From: Elsinoe ampelina
Taxonomy: Eukaryota
Direction: 5' to 3'
NCBI GenBank assembly: GCA_010093995.1
Contig: ML992501.1
Span: forward strand, 200,560-263,407
DNA length: 62,848 nucleotides
Shown piece after piece: positions 1-62,848 of the stretch. Every line of letters starts with the position of its first letter. The stretch's first letter is position 1. A model generated the notes under the pieces. The model was not told where the DNA came from, did no database searches, and was given only the letters and a program-made list of their open reading frames with translations. The position numbers were made by a program, and so were the translations under genes.

Positions 1-2132
1 GGGAATGCCCGGGTCAGCTCTGATGAGAGATACAATGTGTGGTTGTTTGATACTACTACTCTTACTTTTCACTTTTCCTCTTGCTTCTGTGAAGACTTTA
101 CTCCTTCTCTTGCTTTGGTGAAGACTTGCTCCTTCTCCATACTGCCAATGCTTTCTCCTAACTTCCCTTTTCTCCCTATCACGCTTCATGCTCTTTGTTA
201 TCTGCCATGTAGCATTGATCACCATTCAAGCCGGCACAAAGGGCGTGGTCTAGGCGATCTCTCTTTGTCATCTTTTTTTTCCCGCACCTGCTGTTCTTTC
301 TGCTACCCAACGATCTGGTCGATGGCAGGAGGACGCAAGGCGTACTGGAAAGGGAGCTTCCTTGAGAGATTCCGCATAGGCTTGGAAGAACGCGTGTCGG
401 TGAGCAAGTACCGGGTTCGGCTTGTAGGGGCCGAAGCAAGGGGTTGTAAGGCTGACTTCAAGGGTGGGGTGGAGAACTGCAGAGTGAAGAGCTGAATGGT
501 TAGTGATTCTGCTTGCTCTAGTGGCTTCTATCCCCACTGTCTTTCAAGTCTTTGTGGTATCGTTTTAGGCCAGTCTCTTCTTGCTCTGATGCTCAACGGG
601 GTCTGGAAAGCGCCCGAGGCCGCGCTGTTTGTCTTGAAACGCTCTTCTGACGCGTACCTGGAAGGTTCTGCTGTGACTATGGGCTGCATCTGGATGTTGA
701 AATTGTAAATGCGGGTGGTTCGCGATGTCTTTTTAGCCTATGCCTGGGTGCTAAACTCATACTAGGATTGTGTCAGTGGGCGTACGCATTGGTTCTTGCG
801 TCTTGGTCACCATCTACCGCTTTGTAGACGCGTGTATTGGCGACCTGACGTTCAGATTGAATTCTCTTGATGATGTCAGGGAAATCTGCTGTCTTTCTGA
901 TTGCATTGGTGATACCCTGGGAGGGTGGTCTGTTGTCTGATCGTCTGAAGTTGTCATAGCGATGCGTTTCGATGGCCTCGGACGCGAATGGTTGAAGGAA
1001 GGATGGTCTATAGTACTTCCACCCACAGTTGGCAGCGTGTCGGTCTCCGTGATGTCGTGATGATGCGAAGGCTCTTTAGAGGGCCCAGTAGAGGAGCAGT
1101 CCCTGAGGATGTCAGCCATCAAACGACACCTCCGGCAGTACCCTGCCAGCGGTCGCGCCTCCGACGATATGCCCGTCGCTTGTAGCGGCTCTGCGTCTTT
1201 GTATCCGCAGCCTAGACGCCGCCGTAATGCATCCTCTTTGTCATGAATCGTACCTCCTCTTTGTCCGTGATGCTTGACCCAGTCCGTGGCGCCTTCTTGA
1301 AACATCGTAGCATGGTCTGGGTGTGCTGACACTCGTTGACAAGGATCATCTGCTGCTGCAATGGGCCGAAGGTGCAGCAGCTTAGAGTAGCCGATGGTAG
1401 TGCAGAATGGGAGTGGATCGGGCTTAGTCTTGTGTCCTCTGTCGAAGGGGACTGTGCGTGATTTGTGGAAAGGCAGGGCTGGGTGGATCCTGTTGCAGGT
1501 CAGTAGTCGGTGCAAAACAGCAACAGTGACAAGTAGAACCGACGGCCATCATTGATAGGAGCCTGCTCGTAGTCTCGATCTTGAAATCAATGTCATTGGC
1601 ATATACTATCAATGCTGTACTGTGGATATGCTGGTTCATTTGGGGACAGACCCCCTCGCAGATCCACCAGGAGCACTAGACGATGTGGTACAAGTCATTG
1701 ATCCTGCATGATCGCCTCCTGAGCATTTCCCGTGTACAACAGAGCAGCAAGCGACCTGACTACAAAGAGCCCCCTTGTCTCAATGTTCCTCTGCTGTCTT
1801 CATTCCCATCTAACCTCGACGTAATGTGGACAGCATCGACGCGTTCCCCCAACATGGACCTCCAAACACGTCCCGAGGGAGCGTCACATGGAAGAGGGCC
1901 GAGCTTTCCACCCAGCGAGGCTTCCAGAATCACAATAATTGATCTCACTTACGACTCTTCACCTCCTTCTTCACCACCATCAGCACCTTCTTTGTTTCAC
2001 GAACATCAAACCTCTTTCAATATCATCCGCGCAACAAAGACTGCTCGTTCCTTACCAGCTCTCACCATAACAAAGCGACCATCACCAATATCATCACCGT
2101 CGCCGCCACTCACATCTCACTCACACATCACA

Positions 2133-5100
2133 ATGGCACCAAAACCCAAGGTAAAATACGATCCGAAGCTCCTCTTCCAGCAGCATGAGCTCGACAACAT
2201 ATTTCCTACCGGCAGACTGCTCGCTCGCGTCCAAGAAGTCGGCGGCAGTGCAGCCCTTCAGCAATCCCGTGAGGATGTGTTGAGAAATTTCAACCGCGAC
2301 AACCGTGCTGGCATGGAAGTCCTCAACCAGGAGAAGATCGAACGAGACTTGCTGGAGAAAGAAGAAGCAAAGAAGAAGAAAGAAGAAGAGGACGAGCGCA
2401 AGAGGCTCGAGGCTGAAGAGGGCGGCGACAGTAACCCTGTCGTCGACCTCGAGGAAGCCGAAGAGGAGTCCGTCGCGACGCGCACTCGCCGTCGCTCAAC
2501 CAGGGCGGAGACTGCTAGGTATGAGACTCACCTCGACCAAACTCACATGAACATCCTTGCTAATGGTTCAAGCAGTGGCACCCCTGGACCGGACCCTACC
2601 GGCTCAACATTGAGCATGCCAGGTGGTAGGGCCACTGGCACCACCACCTCGGCACGACCGAGCAAGACGTCGACCTCACATGGCGGCGCAACCCCTTCCT
2701 CGCAGAGTACCACGACGCGTAAGTCCAACCCTCCTCCATACCCTTGTGCAACTAAGCAGCTAACATTGTCGCCAGATGGTACCAGACGCCCGACCCCCCG
2801 CTTTCCCCCTCTTCGTGCGCCAACCTCCGCCCCACCTCCCCCCACCACATCCTCTCCCGCCCCTCCTTCAACCTCCTCTCCCGCCCCTTCCACCACCGCT
2901 ACCCCAACGAGTAGCGGTGCTCCTGCCCGCGCACGTGGCCGTCCCCGTGGCACCACTCGTACCGAGCCAAAGTGCCTCAACTGTCAGAAAGACAAGAAGG
3001 GGTGCGACCGCGCCAGACCATGCGCAATGTGTGTGCAGAAGAAGAAGAAAGAGTGCGTTTACCCTGGCGACAGAGAGGGTGACGGAGATGTAGTCATGAC
3101 CGGTGGCGACGACGACGAAGATGACAGGGAGACTCAGACTGGACCTGGCGCTGGAGCTGGATTCTTTGGTGGCCTTGGAGGAGGTTCTGGTAGTTTTGCC
3201 ACTAATGCAGAGGTCCGCCGCTACTCTGCTCCTTTTGGTGAATCTGACCTGCCCTCGAACCCATTGCAACGACGACCCACTATGCCTGATGTCTATGGCA
3301 GCAACGCCCCGTCTGGTAGTAATGCCGTGTTTAGGTCTCGAATGCCTGGTTATGATAACTTTTTTTCGATTCCCGACATAGGCCAAATCAGGGGGACTGA
3401 ACGAGCACCTGACCGTGAGGTCCCTGCCGGGGCGAGACCCGACTATCAGCCCCCGAGGTTCCAAGGTGGCCGCGACCCAAATTTCGGACTTGATGGTGCA
3501 CACGATCTGGGCGGATCTGGATCTCGTGTCGGTCCTCGCCTCAGTTACGATGGTACACTCTACGATCCGAGCGGTACTCAGCGGCGCCCTCAAGTGCCAT
3601 CTACATATGGTGGGCCTCCGTTGGCACCCTGGGAGACGCCGAGCTCCTACGGTTATAGCAGACCAGTCAATACCTCCGACGGAACCCGCAGATCGATTGG
3701 TGGCTATGGACATGACCACACGGGTCGCGGCCGGCCAGATCAAGGCTACAACCATTCCACTGCCAGCACCGGCTATCCACCCGGTAACACAGCATCCAAC
3801 TCAGGCAATCAGTCAAGCTATCGACCCCAACTCTCGACCGCGTCGAATCGGACCAGCCACAACGAGGGTGACAAGAATCCTCGACGTTCGGGACGTGGTA
3901 ACAGTGGTCGTAACAGCGGGAGTGGAAGCCAGGGAGGCGGCGGAAACGGCGGTGGCGACAAAAGAAGGGGCGGAGCAGCTAGTGCCCCCGACGGCGATGG
4001 GGACGACAGCGGTGACGAGAGTTCCGACTCGGCCCTTACTGAAAATTCGGCCCGTACTCCTCCCCCTAAAACGCCAAGTCACAAGACTGGCGAGGACGAG
4101 GATGACGACGAGGACAATGGCGACCAGGACGATGATGACGAGGACGAAGACGACAATCAGGACAACTCCACCGACGCAGCCATCCGGACATATATGAAAC
4201 GCGCCAACCGCATGGAGAACGATCCATCCAAAGAGGCCAGAGGCAAAGCATGTCGATTCTGTCGCGCCGGCAAGAGGCCCGGGTGTACGTGGGATGAGGA
4301 GCATGGCTGTTGCACTCGATGCTGGGCTGCTCATCATGGCGGTGACTGTTTCTACTGGAGAGGGCAACCTGGTCCAGCGAACTTCGCATGCCATAATTGT
4401 CGGAACGGGAGGATCTCAATGGACTGTGACCATGGTCGACCTTGTCGCGCTTGTGTTGAGGCAGGCAAAGCTAATCAATGTTTCTACGATGGCGACGATA
4501 CCGACGAGGACAACGAGCAAGTCAAGAAGGATTATGTCCCCGACCAGAATGGAGGCAGAGATCCCGCTGAACGGGCAGCTGCTCGACGCGCAAAGAAGGC
4601 TGCTGAAGCTGCTGCGGCTGCTGATGAGGACGAAGACGCCCCAAAGGGTCAGCAGAAGCGCAAGAGGGACGCCAACGATGATGCCCAGAAGCCAAAGAAG
4701 AAGAAGACCAAGGCGGTGCACAACGAGGATGACAGCGACGAAGTCCTTCGCGATGCCGACGACGACGACGACGATGATGAAGAGCTGTACAAGCCTGGTC
4801 CGACGCTTTCACGCCGCAAGGGCAATGAGGTCGTGCGACCGACTTCCGTCACTACCACCGCTCCCAAGACCAACAAGACATCGGGTCAGACCAGAAAGAC
4901 AAGCACCGCTTCGCAGACCAACAAGACCTCGGCGCAGTCCAGGAAGACAAGCGCTACTCACGGCACCTCGAATCGTCAAGCCGTACAGACAGGCTTCACT
5001 CCCACCGAGCAAAGCTTCCGCAAGTTGACCATCCAAAGCCCGACTGAGCATCCTGTGGTGCGAATCGGTCGTGGGCCTTTCAATCCGCTGGTCGCCGAGG

Positions 5101-6530
5101 CACAAGCTCTTGCAGACAATATCTCCACTCCATCTGGCGGACCATCTGGCGAACCATCTGGCAAACCATCGGCTTATTCCAGGGGACGATCAAGCCAGAA
5201 GGCTGCTGAACTGCTGTCACCTTTACTCCAGCCAACGAGCCGGCCGAGACCCATCAGTCCCAAGAGCGTGAAAGACACAGCCAAGCACTTCAACGACATC
5301 ACCACAACGTATCTGGCTAGAGCACGCAAGGAGAACGCCGAGCGCTTGGAAAAGGCGAAGGACAACACGATCGAGAAGCAGGACCGCACGCTTCTGGAGG
5401 CCATCTTCTCCGACGCGAGTAGAGCCTCGAGCAACCTCGGCCCAGATGACCCAGAAGATGTTGAGCTACACATCTGCGATGTTGCCGATGCCGATCATCT
5501 GCTTGACCCCAAGAATGACAAGATTCCGAGAGACATTCCATTGCTGGTCCGCGGGGCTCAGATGTTCCGCTTCCGAGACGAAGAGCAATACGGTCGTCCC
5601 ATCGTTCAGTTTCTGAGCACCTTCGGAGATGACGACATGATTCAAGTGCAGGACCCGGGCCGGGCTCAGAATTCAGAGAAGAGGGTGACGGACACCAGCA
5701 TCAAGGCCTTGAGGCAGCGCATCACAGGCGAGGCACAGCGCAGGTTCCCTTACAACGCTTTGGACCTGCCTATCAAGTACGGCAACGCCGGGTTCATTCC
5801 TCCAACCTTCGTCGCCGGCCAGGAAGACGCCTCACTGCTCAACGATGTTGACAATCACATCAAGAGCAACTCGGTAGTGAAAATTGGCTCGAAGATGGTC
5901 GAACGCGGCAGTGAAGTCGCTTCACGCACCAACAGCACCCCTCGCAGCGACGGCATCCAGCCCTTTGCTGACAAACTCATGATCGCTCTCTGCGCAGAAG
6001 GCGGATCATGCACAGCGCCCCATCAAGACGCCTTCGGTTACCGCACCTGGGTGACCGCACAAGACGGCAACCTCCTCTGGCTCTGGCTCCACCGTCCCAC
6101 CGAGGAGCAACAAGTGGCCGTCTTTGACGCCATCGCTGGGACCCGCGAGTTACCGGAGTATCTACCCTGGGTGGGCGTCGTCCTCGAGCCAGATTGGACC
6201 CTCACCATGCCGCCCGGCACGATCCACGCCGTGGTGCGCGTCAAGCAGGAGCACACGTTGCTGTTCGCGGGGCACTACTTGTGTCGGTCCGAGGTGGTGG
6301 AGTGGTTGGATACGGTTATCTTGCAGAAGCAGCATCCGACTAGTCGCAATGAGGACGATGAGGTGGGAGTGCGGCAGTTGGTCAAGGTGGTGAAGGGGAT
6401 GTTGGTAAAGGTCAAGGCTGGGGGATGCTCGGGGTTGAAGGCGGAGGATTTTGGAGGGAAGAAGGTGGTTGAGGAGGCCTTGACGAAGATCAGGACGTTT
6501 GAGGAGATGGATGTCGAGGAGGAGTTGTAG
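2133..6530 (+). CDS. Large chromatin-type protein: AT-hook + three Zn(II)2Cys6-like clusters + C-terminal JmjC-like dioxygenase domain (paralogue A)
   Basis: Open ORF 1683-6530; the likely start is ATG 2133 (cacaATGG context, MAPKPKVKYD). RARGRPRG AT-hook (~2928-2950) lies just before CLNC-x6-C-x5-C-x2-C-x7-C (2973-3056). Two more six-Cys clusters at ~4251-4350 and ~4389-4482. JmjC-like core GSCTAPHQDAFGYRTWV...G..LW.W...LEPDWTLTMPPGTIHAV, with H at 6021, D at 6027 and H at 6225. Confidence 0.85.
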   Translation: MAPKPKVKYDPKLLFQQHELDNIFPTGRLLARVQEVGGSAALQQSREDVLRNFNRDNRAGMEVLNQEKIERDLLEKEEAKKKKEEEDERKRLEAEEGGDSNPVVDLEEAEEESVATRTRRRSTRAETARYETHLDQTHMNILANGSSSGTPGPDPTGSTLSMPGGRATGTTTSARPSKTSTSHGGATPSSQSTTTRKSNPPPYPCATKQLTLSPDGTRRPTPRFPPLRAPTSAPPPPTTSSPAPPSTSSPAPSTTATPTSSGAPARARGRPRGTTRTEPKCLNCQKDKKGCDRARPCAMCVQKKKKECVYPGDREGDGDVVMTGGDDDEDDRETQTGPGAGAGFFGGLGGGSGSFATNAEVRRYSAPFGESDLPSNPLQRRPTMPDVYGSNAPSGSNAVFRSRMPGYDNFFSIPDIGQIRGTERAPDREVPAGARPDYQPPRFQGGRDPNFGLDGAHDLGGSGSRVGPRLSYDGTLYDPSGTQRRPQVPSTYGGPPLAPWETPSSYGYSRPVNTSDGTRRSIGGYGHDHTGRGRPDQGYNHSTASTGYPPGNTASNSGNQSSYRPQLSTASNRTSHNEGDKNPRRSGRGNSGRNSGSGSQGGGGNGGGDKRRGGAASAPDGDGDDSGDESSDSALTENSARTPPPKTPSHKTGEDEDDDEDNGDQDDDDEDEDDNQDNSTDAAIRTYMKRANRMENDPSKEARGKACRFCRAGKRPGCTWDEEHGCCTRCWAAHHGGDCFYWRGQPGPANFACHNCRNGRISMDCDHGRPCRACVEAGKANQCFYDGDDTDEDNEQVKKDYVPDQNGGRDPAERAAARRAKKAAEAAAAADEDEDAPKGQQKRKRDANDDAQKPKKKKTKAVHNEDDSDEVLRDADDDDDDDEELYKPGPTLSRRKGNEVVRPTSVTTTAPKTNKTSGQTRKTSTASQTNKTSAQSRKTSATHGTSNRQAVQTGFTPTEQSFRKLTIQSPTEHPVVRIGRGPFNPLVAEAQALADNISTPSGGPSGEPSGKPSAYSRGRSSQKAAELLSPLLQPTSRPRPISPKSVKDTAKHFNDITTTYLARARKENAERLEKAKDNTIEKQDRTLLEAIFSDASRASSNLGPDDPEDVELHICDVADADHLLDPKNDKIPRDIPLLVRGAQMFRFRDEEQYGRPIVQFLSTFGDDDMIQVQDPGRAQNSEKRVTDTSIKALRQRITGEAQRRFPYNALDLPIKYGNAGFIPPTFVAGQEDASLLNDVDNHIKSNSVVKIGSKMVERGSEVASRTNSTPRSDGIQPFADKLMIALCAEGGSCTAPHQDAFGYRTWVTAQDGNLLWLWLHRPTEEQQVAVFDAIAGTRELPEYLPWVGVVLEPDWTLTMPPGTIHAVVRVKQEHTLLFAGHYLCRSEVVEWLDTVILQKQHPTSRNEDDEVGVRQLVKVVKGMLVKVKAGGCSGLKAEDFGGKKVVEEALTKIRTFEEMDVEEEL

Positions 6531-7964
6531 ATTGAGGGCGACGGTTGCGCATGGGAGGTGGGAAGGATAGACGCATCGTTGTTGCTTTGGAGATTGGCCG
6601 GTAGACTCGAATGTACTTTGCTTGATGCCTACGAAGGCCTTTGTGCCAACCCGTTGCTGTGCAGGTTTGCAAAAGGTATGTCCAAATTGTCGCCTTGACT
6701 CGCGCTCCCAGTGTTGGTGAGATTTCAGCTCCCCAGGTAGGTTCGAGTTTTGCTCACAGGATCGCACTTTTATTTCACCTGCTCTTTCTCCAGTACATCT
6801 GTCGCACAGTAATCCGGTACATGGCTAGCACAATGGGCCTCCCGCTAGCTCTGCCCATCGTACAGGCATGTCGTTACCTGCTTGGGGGATATACAGCATG
6901 GCGCAGTTGAGCGTGTGGGTAGCTTCGAAGCTGTGGGAAGAGGCGTTCGGTTGGTGTCCTTTACAAGAACGATACCTCGCACAGCCTTGGTATGCGATGA
7001 ATGTTCCCTGACCTTGCTGACCTGATCGCATCTGATCGTGGGTCCAGTCGAGCATGGGTCTTGGTAGTTGGTATCCGTGGATGGAGCAGTAGCAAATCGA
7101 GTTTCCGCTATACAAGTTCCCACGCGCGACCACTTCGCACGATCGTAGGCCAATGTCGATATCGTTGTCCGTGGTGATATGGGAACATGTCATGCCGAAG
7201 ATTGCGACTTGGTGCGATCTTGCATTGTGCAGAAGAAGCAAAGATGTGGATGTGAGCGTGATGGTGCCGGACTGGGTGAAGTCTGTCCCAAACCTTGGCG
7301 ATCCGACCCAGGTCTTGACCACATCTCCTTTTTCAACGAACTTGTCACCATGCTTCAAGCGATCTTTCACAATAGATATGATCAATGTTGATGACTTGGT
7401 GTATCTAGATGACGAAGCTTCAATTATCATAGCACAATGGAGGGAGATAGTATGGAGCTAGTTCTTGGACCTTCGACTGAGCAGACAAGCCTAAGCGATT
7501 CTCCAACCCCTTGCAACTGTGCTCCCGTTTCCTGTTCCATAGCAAAGTCGCAGCTCTCGCACTAGTCTGGGCAGTATGAGACCGAGCCTCACGAGTGCCT
7601 TGCGAATGTGCTCTCCTCCGACTGCATCGCTTACCAAGGGTTCAGGATGACCTTGCGTCCTCCCCAGAATGGACCTTGTGCCTCTACTCTATCGCCAGCA
7701 ACTGACACACCAGGTAACCTCATTGGCCCAAGCCAGATAATGATATGAGCCATGTTTCTTCAAACGATGAAGCATATACATGTCGAAGCTCTGGACAAAG
7801 AATGCTAGAAGTGATGACACGACACAGAACAAAGACTTATCTGGTCATGGCCGGATGCGGCCCAGCCTGAGCATAACAATGACCTACCTTGTAACGATGT
7901 CTGAAAAATATTCCTACCTCAGTCGCCTTCCTTCCTCGGGCTTGCTCTGTCATACGTTGAGACG

Positions 7965-9956
7965 ATGACTGGTCGAAGACGATCTTCCCAACCTACCACT
8001 CCTGCTCGTTCAACCAGGAGGGTTAACAGAGAGCCACAAGTAGACACGCATGTCGGACGACGAAATACTAGAAGTAGCAGCCGGCACGAACCTATTGTTA
8101 TATCAGATGACGAAGGTGAGTACAACCAGGCTCTCGACACTCCGCAACAGGCCGCCTTCGAACGTGCAGTAAGCGAGCTGAGCAACGTCTCTCTGCACTC
8201 CCCAGCGCTGGAAAGGAATCGACGCCGAATGGCCGGAGACGGCGCTGTAGATGAAGATTCTGAGCTCTCTCCTGTCAGTCCGCGCACATCGACGCTCCGC
8301 AGCTCAGTACGTCGATCGCAGTTGCGGGACAGACACCACCAAGCTGCGAGCCGCATGGAAGAGGACGAGCCCCAGACCGGACGGAGACAGCTGAAGCGCA
8401 GGCGGGAGGACACTAGTGAAGAGCCTGAGGAAGGCGAATGGCGCGTCCATATGCGTCACAGAAGGAGGCGAATGCTCCCCCATCCACCTGAGATAGAGAC
8501 CGACTTGGACTCCGCAGGTGAGCCGGAAGCCGATGAAGGTCCCCGCCGTTCTCCTCGAGATCAAGGCACAACACTCTTCGAAGGACGAGATGCATTTGCC
8601 TTCCTCGTCGAGCGCCAAGCTACTCTCCAGAGCTACCTCCGTGCCGCCATCCTGGAGAACACGGCGAGGTACAACCGGATCGAGAGTGATGAGTCCACCT
8701 ACGAGCGCTGGACCCGGAAAATGATTGGGGAACTACTACCACACTGCCACTTCCCAGTCACCAATCTCGACACCGAAAGGGCTTGGGCCGATGTTGAGCT
8801 TTTTGTTGGCAACAATGCCGATGTGAAAGATATGCTCAGCACGACAAACCCGGTCCCGAGAGGTATACCGCTGTTGATTCAAGGAGCTCAGAAATATCCT
8901 TTCGACGATGAGTTCGGTGCCAGTCCTCTTGAGCAGTTCCTCGGCGAATTCCAAGACAGAATGGAAGTGCAAGTCCAGAACCTTGGCAGGAAGTACTGGC
9001 ATTCTTCTTTCGAGACTTTGCACATGAGGGAGTTCCGTCGCCATATACTTGGCACCAGGCGTATTCGAGGGAGGACTCTTGAAGCCCTCGACCTGCCATT
9101 CATTACTGGTGGAGCAGATCTTGCTGTGCCCGACTTCCTAAAGACATATCGCGATGCCTGGTTCCTGCATGACATTGATGCTCACATCAATACGCATGGC
9201 CAAATCTGGTATCCGAATGAGATAGAGCCGAGATGGGAAGGTTCGGTGGTGGCTTCTCGTGTGAGTCTCGGTACTAACCCACGATCTGATAAGATTCAGA
9301 TTTGGGGCGACAAGAATAAATTCGCGCTGGCCGCAGACGGAGGAGCTGTTACGGGCGTTCATGAGCATGCTCTTGGTATGGGAACTTGGGTCACAGTCTG
9401 CGAAGGTTCTGTTCTCTGGTGCTGGCTGAATCCTTCCGAAGTCACAGAGGAACAGAAGGTTTCTGTGTACGACACCATCGACAGACATGGTCGGCCGCTT
9501 CGTCGTGACCTGCCATGGCGAGCTGTTATCTTACAGCCAGGTGACACCTTTGTCATGTTCCCAGGTACAATGCATGCTGTGGTGAGAACAAAGACTGAAA
9601 GGTCGCTGATGTTTTCGGGTCATTTCCTCCTTCGAAGCTCGCTCTCGACATGGATCGACGTTGTCATGCTTCAGCTACTGCACAAGGGTGCTTGCAATGA
9701 AGGTCCAGGGGACCGAGCAAGACAAGTGTTGACGATCGTGTGGGAAATCCTAGAACAAGCCCTTGACAATCATGCAGGTGGTCTGAGAGCTGAAGACTTC
9801 GGCGACACAGCAGATGTCCGATCGACATTGGTGAAGCTCAATGATGCTTTCCAGCTGATTGATGAGCTGGATGCAGCGAGCGAGTCGGCTGATTCAGAGC
9901 AGCCGAGAGAAGATCCCAACGAGATGGTGGATTTCATTACATCCAGTTCAGAATAG
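7965..9956 (+). CDS. JmjC-like domain protein, paralogue B (HxH...H triad)
   Basis: 663-aa ORF with an Arg-rich disordered N-terminus. The C-terminal ~400 aa is collinear with paralogue A (PRGIPLLIQGA, QVQNLG, ALDLP, GSVVASR, PRSD). Core is GAVTGVHEHALGMGTWV...LQPGDTFVMFPGTMHAV, with H at 9360, H at 9366 and H at 9573. Confidence 0.85.
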   Translation: MTGRRRSSQPTTPARSTRRVNREPQVDTHVGRRNTRSSSRHEPIVISDDEGEYNQALDTPQQAAFERAVSELSNVSLHSPALERNRRRMAGDGAVDEDSELSPVSPRTSTLRSSVRRSQLRDRHHQAASRMEEDEPQTGRRQLKRRREDTSEEPEEGEWRVHMRHRRRRMLPHPPEIETDLDSAGEPEADEGPRRSPRDQGTTLFEGRDAFAFLVERQATLQSYLRAAILENTARYNRIESDESTYERWTRKMIGELLPHCHFPVTNLDTERAWADVELFVGNNADVKDMLSTTNPVPRGIPLLIQGAQKYPFDDEFGASPLEQFLGEFQDRMEVQVQNLGRKYWHSSFETLHMREFRRHILGTRRIRGRTLEALDLPFITGGADLAVPDFLKTYRDAWFLHDIDAHINTHGQIWYPNEIEPRWEGSVVASRVSLGTNPRSDKIQIWGDKNKFALAADGGAVTGVHEHALGMGTWVTVCEGSVLWCWLNPSEVTEEQKVSVYDTIDRHGRPLRRDLPWRAVILQPGDTFVMFPGTMHAVVRTKTERSLMFSGHFLLRSSLSTWIDVVMLQLLHKGACNEGPGDRARQVLTIVWEILEQALDNHAGGLRAEDFGDTADVRSTLVKLNDAFQLIDELDAASESADSEQPREDPNEMVDFITSSSE

Positions 9957-10632
9957 ATTAGTTGCTGTGAATCTGTACTTCCAGCTCTTGACATTCCCAC
10001 CCCAGGCAGTCTTTACAGGCTATGATCTTCCATGACGAGAGAAGCGACCCGGTCGAGCTGCGAACTTCGCCAGCCAAGCCGTGTGGCCAATCAGCTTCCT
10101 TCCGTCGGCCAGACAATGGACAAAGCCAAGCCGCATTGTTGCATCTAGGAGCCGCGATGAGCCCGTTTTGTTATCCTTGGCAGTACTTCCAGGGTCCTTC
10201 GATGCTAGATGTCAAGGCCCAGTAGGCAACGCGCGCCCCAACCCTCGACTGCTAGACTTCTCCTTCACCAGCTTCCCCTCGCCTTGATCACCTTCATCTT
10301 CTCTTCCAGCTAGAAACTCCCTCCGAAGGCCAGCATATCAATAAGCCTACCGAAGAACAAGCCGATCGTCTTGATGCTCGCTGCTGAACATCGCTCGATC
10401 AACCTGCAGCCAGATAGTACCCTACACAACCTCTTCTTCGCAGTCGCCGCTCGAGACCTTACGATCCAGTGAGCGCGTTACACGAGCTTGCCCATCAAGA
10501 ACAGACTGCAATCGCCTAAACCTTCCCGTCTCCTTCGCGTCCCGTCGCTGTCAATCGCAGCCATTCACGCGATGGGTGTTTGACGTCCTCGACTGTCCAT
10601 CACCACGAACAAGACATCCAACGGAGATCGTC

Positions 10633-13068
10633 ATGAGTAACAGACCATCACTGGCGCGCACTGCGCATGCACGCCACCCCCTGCCAGAGACTCAGTACCC
10701 TAGCTCGAGAGGGGATGGTGCAGCTGCCAACCCCGCACATAGACTCGACGACATTAGCAGCCGCAAGCGCTCAGCCGACCATTTGTCTGCAGAAGAGTCT
10801 CCGACCCCTCGTGTTAATCGATTGAGCCGGCAGCCTGTCAACGAGCATCTCAGCACGACTTCAAACGCTACTCGCAACCAAGCGCATACCAATGCTGCCG
10901 AGGCGGGTCCGAGAGGGCAAGGTCTGATAGGAGTCACGCGCTCCTACCAGCAGGACGAACATATCAACGAAATTCCACCACCAACACGCCCCAACAAGAG
11001 ACGCAGGGTCGATCTTGGCCGTCAGAGCGGGGAAGAGAGACCGATGACAGGCGATCTGGCCATCAGATCAAGCCCCGTCACGCCAGACACACCTGTAGCA
11101 GCACGAGTGACTATCGGTCCAAGATCCAACGACCGACAGATGAGCACGTCGACACGCCACAGCGATGGTCTTCTGCTGGCCCGTACCCACCCAAATCCAG
11201 AGAAAGCCGACCCCGAGGGAATATCCAGTTCTGGCGGCCCTCGCGGATCGTACAGGCGAGAACGTAACGCGGCTCTTCCAATGCCACCTCCTGCCAGGCC
11301 CAGGCGCAGCAACAATGTTCCTTCTCGCGTGGCCCGTGAGACTCCAAACATCAAAATTGAGGATGACACGACGTCGGCTCGCGGCGTCGGAAATCCCGCC
11401 ACCAGCTCCCAAACAGTACCAGGCGATTCGAGTAGGGCGCCCATCCAGAATGCCGCACCAGTGAGGTCCAGCTCGACCCGCTCAGGTCCCAACCAGGCTA
11501 CCTCGACTGGTAGGACTTCTCGCAGCAGCGCCACTGCACGCATCAAGCTGGAGGATAACGGCAGTGATCGACCCATCCTCCGCGACTCGAGATTCGAGTC
11601 TGTCTCTCGTGGGGAAGCTGGTACACTGCTTCAGGAGAGCAAGAGGTGTCTTGGGTATTACCTCGAGAAGATCACTGGAGAGAACACAAGAAAGTCGTTG
11701 AACGTCAGGACCGCGGCAACAGACAACGAGAGCCCGACCCCACAAGACACTCGCCCTGGTGCTCGCGAATGGTTCATCCGGAAGGCGTTGAAGACGATCC
11801 TCGTCGTGGTCCAAGATCCCATCACCAATCTCGACGAGCACGAGTCCTTGGAGAACGTCGAGCTCTACTTCTGCAAAAGCGACGCAGAAGCCACCGTCGT
11901 GAGCAAGGGCCAACTCGAGGGTCTCGCAAAAGGCATCCCGCTCATCATCCGCGACGCCACGGATTACAAATTCGAGGATTATGCAACCGCCGGCGATCCC
12001 ATCACGCAGTACCTCCACACCTTCTTCCCTGACATGAGGATCCAGGTGCAGGATCTCGAGCAGCCATGGTGGGCCGAGTCCACGGTCCAGATTCAGACAA
12101 GTGAGCTGCTCGATCGAGTCAATCGCAGCAGGCCTTCACGGAAGCAATATCACGCCCTGGACTTGCGCTTGGACGATGGTGATGCCGCGGCGACAGTGCC
12201 GAGGTTCCTTAGAAAGGACAGGGATACGTGGTGGTACAATGACCTCGACTCCCATATCAAGAGCCATGGGATTGGCAGGTTTCAAGGCATGGGTGGTGCG
12301 CACCGTCCGGTGCTTGAGGGCAGTCAGGTGGCATCCCGGAGCGGCCACGGCGTGTTGCCTCGCGCCGATGGCCTGGTCGCTTTCAACGAGAAGTGGCGCT
12401 ACGGGATGGTAGCGACAGGTGGCTGCGTTACCGCGCCATCGGAGGACTCGTTCGGATCATACTCGCACATCACGGTCCACCAGGGTAGTGTCCTTCTCTG
12501 CTGGCTTTCCGTGGCCCATACGACTGATGAGCAGAAGGACCATGTCTACAATGCCACCACGGAGGGTGCGCCAATCGACCTCAACCTCCCGTGGAGAGGC
12601 GTTGTGTTGAAGCCTGGAGATACCTTTGTCATGGCGCCGAGCACGACTTACGCCACCATTCGCGCTGAGGACGAGAGTACTCTGTGCTTCGGTGGCCAAT
12701 TCATGCGTCGCTCGGGGCTCGAGTCCTGGATCAAGGTGCTGAATCGCCAGTGGGGCCACCACAATGCTCAGAACGAGTACGAAGGATTTTCGGCGGACGG
12801 ACTACTCTGCCTGGCCAAGGAGGTCCTCGCAAAGGCCGGTCGTAATATGTCTGACAGTGGATTGACGGTGGATCATTTCGGCGGATTTGAGCATTTGATA
12901 CACCTTCTGCGCGAGGTGATGAAGTTGCGTGAGAAGAAGTCTTGTCCGATGTTGCAGGCAACCAGGATCTATTTGATAGAGCTGGCATTCAGTGGTAGAT
13001 GGAGAGCAATTCTGTTGAATGGGACAGCCAACCACGTTCTGCTTGATACAGCCGGCATTCAGTGGTAG
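10633..13068 (+). CDS. JmjC-like domain protein, paralogue C (metal ligands degenerate, SxD...Y; probable pseudoenzyme)
   Basis: ORF 10576-13068; first in-frame ATG at 10633 (MSNRPS). Same collinear blocks (KGIPLIIRDA, IQVQDLE, YHALDLR, GSQVASR, PRADG). Core is GCVTAPSEDSFGSY...LKPGDTFVMAPSTTYATIR, with S at 12439, D at 12445 and Y at 12649. The extreme C-terminus is uncertain because it overlaps a 70-bp duplication. Confidence 0.8.
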   Translation: MSNRPSLARTAHARHPLPETQYPSSRGDGAAANPAHRLDDISSRKRSADHLSAEESPTPRVNRLSRQPVNEHLSTTSNATRNQAHTNAAEAGPRGQGLIGVTRSYQQDEHINEIPPPTRPNKRRRVDLGRQSGEERPMTGDLAIRSSPVTPDTPVAARVTIGPRSNDRQMSTSTRHSDGLLLARTHPNPEKADPEGISSSGGPRGSYRRERNAALPMPPPARPRRSNNVPSRVARETPNIKIEDDTTSARGVGNPATSSQTVPGDSSRAPIQNAAPVRSSSTRSGPNQATSTGRTSRSSATARIKLEDNGSDRPILRDSRFESVSRGEAGTLLQESKRCLGYYLEKITGENTRKSLNVRTAATDNESPTPQDTRPGAREWFIRKALKTILVVVQDPITNLDEHESLENVELYFCKSDAEATVVSKGQLEGLAKGIPLIIRDATDYKFEDYATAGDPITQYLHTFFPDMRIQVQDLEQPWWAESTVQIQTSELLDRVNRSRPSRKQYHALDLRLDDGDAAATVPRFLRKDRDTWWYNDLDSHIKSHGIGRFQGMGGAHRPVLEGSQVASRSGHGVLPRADGLVAFNEKWRYGMVATGGCVTAPSEDSFGSYSHITVHQGSVLLCWLSVAHTTDEQKDHVYNATTEGAPIDLNLPWRGVVLKPGDTFVMAPSTTYATIRAEDESTLCFGGQFMRRSGLESWIKVLNRQWGHHNAQNEYEGFSADGLLCLAKEVLAKAGRNMSDSGLTVDHFGGFEHLIHLLREVMKLREKKSCPMLQATRIYLIELAFSGRWRAILLNGTANHVLLDTAGIQW

Positions 13069-13098
13069 ACCGAGAGCGTTCTTGTTTGGTGGGACAGC
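12973..13098. repeat. Diverged tandem duplication, period 70 bp
   Basis: ttgatagagctggcattcagtggtagatggagagc...gggacagc (12973-13028) vs ttgatacagccggcattcagtggtagaccgagagc...gggacagc (13043-13098). Confidence 0.8.
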
Positions 13099-13864
13099 GA
13101 GGAGTGGTTTTGATTCGAGTCCGAGAAGTTGTATGCTAGCGGTCGAGTAGATCTTTGAGAGAGCAGAGAAAGCATAGATAACCATAACATACTTTCGAAC
13201 GAATTCCTCTGATCCCGCTGCGGTATCCATCTCCACCTGGGCAGTGATGAATCATCCAGGTACCTGGCTTCAATTTCGCCACAGTCTGCAGCACAGCTAT
13301 GGGAGTGTCCGAATATGTCGAGACGAGTTCGAGTTACCTCAAAGCGGTTCCGAGAAGGTCACCATCTCAGATCTATGCTATTTCCAGGTGATACGTTGTA
13401 GGTAGCCCCGCTGGAGGCTTTCTGACGAGTCATCTCAAGGCTCGGCAGGACGTTCGATGTACAACCATACATCTGCTGATCATCTTCCGACCACTCAAAT
13501 CTGGCACAAAACATGACGTCGTCGTGGGTTGCAGTATATTGCAATCGCACACAAGGCGAAATAGATAAGCAAATGAAGGTGTGAGGTTCAGCTCCAAATT
13601 TCGACGTCAGTCGACCTCGGCAAATGCTCTCTCACACCACACGCCAGCCCGTTGGCCGCACCTCGACTATTCAGATCTCCACCTGCTCAAAGAGAGTATG
13701 CCAAAGCCGGTACTTCAGCGCAGCGTGACGCTGTCACGTCATACATTGGGTGACACAGAGCATGATAACAAGACAATCAATATACACCCAAACGCTGTAC
13801 AGATATGCTACTCCTCCACATCCTACCCACACATCTAAACCACTCCCCTCTCTTATACTCCAGT

Positions 13865-16800
13865 TTACCCAGTCGTCTCGACCCTCTCCCTCCTCCCCTC
13901 CCCCTCAATCCCGACCGCCCAAAACCTCCCCTCCCACTCCCCGCTCTCCTCCTCCCCCTTCACAACCTCATAATCAGGCAACGGCAACCAACCCGCCATC
14001 TCCTGCTTGATATCCCTACTGCTCTCGCCCACCCACACCGCGAACCTCCCCTTGGGCAAAACCCAATTCTGCACCCCAATATCCCAATAACTGAGATCTC
14101 GCCGTGTGAGCTCGAAACTAACGTGTTTCTTGCGCGCCTCGAGGCGTTCTGGCCCATAGTCTTTCAGGCCGAGGTGGATCTTGTCGAAGTTGCGCAGGAC
14201 GCGAGGGGGCATAGGGACGTGCTCGCCGAGGGAGTTGGTGATGTTGGGGGGAAAGGTGATGTACATTTGCACGACGGCGGCGCCAGGAAAGGTGCCGATG
14301 TTTTCGATGTCGCATTTTACGAGGGCGAGGGGTTTGTAGAGGTCGGGGTTGCCGCCTTGGCCGCCGCCTGCTGGGGAGGCGTGGGCCATGGTGCTGTAGC
14401 CGTGAGGGTAGGGGTAGGGTTTGCCGGGTTTGGCGTCCTCGAGGTGGTCGAGGTAGGGGTAGATGTATTTGTGAATGCGGCGGAAGCCGTCGGGGACGAC
14501 GGAACTGTTGGCGAGGGGGACGCGGCGGTCGACTGGAGGAACGGTCCCGGGTGGAGGTCGGGGGGCGGGGAATGGCTCGCGTGCAGGGATGAGAGAGGAA
14601 AGTTGAAGGTTGGAGAGGTGGAAGCGGGTGTAGGAGAGACCGTGTCCGAACTCGTAGCGTGGGGTGATGTTGTGGCGGTCGAAATGGCGGTAGTCAAGGA
14701 AGATGCCATCGCTGAAGTTCTGTTGGGGCACGAGGGCTTTGCTGGAGTAGAGGATCGTCGAGTTTGGACCATAGTCCGCAGCTTTTCTGGCGATGGTGTA
14801 GGGCAGCTTTCCTGATGGTGAATAGTCACCGTAGAGAACTTCGGCCAGAGCATTTCCAGACTCCTGGCCAGGAAGATGAGCAATCACGACTGCCTTGATG
14901 TTTGGCAGGTCGATGAATTGCTCCAAGATGACTGGCCCAACACTGTGAATCACAACAATGACAGGTCCTTGACCTCCATTACCACATTTCGAGGCCACTT
15001 GCTGCACAAGCTTATCGCCACCTTTCTGCGGTTGGAGGTCATTCCGGTCGCCCTTGACATCCTTCCAAGCCACGAAGCCTTCGCCAGCATCTGCGCTGAT
15101 GAAGACCATACAGATATCACATCTCTGAGCAGTGGCGTCCAGCTCAGCAGTGAGCTCATTACTTGGGACCTCGAAGAAATCGACCGAATCATTCCTGACC
15201 GTCCTCTTGATCGCCGTGGCAGGCGAGATTAGATACGGAAACTCGACAGCTCCAGAACCCCAACCACTCGCGAGCGTGTACTCATTGCAGGCTCTATCCT
15301 TGCATGCGTTTGGACCTTTCGGGTTGTCAAAAGCATCCTCTCCGAAGATACCTAGTCTCAACTTCCTATCCGGGCTTCTCGTCATTTCGAACCCATCCTT
15401 GTGCATAGGCAGCATGAATTCCTCGTTCTTGACCAGAACGATTCCTTCTTTCGCGACCTGTCTCGCAATCTTCCAGTGATTCGCCTGCGCTTTGACAAAC
15501 CAATTGACCTTTCCTGTCGTTTGATCGCTGCTTCCAGGATACAACAAGCCATTTTCCTCATCTGTCCAACTGCTAAAGTTCGGGAGTGTCTTGTTCTCGT
15601 ACGGCCATTCATCTTGGTTGTCCTGACCCATCTGATACCAAGCCGCCACAATCCTCAGCACCATGTCGTCCAATCTTTCCACAGGCACAGTCCCGTTCAG
15701 TACCGCCTTGGTGAGCTCTTTGCCCCATAGCGACTCCCCGTTCATCCATGTCAGGCCGTCACCCGGCATAGTCATGTCCAGTCCAGCCAGAGCACTCGCC
15801 ACGCCAGACCTTTGCGCAAGCCAGTCGCTCTGTACAAATCCCTGAAAGCCAAGCTCATCCTTCAGTATCCCGTTCAACAGCTTACTGTTCTGACAAGCAT
15901 AGCTGTTATTGACCATATTGTAGCTGCACATGACACTTCCCACGCCCGCGCGGATGCTGTCCGCAAACGGCCAGGCATACATCTCGTGTAATGTCCTGTC
16001 GTCGATATTACTGCTTATCGCGTTTGGCGTTCCCCATTCCCAGCTCTGTCTGTAGTGTTCCTGCTCGTTCGCGATGTAGTGTTTCGCCGTAGCAATCACA
16101 CCTTGACTCTGAATACCACGAATCGTCATCTCGGCCCCAACGCCCTGCAGGACTGGGTCCGAGCCAAATCCCTCAAAGTTGCGCCCGCCAGCGGGAAACT
16201 TGCCCAATGGACCCATACTTGGTCCGAGTATAACGTTTATGCCCTTTGCTTTTGCCTCTTTAGCGTGAGCGCGTCCTCGCTCGTACATGGCTGTGCGATT
16301 CCAGGTTGCGCCTACGGTGATGCCGGCTGGGAATGCGCTGGTATAGTCTGTGAACCGAAGACCTAGAGGTCCATCCTGCAGACAAAGCGAGGGGAATTTT
16401 AATCTTGGGACCGGCCCAGTATTGCCCACGCATGGTCCCATCATCCAACCAATGCCTGTTGTGATATTGACCTTCTCCACCAGTGTCATTTGCCGGACAA
16501 GGTCAGACGCTTTTCGGAAAGACTCGCCCCATGCTCCGTCTTGTCCGCCACGTGGTGCTGGGTACCATGGTGGGGATTGTCCGTCCAGCGGCACTGCGAG
16601 GGTAGTGACGGTGTAATAGCCACCACCAGATAGAACAAGGAAGAGAGCGCCAAAGCAGGCGAGGGTTACTAGGCAGCAGAACTTGGACGGGTAGCAGGAT
16701 AAGAAAGGTCGTCGAAACGAAGGCGAGGATCGGTACGATGATAGTTTCTCCGTGTCGAAGAGGCCGAGCAAGGAGGCCTTTGAATTGTAGCCATCCTTGT

Positions 16801-16966
16801 CTTTATAAGGAGTGGAAGATGCGAGAGGATCGTGCTCGGTCAGCGATTCGAAGGACGAACGCGACGAATGCGACATGTCGAACGTGTGCGACCTGGATTC
16901 GAGGGAATATGTCTCTTCTGGTGAGGGTGTACGGGAAGTAGAGTGGAGTTCATAGGACTCGGGCAT
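13865..16966 (-). CDS. Glycoside hydrolase family 3 beta-glucosidase with N-terminal type II membrane anchor (BglE-like)
   Basis: 1033-aa intronless ORF with GH3 motifs LCLQDGPLGLR, AKHYIANEQE, MCSYN, GFQGFVQSDW (nucleophile D) and PRYEFGHGLSY, plus a C-terminal FnIII-like region (VQMY...LRNFDK...LSYWD). Hydrophobic segment FCCLVTLACFGALFLVLSGGGYY follows a cytoplasmic N-terminus. Confidence 0.93.
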   Translation of the reverse strand: MPESYELHSTSRTPSPEETYSLESRSHTFDMSHSSRSSFESLTEHDPLASSTPYKDKDGYNSKASLLGLFDTEKLSSYRSSPSFRRPFLSCYPSKFCCLVTLACFGALFLVLSGGGYYTVTTLAVPLDGQSPPWYPAPRGGQDGAWGESFRKASDLVRQMTLVEKVNITTGIGWMMGPCVGNTGPVPRLKFPSLCLQDGPLGLRFTDYTSAFPAGITVGATWNRTAMYERGRAHAKEAKAKGINVILGPSMGPLGKFPAGGRNFEGFGSDPVLQGVGAEMTIRGIQSQGVIATAKHYIANEQEHYRQSWEWGTPNAISSNIDDRTLHEMYAWPFADSIRAGVGSVMCSYNMVNNSYACQNSKLLNGILKDELGFQGFVQSDWLAQRSGVASALAGLDMTMPGDGLTWMNGESLWGKELTKAVLNGTVPVERLDDMVLRIVAAWYQMGQDNQDEWPYENKTLPNFSSWTDEENGLLYPGSSDQTTGKVNWFVKAQANHWKIARQVAKEGIVLVKNEEFMLPMHKDGFEMTRSPDRKLRLGIFGEDAFDNPKGPNACKDRACNEYTLASGWGSGAVEFPYLISPATAIKRTVRNDSVDFFEVPSNELTAELDATAQRCDICMVFISADAGEGFVAWKDVKGDRNDLQPQKGGDKLVQQVASKCGNGGQGPVIVVIHSVGPVILEQFIDLPNIKAVVIAHLPGQESGNALAEVLYGDYSPSGKLPYTIARKAADYGPNSTILYSSKALVPQQNFSDGIFLDYRHFDRHNITPRYEFGHGLSYTRFHLSNLQLSSLIPAREPFPAPRPPPGTVPPVDRRVPLANSSVVPDGFRRIHKYIYPYLDHLEDAKPGKPYPYPHGYSTMAHASPAGGGQGGNPDLYKPLALVKCDIENIGTFPGAAVVQMYITFPPNITNSLGEHVPMPPRVLRNFDKIHLGLKDYGPERLEARKKHVSFELTRRDLSYWDIGVQNWVLPKGRFAVWVGESSRDIKQEMAGWLPLPDYEVVKGEEESGEWEGRFWAVGIEGEGRRERVETTG

Positions 16967-17322
16967 CTTCTATCCTGTCGAGGCGCTGATCATGTTTGCT
17001 GGCGGACCAAACGAACGACGTGGGTAGAGAGCGAGAGGAAGCAGGGATGTCAATGAATGGATGTGCCGGTGTAACGCGACATGCAGATGGACGTTTTCTG
17101 CCCACGAGATGGAGTTCGAGATTCAAGCATCGATCCCTGAGACTTGCAGATTGCTAGCCTGACCGGTCCGCAGATCCACCCGCCCACGCGTGGGAGGTCT
17201 TGGCAGACATGCCGTTCACCCTTTCGACACGGAGCATGAGAACATGAAGCCGAAGTCAATGAGGACAATTCAATTGCACGCTACATATTTCCCTATTCCA
17301 ATAATAAAGTCTGATGAAGAAT

Positions 17323-19092
17323 CTACAATTTGGCAGCAGGGCTGGGAGCGCCGGCAGTGGTGATCTCATTGTACAGCAATCTGGTCACGTGTCAGCAACT
17401 ATCATTCATGTCGTTCAGGAGTGACTTACGAGGTCAGGAACTCATCATAGTCTTCACCTGTCACCTGTGTAGCAAAGTACTTGGCAGCCAAGTGGAACTT
17501 GTTGCCCTTTGCCGCCTTGCTGGCGAGCTCGTCTGCCTGTTCTTGGAGCAGACGGAGAGCATATTGCTTGTCGATCCGCTTACCGTCGGCGGTGCTTGCT
17601 TGGTGCTTCGTCCATTGCCAGAGTTGGGATCGAGACACTTCAGCAGTGGCAGCGTCCTCCATCAAAAAGTTGATCGGCACGCAACCAATACCTCGGAGCC
17701 AACCCTCCATGTAGCCGAGGCCGATATTGAGGTTCTTGCGGATACCGTCCTCGGTGATGGTACCATTGACGTTGGTGTTGAGGAGATCGTTGGCTGTCAC
17801 GTGGACATCCTCGCGACGCACGTGAAGCTGGTTGGGAGTGGGCATGTGCTTGTTGAAGACCTCGGCAGCAATACCAGCAAGAGCTGGGTGAGCAACCCAG
17901 GTACCGTCATGACCAGCGCGCACTTCACGGAGCTTGTCAGATCGGACTTTCTCCATGGCAGCCTCGTTGGCCTTGGGATCGTTCTTGATGGGGATCTGTG
18001 CAGCCATACCACCCTGATCTATGTTAGTCTGGATTCGCAACTCGGACGCGTGTCACTTACCATCGCGTGGACGCCTCGCCTGTGGCAGGTCTTGATCAGA
18101 AGTCTGACGTACGCATCCATGAACGGCGAAGTCATGGTCACGTCGTCTCTGTTCGGGAGGACAAAGTTGGAGTTGTTGCGGAATCGCTTGATGAAGCTGA
18201 AGATGTAATCCCAACGACCACAGTTGAGCCCAGACGAATGGTCTCTAAGCTCGTAAATGATCTCGTCCATCTCAAAGGCAGCAGTGATGGTCTCGATGAG
18301 GACGGTACCACGGATGGTGCCTCTTCGAAGTCCAACGTAGTCTTGTGCGAGGTTGAATACGTCGTTCCACAGCCTGGCCTCGAGATGGCTCTCCATCTTT
18401 GGTAGGTAGAAGTATGGACCAGCCCCTCTCTTGACAAGCTCTTGTGCGTTGTTGAAGAAGTAGAGACCGAAATCGAAGAGGGAGCCGGAAATTGGCTCAC
18501 CGTCTACTGTGAAGTGCTTCTCCTCGAGATGCCAGCCACGAGCACGGGCGATGAGTGTGGGAAGCTTGCGGTCGGTTCTGAGCTTGTACTCCTTGTCACC
18601 TTGCTTGAAGTCGACCTGTCTGCGGATTGCATCGTAAAGGTTGAGCTGTCCGTTGATCATGTTGTCCCAGGTGGGAGCGCTCGAGTCTGACCATGTCAGC
18701 TACCATCAACCCCAAGACTGGCTCTACAAACCTTCAAAGTCGGCCATGTATGTCCAGACATCAGAATTGAGCGCGTTGACAACCATCTTTCTGTCAGTTG
18801 GTCCAGTGATCTCGATTCTGCGGTCGACGAGACCAGGCGCAGGGGGGGCACCCCTCCAAGCATCGTTCTCGCGAATGTGACGTGTCTCGGGAAGGAAGTC
18901 GAGAAGGTTGCCCTTGTCGAGCTCTGCTTGACGGATCACACGTCGCTGGAGGAGAGCCTTGCGGGTACCATTGAAGGTCCTATGGAGAAGGGCAAGGAAA
19001 ACGGCAGCATCCTTGGACAAGATCTTGCGGGTCTGGTCATTGAGAGGGCCGAGGACCTGAACGCCCTGGAGAATTTCTTCGTTGGAGGCCAT
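17323..19092 (-). CDS. MLS1: Malate synthase (glyoxysomal), 4 exons, C-terminal PTS1 -AKL
   Basis: Motifs [68 protein letters not shown] introns at 18687-18731, 18014-18060 and 17381-17429 restore the frame. The last exon reads [18 protein letters not shown]. Confidence 0.96.
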
Positions 19093-19946
19093 TGTTGTTA
19101 TAATTACAGTACGGTATGGAGTTTGTGAGAAGGATAGAGCGGTTGGAAAAGAAATGGTCGCTACAAGACGTCACGGACGATTCGCACATGCCAGCTCCAT
19201 TGCCGAGGATGATCTCAACTGCGGGAGTCATCGAACTCGAACAGTGTCAAAGCAACCCTCCCCGAGCTCTGCCCCGGAGGAACCAACCCAAGCAGAGCGA
19301 AAAAGCCCCGCCGAGAGAACGTCTACCGGTCCCTCAGATCGGACAGAAGGGTCAGAGGCTCTCGAGGTGGATTGCAGTAGGAGGTTCAGATTGCGGGGAA
19401 GTGATGGACGCCCGCCTTTGGGGATGACTTCATTCGCTGATTCTAGTTCGTCCTCTATCGTCATCAGATCTACAGCTAATTATTCACAATGTCGATTTGT
19501 CCGTCATAGTCGATGTTGCTCTTCGCGGCACTTGTCTTCTATGTCCACTGCGATAGAAGCTCCTGGTCTGGTAGGAAGTGTACGGATATCAACGGCCCTG
19601 CCGCGGCTCGAGGGGGCTGTCATCTTTCTTTCACATGCAACAAGCCGAGGTCGGAATGTCATGCCGACCCCGAGCGATATGCTCCGAAAATGCCCGATTG
19701 CGGACTTGGAGACCAAGACAACCTTGATGAACTCCGTAATCGAAGACTCGTCCCTCCTCGTGACTGAACAAGGCTAAGGGAGCAGCAAGTAAGAGTGCAA
19801 GTCGGAGTATTATCATTACTCTACAGTCTTTTCTCTTCGCCACCGTCTGCCTTCCCTATCCACAGATTATGCAACATTCAGTATGCAATATCAATATCAT
19901 GAATCATCACGTTCCTTCCTTCCTCATACTCTCTCCCTCACTCCAT

Positions 19947-22328
19947 CTAAACCCCCTCCAAACCCTTCTTCACAAACTCCCCAATGCTCTTCTCCACCTC
20001 CGGCGGCAATTGCAAATCCAGCTTATCCCTCAACTCCTGCAACACCCCGACCGCCTCCCCGAACCTCTCCCTCCTCCCCTGCCTCCCCTCCGCCCACCTC
20101 ACAGCCCACTCCACAGCCCCACTGACAGGCTTACCCACACTCGCCGGCCTCTCGGCCGTCTCCTTGCTGAACCCCTTTGTCTTCTTCTCGTTATAATCCG
20201 GGTACCCCACTGACCAGAACCCGGAGCGGTCATCGTTGTCCACCCCCTCCTGGATCGCAGCCGCGTTGTACGGCCGCAGGTTCTGGTCCCGCCGCACGAG
20301 AGAGTGGATGTGGTGCGAAGGGTAGGCGTCGGCGGCGCGTTTCTCGGCGCGGAGGCGTGCGGCTTCGCCTCCCCGGGCGGCGAGCCAGCGTCGGATTCGG
20401 CTCGTCGGGGCGGCGTTGCATTGTGTTGTGTCGAGCGGCAGTCGGGGCTCGACCGATGGCGCGTTGGCGGTGCGGATCATGTCGGCGGCTTTTTCGGCGA
20501 CGCCGTAGACGACGGCTTGCAGATGCGCCGACGGGATGGTGGGGAAGATACTGGCGTCTACTACGCGCAGGTTTGTGGTGCCGTAGACGAGAAGTTGGGG
20601 GGAGACGACGCCGCCGTCGTCTTGAGAGAGCATGGCGGCGGTGCCGGCTGGGTGGTATTCGGTTGTGAGGGCCCGGTTGAGGAAGTCGCGGATTTGGGCG
20701 TCTGAGGGGTTGGCGGGGGGGTCGTTTTGGACGGGTTGGAGGAGTTGGATCTGAGGCGATTGGAAGACGCGGTTGTTGAATTGAACCGCATCAGTCATCA
20801 CTGCGAGGTCGATGGGGTTGGAGCCGTAGCGGAAGTCGAGGCGGGGGTAGGTGAAGGGATCGGTAGAGGCGGCGTGGACGAAGCCACGCGTGAGAGGGCG
20901 TTGGTTGGAGATTTGGCTGTTGCCGGCGTTGTCTTGGAGGAACTCGATAATGGCCCGGTCGTTGGCGTTGAGGGCTGGGATGAGGAGCTGTTTCTGGCGG
21001 TCATAGCCGCGGATGACAGAGGCATCGAGATCGGCGGCGAGGTATTGACCAGATGATTGAGACTCAGCGTCGGTGCGGATACTGTCTGCTCGTCCTGAGA
21101 TCTGTGGGAGTGATGGAAAGCCGTTGATGTTGGGGGGTCCGAAGGTCCATGGCCCAGTGCGGTTATTGTAGTACTGATCACGGGCGAGAGCCATGATTGT
21201 GGCGTTGTTGAGGATATTAGGGTATACATAAGACTGGTTGTTGAACGCACCAGACATGTGCATCAGCATATGGTCTTGCAGGTTGTTGCCGACTCCTGGA
21301 AGGTTGATGCGGGTGGCAATTCCAGCGGATTGGAGGATTGGTTGGTGACCAATTCCGGACAGCTCGAGGAGTTGAGGTGTTCGAAGTGCTCCCGCAGCGA
21401 GGATGACCTCACGACGAGCATTGGCTGTCCAAGTACGTTCACCGGGCCCGGCAGAAGACAACACGCCAACTGCTCGTGCACCACCGTCACCTGGTTGTGC
21501 GCAGCCGCCCTCGAAGAGTACCCTGTGAACATGCTGACCGGTAGAGACATAGAGGTTGTCCCTACCAGCGACCGTGTCATACCTCGCTCGGCGAGCGTCG
21601 TTACGGCTCTGATTCCATGGACTGATCCCTTCCTGCAACCACATCATGCCCTTCTGTGTCGGAGCAATTGGATCGGGCACTGTCGGGATACCGAGACCAT
21701 CGAAAGCAGCTCTGAAATTTTGACTCGCCTGGTAGTAGAAATTGGGATATGAGTTGTTCTGTGGACCGTCGAATCCATGCTGATCGCTGTCCTCGCCAAT
21801 GCCATATATTGCAGCTTGATCCGTTTCGCTCTCTGGCGTAAAGGTCTCACTGCGCTTGAAGAATGGCAGCATCGAGTTGTAGTCCCATCCCTCATTGCCC
21901 AAAGCCGCCCACTCATCGTAATCGCCTCTATCGCCACGATTGACCAGGAAAGCATTGATGAGAGTGCCGCCACCGAGTCCTCGTCCTTGTGGAATAATCC
22001 TAGTCGCACCATCGAGTGATGTCTGTGGTACCGTGTTGTCACACCAATTGTAGCCACCACAACTGCCTCCAGGTCCGAGTCTGCCGGCCGCACCTTGCAG
22101 GTAAGGAATCATGATTACATCCTCGTAATTGTCCGCCTGTCCGGCCTCCAGTACCAGCACACTAATATTAGGATCTTCGGTCAACCGTTGCGCCACTGTG
22201 AGACCGGCAGGTCCACCACCGACGATAACATAGTCGAAAAGATCATTAGGAGGCAGCGGCACATTCAGCCCACCACCAATCGCCCTCGACGCAAGGAGGC
22301 CGATAGCAAGAGCAGAGACCCGAAACAT
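19947..22328 (-). CDS. Secreted GMC oxidoreductase (CAZy AA3, probably AA3_2) with C-terminal extension
   Basis: Signal peptide [14 protein letters not shown] (ATG 22328). FAD motif [54 protein letters not shown]. Catalytic His pair EYHPAGT / PSAHLQ, and [10 protein letters not shown]. Confidence 0.93.
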
Positions 22329-23804
22329 CTCTGCCTTTGAGAATAAACGAAGCGAGCGACAGGGCAAGGAGATGGCGAGTGTACAAGAACCAAACCCCTG
22401 CACTCAGGCAGAAACACGCACCTATATCTGCACGAGGAATCACTAGATTTGGCAGGCAGGGCCATGTTGGTCATCCCAAAATACGACTAGGCTCTCCACT
22501 CCGACGTCAATCAAAGAGCGGTAGGCGCTGGGTCAGGCACTTGTTGATGATCGCAGGTACGAGGTTCGGCTGGACACACGACCCATGGTTACTGGAGAGA
22601 GAGGAACACAACTAGGCCAGGATGAGGTGCGTCAAATTGATCAAGCTTTTTTTTTTCCACAGGGGGATGGCTGCTGTGCTGTTTGGATAGTGTCATGCAG
22701 GATGGAGGTCGTGGCGGTGTCAGGGTGGACGATAGCCTCGTGAACCCCTCGAAATGGAGCGGGATAGCCGGCACAGAGGAGTCAGACTTGCTGATTGAGA
22801 GCGGAGAAGGAGGAGCGGGAGAGGTAGTGCAGCAATGCATGGTGATCAGTTGCTGGTTGAGGTTGGTCTGTTGTGGTAGTTTTCCTGCTTCTGTTGCATC
22901 CTAAACCTTGAATCTTTGCCATACAGTACTTGATGTGGAAACGCGATCGAGATAGGATACGAATCAGCCGACATCCGAGGGCGCACAAGATGCTATGGTA
23001 CATGTAAGCAATCATTGACCGTCCGAGGTTTCGAGTGTCGAGATTGAGGAGAAGAGATGCATGTTGAGTCTCCACTTTCAGAAAATCGCAATTTTCCAAC
23101 CATGTCTGCGGCGCTCATGGCCATCCTTGTCGCCGATCTCATGTTTATCCTTGCCAAATACGAGACTCCGAGAGAGAAGCCTTCTTGTCGCAAATACTAG
23201 CGTCAGGGCTATTTACTCCTTTGAGGGAGGACACGGTGATCATTGCCCTGACATTCACCCATGCTATCTGAAGGGCTCGACGAAGATTCCACCAGCATGC
23301 TCTCATCAAGGACCTTGATCATCTGACTATACAACGTGTCCAGTTGTGTCTTCGGTGCATATACCTGAGTCAAGCATATATCATACATCTGACACCAACA
23401 GCAACAGCAGCCCCTGGTAGGTCAGTCTTCCATCACTCCTCAAAACAGCCCTCAGATTGCAGAGCAAGCCAGCGGCCAAGACCCCATCTCCACCGGGCGA
23501 TCGAATCAAGGCACCATCAAAGACTTCACCACGAGGAACAACCACGCAATCACGATTGCACAGGCACAAATATTGAAGTGAACGAGTGTCGCCCGCAGGC
23601 CACCCCATAGACATTAACCATGAAATACGTTATAAAGATTTTTTATTCTCGAAAAAAGCAGCAGCAGCAGCAGCAACAACCAAGAACCATGTTTGAACCC
23701 ATTAACCATCCGCGTAAGAAGCATCATGCACACCCTGTACAGCCGTGTACCATTATTACCACTCCCTCATCCCCTCATCCTCCTACCTCAAGCTCCTCAA
23801 CAGC

Positions 23805-24416
23805 TTAAAGGAAGAAAGCAAGCGCACCGGCACCGGCGGCCGCCAACGACAGGCCAGCAGCGACCATCTTGTTGGACTCGCCCTTGAAGACGGCAGGGGT
23901 GTACGAAGGGGTGCTGTTGCTGGAGGGCACATAGTTGGTGGCCGGGGTGGTGACGGCAGGAGTCGCGGAGCTGACGGCCCTGGTGACGGTGCAAGGGCAG
24001 TTGGTGACGGTGAGGACAGTGGGGCCGGTGGCGACGTAGCTCTGGCCGTTGTAGACGAGAGTGGTGGGGCCGGGGCAGAAGGTGGTGAAGCTCTGGACGA
24101 CCTCGGTGATGGAGACGGTGCGGTTGGCGTCGTTGGGGTTGAAGCCGAGGCAGCCGGCGTAGTCGGCGAAGCACTGGGCTTGGTTGGCGGAGCCCTGGGG
24201 TCCCGGCACGCGGCAGGCGTCGTACTTTGTGGTGCACGAGGCCTGGCAGGAGGAGCGCTGGGCCTCGCAGGTCGCGGCCGAGGTGCCGGACGAGGTGCAG
24301 ATTTGGTAGTTGGATGTGCACGAGGCGACGTTGGGGGAGACGACACCGCCGGATGGCTGGGCGTTCTGGGCGGCGACGAGGCCGGCAAGGGCAAGGATGG
24401 CGGCGAAGGACTGCAT
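23805..24416 (-). CDS. GPI-anchored cell wall protein (SED1/CCG-6-like motif) with N-terminal Cys-rich domain
   Basis: Signal peptide [30 protein letters not shown]...[11 protein letters not shown] motif. Ser/Thr-rich stalk and hydrophobic GPI-type tail [18 protein letters not shown]. Confidence 0.85.
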
Positions 24417-25888
24417 TTTTGAGTTTTTGTTGGTGGTGGTGGTGGTGATGGGGGGGATTATTAAGATTATTGTAGAGAGTCTTAAAGAGTGACTGTAGTG
24501 AATTGAAAAGAAGATGCTGTTGAATGCAGATGAAATTGAATGCTGATGATGGATTGGAGTGAGTGTGGATGACAGCTGGCGATATATAGGCAAGAAAGGC
24601 AAGTGTTGGACAGGGAAAGAAATTGTAAGGTCACCGTCTGTTGTCGTCAAAACATAGCTACCTCAACGTCGCTCATTTGCCCCGGTCCAGGCAGAGTATG
24701 TGCTGCGCTTGTAACGGTCGGACCGGTTGGTGTACGGACCATGTTGAAAGATGAGGGTAGTCATGTAGAGATCGAGAATGATCGAATGGAGGTGATGAAG
24801 GGATGTAGATGATGTCTGAAGGTGATGAGCCACTAGTCGTCGAGTGCTGTTTTGATGGATGCAGACTCCCATACCATAGCCTTTCCAAAAGACAAACACC
24901 AACCCACGCGCATACTGCACGAATACCTCATCTCAACACGGCCACAGCAAAAACCGTTTCGCTCCCATCTCGCGCCGTCGATCAGCAATGAAAGCTTAGC
25001 AAGGCAAAATGACCCAACTCTTCCGTCCGGTTGTATCCATCAATCTCAACCCGGGCAGTTGCCAGAGTCGTATCTAATCAATATTCGATAGAGCAGTTTA
25101 TCCTCATAATCACTCTGGTCGTATTCCGCTCGCTTCTCATATCCGAGGACAGCGGCCGAACAATCGACCCAGAACCCGTTCTGCCCTGACGTCTATCCCC
25201 CTCCCTACTGTCCGCCTGTTAGCTCCTGGCGGGCGATGTGGAGACTGTGCGGTTCTGCTGGTCGCTTCGGGGACGAAGAAGTCGGTGACAGAGGGGAAAC
25301 ACATGACCGCGGGCCTGGGGATTCAGCCGCATTTGCGCCGCCCCTGCACATCGCCCGCTGCTGGATCCACCCGAGCTCCACCCAAGAGACCGACTGGACC
25401 GTTTTAGACTTTCCCTCTCCTCCTGACTACTCGAGGTACGGGCAAACTGCTCACGCGATCCATGCAGCATCGAACATGAGACGGGTACAGGGTGATGGCA
25501 TTGCACGTCCAGACTCACACTTGCCAGATTGCTAGCTATTCATTCATTACCATTTGTATCGTTTTGCTACGTAAATATTCACTATCCTCCCCATATCCCA
25601 TCCCACCACACGGAAATGATCACCTCCAAGGAGATGAACTCCCCCTGGTTGCCATGATCGATACGCGATTACCGTCCGACCTGGTTTGAATCGTCGAAGA
25701 TCATCTCCCGCCTCTGCTGCTGCAACTGTCAAACATTGAAGCTTGTTTGGACAACCATCCTCGAAAATGATGTCACGGTGGGCAAGATTCAGTAGTTGCT
25801 CCCCGACAATGCTACACCAGCCTCTTTGTTTCACTTGGCATCTGCCACTCCGCTTCGGTCGACGACTGTCCGGGCTGTATCGACCATC

Positions 25889-27679
25889 TCACACACTGCT
25901 GGTAATGACCTGCTTCGCCTCGACGACCTTGCTCTTCCTCTTCTCGGCCCAAGCCTTGCTCGCTTCTCGTCCTCTCCTCGCTGCTTCTTCTCTCGCCTTC
26001 CTCGCACTCTCCTCCTTCTCCTTCCTCTTTCTCTCAACTTCTGCCTGCTCCACCGCAGCTCTTCGGAACACTTCCTTTCCCTTGGTCGTCCCGGCTCCGG
26101 TGGGCGCAGCCACGGACTGTCTTCTACTCGGATCCATCACGGCAGATGGACGAGAGACAATCATACTCTGCGGCCTTGCTCTCGCCGCAGCAGGCGTAGG
26201 TCGAGGTCCCGATACGAGTGAGGATTTAGGTGGTGGCATGACGGAGGCGCGGCGCTCGGATGTAGCGAGGCTAGCACGAGGCTTGGTCGGTTCCCGGACG
26301 CTGGTGGTTCGCTTCAGTCCGCTGATGCTACCGCCATTCATGAGAGACTCGCGAGCTTGACTGGCTTTTGTCTGTCGAACCGTTGTGCTTGGTGCTGACA
26401 TGTTTGGCGCCGGTCGAGCTTTGAAAGCTGGCTTCTTTGCTTCGACTGGCGGCTGTGTTGCAGCCACAGGCTTCTTGGTGATGGACGGTCTCGTGCTGGT
26501 CAAGCTTGGGGTTCTTGATGTCGTGGTGGTCGCAGAAGGTGCAGCCGTTGATGACCCTGCGCGGGCTAAGCGGGCTTCCTTCGCTGCTTTCAACTTCGCT
26601 GCTACTGCTTCACCAGGTAGGGCAAAAGTAGATTTCGTAGCGGGCTTCGACGACTTTGGTGGCGGTGGTGGTGTAGGAAAGGACATTGAGATTGGTCGAG
26701 GCTTCGAGTGCGGGATTTCTAACTCACCAGAAGCGATGCGAGGTCTCGAGGTGTTGGCACTCGATTTGCGAGTGGCATTAGCGCCTGCGACGCTCGCTTT
26801 CGTCCTCGATGCCGTTGGCATTGCTGATCCCGTCTCGGTCTTGTTTGTGATGGGCGACTTCATCGCATCTGATCTGATTTTATTGGTGCTGTTCGAGGCA
26901 GCCATCTCCGTTGTAGGTACCGAAGCGGCGATCACAGCCGTCGACTCGTCCTGCGCTGCCTCCAAGATAGGTGTGCTCTGGTCGTGACTGTCTGTGTTCT
27001 GTGCCTCGGCCTCCAAAATCTGGTCGGCCTTTGCTGCTGCTTCCCCCCCAGCCTCATTCGCCTGCTCGACTTCTGGGCTCCCAATTGGCACATTATCCGC
27101 TACATCACGCCTCACAGCATTCGTCGCTGGTGAAGCAACCACAGCAGCAGGCGATCCAGGTTGTACATTTTCCTTGTTACTGCTCGATCGCATTCCCATC
27201 TTCTCCTTGGCCAGCAACTGCTTCGCCTGACTCTTCGGCTTCAGTATCGACGTGCTGAAATCCATCTCCGGGCTACCGGGCCTGGCATGCTCGGCGTTCT
27301 CGTCGACAGATACAAGCATAGGTGTCTTGCCTCCTGACGGGACGCGGTTGGTCGTGCTTGATCCAAAGTCGCTTAGGTTACTTAGGTCCGGACTTCCCAT
27401 GCTGAGGCCTTGGAGATCAGTCGCAACTTCATCGACGTGCATCTCCTCCGAGGCCAGCTCAAAGTTCTTCTTGCCGCGCTTGCTGCCCTTTTTGCTCTTG
27501 GTCGAGCGTGTGCTTTGTCTGAAGTCGTCCACTGGTCCTTCCGGTGTGGCAATCTCTTTCTCTTCGCCTTTGATCGAGAGTGTGCTGTTCTGCTCATGCA
27601 GCGAAGTATCCAATCCACCTTCTTGACTTTGGGTCTCCTGCATTGCTGCCGCTTGGGCTCGAGTCATGCGGGTCGTCAT
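25889..27679 (-). CDS. Disordered basic protein with TPX2-like FKARP motif and C-terminal coiled coil (putative microtubule-associated)
   Basis: Likely start ATG 27679 (MTTRMTRAQ). KEN box (NKENV), FALPGEAVAAKLK, KKPAFKARPAP and terminal helix KEVFRR...ARKAREEAARRGREASKAWAEK. The function is inferred. Confidence 0.6.
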   Translation of the reverse strand: MTTRMTRAQAAAMQETQSQEGGLDTSLHEQNSTLSIKGEEKEIATPEGPVDDFRQSTRSTKSKKGSKRGKKNFELASEEMHVDEVATDLQGLSMGSPDLSNLSDFGSSTTNRVPSGGKTPMLVSVDENAEHARPGSPEMDFSTSILKPKSQAKQLLAKEKMGMRSSSNKENVQPGSPAAVVASPATNAVRRDVADNVPIGSPEVEQANEAGGEAAAKADQILEAEAQNTDSHDQSTPILEAAQDESTAVIAASVPTTEMAASNSTNKIRSDAMKSPITNKTETGSAMPTASRTKASVAGANATRKSSANTSRPRIASGELEIPHSKPRPISMSFPTPPPPPKSSKPATKSTFALPGEAVAAKLKAAKEARLARAGSSTAAPSATTTTSRTPSLTSTRPSITKKPVAATQPPVEAKKPAFKARPAPNMSAPSTTVRQTKASQARESLMNGGSISGLKRTTSVREPTKPRASLATSERRASVMPPPKSSLVSGPRPTPAAARARPQSMIVSRPSAVMDPSRRQSVAAPTGAGTTKGKEVFRRAAVEQAEVERKRKEKEESARKAREEAARRGREASKAWAEKRKSKVVEAKQVITSSV

Positions 27680-28213
27680 TTTAGTTGTGGCGTCGAATCT
27701 GCAATCGTATGCGATGTCTTGTTGATGCGCAAAGCGCTCAGTATGGTGTTTACAGCGAAGGTGGTGTTCGGTGGTGTCTGTGTCCAACTTCCAGGTTATC
27801 GAGGAGACTTGCCAGCGCAATGTTTACATGTTCCCCGATACACTCTAGCGTCATGCAGGTGGGGCTCGGAAGCAGGGTCTGGGGATTTCAGGCTCGTGGC
27901 AAAATCATTCGCGACGGCGACACAAGCACCAATAATACTCAGTATTGTTTGACAAGTGCCATACGACACGAAAAAGTGTATTAGAAAATATCGTTCACAG
28001 ATTGAAGTGGCTTTGCCTCGAGTGTCTGGCGATATGCGCATTTTCTATCTTCAGATAATTTCCTCGCGTACTCGAAGAAGATTCACAATGGTGTGCAGGC
28101 AAGTCCCAACCCGACCGCGAACGAGCAAAATCCGGGTAGTCGGAGGAGCTAGTCACAAGTGAATGACACAAAGCATCAACGAAAGTCATCATTACAGTCA
28201 TTACCGTGCCCAT

Positions 28214-30302
28214 CTATACAACCATGCTCCTCCTCCGACTCGCCAGCCTTTCCGACCTGCCTGCTAATCCCAGAGGCTGGCTTGTAGAGCGACTAATCCC
28301 TGGCCTAGCCTGTACTCCGGCATCACCAACGGGACTGACCTCCAAGCTACCAACGCGTGGCGAGCTCGAACCTGACAGGTCCACTTCGCCCAGACTCGAG
28401 ACGCTACTATGCCGTCTGGTCCTTCTTACTTCCAAGCTGGACGTCCGTCTGTGAGTGTCTGATACGCCACTGAAACCGTTCAATGGTGCATCTCTAGACC
28501 CGTCTGCCAGATCTCGCCCGCTGCTTAACCTGATCTCCGCCACGCTTCGTGGTCTTTCCCCACGCCCTAGCCTACATGCCAATGCCCTTGTGCTGGCTGG
28601 TGGGCTGGCGATTCGTGACTCCTTTGCTTCGCGACCCTCCTCCCTCGAAAGTAAAGAAGGACTCCGCGCCTCGACTCCGACTGAAGACATGTTTCTCCAA
28701 TCTTCGTCCTCGTCCTCCTTCTTGATCAGTGGGGCACTTGACGACCCCTTCGACGCCGATATGCTGTTTCGAGAAGTTGTTACCGCATCCACAAGATCCT
28801 TGGTAGGTCGTCGCATTTTGGTGTTCAGGCTAGGCTCAGCGTATGACACAGCAGCCCGCGCACGTCTGGATGGTCGGGTAGTACCCTCCATTCCCTCAGA
28901 GTTTGCCGTGGTCAGAATAGAAGGTGGTCTGGACGACGAGGGCGCCGACGTGGGCGAGAAGAGATCTAAAGATGGCGTCTTTGGCGGTAAGTCCTCCGCA
29001 GTCGGCTCAGGAAAGTCGATAGCGGCGGTCGTAGCCTCAACAGGATCTGGGAGGACCTGGACAGGGACTGGAAGAGTGGATGTCGCCTTTGGTCGCCGCG
29101 CACGAGGCTTCGGCACATCGACCCCCTGCGCAACAGCGTCTTTGGCGAGGCTGTTTGAAGATTTCTTGGTTGTCAAGATCTTGCGGGGAGATTGATTCGT
29201 TGATTCTGCAACTAATTAGCATGATTGCACCGGCAGCAAAGGACGTATACGCACTATCCCCAAGAACTCTCCGCTCTCGTGGAGCTTCTTCATTGATCCA
29301 TTCCGTCATGTCTAGCTTGGTCGGGCTTGATGTCATGACCTCGGTCGAAGCGCTTCGCCGTAATTCTGCGGAAGATGAGGTTCGCCTCGTAAAATTGAAA
29401 GGTTCCGAGGATTGAGGTATTGACGGGCCTTCCGTGTCACAAACGCTGAGCTTTCTCTTCGTGCTTGTCCGGATCGGAGCTGCCTTCGTGTCCGATATTT
29501 GAGTCGATGGCTCTTCAACATGCGCCGCTGAAGTCCTTGGTTGGCTATCTTTTCTTCTCCGCCGTGTCTCGAGGTTGATAGCCATGTCTGCTGGTATTTC
29601 CTCAACCTCAACTTCTCCCCCACTCTCTCGCCTTACTGGCTCTGGTCGATCGAATTTTATTGGATCCACATCGTCGAAGTGCGCAACAGGTGGAGGCCCA
29701 AGGTCTGGGGACTCATTGCTTTGGTCTGATAGTCGAAGAGCTCTAATCTCCTCGGCGTCCAAGGTCCTCCGCGGATATTGCTTTCCTTCAACGATTGCCG
29801 GCATTCTCAATTCTGGTCCAGCCAGTCGGAGATTGGGGATCGCTGGTTTCCATAATGAAGGATCTGACTGTCTCTTGGGCTGCTCTCGCTTCTTGTATTG
29901 ACCAAGCTCTGAAACCACTCCTAGTACCTCCTCCACTTTTTGCTGTAGATTCTGCCGTATGAGATCGATGTCGGATAGCTGGATGTCATCAGGCGAATCT
30001 GTGAGCTGATTTTGAAGTCGTATGATATCTTCGCGCAAAGCGAGATTCTCTGATTGTAGTCGCGATTGTTCAACCTCGAGCGCTCGAATGCGTAATGACT
30101 GGTGTGTATTGATTCTGAGCTACTTTTAGCATCCTCCCTGGGTCGTGATCAACATTATCATACCTGGCGAGGTCTCGATTTTGCCGTATGAATCTCCGTT
30201 TCACTGCCTCACTGTTAGCTCGTCCATGCGTCGCAAAAGTAAACAAAGCTTACAAGCATCCACACTCTCTGTAGGCAGAGGAGCTTCGTTGAGCCGCGCC
30301 AT
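28214..30302 (-). CDS. SGO1: Shugoshin, 4 exons
   Basis: Spliced N-terminus MARLNEAPLPTESVDALKRRFIRQNRDLARINTHQSLRIRALE (shugoshin coiled coil). C-terminal SGO motif RPSRRARAAVSYAEPSLNTKMRRP. GT-AG introns at 30204-30253, 30115-30163 and 29206-29254. Confidence 0.92.
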
Positions 30303-30577
30303 CCACGACAACGATATTCAATATTTCGCATAAAGATGACACAGCAGCGACAAGAAAATCTGCCAGCTGTATCCAAAAGTCGGGTCGTAGGAGTTTGGGT
30401 CGTGATTTCGGGGATGCGCGTGGGACGGAAACTCGCCGCAGATCCAAACAAAACCATCTGCCCGAGCAACAAATGCGGCCAGGGTTCTGCCAAGGCGGTC
30501 TGTGTGGTGGGGATGTCGGACGGGATGCTCGACGCGACATTCGCGTTGCTTCAATGTCAATTCGAGGTATACCAAAA
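30303..30577. promoter_or_regulatory. Compact bidirectional promoter between SGO1 and DAD2 with MCB-like ACGCG cores
   Basis: 275 bp between the divergent ATGs. CGCGT/ACGCG cores at 30417-30421, 30532-30536 and 30542-30546. Confidence 0.55.
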
Positions 30578-31052
30578 ATGTCGTATCGTAGTGTCGGACA
30601 GACTTCTGGTCTTCGACAGCCGTCGCTTGCTGGGTCTGGATCAACGCAGTCATCGGCACTGCAGCAGCGAATCATTGAAAAGAAGGCCGAGCTGGAGAAT
30701 CTGAAACAGCTGCGCGACCTCAGTGCTGGACTAGCTGGACAGATGGAGCAGTTGGAGCAGAAATTGAGCACGCTGTCGACCGGGACCGAAGGTAATGATT
30801 CTCTGATGTGCATGTGTTGTAGTACGAATACTGATCAGAAATTCAGCTGTGGCGGCTGTCCTTTCGAATTGGCACAACGTACTTCGAGCTATCAGCTTAG
30901 CATCTAACAAAATTCCTGTCCCGAAGGAGAGCGAGACCACTGAGACTGAGGAAGAACCTGCGCTACCGCAGACCCTCGTCCGCATTCCCATCCACCATAT
31001 CAAGCCCGCTGCGGACGCTTCCAACGCTAGCGAGGCCTCTGGAGTCAAGTGA
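30578..31052 (+). CDS. DAD2: DASH/Dam1 complex subunit Dad2, 2 exons
   Basis: LQQRIIEKKAELENLKQLRDLS...LSTGTEA|VAAVLSNWHNVLRAISLAS...LPQTLVRIP; intron 30792-30846. Confidence 0.92.
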
Positions 31053-31259
31053 GGCATTCGTCTGAGCCAAATGATCTATCTTCTCTTCGATGACCGACCA
31101 GTGCCACCGCAGCGTGAGTGCGGGAGGCTTTAATCGTCCTCATCAGCAGAGTCTTCTCACGACTTGAGAATATCTGTCCTGACGATTTGGTCCCGCCTAT
31201 GAAGCGAACTCCTCGGCCCAAGAATGGGTTATCTGGTATTCAAGGATGCTCGAGCGGCT

Positions 31260-31809
31260 TCATGTCTTGTCCTTCTTCCGTCGGGGTTCCCTCTCGTAGG
31301 CATTAGGACTGGTATCACGGAGCTTGCCTTTGCCTTTGCCTTTGCCCTTCATCTCCGGATTGAAACCATCTCCCGCATCGTGATCGTCACCGTTATGATC
31401 GTGGCTATGCAGTCGTCGGGCAGGTCGTTTGGCTGGTTGCGCTCGGCTCAAATCGGGTTCGCTATCTGAGCTGTCCGAATCGGAGGAGGACTCGTCGGAT
31501 GAAGAATCACCGGCATTCTTGGGTCCGTGGTAGATGCAGCAAACTACCCATGTTAGGAGAACAACAACCTGATGGTAGAGCTAAACAACCTTTGGAGCTC
31601 TTCTTGCCCATACCCTCATTATCTATAACGTCCTCTGCCCACTGAATGTGACGCGCCTGTCCCGCATCTGACTCTGCCCGCAATCGCAGTGTTGGGCCAG
31701 ATCCGTTGATTGGTACAGACGGTCCCGCTTGCGTACTCGTCGTTGTCAAGCTCCCTGAAGTGCCTGTTGGTGTTGCCGTGCGCGAGGGCCCAAACCGATC
31801 GGAAGTCAT
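31260..31809 (-). CDS. YPI1: Type 1 protein phosphatase regulator Ypi1 (inhibitor-3), 2 exons
   Basis: RVxF-type motif RHIQW followed by [21 protein letters not shown], an acidic Ser tract and SPNAYER; intron 31544-31589. Confidence 0.9.
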
Positions 31810-32314
31810 GTCTCATGCAACACTCGAATGACTTGCATGAGCGATCACAAGTTGAGACAATAGATGCTGTGTCCAGCAAACATCCATTCATCGCACCCTT
31901 CAGTGGTATGACGTTGGAGCTAAATTAGGTAAGCGCGAGATTGACACGCCAGAAAATGCTTGGCGCCTGCAGCCTGCACAGCTCGACGTGCTCTGTGAAT
32001 TAAGAGCTCAACTCCAACCTAAAGATTGCCTCTTACCACCATAAAATCCTCCACATCAGGTACATCTTGTCCGAAATCTTCTCTCTCCCACTCATCGCAA
32101 AGTCCTAAAATCTACGAGAGCTTCACAGCAGGTTCTGCGGCCACTGTCACACCGCCGTCGACCCCGCCACGCTTGCGATCGATAACACGCCCAACCTCAA
32201 GCTAAACCTCAGCGTTCGTCACCTTGGATGTCACGACAATAAGCTGGGCTCGGCTCGCTTCACGCGCGTTTGTATTACATTCACATTCACCGCCAAACCG
32301 GTCCCGATTTCACA

Positions 32315-35300
32315 ATGTCGATGAGTATTGAAGAGCTCGATACCACGGTGAGGGCATTCTATGAGGGAAGGGGTGAGCAGCAGAAGCAGGCACAAGCGAC
32401 ACTCAACCAGTTCAAAGAAAATCCAGATGCGTGGTTGATGGTGGACAAGATCCTGTCCGATGCGCAGTATCCACAAACCAAGTATCTTGGGCTTCAAGTT
32501 CTTGACGGAGTGATCACGACAAGATGGAAAGTCCTACCGCGCGACCAGTGTCAAGGTAAGCATAGACAGATACGAGATTGTGAATGCGACTGACAAGTTA
32601 CAGGTATCCGCAATTTTGTGGTCAACTTTATTATCCAGACATCAGAAACAGAAGAGAACCTCAGAAAGGAGAGGACGCTGCTCAACAAGCTTAATCTGGT
32701 CCTGGTTTCGATATTGAAGCAAGAATGGCCTCACAATTGGCCCACGTTCATCAACGAGATCGTTTCGTCATGTCACAGGAGCTTGCCCATTTGCGAGAAC
32801 AACATGGCTATCCTTCGCTTGCTGTCAGAAGAGGTCTTTGATTTCTCCGCCGACCAAATGACCTCCACGAAGACCAGACAGCTAAAGCAGAGCATGTGCG
32901 ACGAGTTCACATCTATCTACAATCTCTGCTCCGAGATCTTGCGGACTGCAAACCAGACCAGCTTGATCAAGGCCACTCTGGAAACTCTGTTGCGCTTCCT
33001 GAACTGGATCCCGCTCGGATATATCTTCGAGACCCCTCCGACTGGCATGAGCTTACTGGAGACTTTGCGCAGCAGATTTCTGGAGGCGCCCGAGTTTCGC
33101 AACGTCACTCTAAAGTGCTTGACTGAGGTTGCTGGTCTGCAGGTGGAGCCACAATGGCATGATAAGCTCATCTCCATGTTCACAGACACTTTGACCACCA
33201 TCTCAAACATCATTCCATTGTCGTTGGACCTCAAGAGCACATATGCTTCAAGCAATGGTCGCGACCAGGAATTCGTGCAGAACCTGGCACTCTTCCTCTG
33301 CAACTTCTTCTCGACACATCTTGCACTGGTGGAGAACCTGCCGAACAGAGACTTTCTTCTTCACGGCCATTTCTACCTCATCCGCATCAGTCAAATTGAT
33401 GATCGAGAGATCTTCAAGATCTGTCTGGAATACTGGACCAAGCTTGTATGCGAACTTTACGACGAGATGCAGCAGCTACCGATCACCGACATCAACCCAC
33501 TCATCACCATGCAGACCAGCGGACTCACAAATGGAGGCGCGCCAAACCCCAACGCCCTTGCCAGCTATCCTCTGCGCAAGCACAAGTATTCCGAAGTCCT
33601 CACGAATCTACGTCAAGTGATGATCGAGAAGATGGTCCGTCCGGAGGAAGTCTTGATTGTCGAGAACGATGAGGGCGAGATTGTCCGTGAATTTGTGAAG
33701 GAGAGCGACACGATCCAGCTCTACAAGACGACTCGCGAATGTCTGGTCTTCCTCACACATCTGGATGTCATAGACACGGAACAGATCATGTCCGAAAAGC
33801 TTGCCCGACAGGTCGATGGCTCAGAATGGTCCTGGGCAAACTGCAACACCCTCTGCTGGGCCATCGGATCCATCTCTGGTGCCATGAACGAGGAAACCGA
33901 GAAGCGCTTCCTCGTCACAGTCATCAAGGATCTCCTGGGCTTGACTGAGCAGAAGCGAGGCAAAGACAACAAGGCAGTGGTCGCCTCCAATATTATGTAT
34001 ATTGTTGGTCAATACCCAAGATTCCTGAAGGCGCACTGGAAATTCCTCAAGACTGTCGTCAATAAGCTTTTTGAGTTTATGCACGAGACCCACGAGGGTG
34101 TCCAGGATATGGCTTGCGATACTTTCATCAAGATTGCCAACAAGTGCAAGCGCCACTTTGTCTTGACGCAACCTGGAGAGACTGAACCTTTCATCGATGA
34201 GATTGTTCGCAACATGAGGAAGATCACCGGAGATCTCTCGCCACAACAGATCCACACTTTCTATGAAGCCTGTGGTTACATGATCAGCGCGCAAGGGCAG
34301 AAGTCGATGCAAGAAAGGCTCATAGGAGAGTTGATGGCGTTGCCGAATGCTGCGTGGGATCAGATCATTCGCGGTGCACATAGCGATCCGAATATCCTTC
34401 AAGACGCGGAGACGATCAAGGTCATCGGCAACATCATGAAGACAAACGTCTCCGCATGCTCTTCGATCGGCAGCTACTTCTATCCACAAATTGGGCGGAT
34501 CTACCTGGATATGCTCACCATGTACCGCGCAAGCAGTCAGCTTATCGACGAAGCCGTCAAGCGTGATGGACCGATTGCGACCAAGATGCCCAAGGTTCGC
34601 GGCTTGCGGACGATCAAGAAGGAGATCTTGAAGCTCATTAACACTTACGTGGAGAAGGCGGACGATCTGGAGATGATTCACGAACGACTGGTACCTGGAC
34701 TCTTGGAGGCCGTTCTGCTCGACTACCGCAACAATGTGCCGGACGCTCGAGAGGCTGAGGTCTTGAACGTGATGGCTACTATCATCCACAAGATTCAGGT
34801 ACGTTGGACACCGCTTCGGAGCGCTCACACGGTGGGCACGATCGGTCGGGTGGGGGGAACTTTCACTGACAAGTAGCAGGGCCTCATGGTCGATCAAGTA
34901 CCTGCCATCTTCGACGCCATCTTCGAGTGCACGCTCGAGATGATCAACAAGGACTTTTCGGATTATCCTGAGCATCGCGTTGAGTTTTTCAAGCTTCTTC
35001 GTGAGATCAATTTGAGATGCTTCCCAGCTCTCCTCAAGCTCGATCAGCGACAATTCAAGCTTGTCATCGACTCCTGCATGTGGGCCAGCAAGCACGACAA
35101 CAGACTTGTGGAAGGTGAAGGACTTAACATGTGCCTTGAGCTTATGGCGAACATGGCCGAAACAGACCAACAAACCTGCAGCGCTTTCTTCCAGTCCTTT
35201 TACACGACCATCCTGCAAGATGTCTTCTTCGTCCTCACCGACTCCGACCACAAGGCTGGCTTCAAGTACCAATCAATGCTCCTGGCTCGCATGTTCTGGC

Positions 35301-35714
35301 TGGTGGCTACAAACAAGCTGCCAGGACCTATCTACCAGCTCGACCAGGCTCCTTCCGGAACGTCCAATCGCGACTTTGTCAACAACTTTGTCGGCAACCT
35401 TCTGACCAATGCCTTTCCAAACCTCACTCAGTATGTTTTCCCCCTTCCGATCACAAACTGTTACTTACAATCACAGGCCTCAGATCCAGCGATTCATCGG
35501 CGACCTGTTCAATCAAGTCGATGATATCAATAGGTTCAAGTTGACCCTGCGTGACTTCTTGATCCAGCTCAAGGAGTTCACCGGTGACAACACCGAGCTA
35601 TTTGCGGAAGACAGGGAGAAGGCAGCACAAGAAGCCAAGGACCAAGAGCGCGAGAGAGCCATGAAGATTGGCGGTCTCCTCAAGCCCTCCGAGATTGACG
35701 ACGACGAGCTTTGA
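32315..35714 (+). CDS. CRM1: Exportin-1 (CRM1/XPO1), 4 exons
   Basis: MSMSIEELD...[94 protein letters not shown]. Introns at 32556-32603, 34799-34879 and 35431-35476. Confidence 0.97.
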
Positions 35715-36686
35715 CTTGACCGAGAAGTGAGCTCGAGAACAGCATATGACCCGAGAGAGATTGTCAGGGCACCGCCAGGCCGACAGGGAGACGGGCTTGA
35801 CGGATGGGATCTGTACGATTTATAGACGACCACTTTGCTGCGAATCACGGTCGACAACAACAGCAGCAGCTGCTGCTGCAGCAATAGCGACATCACCACG
35901 TCCGACATGCCCGAAAGTAGGCACAAACGGAAGTAGAGCATGGCATTGATGGCGTTCAGATGGAAAGGATATACCACAGAAGAATATTTGAGGGGATGAG
36001 TAGAGTGATGGACGCAGAAGACGATGGGCGGAGAACGCTTGATACCAGTGAGGATGTCTGAGATGTCGAGAAGGGAAGCAAAAAACTTGGTAGATAGTCT
36101 ATGAAATGAAAGATAGTATCTTAGTTGTCTTGTGCAATTGATGTTGGGGTACTGGAGTTCTTCTCAGGCGTGATTGTGGAAATCGACGCTGACGTGTGTG
36201 CTCGATCTGGTCTTCTTGTGAAGATGAGTAGCTGGCCGCAAATGCTTGCAGAGCTATCGTCATCCCATGGAGAGTACTGCATCGATCCCAGTATGATCTC
36301 GCGAGCTTCAACAAGAATCTGAATCGCAGTGCACTGGTAAAGACATCATCTCCTGAGAGTCTCCCGGCTGTGGATGGGACATTCAAGGGAACACAGATGG
36401 CAACGGTACTTGCCATTCCTCGCTCAGTATCCTTTGCAACCCGCCCTGCATCGTCTCGCTCGCTCATCACGTCACCGGTATCACCACATCAGACCCATCA
36501 TTCGGTAGCAGAACTTCAAGAGCTCGATTGGTTGTCAATGCCATATATCATTCCGCATCAGCCTTGCCCATCCCAGGCATTGACCTCGCGGGAAATCGAC
36601 CTCATTCTGACGCCCCATGCAAGACGGGGCCCCTTCCTCCCGTTCCTCCCCCTCCGTCCCCTCTCTGCCCTCATCCAACCAACCAT

Positions 36687-37375
36687 CTACCTGCTCGTCG
36701 GCGCCGGCTTCCCCTTTGCCCCCTTGGCCTGCTGCTTGCTGATCTTCTGCGCATTCCTGACCGCACCGGTGGCGGCCGTCTTGGCCTTCTCCGCCTTCTT
36801 GATGCTGTTGGCCGCCGCCTTCTTGTCCTTGCCTTCCTTGATGGCGGCCGTGCGGGCCGCGGCGCGGGCTTCCGGGCGTTGCGAGCGGCGCTCTTTGATC
36901 ACGTCGAGGGAGGCGCCGACGATGGCGCGTTGGTGCTTTACGGTGCGGCGGGTGCGTTTTTTGGCGACTTCCTGTTTGGGGGAGAAGGTGTTAGCTTATG
37001 GTGCCCGGGAAGGAGGTTTGGTTGGAGGGAGACGAGGGACAGGGTGAGATGGGTGTGGTGGAGTGCTGGAACTTGGTTGACGAACCTCTGAGATACCCTT
37101 CTTGTGCTGACGTCTGTAGAGAACGGTCCAGGCGATGCGGCGGGGGTTCTTGCGCTGGAGGAAAAGCGACTCGGTCTTGCCATTTTGGAAGCGGAAGATC
37201 TTGCTGTCACCGCGGACGTAGAGCTTGCCCTGTGGGAGATTTGTTAGTTTCGGTTTTCTATCGTCGTCGGATGGAAATCTCGAGGTCGGATGGTGATGGG
37301 GTTCGTTGGGTCGTTTTGTCGTACCTTGCCCGGGTAGATCTTGGTGCCGCTGAAGGTATCCTCGTAGATGCGCAT
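36687..37375 (-). CDS. RPL24: 60S ribosomal protein L24 (eL24), 3 exons
   Basis: [35 protein letters not shown]...[52 protein letters not shown]. Introns at 37230-37324 and 36972-37085. Confidence 0.96.
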
Positions 37376-37793
37376 GTTGGCGAGTCTGACGAGGTTTCAA
37401 TGGGTGTTTGGTGGGTGGAAGATGGTGTTGTCGTCGGGCTGCCAATCTTGATGGACGTCGTCGATGAGCCCGCACACTGCGGTCAAAAATTTCTCCGATC
37501 CGGACTTTGAGATCTTATGTAAGCAGAATGCTTCCCACGTCTTCATCACCACTTCCGTTTATAATGCATATTTCTCTTCTACTCCCGCAATATTCGATTC
37601 ATGATGGTCACTATGATCCGTGGCAGATCTGTGCACTTCTGGCACAGAGCGTATTCTATCTTGAACGTCTCTCATCAGGCTCGTTCGCTGGCCTGCATAA
37701 TGTTGTACAAGGAAGATGCTGCGAGGTCTTCAAAGCTAAGTAGAATGATCGGCTGATGTGAGGGGAGTTTCATTCCATCCTGGCAATTAGACA

Positions 37794-38574
37794 TCAATCA
37801 ACATCTCTATAATCCACATCCCTCACCGGCCACGCGCCCTCTGTCAACAACGACTCGGCCAAACTCCCCTCCCCACCCCACGTCTCCTGCACAAAAGCCC
37901 TCATCAGATCTAACCCATTCAACAACGTCCCACCCGTCCAAATCTTCCCATCTTCAGCCTTGACATGGCGCTTCTCAACCCACTTCACACCCGGGTTCTC
38001 CTTCCTGATGTTTGCCAGCAAAATGCGTGGTGCCGTGCAGGTCTTGCCTTCCAGTAGACCAGCGCGGAGGGGGGTTATCATGCCTGCGCAGATGGAGATC
38101 AAGGCGGTGCAGTGTTGGTAGGTGTCGCGGACGAAGGCGAGCTCGGCTTCGTTGGGGATGCCGGTGGATTGTTTGGTGGACCAGTGTGCGCCTATGAGAA
38201 GGATGTCGAGGGGTGGGCAGGTCGTGAATGAATCCTGTGCACGTCAGCATAGAACGCCCCGTGGAGGGCTCAGAGGATACCGTAGCTCTGATCTTGATGC
38301 CGGACGTGACGTCTCCGTCTTCTCCGTTCTCGGTGACCCAGTGGAACTTGATGTCGAGACCTTGTGATCGGATGTGGTCGGGGAGATAGTCCATGGGTGC
38401 GAGGAAGTCGTTGGATAAGCTGTAGAGGATGTCTACGGGGGCGATGTCCAGGGTCTCAGTCATGCTGATAGGATTAGTGTCGATTCACTGGTAACGTTGT
38501 CGTTCAGATTCTTACCCATTGGCGAGTAGTACGCCGACATGAATGGTTCGGCTTGGATTACGGAGGTCTATCAT
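37794..38574 (-). CDS. DJ-1/PfpI (ThiJ) family class I glutamine amidotransferase-like protein, 3 exons
   Basis: MIDLRNPSRTIHVGVLLANG|MTETLDIAPVD...|DSFTTCPPLDILLIGA, nucleophile elbow ISICAG, LLEGKTCTAP, DGKIWTGG. Introns at 38465-38515 and 38235-38280. Confidence 0.88.
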
Positions 38575-38989
38575 GGCTGGAGCGAGCAAATGTGAAACCT
38601 CGAGAGAGACTCGAGTTTATTCGTCAAGCAGGGAGAGATGATCAATCGACAGGTACCGCTACGCTAAGGGTTCCCGCTTTATAGAACGCTCTCATAGTCA
38701 TGGTTATCTCGCAGGTCGGATACACGCAGGGCGCGGTTGATGATCATGGGGGATTCCCTGGGTCATACGTAGCCCGCCTCATTGCTCGGCGCCATGGCTA
38801 GTACGGGTACGGCGCTCGAATCATATGTTATGAATTAACGGACGATGCATGGACGGTCTTTACAATAATGTCATGCATAGGAACAATATATCATAATCAT
38901 AACTAAGTTTGCATAACGTTTCTAGCTTACACTCTTCTGTCCACCTTCCTACAAACGCTCACTCAGAGCACACATTTGATCCTGGCACC

Positions 38990-40468
38990 TTAAGCCTTGA
39001 TGTATGGCTCGAGTCTCTCCTTGAGATCCTCAAGATCAATCTCGCCACCCTCGAAGGCGGCACCTGGAAGCTTCTTGGGCGGGACCAAGACATCACCAAC
39101 GACCTGAATGACACCATCCCTGGCGATGCCGTCTTGGACAGTCACGCGACCGAATCCATTGATCTTGATGCTGATGAAGCCTCCGTAGCGAGCAATATCG
39201 ACGCTCAGCTCACGGTCTTCAAGCAGGGTGGGCAGATCGAGGTGGTAGTAGCCCTTGGGAACGTTCCGCTTGCCTGCACCGCGGCGGCAAGGCTTGCTCT
39301 CAATGCTGTCCTCGTCAGACGAGTCGGAGTGGTAGACCGCGTCGGAGTAGACGGTGGTGTGAGGGACAACATGGTACTGGAGCAGAGCCTTGAGATACTT
39401 CTGACCGTACTTGGAGAAGAGGAAGCCGTTGACCCTTGGGCCGAGCTTCTGGAAGGCAAAGTTGCTTGGGGCGAAGAGAGTGCCGCCCTTGCTGTTGTCT
39501 TTGGCAAAATCATCGAGGAGGCCGGTCTTGGTGAGGCCGAGCTCCAGGGTGGAGAATTCACCTGGAAGGAGATCGATGATCTTGAGAGTGCGTGGAGGAG
39601 GGATGAGCAGTGAATCAATGCCGTGTACCACACCGTTGGTGCCGAAGAAATCGACGCCAACTACACGGGAGTAAAAGTTCAGGGTCAAACCGCGAATGCC
39701 GATGTTGACGCTAAGACGTTGAGGGACAGGCTTCTCAGCAAGCTCCTCACCAGTGAAGAGAGTAGGGATGGTATGAGTGACCAAGACACGACCAGCAGGG
39801 TAGAAAGAATCGCTGACATGGTAGGATAGAATCTTTTTCAAGATCTCCTTGCTTGGCTTGGGTGCGTTCTCAGGGATCTTATCGAAGGCAGCATCAGTCG
39901 GAGCGAAGACGGTGTAGTTGGCCTTTGTACCGTTCAAGGCCTCGACGAGATCTGGGAACTCGTTGATTGCAGCAGCAAGCTTGGTGGTGTACTTTGACGA
40001 AGCAATGAGCTGGTACACGGTCTGATTGGGTGGGCCGTGAGGGTGGTGTGGTTTCTTGTGGGGCGGGCGGCCGTGGGGTGGACGCCTGTGGTCACCGTCG
40101 TGACCGTGGTCGGGAGGGGGCCTGTTGAGGAGCTTCTCAGCCTCGTACATGTCGTCAAGACGGTTTGACATCCATGATTGGGCATCGAAGACTTCCTCGG
40201 TCAAGGATCGGCCGAAGTCGTGGGAGGAAGCCAACACCTCGTCCATAGTAGAGGCTGCTGAGGACTGAAGGCGGCTGGCCTTTGACTTGATGCTGTCCAC
40301 CACACTGGCTGCATCGCTCTTGAAGCTCTCGAAGATGTCCTGTGTCCATGATGTCTTCTGCCTGACCTCATCCCTCGTAGATGTAGCTATCTCTTGAAAC
40401 ACTTCCTGGTTGGGGACGACGAAGGCGGATGCCAGCGGAACCAGCGGGGCAAACTGAAGGAACCTCAT
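38990..40468 (-). CDS. Secreted fasciclin (two FAS1 domains) protein
   Basis: Signal peptide MRFLQFAPLVPLASA. FAS1 motifs YTVFAPTDAAF / TLFAPSNFAF, LSYHV / LQYHVV, NGVVHGIDSLLIP / DGVIQVVGDVLVP. His/Pro-rich linker. Confidence 0.92.
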   Translation of the reverse strand: MRFLQFAPLVPLASAFVVPNQEVFQEIATSTRDEVRQKTSWTQDIFESFKSDAASVVDSIKSKASRLQSSAASTMDEVLASSHDFGRSLTEEVFDAQSWMSNRLDDMYEAEKLLNRPPPDHGHDGDHRRPPHGRPPHKKPHHPHGPPNQTVYQLIASSKYTTKLAAAINEFPDLVEALNGTKANYTVFAPTDAAFDKIPENAPKPSKEILKKILSYHVSDSFYPAGRVLVTHTIPTLFTGEELAEKPVPQRLSVNIGIRGLTLNFYSRVVGVDFFGTNGVVHGIDSLLIPPPRTLKIIDLLPGEFSTLELGLTKTGLLDDFAKDNSKGGTLFAPSNFAFQKLGPRVNGFLFSKYGQKYLKALLQYHVVPHTTVYSDAVYHSDSSDEDSIESKPCRRGAGKRNVPKGYYHLDLPTLLEDRELSVDIARYGGFISIKINGFGRVTVQDGIARDGVIQVVGDVLVPPKKLPGAAFEGGEIDLEDLKERLEPYIKA

Positions 40469-41430
40469 GATGAAGGTATAGTCTCAAGACGTGAAAGACT
40501 TACTGGAAGAATGAGGATAAGCACCCAATATGAGGGCATTCAGTACCAAGAGATGGCGGATGTCTTGGGTGACGAGTCCACGAGGCTCGCTGCTGTCGTG
40601 ATGGTCGGGATCATCGTCATCGATCCCGATAGAGGACGATAGAGGGGAGTTACTAACTGCTTAGAGGGACTCTTCCCGCTCTGCACAACCAATCCCTTCA
40701 CTCCCTCTCCCTCTTCCCCACTGATCCTTTGCTCACGCTGACATGCGACCTTGACATGTTCAGCACAATTGTGTGCTCCTCGCACTCAGGCGTGGTCCAG
40801 GCAACCATATTCCAAGGCCTCTCCACTCGACTGTGACCCGAGACAAGTTCCCGGCGAGCGACCAATGGTCAAAGCTCTTCGCATCTCGATCTATGTGCAG
40901 CTTGTCCCTGGTTTTCCTTCTTCTGCTCGAGCAGTTTTGAGACTTGCATCTCCACTGCTTCGTCACCGTTGAAACTTTACTGCTGGACGCGTACACAAAC
41001 AGAGGTAGCTGACCAGGATCTTTGGACGTTGTCGGGCATGCTTCTTCTCCCACCGTCTGTGTCCTGGACGTCTGTCCTGTCACGACCATGGCTCTCTTCA
41101 GCGAGCAACCAGGAACACCTGCAGTTTGGCACACCGACAAGCAATTCCAATTGATTGGACTGAGGCGTTTGACCATCGCCACTAGTTGGAATGCTTCACT
41201 TCGGGCCCTGCCATGATCGTCTTGCTTGTTTTCAATTGACTTCCGGCAGATTCATCCGGACATGACCATTGCAGCTCTCGTATCCTGGTCTGGTCAAGAA
41301 TGACAACATCATACGTCAAAGAGTCCAGCAGGTCAAGTACTACTTTTTCACTCGCGAGTTTGGTGTCCCGTTTTGCACATTTTGTTACCTTACATTTGCT
41401 CTCAATTTCTGCAATCTGTAACCATCCACC

Positions 41431-43089
41431 ATGGCAGGACTAGCAAAGCACATTGACACTGACGAGCTCATCGCGAAGCTCCACGACCATGCTCATCGCG
41501 CCAAAGGTCGAGGCCTCGCAGCCGAGAATGCCATCTCCCATACCACACCTTACTCGACCAGATACAATGCTCTATCTGAGATTCCAAAGTTTAGGATACC
41601 CAAAGAGGGTGCCCCTGCCGATGCTGTGCACCAGATGCTCAAAGACGAGCTTGATCTAGACGGCCGACCCAACCTCAACCTCGCCAGCTTCGTCGGCACT
41701 TACATGGAAGAGCAAGCAGAGAAACTCATGATTGAGAATCTCTCCAAGAACATGAGCGATGCCGACGAGTACCCAGCCATGCAAATAATGCACACGAGAT
41801 GTGTCAACATTATAGCTGATCTCTGGGGTGCTCAGAAGGGAGAGAAGCCCATAGGGACTGCTACAACCGGAAGTTCGGAAGCTATCCATTTAGGTGGATT
41901 GGCCATGAAGCGGAGATGGCAGGAGAAGCGAGACAAGGACGGCAAGGACAAGTCCAAGCCTAATATTATTATGGGAGCCAATGCCCAAGTGGCTCTGGAA
42001 AAATTTGCTCGCTACTTCGAAGTGGAAGCCCGAATTCTACCAGTCAGCGAGAAGTCAAGCTACCGCCTGGACCCCGAGCTCGTCAAGGAGAACATTGACG
42101 AGAACACCATTGGCATCTTTGTGATTCTGGGATCGACCTACACTGGTCATTATGAGCCCGTCGAAGAGATTCACAAGATCCTGGATGACTACGAAGCCAA
42201 GACGGGTGTCGATATCCCAATCCATGTCGACGGGGCATCCGGAGCATTCATCGCTCCTTTCACACACGCTGGAGCCGGTGGGCCAAAGTGGAACTTTGAG
42301 CTGCCCCGTGTCAAGTCGATCAACACCAGTGGCCACAAATTCGGTCTGGTATACGCCGGTGTGGGCTGGATCATCTGGCGTGATGAAGCTTACCTTCCGA
42401 AGCACTTGGTCTTCGAGCTACACTATCTCGGCGGTACCGAAGAGTCATACACCCTGAACTTTTCCCGACCTGGTGCCCAAATTATTGCTCAGTACTACAA
42501 CCTGATCCATCTCGGCTTCAGCGGCTACCGCTCGATCATGGAGAATGCTCTAGCGAATGCTCGACTACTCTCGAAAGCTCTCGAGGCGACTGGCTGGTTC
42601 AGATGCATCAGCGACATTCACCGCAAGAAAGGCGTGTTCAAGCTCGACCCCAGCGCTCCAGTCTACACCCCTGACAAGGAAACCAGCGCAGCATACAATG
42701 CCGGTCTGCCAGTAGTAGCCTTCACCCTCTCCGACTCTTTCAAGAAGGACTTCCCGAACGTCAAGCAAGTCGCCATCAGCAACCTGCTCAGAGCTAAGCA
42801 GTACATCATCCCCAACTACCCCCTGCCGCCAAACGAGGAGAAGACGGAGATCCTGCGTGTGGTCGTCAGAGAGTCCATGTCCCTAGACCTGCTCGACAGA
42901 CTGCTAGAGGATATCGTTGCAACAATGGAGCAAATTATGTCGCTCAAGGACGGGTTTGACCTTGCCGCATGGCAGCCAGCTCCGCCTACCAGCATTGAGA
43001 AGCAGCATGGCAGCCAAGGATTGGACCACAAGAACAAGCACAAGGCGAAGAGGCCTATGCATCACGGTGTACACAGATCAGTGTGCTAG
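41431..43089 (+). CDS. GAD1: Glutamate decarboxylase (PLP-dependent)
   Basis: LDGRPNLNLASFV, DADEYP, TTGSSEAIHLGGLAMK, IHVDGASG, PLP lysine motif SINTSGHKFGL, LNFSRPG. Confidence 0.96.
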   Translation: MAGLAKHIDTDELIAKLHDHAHRAKGRGLAAENAISHTTPYSTRYNALSEIPKFRIPKEGAPADAVHQMLKDELDLDGRPNLNLASFVGTYMEEQAEKLMIENLSKNMSDADEYPAMQIMHTRCVNIIADLWGAQKGEKPIGTATTGSSEAIHLGGLAMKRRWQEKRDKDGKDKSKPNIIMGANAQVALEKFARYFEVEARILPVSEKSSYRLDPELVKENIDENTIGIFVILGSTYTGHYEPVEEIHKILDDYEAKTGVDIPIHVDGASGAFIAPFTHAGAGGPKWNFELPRVKSINTSGHKFGLVYAGVGWIIWRDEAYLPKHLVFELHYLGGTEESYTLNFSRPGAQIIAQYYNLIHLGFSGYRSIMENALANARLLSKALEATGWFRCISDIHRKKGVFKLDPSAPVYTPDKETSAAYNAGLPVVAFTLSDSFKKDFPNVKQVAISNLLRAKQYIIPNYPLPPNEEKTEILRVVVRESMSLDLLDRLLEDIVATMEQIMSLKDGFDLAAWQPAPPTSIEKQHGSQGLDHKNKHKAKRPMHHGVHRSVC

Positions 43090-43530
43090 AGCACCTTCAG
43101 CAGTGTTTCTGTACGTGAATGTAGCAACGAAAAATACAAAAGCAATTGACCTTCCAATCGATCCTCCGTGTCATTGCCGAGGTCAATGTCCAACGTCCAA
43201 CACCTCGTCTCCCCTTCACTCTCCCTCACAACTACTGATCCCCTTCGATATCGTAGAATTCATGTTCTTGGTTCAGGCACGCCATCTCCGGCAATGCCTG
43301 ACTCCGCCAACCGAAACGGACGCCTGACCTCTCATCCTCTGCTTCGGCGGGAGGCCTGTCCGAGCCAAAAGCCACGGCGAGCTATTGCCTGGGCGAACCA
43401 TGGCCTCATTCATGTGCTGTGCCGTGCCGCATCCTGAAAATATCCTATCCCATGTCCAAGGTTTGTGGTTGACCTTTTTCCTTCTGGCACCAGTCATTAT
43501 TGTATCCTAGAAAGACTACTCCCACCAGCA

Positions 43531-44167
43531 ATGCGTCCCCGCCGCTTCGAAAGCTTCACCTCCTCCGCCCTGGTCGGACTACGCGGCTTCGCGCTCCTGG
43601 TCGCCATCTTCTTGATCATAGCGATGAGCGTGATGCTCGCGCAGTCGAGGAATTATGACTACATTGGTGGTCTGCCGGGTGTGAGTTGTCCCTCTGTTCC
43701 TCCTTCGTCACCACCGATATTGACTCTGGTAGCCAGCTTTGGCATTCATGATGAACGCTATGGATTTCGCTGCTTTGCTGGATAAGAAGCGGAATGTCAT
43801 GCGGATTAACAGCTGCTGCACTGTATTCGTCGACATTGTCGTCTTTGGATTGATGATAGTCGCTATCGTCGTGGCTCAGGTCAACGCTTTCTCTGACGAT
43901 AGGGAGTCGGCCACGGACGAGGAGAAAAGACAGGTGGCGATGTCGATATTCGCAATGGCGATTGTCTTGACGTGAGTAGCTGACAGTCATTGAGTCACTG
44001 ATGGTTTGGGGCTGACTCTTGGTAGGGCTTTGCAGCTGGTCATGCTGTCTGTCGGGTTCGCGGATTGCTTTGATGATCTTCGCAGGAAGAATCAAGCGAG
44101 TGAAGAGACTTGGATGATGAGGAGGCAGCAGCAGTTTGTGAGGAGAACGATGCCGAGATATGCTTGA
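43531..44167 (+). CDS. Small ~4-TM membrane protein (MARVEL-like architecture), 3 exons
   Basis: Manually spliced using gtgagt donors (introns 43681-43732 and 43972-44025). This gives an uninterrupted ~176-aa product with four hydrophobic helices, ending MPRYA*. Confidence 0.6.
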
Positions 44168-45538
44168 GCAGATCCTGAAGCCGTCTGGCTGATACTTCGC
44201 CATGTCCACGGCGAGCTTCGATGATAGGCTCTATGCACACTACGACAGAACGGATTGGATTGTATTCATCTTTCGCCATCTGACAATACTTCTTCTCGCG
44301 CCAACGAGGACGATACAGCGCGACCGGCCGCCTCCCTGCAGGCAGCTAAGAGATATCCCTAGTCATATCCGAAACTGTAAAGAACGTCGAGACGGCAGTA
44401 CGCTCCTTTGTAATACGACCAGAAGCTCTGGGGGGCAGCTATATATCACACTCGCCATCCAAGCTGTCTTTGGAGCCTTAGTGGTGGCACAAGATTGAGC
44501 CCGTGGTGTCCAACAATGGCGAGAAGCGACACAGCCGCCTCTCCTGGCTACCGCATTACTCACTACTTGCTGTTACATTGTCATGGCTTCTCAGCATTCT
44601 TCTGAAATATGAATGCGTCACCGCCGATACTGGCTTCACTGTCATGCAAGTCAGTGCACTCATTGGCTTCATCATCGCCTGCATTGAACAGAACTACCAT
44701 AGGGATGGGAACATCCGTTGAGCAACAGAACGAACATTGATCGATCGTGCAACCAAAGCCGACAACGGCCATCGCGACGATTGTGACGAGCACTAGGATT
44801 CCATTACAGCAAAGCCAAAGGTGTTGTCGAGTGCATAACCACTGTCCCTGCTTTGAAGACCGTCACACTCTCGGAAGACCGAGAACGAGAGAAACAGAAT
44901 GCGGAGTCCTGGAGATTCGCGACCAAGAGCAGCACTGTTCGATCCGGTCGCTACCGAGTCAGGGTGATTGCTAAGAAAGACTGGAGTGCAGGCACACAGT
45001 GACCCTCGAATAGCCCATGATCCTACCAGAGTCAACTCATGGGGTGTCCAGATGTATCCAGCCTTTTTTGAAGCTCTCCGTGTCAGCCAGCAGGAAAACT
45101 ACCAGCCGAGGCAGGCTGTCGGGACTTTTTGCTGCCCGACAAGAGCGAAGGAGGACTTTCCGTCTCGTTAGACTTGTATCTTTCGAGGAGCGAGGATAGT
45201 TTGCCAATGAATGAACGGTAGAAGGAAAAATCTCGGGACCGATTGCAAGTGCCCGGGGGCGAGGAATGAGATACTACCTGTCGACAGCAGCAGAAGCCTC
45301 GCAACTACCAGGCGGATCCACACTGTTAGGTTTTGTATGGTCACATAATCGCAAGGGAATGCGTGACTCGATAGACACATCTTGCTATCGTGCTGACACG
45401 CTCCGTGGAGAGGCGTCCGCGGTCACTCCCACAACGCCGACCTCATATGCCAGGACCAACCGCATGTAAGCGGCATGTGGTGCAGATCGAAGTGATATTA
45501 TTCAGTCTTGTATATTACTGTCTCATCCGATCACCCAA

Positions 45539-47582
45539 CTAGTGAATGACAACAGCCGTGTGGTCGTCCATGAATTTGGAGATATCTCCAAGGAAGCAAG
45601 CGGCGATGATCGAGACACCACCGAAAGCAATCGAGACGTAGTAGACCCACTTGTAAGCCTCCGCGTATGCAAGACGACCTGCTCCGACGACCAATTCGTA
45701 CGCGAGAGGGTGTCCTTGAATGCCTGGGATCTCCTTCAGGCCTTCGAGGAGCGAGGCTCCTGTGAGCTCGATCGCCTCCTTGATGAGGAGAGGGTTGGTG
45801 ATATTCAACTTAACGACCATCGCGCCACCCACGTAATGTGTAGCTGCTGGGACGAATTTGGAGATGAAGACGTTGTAGTATACAGCATATCCTGTGATGT
45901 TGTTAGTGCCCCTATATCAAAAATTGAGTTTTGGTGGCAAAATCTTACCAACTGAGCCTCCGACGACGCGGATGGCGAGGGTGAGAGCGGCGACGGTGGC
46001 GATCAGGTCATCGGGGCAGACAATCGTTGCCGCAATACTGGCTGGTACCACGATGCCGCCGATGCCGAGTCCAGCTACGATAAGAATTCCCCACATCTGG
46101 TGCAAGTTGTAAGGATTGGCGATGGACATAGCGCCGCATCCAGCGGTCATGAGGACGGAGCTGACGATCATGAGGGACCTAAGCTTGCCCTTGAGTGCAG
46201 TCATGAGCCATAGAACAATGAATGCTCCGGCCAGAATTGCGAACCCAACGGGTAATCCTCGAATTCCGACGCCAATAGGGTCGTGATCGTACATGTTAAA
46301 CGCCTGCGTTGGCCAGAACATCAAGATCGAGAAGAAATTGGCTCAATAGGGACATTAGTAGAGCCTTCAAGTAAGATATGGGCTGCTTACCCAGAGATAA
46401 AAGTGATTACAAGAGTCAAGCCGAGGCTGGGAAAAATGTCAGTTTCTCGGCGGCAGCGACGACGAGGTGAAATCTAAGATTCGCACTCGAGATGTTCACG
46501 ACGTACATTCTCTTGTTCTGGTTCAGGCGAGCTGGGTACATTGGGTTGGCTGCAAATCTTTGCCAGACCACGAAGGCGACGAGCATCACAGCTCCGAGAA
46601 TGAGAGGAACGAGCACATGTGCCGAACCCCAAGGGTACTGATATCCGCCCCACTGTGGGAATGTCAGCTGCTAGTCTCGTTGAGCGCTTTTCTTTATTGG
46701 TTTCATACCTGCATGCCAGCCATGAAGAGGATGAGACCACCAATGCTGAGGAAACCGCCGAGGTAGTCGATCGACTTGACGATCTCCATCTTTGACAAGC
46801 CAGCCGAGTTTGGCCGTGGAGGTGGGTGGTAGAAGATTGCGGTGAAGACGAAACCAATGGCGGCCCAAACGCCACAGACGAGACCAACATATCTCCAGTT
46901 GGCGTAATGGGCGATGAGCTGTCCGTAAAGCACGGATGGGCAGAATGGGATGATGGTGAAAACCAGGATCGCGACGTACTTCCCACGCTTGCGGGTGGGT
47001 GCCATTTCCGAGGTGGCGGCCAAAGCAGTCAGTTCGTTGATACCAGCGCCGGCACCGCTGATGACCATGCCTCCAATGAAGTGGTTCATTGTGTTTGCTG
47101 TCGAGGCGACCACCATACCAATGATCAAGAAGGTAGCACCCATCAAGGCGACATATCGTCGTCCGAGAATGTCCGAGAGCGATCCGACAAAGGGGCAGAC
47201 ACCGGCGAGGGCGAGCAGATTTCCGAGGACGAACCAGATCCATCTGTCGGCACCACCAATGTCACCGTAGATTATAGGCGGGATACCTCCGAACAGGTAG
47301 ACGGGGATTTGGGAACCAGTCCAAAGAAAGGCCATGGCAACCAAGGCCATGAAGCGGCGGAAAGTCATTTTCGGCTCATGATCATGATCTGGTACGTATT
47401 AGCAAGATCACTGCGAGAAAGTACGACATCTGCTCACCCTCGCCGTCACCGTATGTTCGGAGGCCATCCTTCTCGTAGTAGTTGGAGTGACCCGGTACTC
47501 TCTCGTTAGTGTGGATCTGCTCGACTTGCTGGACAGCAGCCTTCTCGGTGGATGAGGCACCAGAGCTCGATGTGCGTTCCAT
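45539..47582 (-). CDS. MFS efflux transporter, TRI12 (fungal trichothecene efflux pump)-like family, multi-exon
   Basis: N-terminal YYEKDGLRTYGDG, AMAFLWTGSQIP, MFS motif GSLSDILGRR, ELTALAATSEMAPTRKRG, FYHPPPR, IDYLGGFLS, AYAEAYKWVYYVSIAFG. Several GT-AG introns, whose boundaries were not all resolved. Confidence 0.88.
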
Positions 47583-48952
47583 GACTGATGAGAATGCGGA
47601 ATGAAAAGAGGTTGACTGGGGTATGGGGAGGGCGGAGGAAAAGAGTGTTTATACACTGCAGGGTCGCAGATCAATGAGCCGCGGTGAGAGATACATTGCT
47701 ACGTCTGAACCACGCACCTTCTGACACGGTCGTGTCGGTGAACCATCGATTGACAAACGGCGCCAGCGCCGCAACTGTGGTGGACATGACAGAACCCTCG
47801 CACAAAGATGCTTCAGGTTCGCGAAGGAGGCGTCCAAAGCGGACTCGTGGGGGCCCGGGTACCATGCCAGACTGAGACTAGGAAGGGTGGGACGGAAGGA
47901 CTAGACGCTGCTAGACGGTTTGCCGCGACGGTCAAGCATCAGGATTGACCCAGAAATGCCTCGGTAGGGAGAGTTAAGCTTCGAGCATGAAATGGTTAAG
48001 ATTCAGCATCGACCAGGCATTGTCAGAGCTGCACGGGGCTGGAACCAGAAGCACGCGTGACCTCCCATAGTTGTGGACTGCCTGAGTTTGGGGCTCTTTG
48101 TTTGGACTCTTCCAGTGGTGTTCGTCGCCGCAGGGACGTCTCGTTGAGCGATTTGATCAAAAATTGAAAGATCGCCAGTCGGCACCAGCACATCCGCGAA
48201 TCACCCCGCTCATCCCCTTGCCGCAAGGGAACAGAGGGATCATCTCCTTTCTCCAACGGTGGGCCGGTTCCTGCCAGGAAAAGTTGGCCACTCAGAGGTG
48301 GCCACTATCCATTCGGGTTGATATTCAGTCGCAACCAGTCCGCGGATCAGTCGGCGAAGTGAATTGTATGCCACAGATGCCTCGGCAGGATGCGTCTGGC
48401 GGATATCTCTCGTCCAGTTCCATCGATCTGGGCGAAGAATTGCTTGTTCCAACAGTACGGCTTGGGTCAGACAGAGGCTGAATTGGGTCGGTTGTTAGAT
48501 CTATTCGCGAGGCACGATTCCCACGGATATGGTCCAACAGCTGGAGGACACTTTGTCACTCTGAGTGGAGCTGAAATTGCAGGCCCTATGGGTATGAGAC
48601 ACGTCCACGTGACCTGATTTTGGACGTCTTCAGCCATGTCAAATGACACTGCTGGTTTAGGCGTATGTCACACAAGCTGCAGCCCGTCTGAATGGCAGTG
48701 CTTCATCTCCTCGTCGTTCGCTTCCAGCTTTGTCTTTCATTAGACACGAATAGACTTCTGTTTGCCCTCACGTGAGAACACGCCCACCAATTTCCCCGCT
48801 TCGATCCGCTCGGCAGAACACGTTATGTCTCAGTCGATCTGTTGAATTTGCTTTTACATATTCTGAGAACCACAAAGGTGTCAAAATGGCCGAGGCATCA
48901 TTGGACTGAATGTGCGGTGAATGATTTCAACACTCAAAAGCGTTGAGGGATA

Positions 48953-51091
48953 ATGTCTAGACACGTTGATGCACACCGAAGAAGCCGGGCAGCGACGCCA
49001 CCAGCCGATGCACACCAGGTCGACCTCGATAGCCCTCCTATCCATGCTGGACGACCTTCCAGTGGATCAGCGGGTTTCTTCCAAGAGCCTCCTCGTTTAC
49101 CGAACCCATTCGAGGACGTCACCTTCCAGCGTGTGCTCAGTCGTAGGTCTCACTCTATTTTTACGCTGTTTCTTTTTCTGGTGACCACATGTGTCTAGGG
49201 CACGATGAACAATCCCGAGATCTGTGTTTCAAGATGAACTCTCTTTATGCGAGATACGAGATCTATACTGTTTGTACGATTGGAAAACTGATGCATTGCG
49301 GCAGTACTGCTACCCACTTCTGTTCAGAGTGCAATTGCACCAGAGCTCGTCCGCTTTGGCGAACTCACCCTTTCACCCGAAATATTGCGATTGAACGTCG
49401 ACGCCGAGAACAATGCACCAAGTATAGAGCCTCTTGACTCTTTCGGACGACCCAAGAATGCTCTAAACACTTCCGAAGGATGGCGACACCTGACGGCAGT
49501 GCACCACCGAGAAGGACTCGTTGCTACTGGCTATCAAGACATATACGGCCACAATGACCGTCTTCGCCAGTTTCTCAAGACCTTCCTATGGTCACCCTCA
49601 AGTGGTGGCGTCACCTGTCCAGCAGCAATGCAAGATGGTGCCGCCGCCCTCCTCACTCGACTCCTCTCCGATCCCGCGGCGAATACAGTAGATGACAAGG
49701 CTCTGCCTGTTCTACGCTCAGCGCTCGGCCGCCTCACATCTCGGGACCCTGCTCAAGCCTGGACCAGTGGCCAATGGATGACCGAACGGCCTGGTGGCTC
49801 CGACGTACGAAACACCGAAACGCTCGCATCGCTTTCCCGCACGAATACGACCAGCAGGGCGTCCGATGGATCAGAGCTAGGCCCATACTCCATCTCAGGC
49901 TTCAAATGGTTCTCATCCGCTACAGACGCCAACATGACCGTCCTTTTGGCTAAAACGCCTGGCCATGACAGTCCCTCGCTCTTCTTCGCCCCCGTTCACC
50001 GCACCACGAACAGCCAGGCAGGTACCTCGCAGAGCCTTCAGCACAACGGTATCGTGCTCTCACGACTCAAGTCCAAGCTGGGCACCCGGTCCCTCCCTAC
50101 CGCGGAGCTGATCCTGCGAGACTGCCGCGGATACCTACTCGGCAAAGAGGGCCAAGGTGTCAAGGAGATCAGCACTGTGCTTAACATCACTCGCTTACAC
50201 AACGCTGTTGGTGCTGTCTCGGCATGGTCGCGGGCTCTAGCAGTAGCCAGAGCTTGGAGCCAAGTCCGCAGCACCGGCGGCAAGAAGCTGGAGTTGTGGG
50301 AGAGTCATGTAAAGGGCTTGGCAGATCAGACTGTAGGATACCATGTTGCCACACTGGGCGTCTTCTTCGGCGTTGGTCTGTTAGGAAGGGTGGAGCATGC
50401 CGCGATCCAGGGCAGGATGGCGAGGCGCAGGGTGGAGGAGAGGGTAGAGAGATTGTTCCCCAAAGAAACCAAAGACCAGGAACGGCTTCTGAGGCTCTTG
50501 ACCCCTGTGCTGAAGGCAACCACAGCATTGAAGGGGATCGAGGGTGTAAGAAGCTGCCTGGAAAGTATGGGTGGCGTCGGCTACCTGGAGAACACGGAGG
50601 TAGAGATCAATCTCGCAAAGCTCTTGAGGGACACCATGGTCTTGTCCATTTGGGAGGGCACAACAGAAGTGATGGCACTCGACGTGGTCAGAGTCTTGAA
50701 AGGCAGAGATGGCAGCGAGGTCTTAAGCGGCCTTGAACGGTGGATAAAAGCTGTTTCGGCGGAGTGGAAGGACGACAGCGAAGCATTGACCACAAGATCG
50801 AGGCGGTGGGTGATGCAAAAGGCCACAGATCTACGCCGACTGGCCGCGAGAGATGGGCAAGAACTTGCCTACCAGGCCAGACAACTACTGGTAGTCATTG
50901 AAGAGATTCTTGGAACGATCCTTGTAGTTGAAGATGCTCAACGCGACGGCAATGCTAGAAGTACCAGTATAGCCCGGAGATGGATCGATACTCGGATACC
51001 ACCCAGCACACGACGTAGCTGGAGAAAAGAGGCTGAAGTGGACAGCCTCATCGTATTCAGCAAGCAAGCAGCTGGTCGGTCCAAACTATGA
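48953..51091 (+). CDS. Acyl-CoA dehydrogenase (AidB/ACAD11-like), peroxisomal (-SKL), 2 exons
   Basis: Exon 1 (GFFQEPPRLPNPF) joins via intron 49143-49304. Motifs TCPAAMQDGA, WTSGQWMTERPGGSDV, GFKWFSSA, LKSKLGTRSLPTAEL, ESMGGVGYLE, SIWEGTT. Ends in SKL*. Confidence 0.92.
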
Positions 51092-52892
51092 TCTTCGGCA
51101 ACGGCTCGATTTTCATCGATTTCAGCCAGCCGCCTTGCACAAGGGCTGACAAATCAATGAAGACAACAGCCGGCAAAGAGTCCATGAAAGTAGTCATCGT
51201 CTGCACCGAGACCGAGGTCTGCGCAAACGTCGGAAGGGCGCTCGGGACACTGTGATGCGTCATGGAGACCTCGATGTTCTCTACGTGTGAGATGACTCGA
51301 CCATGGTGTGGGAAGAGAACCACATGTGAGGAGCGAGCCACATGTAAGTCAGAGGTGGCCACCCTCACAAGTCCCAAAATAGCAAAAACAAGGTCTAACG
51401 ACCCCCAAACCCGCCTCGTAACGAGTCTCGCGTGAGAATCGAACATACGCCCTGAAGAGGGACGGCAAAGGGTTGTGCGATCTTTCAAGGAGAGGCATGA
51501 TCAAGCGCCGCCCAGATGGGCCGGAGAGACACTAAGGGTACACCCGACCGCAGCGAGTAGTACGCCAGCGTCATTCGAGGGAGAGAAGCGGTTTCAATGT
51601 ATATGTACTGATAGTGGCCTCCACATGATAGGTTGTAGATGCACATGCTGTTCGTCCTGCACGTTTCATCACCTGCCAGTCGTGACCTATTCAGGAGCCA
51701 TCTTGGACACACTCGTGAATCTTGATCTCGTAGCAAATAGGGATCAAAACATGCATGTACCAAATATGTCCCTTCTTTTCACAATGTCCTTCGGTTGACT
51801 CAGATGATGAATCATTCAACGCATGTGCGGCGGTTTGTACGTCTCGGCGGCGGCATGGCGCTGTGATTTATTGACAGACCCCGCTGTCGTCGAAGTGTTG
51901 GCTGCTCCGGATCCGGGATTGTGGTTGGCGTTTGCACTGATGGTAGAGTCGTGACTGACAAGATCATTGCCACCATCGGTGCTGGTTTTCTGGACAGCTG
52001 TAGGACTGGCCCGCCCTTCTGTGTGACCATGGGTACGGTCGGGCGCTTCATCCAATTCCATTTCGTCATCGATTGTCATATTATAGAGGCGCGAGATTGA
52101 AGCCTCATTCTTGAAAATGTTGTGTACGGAATTGTCGAAGGCAAGATCGGCGTCGGCGATGTCCTTGGTGGCTGAGTTGACAATTTCATTGTGCTCGGCC
52201 ATTACTCGCTCCCTCTCCTGCATCGCGGTCTCGAGGCGGAGGTTGGCTTCTCTGGCTGCATCTGCATTATGCTTGGCGTCGCTATTGGAACAAGGTTGAT
52301 CCTGGTACTTTATAGAGCTCGTAGGTCTGTTGTGAGATGCGGAAGCTTTTGTGTCGAGGGCAACATATTGCTGGTGCGACCGAGTGTTCTCGTGGTCTAG
52401 GGGGGAAGCCTCCTTGCAGAGTTGGTATAGTCGTGATGGAACTTTGCAATGAGGCCAGCTTCGTGTCTCATGTGAGGATCAGCTGATGCGTGTGACGGGA
52501 TATCTAGGTTGAATCTGTAAACATACGATTGAGATGAGTGCCCATAGTTGAAAAAAGGACGTCTTGGGCGTGTCTTAACAGCGAGCTGTCGGTGATTCAG
52601 CGAGGCTTGTTCAGGCTCGTATGCTTGCCAATCCAGCAAAGGAAAGCTTGTGGTACCTGCGGGGCATGACTTTAGGGTACATGCTCGCTTCCCCCTTGGA
52701 CCATCTGTTAGACTGCATACTAACCTAAGGGGAAGACCTTGCCTGGACCTACTATGTGGCCTTGGCTTTGACTTGCGTCGAAGGTCCTTCTCTTGCCACC
52801 AAGCTCACGCTCGCTTTGACCTTTCCCTGCGCGATGCGCCTGACCTTTCGCCTCACCGATCTTCAGATTTCCTGTGCGGACCACAGCTTGCA

Positions 52893-55139
52893 CTATGTGT
52901 TGGAAGATGTCTTCGTGTACAATGCAGGCCTGATGCAGGCTCTCTTGCTCGACCGCTTTGTGACGTCCTTCTTCATCGATACGCCATCTTGTTTTCTGGC
53001 CCGATCTAGCTTCACATGCTTCACATCGTCGGTGTCCGGTACGGGCTTCGGTTTGTTCCCTTGATCCACTCTGTTCCTTCTCACACCTTTAGCAAGTTGT
53101 TGTGCCTTGCGGGCAAGGAATTGACGTTTGTTCCTTCCACATGGATGACAGATCGGGCCGTCCGCACAGTATCCCGTCCGCCGTGGATGCTCTTCACCCT
53201 CCACAAACCGATCTTCTTTCACGATACAATCCGAATGCCTCCGCCACGAGCATACCACGCGTATGCTCCTGTTCCTACGATCATTCGCAGCCCGCTCAAC
53301 ATTTGCGTGCTCCTCCACCGTTCCCTTCTCTTTGCGAATTGCACATGCTGTGCAAAGTGTGGCGCCATCGACAACTTCGAGACGCATCATCGAGTCCCCG
53401 ATGCCGCACGTCGCGCAGGTCAATGTTATTCTTGTGACTGGATCCCTGCGCAATTTGTCGAAGTCGTACAGATCGTTTGCGACCTTCTTATCGAGTTCTG
53501 TCCTCGGTGCATGGCCATGCTTATGATCCATACGTGCAGCCTCATAGCACCTCCGGCAACGACGCTTGAGATCGGCATGGAAGACTAGCAGCCTCCGATC
53601 ACCGGTGATGTTTTCGGCTGCTCCGCAGTCTGCACAATGTACGCCCTTTTGACCGAGTCTAGACTTTTGCAAGGAGATCTTCGCACGCATAGCAGCGATG
53701 CGCCTGTTCGACGGTAGTTCCTCCCTGTATTCCAGGATATCGTAACACGTGCCGCAAAGTAGACGTTTGGGGTGTTTCTCGTGGACGCGGTGAATACTAC
53801 ACCTTCTTGGTTCCGTCGAGTTTCTCTTGAAGCTCTGACTCCTTCACTCCACAATGGGAGCATTTGGGATCGATCTCTGTACATCCCTGGCGCATCTCCA
53901 TATATCGGGTATGCCGCTTGACTTCCTCCTCGCCCGGGAGGCGTCCGCCCTTCATCTTTCTGTAAGAATGACAGAATCCACAGTAATGACCGTCCTCTAT
54001 TGGATTTGTGTCATTGGCGATGAATCGCTTGCTGGATCCCGCTGGTCGTTGTGCGTGCGGGAATGTTTTTGCATTGCGCTTTGGGTTTACGCATTGTGTG
54101 ATCTGATACCTCTTGGGGTCATAAAGGATCTGCGATGATGGCAGGGCACGATTGTAACCGTGCCACTCTGAGTCAGGAAGGCCAGCGCGACGTTTCACCT
54201 CGTCTGCAAAATCGAACATCCCTTCTGGTAGGACGTTATTATACCAATCAGGGCGCGAGAGCGAGCCGATGAAGATGATAAGTATACCCTCACTAAGCTT
54301 CACGTAAGCATCGGATATCTCTGAACCCCGGCTGACATTCGCCCGCCACCAGAAACTACCACCCAGTCGTTTCAGCTCCTGTATCTGCTGGTAGAAGTGA
54401 CTACCATCAGTCTCATCGAAGGGGGCTTCATGCTCCCGAAGAGGAGCATACAATGTCCGTCCAGTTAATCCTCCATACGCATATGCATGCAGAATTTCAT
54501 ATCTTAGTCTTGGCGATCAAGAGGCTCAAGAAGACCAAGGTGTGCGTACAGAGAGGTACCAGTTTTGTCATTGATTGGATCTTGAGAAGTACTGATTCTC
54601 TTAGACAACGACAGGAACTGGTGTGCGTACAGAGAGGTACCAGTTTTGTCATTGATTGGATCTTGAGAAGTACTGATTCTCTTAGACAACGACAGGAGTT
54701 CCTTGAGATCGAGCCGTGGACGAGCTCCTCATAAGCTTCGGATGTCTCCGCTGATGGCATTCTCGCTGAAATTGAACATGAAATTCACTGCTGTCTTGCG
54801 CATGAGTTGGCAGAAGTGCAGCTCCTTTGGCCGCTCCTGTGCTCTCGTGTCCGGATCAATCTCGATGGCAGTACCGAACGTGGCTTCGATCACCTTGTAC
54901 CATTCACGTCTGAACGCCATGAGATTGGCCATGTGTTCGTTGGAGAATGTCGAGGGCCGACTACAAGGTGGAAGCTCATTTCGCAAATGGTGCGCCTCGG
55001 AAACGGAGCAATCTCGGGCAGATCTCGGACTCTTTACTGCCGAACCTGAGACGACGTGTGACAGGAAATCGCCAAACAATGCCATCAACGTTCTGCACAG
55101 CGACACGGAAATCATCACATACAGTCTCATTAGTAGCAT
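52893..55139 (-). pseudogene. Disrupted GIY-YIG-like endonuclease + tandem CxxC...CxxC (GATA-like) zinc-finger gene
   Basis: ORF pieces 54729-55139, 54504-54689, 53797-54453 and 52893-53690 can be joined through an in-frame TGA (54729-54731), a frameshift at ~54510 and a +1 frameshift at ~53800-53850. The join gives SLYAH...YAYGGLTGRTLYAPLREH...SEG...GYNRALP followed by 4-5 Cys-pair fingers. The 5' limit is uncertain. Confidence 0.6.
54539..54700. repeat. Near-perfect 81-bp tandem duplication
   Basis: ggtgtgcgtacagagaggtacc...ttagacaacgacagga begins at 54539 and again at 54620. The copies are identical over 78 bp, and the 81-bp period (27 codons) preserves frame. Confidence 0.95.
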
Positions 55140-55800
55140 GTGTCTACAGAGAGCCTAGCGAATGTGTGTTGTACTTCTAGCGGCTTTGCCCACATAATCC
55201 ACGACATGCCGCAAGCGAATCCACACAAGCAAATCATCAAATACGACGCAGCATTATCACTTCCTTCAGTTTCATCGGATCGCAATTACTACCAGCTATA
55301 TCGATGGCTTGAAAACTAGACTATACAGACCCAATTGGGGCGTATAGCATTGCTGTAGCTGGTAATTATAATGGGCCCATCGCCGATATTCTATCATCCC
55401 GACTCTGAATACCAACACTTTCGTACCAGGAAATTTCCTGATCGCCAAATCTTCATCTGCAAGCATTCTGACTGGAGCTACTGGGGTCACTGGCTCACAT
55501 GATGGAATCTGCCGTAGTTACTACCACAACAGCCTCGCCTGGTAGGACCTCGTAGGGTGGAGCCCCCCAGGAGCCTCCCATGACAGCATCTCCCGGGAGT
55601 GCTAGCCCGAGAGCGACCTCTGACAGCCCTCCTTTAATCAGATGTCTGCGGTGGCTTGCCCGGGAGCCTTTCCCCTCTGGTAGGATCTCTTGCGAATACT
55701 ACCAGAGGGGCTGCGGGGTCGCCTCGTAGCACTAACAGTGAGATGTGTAGAAAGAAGTCCATGTTATTAGAGGCCATCACTATCTACGCTATAGTATCGT

Positions 55801-56310
55801 TACCTCATCGATTGCTTCGACCTTCTATACCGACCTCTGAGTAGCTCCAGCTTGCAGCCTCTGATCTTGCGACCAAGTTGATCGTGATTCTTTAGGAAAT
55901 CTTTTCGCCAGGCCCTTTCACAGCATCAGCATGGTATTAGTTGAGAGCCGAATGATAGATATACCTCCTTTGATATCTTCTTCCTTCTCCTCTTCGAACA
56001 GAGGCTCGCCAGCATCGACCTTCTGACGAATATCGAGAATCATGTGGTCGAAGGAAGCGACGCCTGTGGCAAGTATGAGTACAATTCTCGGTATCTGTCG
56101 CGTCTACTTACCGGAGATCAAGATGATTTTGAGGTCGCGCTCTTGACCTCCGGCTTTGAGAAAGTTGTACATGGAGGGGACCAGTGTCTTCATATACTAC
56201 ATCACATTAGCTGGCGGGGCATTCTTTGTGCGATTTGAAGACTGAACTCGATTTCAAGGTCCATCGACTGCTGGAGATCCATGGCAGATGCTACTTGACT
56301 GGTGGGCATG
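55801..56310 (-). CDS. Possible small multi-exon orphan gene or remnant
   Basis: Splice-like signals on the minus strand (ctaat...tag acceptor at ~56197, gtaagt donor at ~56111, cag acceptor at ~56064, gtatat donor) flank open exons YMKTLVPSMYNFLKAGGQERDLKIILISG and VASFDHMILDIRQKVDAGEPLFEEEKEEDIK. Start and last-exon phase are unresolved. Confidence 0.3.
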
Positions 56311-56770
56311 GCGTGCAGCTGGTGTGATGCAGTCCGGATGGTCAGGACGAGATCCGTTCTTCCCGGAAAACTAAAGTTGAGGACGAGTATCGCCAGAAAT
56401 ATTGATGGAGGGTGATGTGACGTAATTATCATGTAGGCAAGTACAGTGTGTATGGTTGACAATGCGAAGGGGCGCGTGCGCCATTTCCCTATTCGCAGCC
56501 CACCAAAGGATCCACTTTACTGGATCACCACATGCTTGCGGCGATCACGACCAATAGCGGCAGATCACCATTGAGGCTGATATTGTAGGCCTGCTGATAA
56601 CCCCATGGCTTTGACATAAAGACTGACACTCACCCACGTCGAGACTTGCATTTCTCCACGTACTCACCAACCATATATTTGCATACCACCAACATCCGAC
56701 ACGAGCTTCGGATATCGCGTCACATAGTCGTGCTCTCACGCTCGCTCTGTACACTCCTCTCTCCCAGAAC

Positions 56771-57317
56771 ATGGATTTCGCCAACTTTGCCAACGGCTTC
56801 AAGAGAAGGGGGTCTACTTTTCGCCAATTCGTCTACTATGAGGATCACAGGAAGGTATGTGCTACTCCAGTTTGCTTGCAGAAGCCAATCTGACCACCGT
56901 ACAGCTCCAGAGGGACATTCGCAGGGCCATCAGGACTTATGTCAAGAGTGGCGCAGATGATCAAGACTGCATTGCGGTTTTTGTCAACAGTATCAGGTTG
57001 CCTCACTTGGAAATTTCGAATCATCTCTGACCAGTATACAGTTGTCGCTGATCTGGATACGTATCTGAAACACTTTCACCATGGTGTACGTGCTGACATG
57101 GACGCCACTCGGAGGTCGCTGACACGCCACAGGTTCTGAAGATGAAGACGATGAGGATGATGTCGAGTTGAACAACGAGGCCGGTGAAGTTGATGTCGAG
57201 GGCGAGGGCGAGGGCGAGGGCGAGGGCGAGGAGGAGGGTGAGAGTGAGGATGAGACTAGCAACGGTGAGGGCGAGGGCGAAGGTGAGACCGGCGATGATG
57301 CTGCAATGAAGAAGTAG
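56771..57317 (+). CDS. Small spliced orphan protein with acidic (EG)n tail
   Basis: MDFANFANGFKRRGSTFRQFVYYEDHRK|LQRDIRRAIRTYVKSG... Three short putative introns (gtatgt..cag, gtatca..cag, gtgtac..cag) join to GSEDEDDEDDVE...EGEGEG...AMKK*. (GAGGGC)5 lies at 57198-57227. Confidence 0.45.
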
Positions 57318-58286
57318 ATCAATCATCTCTTCAGACAAGCCGCCTGCATCACCGCGCTGGAGGATCAATGGTCGGGACGATTTCGATAACAGAAACTTCT
57401 CATCAAATGCGCTTCGGACTTCACGATCGTTCCCAAGACCTGTTATGACTTTGTTTTCCTCTGTGCACCTATCTATCGTCTGTCTCATGGATACTGACAA
57501 ATTCAATAGTAGGTGCAGCACAACATGCGAAAACAGATCTACACAATCATATGACAGGCACAAATGTGGCAGCAAACGATCGATCGACCGTGCCGAAACT
57601 ATGAGTGAACGCCAAAGTGGATCATGAACCTCAAACGATTGTCGCAGAACCGTCGGATTGTGGGTCTCGATGCCTCCGAACTACGTGCCATCACGAACGG
57701 CAGACCTGTGGAGCCATGCCGTGCCGCTCGCACCACTCACATGTCACGGAAGTTGAGTAACCCTGAACTCTATTCAACTTCACATCTAACGTACACACGG
57801 CTACTGACCTGGAGGCAAGCCACTTTTGCCTGGTTGAGTGGCCAAAGCACTATTCATCTGTCGGGATCGAGTGTCAACAATGATTGTCACACGACGAGTC
57901 GACCAGTCTGGTAGGTTCCAAGCTTCTGGGCCGGGGGAATCATGCCGTGTCCGTGCTCGATCAGGGGCACACACCGTGTGCTAAGATTCTCCATTGATGC
58001 CTTCGGACAGCTCATCTCACAAAGCTCAACAAACCACAACGTAGCAGACACACTACCAGGCTACAACACTGTGGATGATCCAGTGTGAGGTGAGGGCCAG
58101 GACTTGAACCCGCTGTCCATGAAAGACTTGTACTTCAGAAAGCTGAATCTGAGAATGCTGTGGCTTCTTTTCCTGTCTATCTGCCAGGTAGGTATCGCCC
58201 AATAACTACCAGAAGGTGGTTTCCAAGAGTGATCTCTCACCGTACTCATGACCACACCGAACCCCTTCTTTCCCAATCATACTTTA

Positions 58287-59453
58287 TCACCTACTCATTA
58301 TCATGTTACCCTTCCTCTGTGTCTCCCAAGCCTCGTCACTGATGTCCTCCATGCCCACATCCTCCACCGACCCCTGCACCACGTCCTCCACCCGGCTGTA
58401 CACGGCAACCACAACCGACCTTTTCCCCTTGATCACCTCCTGGGCCACACCGGTGCTGCATTTCCCCCCGTTCGACCCATCATACATCACCCACGTCGAC
58501 TGGGTAGCCTCCATGTCACCTTCCTCGCGGAAGGCTACATGCATCTCGGTGCCTGGCTCCAGAGTGACGAGGCAGAAGAGGTGGTAGGTGGCGCTCATCT
58601 CCTTGCCTCTCTGCCTTTCACCGTGATGGTAATGCTCACTTGAACGTACAGTGACGGACTGGAAGACGTCGTCGATGGCAGCGTCGTGGCGGGCAAAGCT
58701 GGGTCCAGTGACGAGGCGGTGGGGGAGGCGGTGGTCCATGGCGAGGTTTTGACGGTTGATGAAGCCGCCGCAGTGCTCGCATGTGGGACGATCAGTGGGC
58801 TGGTAGGAGGAGAAGAAAGCATTGACTTGTTCTTGGAAGGTCCTTAGAGTGATGCCGTCGCTGATAGGGAAGTCTTTGGGAATGTCGATGTGAGTGACCT
58901 GGTCAAAGGTGTCGAGGTGGTTGTAGTGGGCTTTGTCGCACTGGGTGCAGTCATCGACAGACATGATTGTCAAGCCGAATTGAGGAGTCTGAGATAGAAG
59001 CATGTCGAGAATGCTGTTTACGTTTTGCTTCGGTGGTGGTAGGATAGGCGCTAGAAGGCGGGTTCCCATGCGGCTAAGTGTCACGGCGAGCTCAGCCGGG
59101 TTGGAAGAGATCCAGATGACACGCATGAGATGCTGAGTGACTTTGTGAAACTTCTCGTTATGGCGGTAAATGTCTGCGAACATCAGGTGTGCTCTGTCGT
59201 ACTTCTTGAGCCATTGGCAGCACCAGTTGAGTAGCATGAGACAGGAGGCCAATTGAGAATCACGGAAGCTGCCGGTCAGGTCGATACCATGCAAGAAGCG
59301 GCCACGGTGATTGAGACCTTGCTGAGGAGATGTGAGGCTGTCATCTGGGAATTCCTGGAAGATCAGCCCATCCTGACCATCTACCCAGGCTGTGCGCGGC
59401 TCATCGAACCATCGGTCCATGTCGTCTTCGGTGTTCGGGAATGGCCAAACCAT
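58287..59453 (-). CDS. Orphan protein with USP (C19)/papain-like layout and CxxC..CxxC zinc ribbon; catalytic Cys apparently absent
   Basis: 388-aa intact ORF with good ATG context. CTQC...CEHC zinc ribbon, RLPHRLV, and a His-box-like YHLFCLV...MHVAF...WVMYDG. The Cys-box position reads TGSFRDSQLAS. The fold assignment is an inference. Confidence 0.55.
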   Translation of the reverse strand: MVWPFPNTEDDMDRWFDEPRTAWVDGQDGLIFQEFPDDSLTSPQQGLNHRGRFLHGIDLTGSFRDSQLASCLMLLNWCCQWLKKYDRAHLMFADIYRHNEKFHKVTQHLMRVIWISSNPAELAVTLSRMGTRLLAPILPPPKQNVNSILDMLLSQTPQFGLTIMSVDDCTQCDKAHYNHLDTFDQVTHIDIPKDFPISDGITLRTFQEQVNAFFSSYQPTDRPTCEHCGGFINRQNLAMDHRLPHRLVTGPSFARHDAAIDDVFQSVTVRSSEHYHHGERQRGKEMSATYHLFCLVTLEPGTEMHVAFREEGDMEATQSTWVMYDGSNGGKCSTGVAQEVIKGKRSVVVAVYSRVEDVVQGSVEDVGMEDISDEAWETQRKGNMIMSR

Positions 59454-59770
59454 GTTGCTTGCTTGAGGTTGGATGGTGAATAAAATGAAAAGATGAAGAA
59501 GGAAATGAGAAAGTCGTCAACCTGAAAAGGACAGGGTGAAATGCATCGTTGGTGAATCACTTGCCTGCGGCTCTCGGACTCTGCATGCGCCCGCCGCAAC
59601 ACTGCCGCGCGATTAATGTGACTGCCACAACAGCCAGACTACCACATGGTGTTAAACGATATTCATTGACGCTGGTTGTCGTCGATTGCTGGATGGAGGG
59701 ATTGGCTACGAAGGATCAAGCGGTGCTCTTCAACATCGTTGCAATCTCGGGCATGTCTCGGGAGTTCCAC

Positions 59771-59912
59771 TGTTGTAATGGAAGGCTGGTACAGCTTCTC
59801 TGGTACTGAAGAACTGGTACTGATGAGTCAGCGCACGCACAGTAGATAAATCGGTTATTGTAACTCTCTGAATAAAACACACATCTCTCGATCCGATTTG
59901 CTAGTTATAACA
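59771..59912 (+). repeat. 5' LTR of Ty1/copia element (142 bp)
   Basis: Starts TGTTGTAA and ends TTATAACA (an inverted terminal repeat with one C>T). Contains AATAAA and is followed immediately by the copia-type PBS GGTTATAAGCC (59913-59923; RIP-altered GGTTATGAGCC). Confidence 0.75.
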
Positions 59913-61521
59913 GGTTATAAGCCTGGCGCTTCTACAAAAGCACTTAAAGCTATAGCAAATTAAGCATGTCATTATTAAAAGGATTACTAAGCCGCCTATA
60001 CTAAATTCTAGACTAGCTATATTAAGACAAACACTTGTAGTAGCCCGTATTAACCCTTTAATTAAACAGTTTAAACGGCTTAAATAAGCTAATTATATTA
60101 ATTAAATTAACAGGCCTTTAGCTAATTACTATTATTATATCTAGATTAGCAAAAATGCTCGAGACTTAGATTCTTAAGAGAGGAAGTAACTATAATACTT
60201 AGAGATTAACTCTTAAGGTAGCCCTCCTTAAAAAGGATATACTTAGATATACAATTTATAACATTAACTAGATACTAGTAGTTATAAAGCTTAAAGAACT
60301 AGCCCTAGATACTAGTAAAGGCACTAAGGCAATCTATAAGGTTAGGAATAAGACCTAGTATAAGAATAATAGAATTACTTATAGTATTATTATAATAAGG
60401 ATTTATAAATCTATTAGACCTTACTATAGTATAACTTAGAAGACTTTAAAGGAACTTCTAGACACTATTAAAGCTATATTTAAACCTGTTGTTTTATATA
60501 AGCTATATATAGCTATCTATAACCTTAATAAGGTAATTATAATAAGTTATAACACCTAAAGGTACTATAAAGATTTTATAAAGTACTATTATTAATACAC
60601 TATTACTATAGAGCAAAGAGTAAGCACTATTAGTGCTAAACTAGATAAGTTTAGGCTCCCTCTATACTATATTAAGACTATGTTTATTATAGGAATAGAG
60701 ACTACTAAATAGTTAAGGAGCTAGAGATCTAGCCTTAACTATAAGAAGAGTCTTAAAAAGATAATAGGCTCTCTTAGAATATAGAAGCCTCTATATAATA
60801 GAAGAACTAATTTAAACTCTATTTATAGAGTAGCTAGTTATATTAAGGATTAATACACTTAGTATACTTATTATGTCTACTCTAATATAGATTACTTTAA
60901 GTAGTACCCTAAGAAAGCACTAAAGAGTTAGAGCAAAAGGAATAATAAAGACAAGTTAAATAATAAAGATATAAAGGCTAAAGGTAAAGGTAACAAGTTA
61001 AAGACTAAGAAAGTTAAAGGTTAAGTAGCTATTAAAGAATCTAGAGAACTTACTAAGGTAGGTAAATTAGATAAACGCTCTAATACTAATATTAATATTA
61101 TTATACTAGTCTATAGAGTAGTAGCAGTGTCTATATTATTATCCTTAACCTATAGTAAGAATAGAGTAATCTATAACTCTAGTACGTTAAGGTACTTTAT
61201 TAAAGATAGGTTATAGTTTTTAACAATTAAGGTATATAAAGGTGTTCTTAAATTTAAATAAGCTATTAGCACAAAGAAGCTACTTAATATAGAAGTAGGC
61301 ATAGTTAGGCTTACTCTAACTAATAGTAAAGGTAAGAAGTTAATTATTAAGCTTTATAATTATATATACTTACTATTATTACTAAATACTTTTATATTTA
61401 ATCTTTAGAATAAAGAGGAACTTAGTATCTCTATAGTTAGCAAATCCTTAATAAAGGATAGAAAGGAAGTTAGCCTTATTAAACACTTTAAAAGAGTTAA
61501 ATAGCTTAAGAACTTTAAAGT

Positions 61522-61569
61522 NNNNNNNNNNNNNNNNNNNNNNNNNNNNNNNNNNNNNNNNNNNNNNNN
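61522..61569. other. Assembly gap (N run)
   Basis: Run of n characters inside the RIP-mutated element. Confidence 0.99.
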
Positions 61570-62848
61570 CTATTAGATTAGAAGAACTTTAAATATTAGA
61601 TCTTAGCTACTATAAACTATATACTATATTAAAGGTATAGAGAGTAGTATTAAGAGAACTAAGAGATATACTAAAATACTTACTAGATAAGCTCTATCTA
61701 GACCTTATTAGTCCTATTAAACTATAGTTAAGTAAGAGCTATAAATACCTTCTCCTTATAATATATAGTAAGAGTAAGTATAAGTTTATTACTATCCTCT
61801 TCCTTAAGAGTAATATACTAGTAGTAATTAAACTTATCTATATAAGGAACAAAATAGCCTATAATAAGCTTTTATTTATCTTTATCTCTAATAGAGAAGG
61901 TAAATTTAAGAACTATAAACTAGCAATAGCTATTTATCTTAAAGAGTAGAGATAGAACATCTCTACACCTAATACTTAATACTAAAATAGTAAATCTAAG
62001 ACCACTAATAAAGTAGTTATTCTTAGAATAAGGTATATCTTTATTAATTATAGAGCACCCCTTAAACTCTAGTATATAGTTATAGAGTTTATAATCTATA
62101 TTAGTAATAGAATTACCTATACTAAAACTAAGAAGATTCCTATATAAGAGCTTAGAAAGAATCTTCTTAATAATAATAGGCTAGTCTTATTAACTTATAT
62201 TAGACGCTTCGGCTATAGAGCTTATGTCTATAACTAATATATTTCTAAATTATACAAATTCTAAGCTAGAGCACTACTTAGTTAGTATATTAGTATATAG
62301 AACAACTTAATAACTAATTACCTTATCTAGATACCCTATTAGTATTATACTTAGCAAGCCTAGAAGAGAAAGATTATTATATTACCCTATATAACATTTA
62401 ATAAGAATATAGTCTATAAAGACTAGGCAACATAAGTTATTAAATAGCTATATATCCTATAGGTATAACAACCTAAGGCTTTATAGCTTTAGAAGAAGTA
62501 GACATTTAGTAGTAATTATAATTAAGGCTATAGCTATAACTAACTACCCTTTAGTTATAAGAATCTATAAACTACTTAGGCTAAACAACCTTAAGTTAAA
62601 TAACTAATATCTAACTACCCTTCTATCCCTAGATATAAATAACAATTATCTACCCCTATTAAAGAATAGAAGGAGTAATACTAATATCCTAAACTAGATC
62701 CTTAACCTATTAATAAACAGGAAGAGTAACTTAATGTTACTAATTATAAAGGTAAAGACTTTATAATACTACTACCTAAAGTTATTAGTGAACTATATTT
62801 AACCTTTAATCCTATAGTTAATGTTAATTAACTACTAATATATATATA

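What the first reader, a model, noticed from the sequence alone, without database searches (positions are those of the whole stretch)
2133..13068. Tandem trio of diverged JmjC-like paralogues with three different metal-binding triads (HxD..H / HxH..H / SxD..Y)
Seen: three adjacent, same-strand, apparently intronless genes share a collinear ~400-aa C-terminal module (IPLLxxGA, P..Q.L..F....QVQ, ALDL, GSxVASR, PRxD, G..T..hxd..G, L.PG.T..M.P.T.hA, NE), while their disordered N-termini are unrelated. The facial triad is canonical in A (H-Q-D...H), all-His in B (H-E-H...H) and lost in C (S-E-D...Y). All three ORFs remain open despite strong protein divergence, which points to an old, maintained duplication rather than decay. 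Established: JmjC enzymes use HxD/E..H, and non-canonical JmjC proteins such as S. pombe Epe1 (Tyr at the distal ligand) act in heterochromatin boundary control. Inference: a co-located module of a DNA-targeted enzyme, an altered-chemistry enzyme and a pseudoenzyme regulator or scaffold, possibly a chromatin/DNA-modifying or anti-silencing system.
Basis: partly seen in the sequence, partly recalled or inferred. Interest (0 to 1): 0.85.

Follow-up and report, generated by a model that had tools for sequence, protein, structure and literature searches.

The report
Three diverged JmjC-like genes in tandem
Three neighbouring fungal genes encode old, diverged copies of a histone-demethylase-like (JmjC) domain: one looks catalytically intact and is fused to zinc-cluster DNA-binding motifs, one has an all-histidine metal site, and one has lost its metal site yet is still conserved.

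Summary
Three same-strand ORFs (1683/2133-6530, 7965-9956, 10633-13068) share a collinear ~400-aa C-terminal module, 32-38% identical. Their metal triads are HQD..H, HEH..H and SED..Y.

Pfam sees nothing in them. A 44-sequence profile hits solved KDM7/KDM2A/PHF8/PHF2 JmjC cores (E 8e-12 to 1e-7). AF2 models of A and C (pLDDT 90 and 82) align to KDM7A/PHF2/PHF8 at Z 26-27.

The trio belongs to a 10-row clade whose five source-named members are Elsinoë/Sphaceloma proteins. That clade sits inside a 333-cluster family whose nearest Atlas clusters are mostly Ascomycota and are auto-named "JmjC domain-containing". The duplication is old: the AU test rejects a recent one, p 3e-5. The odd triads of B and C recur in their E. 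batatas orthologues. C's domain is 88% conserved against 60% for its N-terminus.

A carries three Zn2Cys6-like clusters, two above Pfam's cut-off.

The whole family lacks the Lys/Tyr that anchor 2OG in KDM2A and has a near-invariant Arg instead.

No evidence was obtained for a hetero-complex, for expression, or for conserved linkage. This is a new variant of a known kind, of moderate interest.

The parts
1683..6530 (+). Gene A. This is the longest ORF, 1615 codons. The likely start is 2133 (Met151) or 1824 (Met48). It consists of a long disordered N-terminus with Zn2Cys6-like clusters and a C-terminal JmjC-like module.
2973..3056 (+). A, Zn2Cys6 cluster 1 (aa 431-458, CX2CX6CX5CX2CX7C).
   Evidence: Regex match. 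The excised segment scores 22.6 bits on Pfam Zn_clus against a cut-off of 21. It is homologous to the Pfam-positive clusters of P0006 and P0007.
4251..4349 (+). A, Cys-rich cluster 2 (aa 857-889). It has six-Cys spacing but is not recognised by Pfam.
4389..4481 (+). A, Zn2Cys6 cluster 3 (aa 903-933).
   Evidence: The excised segment scores 23.1 bits on Pfam Zn_clus against a cut-off of 21. It is homologous to the Pfam-positive cluster of P0009.
5313..6527 (+). A, JmjC plus helical (KDM2/7-type) module, aa 1211-1615. Key residues: triad H1447 (6021-6023), D1449 (6027-6029), H1515 (6225-6227); family Arg R1519; His H1531.
   Evidence: AF2 pLDDT 89.9. Foldseek E 2e-15. VIA Z 26.3 to 3kv9. Codons.
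7965..9956 (+). Gene B, 663 codons. It has an Arg-rich disordered N-terminus (about 225 aa) and a JmjC-like module from about nt 8637. The triad is all-His: H466 (9360-9362), H468 (9366-9368), H537 (9573-9575).
   Evidence: The orthologue fragment P0008 keeps HEH..H.
10633..13068 (+). Gene C, 811 codons. It has a disordered N-terminus (about 356 aa) and a JmjC-like module at about nt 11701-12942. The site is degenerate: S603 (12439-12441), D605 (12445-12447), Y673 (12649-12651), and Q689 (12697-12699) in place of the family His.
   Evidence: AF2 pLDDT 82.4. VIA Z 26.9.
12955..13094 (+). Diverged 70-nt tandem duplication across the 3' end of C (12955-13024 and 13025-13094, 77% identical). The ORF crosses copy 1 in a frame other than that of the orthologue's tail. 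It ends in copy 2 in the ancestral frame (..AGIQW*).
   Evidence: An identical contig from another sample of the same organism label covers 12601-13521.

Best explanation
The three genes are old tandem paralogues. They belong to a subclade whose only source-named members are Elsinoë/Sphaceloma proteins. That subclade lies within a large, Pfam-invisible family of JmjC-fold proteins whose nearest Atlas clusters are mostly Ascomycota. The catalytic core has the KDM2/KDM7/PHF8/PHF2 architecture: a DSBH followed by a helical domain.

Shown:
- the fold;
- the family membership by profile;
- the three different metal triads and their retention in the sister species;
- the age of the duplication;
- the stronger constraint on the C module than on its tail;
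- the Zn2Cys6 clusters of A.

Inferred:
- A is an active Fe(II)/2-oxoglutarate oxygenase. It is most likely a protein (histone-lysine) demethylase or hydroxylase, brought to specific DNA sites by its own Zn2Cys6 clusters.
- The family anchors the C5 carboxylate of 2OG with the conserved Thr (H1-3) and a near-invariant Arg four residues after the distal His. This would replace the Lys/Tyr pair used by KDM2A.
- B has an HxH..H site and keeps the Arg and the extra His. It either binds metal with altered reactivity or has lost turnover.
- C has lost two metal ligands and a third invariant His, so it cannot bind Fe(II). It survives as a constrained pseudoenzyme, a reader, competitor or scaffold that uses the old substrate groove.
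- All three carry KRRR/KKKK-type basic runs and are probably nuclear.
- Whether they act together is open.
For: Fold and family
- Profile of 44 family sequences against PDB: ceKDM7A 7.8e-12, KDM2A 1.9e-11, PHF2/PHF8 about 2.5e-8, KDM7 about 1e-7. The HxD and distal His are aligned.
- AF2 model of A: pLDDT 89.9, pTM 0.89. AF2 model of C: 82.4, 0.83.
- Foldseek best hits are ceKDM7A, PHF2, KIAA1718, PHF8 and KDM2A, E 2e-15 to 7e-12.
- VIA Z is 26.3 for A (3kv9, 318 aligned, rmsd 4.0) and 26.9 for C (327 aligned, rmsd 4.5). KDM2A scores Z 22-23.5. The next JmjC groups score Z 17-18.4.

Family size and residues
- 333 representative clusters at E<=1e-3, 207 at <=1e-10.
- Of the 152 rows that cover the site, 144 have HxD..H.
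- Conserved positions out of 152: Thr(H1-3) 147, Arg(H2+4) 151, His(H2+16) 146.
- Tyr at H1+10 occurs in 0 of 152 rows. Lys at H1+17 occurs in 0 of 152, and at H1+16 in 5 of 152.
- In KDM2A, T209, Y222 and K229 bind the 2OG C5 carboxylate, and N298 pairs with D214 (passages of PMC11168414).

Evolution
- Careful tree of 23 rows: the 10-row clade has support 100/100. B+P0008+P0069 has 100/95. C pairs with P0005. B and C are sister at 87/70 (not starred).
- The AU test rejects a clade of A, B and C with only their closest orthologues (p 2.8e-5).
- Stem lengths are 1.48 for C and 0.48 for B. Tip paths are similar: A-P0004 0.09, B-P0008 0.11, C-P0005 0.12.
- Orthologue identity for C: domain 88.2% (343 of 389), N-terminus 60.1% (172 of 286). 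For A: 91.4% against 82.8%.
- Orthologues keep HEH..H and SED..Y plus Q.

DNA-binding part of A
- Regex finds three clusters in each of A, P0004, P0007 and P0009, and one in P0006. It finds them in only those 4 of the 150 relatives.
- Pfam Zn_clus is found in P0006, P0007 and P0009.
- It is also found in excised A clusters 1 and 3, at 22.6 and 23.1 bits against a cut-off of 21.
Against: - No Pfam family matches A, B or C as whole proteins, even at E<=1. Only 1 of the 70 relatives scanned passes the JmjC cut-off.
- The Lys and Tyr that hold 2OG in KDM2A (and Y307 in Epe1) are absent from A too. So 2OG use is not shown. The role of the Arg is inferred from alignment and strand topology alone, because model coordinates could not be inspected.
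- B's sister-species record is only a 254-aa fragment with a 13-aa gap over the PRSD motif. That could be a bad gene model or could be decay.
- C's last ~45 residues are remodelled by a frame change plus a 70-nt duplication.
- No run on record as RNA holds the locus, so transcription is unproven.
- No DNA of relatives could be fetched, so there is no dN/dS and no synteny.
- Substrate and activity are wholly untested.
Confidence: 0.6

Rival explanations
1. The trio is one functional module: A is the DNA-targeted enzyme, B an altered-chemistry enzyme and C a pseudoenzyme regulator. They work together, possibly as a hetero-complex, in anti-silencing or chromatin-boundary control. This would resemble Epe1, or Neurospora DMM-1 with its DNA-binding partner.
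For: - The genes are adjacent, on the same strand, and of old origin, yet still in tandem here.
- All three modules are constrained.
- The structurally nearest solved proteins are chromatin demethylases, including PHF2. From recall, PHF2 has Tyr at the distal ligand, as C and Epe1 do.
- Epe1 acts non-enzymatically through its JmjC domain. Neither Epe1 nor DMM-1 shows demethylase activity (passages of PMC7192584, and PMC9023284).
- A carries a conserved [PV]x[VI]DL plus acidic motif (aa 252-256) in 4 of the 5 A-like proteins. It resembles an HP1- or SUMO-binding motif.
Against: - The E. batatas orthologues of A and C carry locus tags 003538 and 002790. Both records show the same longest-contig length, 2,708,330. 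If tags follow gene order, the genes are not neighbours there.
- The more distant named species show only A-like proteins among the cluster representatives, plus one B-like fragment of unknown source.
- Epe1's 2OG-site Tyr (H1+10) is absent from this family, and C, unlike Epe1, also lacks the proximal His.
- There is no co-expression or interaction evidence of any kind.
Confidence: 0.15
2. B and C are relics. They would be duplicates that lost catalysis and are drifting towards pseudogenes. The open frames would be a temporary state, and only A would be functional.
For: - B's and C's metal sites are non-canonical, and C lost a third invariant His.
- The stem branches are long, 0.48 and 1.48.
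- B's sister-species record is a 254-aa fragment with an internal gap.
- C's 3' tail is frame-shifted and duplicated.
- Degenerate triads also occur in four other family clusters: P0095, P0124, P0129 and P0148.
Against: - Both frames are open over 663 and 811 codons (chance about 1e-12 to 1e-14 by my own estimate).
- The duplication predates the split from the E. fawcettii line (AU p 2.8e-5), so neutral copies should long since have been broken.
- Recent divergence of the B and C modules (0.11 and 0.12) is close to that of A (0.09).
- The C module is 88% conserved against 60% for its own N-terminus.
- The same odd residues are fixed in both species.
- The AF2 model of C is confident.
Confidence: 0.1
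3. The family is not a histone demethylase family at all. It would be a JmjC-fold hydroxylase or binder of some non-histone target, or it would use no 2OG. In that case the KDM2/7 likeness reflects shared ancestry of the fold only. This rival overlaps with the best explanation on everything except substrate.
For: - The 2OG-anchoring Lys/Tyr of KDM2A are replaced family-wide. Asn298 of KDM2A, which contacts the substrate, is His here.
- Sequence identity to solved KDMs is only 11-17%.
- Relatives carry no PHD, CXXC, F-box or other chromatin-reader domain. The 70 scanned gave only Zn_clus, in 3.
Against: - KDM2/7-type cores stand 8-9 Z units above all other JmjC groups, and the match includes the C-terminal helical domain.
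- Fusion to a DNA-binding domain, together with basic runs, suggests chromatin as the workplace.
Confidence: 0.3

Closest known systems
KDM7 / PHF8 / PHF2 / KDM2 (JHDM1-type) JmjC histone demethylases
   Same: - The same catalytic-core architecture, a DSBH plus a following helical domain. VIA Z is 26-27 over 306-338 aligned residues for KDM7A/PHF2/PHF8 and 22-23.5 for KDM2A.
- Profile E-values of 8e-12 to 1e-7.
- The HxD..H triad and the Thr three residues before the first His are aligned and conserved.
   Different: - Identity is 11-17%.
- There is no Pfam JmjC or JHD hit.
- The 2OG-binding Tyr (KDM2A Y222) and Lys (K229) are absent from the whole family. Asn298 is replaced by His, and there is an extra near-invariant Arg at H2+4.
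- There are no PHD, CXXC or F-box modules. A has Zn2Cys6 clusters instead.
- B and C have non-canonical triads.
S. pombe Epe1 and Neurospora DMM-1 (JmjC proteins that limit heterochromatin spreading)
   Same: - They are fungal JmjC proteins with long disordered parts.
- Epe1 has Tyr in place of the distal His, as C does (passages of PMC7192584).
- Neither Epe1 nor DMM-1 shows demethylase activity in vitro (passages of PMC9023284). This makes them a precedent for a non-catalytic JmjC function.
- DMM-1 has cysteine-rich domains. From recall of Honda et al. 2010, which is not held, its partner DMM-2 is a Zn2Cys6 protein.
   Different: - Epe1 keeps the proximal His (H297) and the 2OG-site Tyr (Y307), and both are needed for function. 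C lacks that His, and the whole family lacks that Tyr.
- Direct sequence comparison with Epe1 or DMM-1 could not be made, because no tool supplied their sequences.
- HP1 dependence is untested.
Fungal Zn(II)2Cys6 transcription factors (Pfam PF00172)
   Same: A and its orthologues carry CX2CX6CX5CX2CX6-8C clusters. Two of them score above Pfam's cut-off when excised. The source records name the orthologues 'Zn(2)-C6 fungal-type domain-containing' or 'UGA3'.
   Different: - There are three clusters per protein, spread through a disordered region, rather than one at the N-terminus.
- No fungal-TF middle homology region was found.
- The C-terminus is an oxygenase-fold module.
3-His metal sites of cupin-fold oxygenases
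   Same: B's HxH..H resembles the 3-His motifs reviewed for atypical non-haem Fe(II) centres. For PMC4019311 I saw only the search listing and the start of the abstract.
   Different: Those enzymes are not JmjC/2OG enzymes. I know of no characterised JmjC protein with HxH..H (recall). One literature search on this was made, and it is not exhaustive.

Membership tests
JmjC domain, KDM2/7 (JHDM1-type) subfamily | Double-stranded beta-helix core plus C-terminal helical domain, closest in structure to KDM2/7 members | tested here: met
   Models of A and C score Z 26.3 and 26.9 to KIAA1718/PHF2/PHF8 and 22-23.5 to KDM2A. Other JmjC groups score at most 18.4. Foldseek E is 2e-15.
JmjC domain, KDM2/7 (JHDM1-type) subfamily | Significant sequence-profile relationship to known members | tested here: met
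   Family profile against PDB gives ceKDM7A 7.8e-12 and KDM2A 1.9e-11. The 3-sequence profile alone gave only E 0.02.
JmjC domain, KDM2/7 (JHDM1-type) subfamily | Match to the curated Pfam models (JmjC PF02373, JHD PF17811) | tested here: not met
   A, B and C matched no family at E<=1. Of 70 relatives, 1 passes the JmjC cut-off and 4 give sub-threshold JmjC_2 hits.
JmjC domain, KDM2/7 (JHDM1-type) subfamily | Fe(II) facial triad HxD/E...H | tested here: inconclusive
   Met in A (HQD..H) and in 144 of 152 family rows. Not met in B (HEH..H) or C (SED..Y). Ligand geometry could not be inspected, because no model coordinates were available.
JmjC domain, KDM2/7 (JHDM1-type) subfamily | 2OG C5-carboxylate anchors: Thr (KDM2A T209), Tyr (Y222) and Lys (K229) | tested here: not met
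   Thr is kept in 147 of 152 rows. Tyr at H1+10 occurs in 0 of 152. Lys at H1+17 occurs in 0 of 152 and at H1+16 in 5 of 152. A, B and C have none. The KDM2A residues come from passages of PMC11168414.
JmjC domain, KDM2/7 (JHDM1-type) subfamily | 2OG-dependent demethylation of methyl-lysine on histones | not testable with these tools
   This needs enzyme assays.
Epe1/DMM-1-type anti-silencing JmjC proteins | JmjC with proximal His and 2OG-site Tyr retained and distal His replaced by Tyr (Epe1 H297, Y307, Y370) | tested here: not met
   C has the distal Tyr but Ser in place of the proximal His. The family has I/L/V at the Y307-equivalent position.
Epe1/DMM-1-type anti-silencing JmjC proteins | HP1-dependent recruitment to heterochromatin edges | not testable with these tools
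   There is only a PxVxL-like motif in A (aa 252-256 PVVDL), semi-conserved in 4 of 5 A-like proteins. This is a lead, not a test.
Fungal Zn(II)2Cys6 DNA-binding domain (PF00172) | Six-Cys pattern CX2CX6CX5-12CX2CX6-8C and a Pfam match above the cut-off | tested here: met
   A has three regex clusters. Excised clusters 1 and 3 score 22.6 and 23.1 bits against a cut-off of 21, and cluster 2 does not match. The full-length protein gave no hit. Orthologues P0006, P0007 and P0009 match as whole proteins. B and C have no such cluster.

The most novel reading that the evidence does not exclude
A would be a self-targeting chromatin enzyme: three Zn2Cys6 DNA-binding clusters fused to a KDM2/7-fold oxygenase. 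In effect it would be a one-polypeptide counterpart of the Neurospora DMM-1/DMM-2 pair. Its all-His paralogue (B) and dead paralogue (C) would tune or oppose it at the same sites, giving a sequence-directed anti-silencing system. Separately, the whole family would bind 2-oxoglutarate in a new way, through an invariant Arg on the strand of the distal His in place of the canonical Lys/Tyr.
Probability: 0.12. Interest if true: 0.7.

Novelty: new variant of a known kind. Interest (0 to 1): 0.45.

Why it matters
JmjC proteins are central chromatin regulators, and non-catalytic ones such as Epe1 and DMM-1 (and PHF2, from recall) are still poorly understood.

This locus offers a natural series within one lineage: an intact site, a 3-His site and a dead site on the same scaffold. 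All three appear constrained. The intact copy is fused to sequence-specific DNA-binding clusters.

The family behind it (333 clusters at 50% identity) is missed by Pfam. It lacks the canonical 2OG anchors and has an invariant Arg instead. It may therefore show a new cofactor-binding solution in the JmjC fold, and it means that Pfam-based inventories of fungal JmjC proteins would miss it.

The practical reach is limited. The trio itself is so far seen only next to source-named Elsinoë/Sphaceloma proteins, and no function is known.

Tried and rejected
- **Complex prediction.** A module plus C module gave 'no answer', with scores 0.00 and 0.00. This is no evidence either way.
- **Expression.** The look-up of sequencing runs listed no holder on record as RNA. 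I laid four contig sets.
  - X3 has the same organism label but another sample, and its kind is only guessed to be RNA. It gives identical pieces over parts of A, B and C, and also across the B-C spacer (9595-10681). No joints look like introns. It may be DNA.
  - X5 (kind also guessed) has identical 238-nt and 214-nt pieces in A and at the 5' end of B.
  - None of this shows or excludes transcription. Uncovered parts prove nothing.
- **Relatives' DNA, for dN/dS and synteny.**
  - With A1, 338 pattern matches were found and none was confirmed.
  - No whole genome is held for the window.
- **Word-index search with B** found nothing. Its only close relatives are shorter than the length window.
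- **Honda et al. 2010** (DMM complex) is not held.
- **Literature.**
  - 'Elsinoe' + 'JmjC' gave 1 irrelevant paper.
  - 'JmjC' + 'Zn2Cys6' + 'fungal' gave 12 papers, none on such a fusion judging by title and abstract start.
  - 'PHF2' + 'Y321' gave nothing useful.
  - So 'not in print' rests on these three searches only.
- **Mobile element or RIP relic?** I considered and rejected this for the trio. There are no flanking repeats, and its RIP indices are normal (0.50 and 1.24), unlike those of the AT-rich block at the window's end.
Full report
**1. What is in the sequence**

Reading with the standard code, three long ORFs lie head to tail on the + strand:
- A: 1683-6530, 1615 codons.
- B: 7965-9956, 663 codons.
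- C: 10633-13068, 811 codons.

By my own rough estimate of stop frequency at this G+C, open frames of 663 and 811 codons have chance probabilities of about 4e-12 and 1e-14.

The last ~400-440 residues of the three proteins align collinearly. BLASTP gives 33-37% identity at E 1e-52 to 1e-71.

The N-terminal parts are unrelated, low-complexity and rich in S, T, P, G and R.

A six-frame scan of all 62.8 kb with the family HMM finds just these three copies. Each is one uninterrupted match, so no intron is needed inside the module.

- A: H1447-Q-D1449 ... H1515.
- B: H466-E-H468 ... H537.
- C: S603-E-D605 ... Y673.

The E. batatas model begins at the residue aligned with Met48 (nt 1824). The true start is therefore open.

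**2. What the module is**

Pfam finds nothing in any of the three whole proteins, even at E<=1. A profile of the three alone only grazes KDM2A (E 0.02), although the HxD and distal His are aligned.

An exhaustive HMMER search of 1.84 billion cluster representatives found 333 relatives at E<=1e-3, 207 at <=1e-10 and 15 at <=1e-30.

A profile was built from the three modules plus 41 of the 150 listed relatives. I chose the shorter proteins so that the alignment stayed clean (alignment A2). It hits solved JmjC cores clearly:
- ceKDM7A 7.8e-12;
- KDM2A 1.9e-11;
- PHF2 and PHF8 about 2.5e-8;
- KDM7 about 1e-7.

AlphaFold2 on that alignment gives a confident model of the A module (pLDDT 89.9, pTM 0.89). 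The C module gives pLDDT 82.4 and pTM 0.83, with one disordered loop and a disordered tail.

Foldseek's best matches for A are ceKDM7A, PHF2, KIAA1718, PHF8 and KDM2A, with E 2e-15 to 7e-12.

| Comparison (VIA-align re-alignment) | A model | C model |
|---|---|---|
| Best hit, 3kv9 | Z 26.3, 318 aligned, rmsd 4.0 | Z 26.9, 327 aligned, rmsd 4.5 |
| PHF2 and PHF8 | tied within 1 Z | tied within 1 Z |
| KDM2A | Z 22-23.5 (both models) | Z 22-23.5 (both models) |
| All other JmjC groups (JMJD6, KDM6, KDM4, JMJD1C, JMJD5, FIH) | Z up to 17.1 | Z up to 18.4 |

The alignments run to the end of the module. They therefore include the helical domain that follows the DSBH in KDM2/7 enzymes.

The ESM Atlas places B's module and a distant relative (P0011) next to clusters that are mostly Ascomycota. 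These clusters are auto-named 'JmjC domain-containing protein' and carry no common Pfam family.

The fold claim is therefore confirmed.

**3. A family-level peculiarity**

I counted residues in the 152 family rows that cover the active site. These are rows of an hmmsearch alignment of the 153 stored proteins; 55 further rows cover only the N-terminal half.

| Position | Count of 152 | Source |
|---|---|---|
| HxD..H triad | 144 | |
| Thr three residues before the first His | 147 | |
| Arg four residues after the distal His | 151 | |
| His sixteen residues after the distal His (GGH) | 146 | |
| Tyr at H1+10 (I, L or V in 147) | 0 | |
| Lys at H1+17 | 0 | |
| Lys at H1+16 | 5 | |

H1+16 and H1+17 are the two positions to which the KDM7 and KDM2A lysines align.

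In KDM2A the C5 carboxylate of 2OG is held by T209, Y222 and K229, and N298 (of GGNFL) pairs with D214 and the substrate (passages of PMC11168414). In Epe1 the 2OG-site residue is Y307, ten residues after H297 (passages of PMC7192584).

This family, A included, keeps the Thr but not the Tyr or Lys. It has His where KDM2A has N298.

My inference is as follows. The distal-His strand and the Lys-bearing strand are antiparallel neighbours in the minor sheet of the DSBH. The Arg at H2+4 therefore lies beside the place of the missing Lys. It is the obvious candidate to hold the 2OG carboxylate. I could not check this, because model coordinates are not exposed.

**4. Who the relatives are, and how old the copies are**

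Each copy has a close orthologue:
- A-P0004, 89% (module 91.4%);
- B-P0008, 87-91%, but P0008 is a 254-aa fragment;
- C-P0005, 79% by BLAST with gaps and 88.2% over aligned module columns.

The sources name the relatives as follows:
- P0004 and P0005 are Elsinoë batatas proteins, KVT40_003538 and KVT40_002790.
- UniRef calls P0004 a Zn(2)-C6 fungal-type domain-containing protein and P0005 a JmjC domain-containing protein.
- The further A-like proteins are P0006 (E. fawcettii, 56%), P0007 (E. australis, 45%) and P0009 (Sphaceloma murrayae, 42%, named 'UGA3').

A quick tree of 61 rows used 60 of the 97 rows that span at least 300 profile positions, plus P0008. It puts the trio, their orthologues and the A-like proteins in one clade (SH-aLRT 100) on a long branch of 2.32.

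A careful tree of 23 rows used that clade, the fragment P0069 and 13 outgroup rows picked from the top hits. It gives:
- clade support 100/100;
- B+P0008+P0069 at 100/95;
- C+P0005 at 100/100;
- B-line and C-line as sisters at 87/70 (not starred).

The AU test rejects a tree in which A, B and C with only their closest orthologues form a clade that excludes P0006, P0007 and P0009 (delta lnL 58.2, p 2.8e-5). The duplications therefore predate the split of the A lineage among these species.

Branch lengths add to this. The C stem is 1.48 and the B stem 0.48 substitutions per site. The recent paths between the two sister species are alike: A 0.09, B 0.11, C 0.12. A burst of change was followed by constraint similar to that on the intact copy.

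The same pattern shows within C. Its module is 88.2% identical to the orthologue (343 of 389 columns) and its disordered N-terminus 60.1% (172 of 286). For A the figures are 91.4% and 82.8%.

The orthologues keep exactly HEH..H and SED..Y, and C's H-to-Q at the GGH position.

Four other family clusters have degenerate triads (RDH, QAY, RDY, QSY). Loss of the site therefore recurs in this family.

**5. The rest of A**

A regular expression for the six-Cys pattern finds three clusters in A, at aa 431, 857 and 903. It finds three each in P0004, P0007 and P0009, and one in P0006. It finds them in no other of the 150 relatives, and none in B, C or P0005.

Pfam Zn_clus matches P0006, P0007 and P0009 as whole proteins. 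When the segments of A are excised, clusters 1 and 3 score 22.6 and 23.1 bits against a cut-off of 21. Cluster 2 does not match.

The clusters are the best-conserved islands of the N-terminal 1200 residues.

A also has KKKK/KRKR runs, and B and C have KRRR runs. A short [PV]x[VI]DL motif followed by acidic residues (A aa 252-256) is shared by 4 of the 5 A-like proteins. It resembles HP1- or SUMO-binding motifs. That is a lead only.

**6. What I think it does**

Shown:
- a KDM2/7-type JmjC core in three old, constrained tandem paralogues with three different metal sites;
- Zn2Cys6 clusters on the intact copy.

Inferred:
- A is an Fe(II)/2OG oxygenase delivered to DNA sites by its own zinc clusters. 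It most likely acts on histone or other chromatin-protein lysines.
- B either works with a 3-His site or has lost turnover.
- C cannot bind iron and persists as a pseudoenzyme that still uses the fold's binding surface.

Precedent for non-catalytic JmjC function comes from Epe1 and DMM-1 (passages).

I put 0.6 on this package. The structural and evolutionary half is near certain. The mechanistic half is perhaps even odds.

**7.

Nothing I could run links the three functionally.

The locus tags of the E. batatas orthologues of A and C differ by 748, and both records show the same longest-contig length. If tags follow gene order, the genes are far apart there. That would fit the frequent intrachromosomal reshuffling known in Dothideomycetes (recalled). 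This is a hint and not a synteny test.

The more distant named species contribute only A-like representatives, plus one B-like fragment of unknown origin (P0069, 55% to B over 109 residues). But clustering at 50% identity, and missing gene models, could hide others.

**8. Signs of decay, told fully**

- P0008 is a fragment with a 13-aa gap across the conserved PRSD motif. P0005 lacks 26 residues that include the IPLL motif. These may be gene-model errors or real lesions.
- In the window, C's last ~45 residues differ from P0005. The frame departs from the orthologue's after '..LREK'. It crosses the first copy of a 70-nt diverged tandem duplication (12955-13024 / 13025-13094, 77%) out of the ancestral frame. 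It ends in the second copy in the ancestral frame, re-creating '..AGIQW*'.
- A contig from another sample of the same organism label is identical over 12601-13521. This is therefore not an assembly slip. It lies beyond the confidently folded part.

**9. Limits**

- There is no RNA evidence, no DNA of relatives (so no dN/dS and no synteny) and no coordinates.
- Honda et al. 2010 is not held.
- Statements about PHF2's Tyr ligand, DMM-2's zinc cluster and mesosynteny are recalled, not tested.
- Literature absence rests on the searches only.

**10. Verdict**

It is a new variant of a known kind. The family is uncharacterised, invisible to Pfam, and has an unusual cofactor pocket. Within it, one locus offers a natural series of an intact, a 3-His and a dead site.

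Interest: 0.45.

Noticed in passing
window 59900-62848: An AT-rich block (G+C 22-33%) runs to the end of the window and has a strong RIP signature. TpA/ApT is 1.81 and (CpA+TpG)/(ApC+GpT) is 0.24, against 0.53 and 1.28 for the rest of the window. The genome therefore appears to have undergone repeat-induced point mutation, which makes surviving tandem paralogues notable. C's His-to-Tyr change (CAC to TAC) is a CpA-to-TpA change, the type RIP favours. That link is speculation.
   Followed up: partly
window 12955-13094: There is a 70-nt diverged tandem duplication at the 3' end of gene C (77% identity). Because the period is 3n+1, the second copy restores the ancestral C-terminal frame after a frame change upstream.
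   Followed up: partly
window 2436-2450 (A aa 252-256): The motif PVVDL followed by an acidic run aligns with VPIDL and VMIDL in two distant A-like proteins. It resembles an HP1 chromoshadow-binding or SUMO-interaction motif.
   Followed up: partly
window 13865-16966 (-), 19947-22328 (-), 28214-28891 (-), 32804-34876 (+), 38990-40468 (-), 41431-43089 (+), 49628-51091 (+): The neighbours are ordinary housekeeping or metabolic genes by Pfam: a GH3 beta-glucosidase-like protein, a GMC oxidoreductase, a shugoshin C-terminus, exportin CRM1 (a fragment of a spliced gene), a fasciclin protein, a PLP-dependent decarboxylase and an acyl-CoA oxidase/dehydrogenase. Nothing chromatin-related lies next to the trio except shugoshin, about 15 kb away.
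   Followed up: no
window 9508-9557 and 12584-12633: B and C still share 76% DNA identity over 50 nt, at the LPWRxVxLxPGDTFVM motif just before the distal ligand. This is the only residual DNA-level similarity among the copies.
   Followed up: no
window 6017-6223 and 10106-10456: A run labelled with a different organism (X4, organism B) holds contigs identical to the window at these two places. The second lies in the B-C intergenic spacer. Elsewhere that run matches only low-complexity acidic stretches. The cause could be a mislabel, a mixed sample or a very close relative. I did not resolve it.
   Followed up: no
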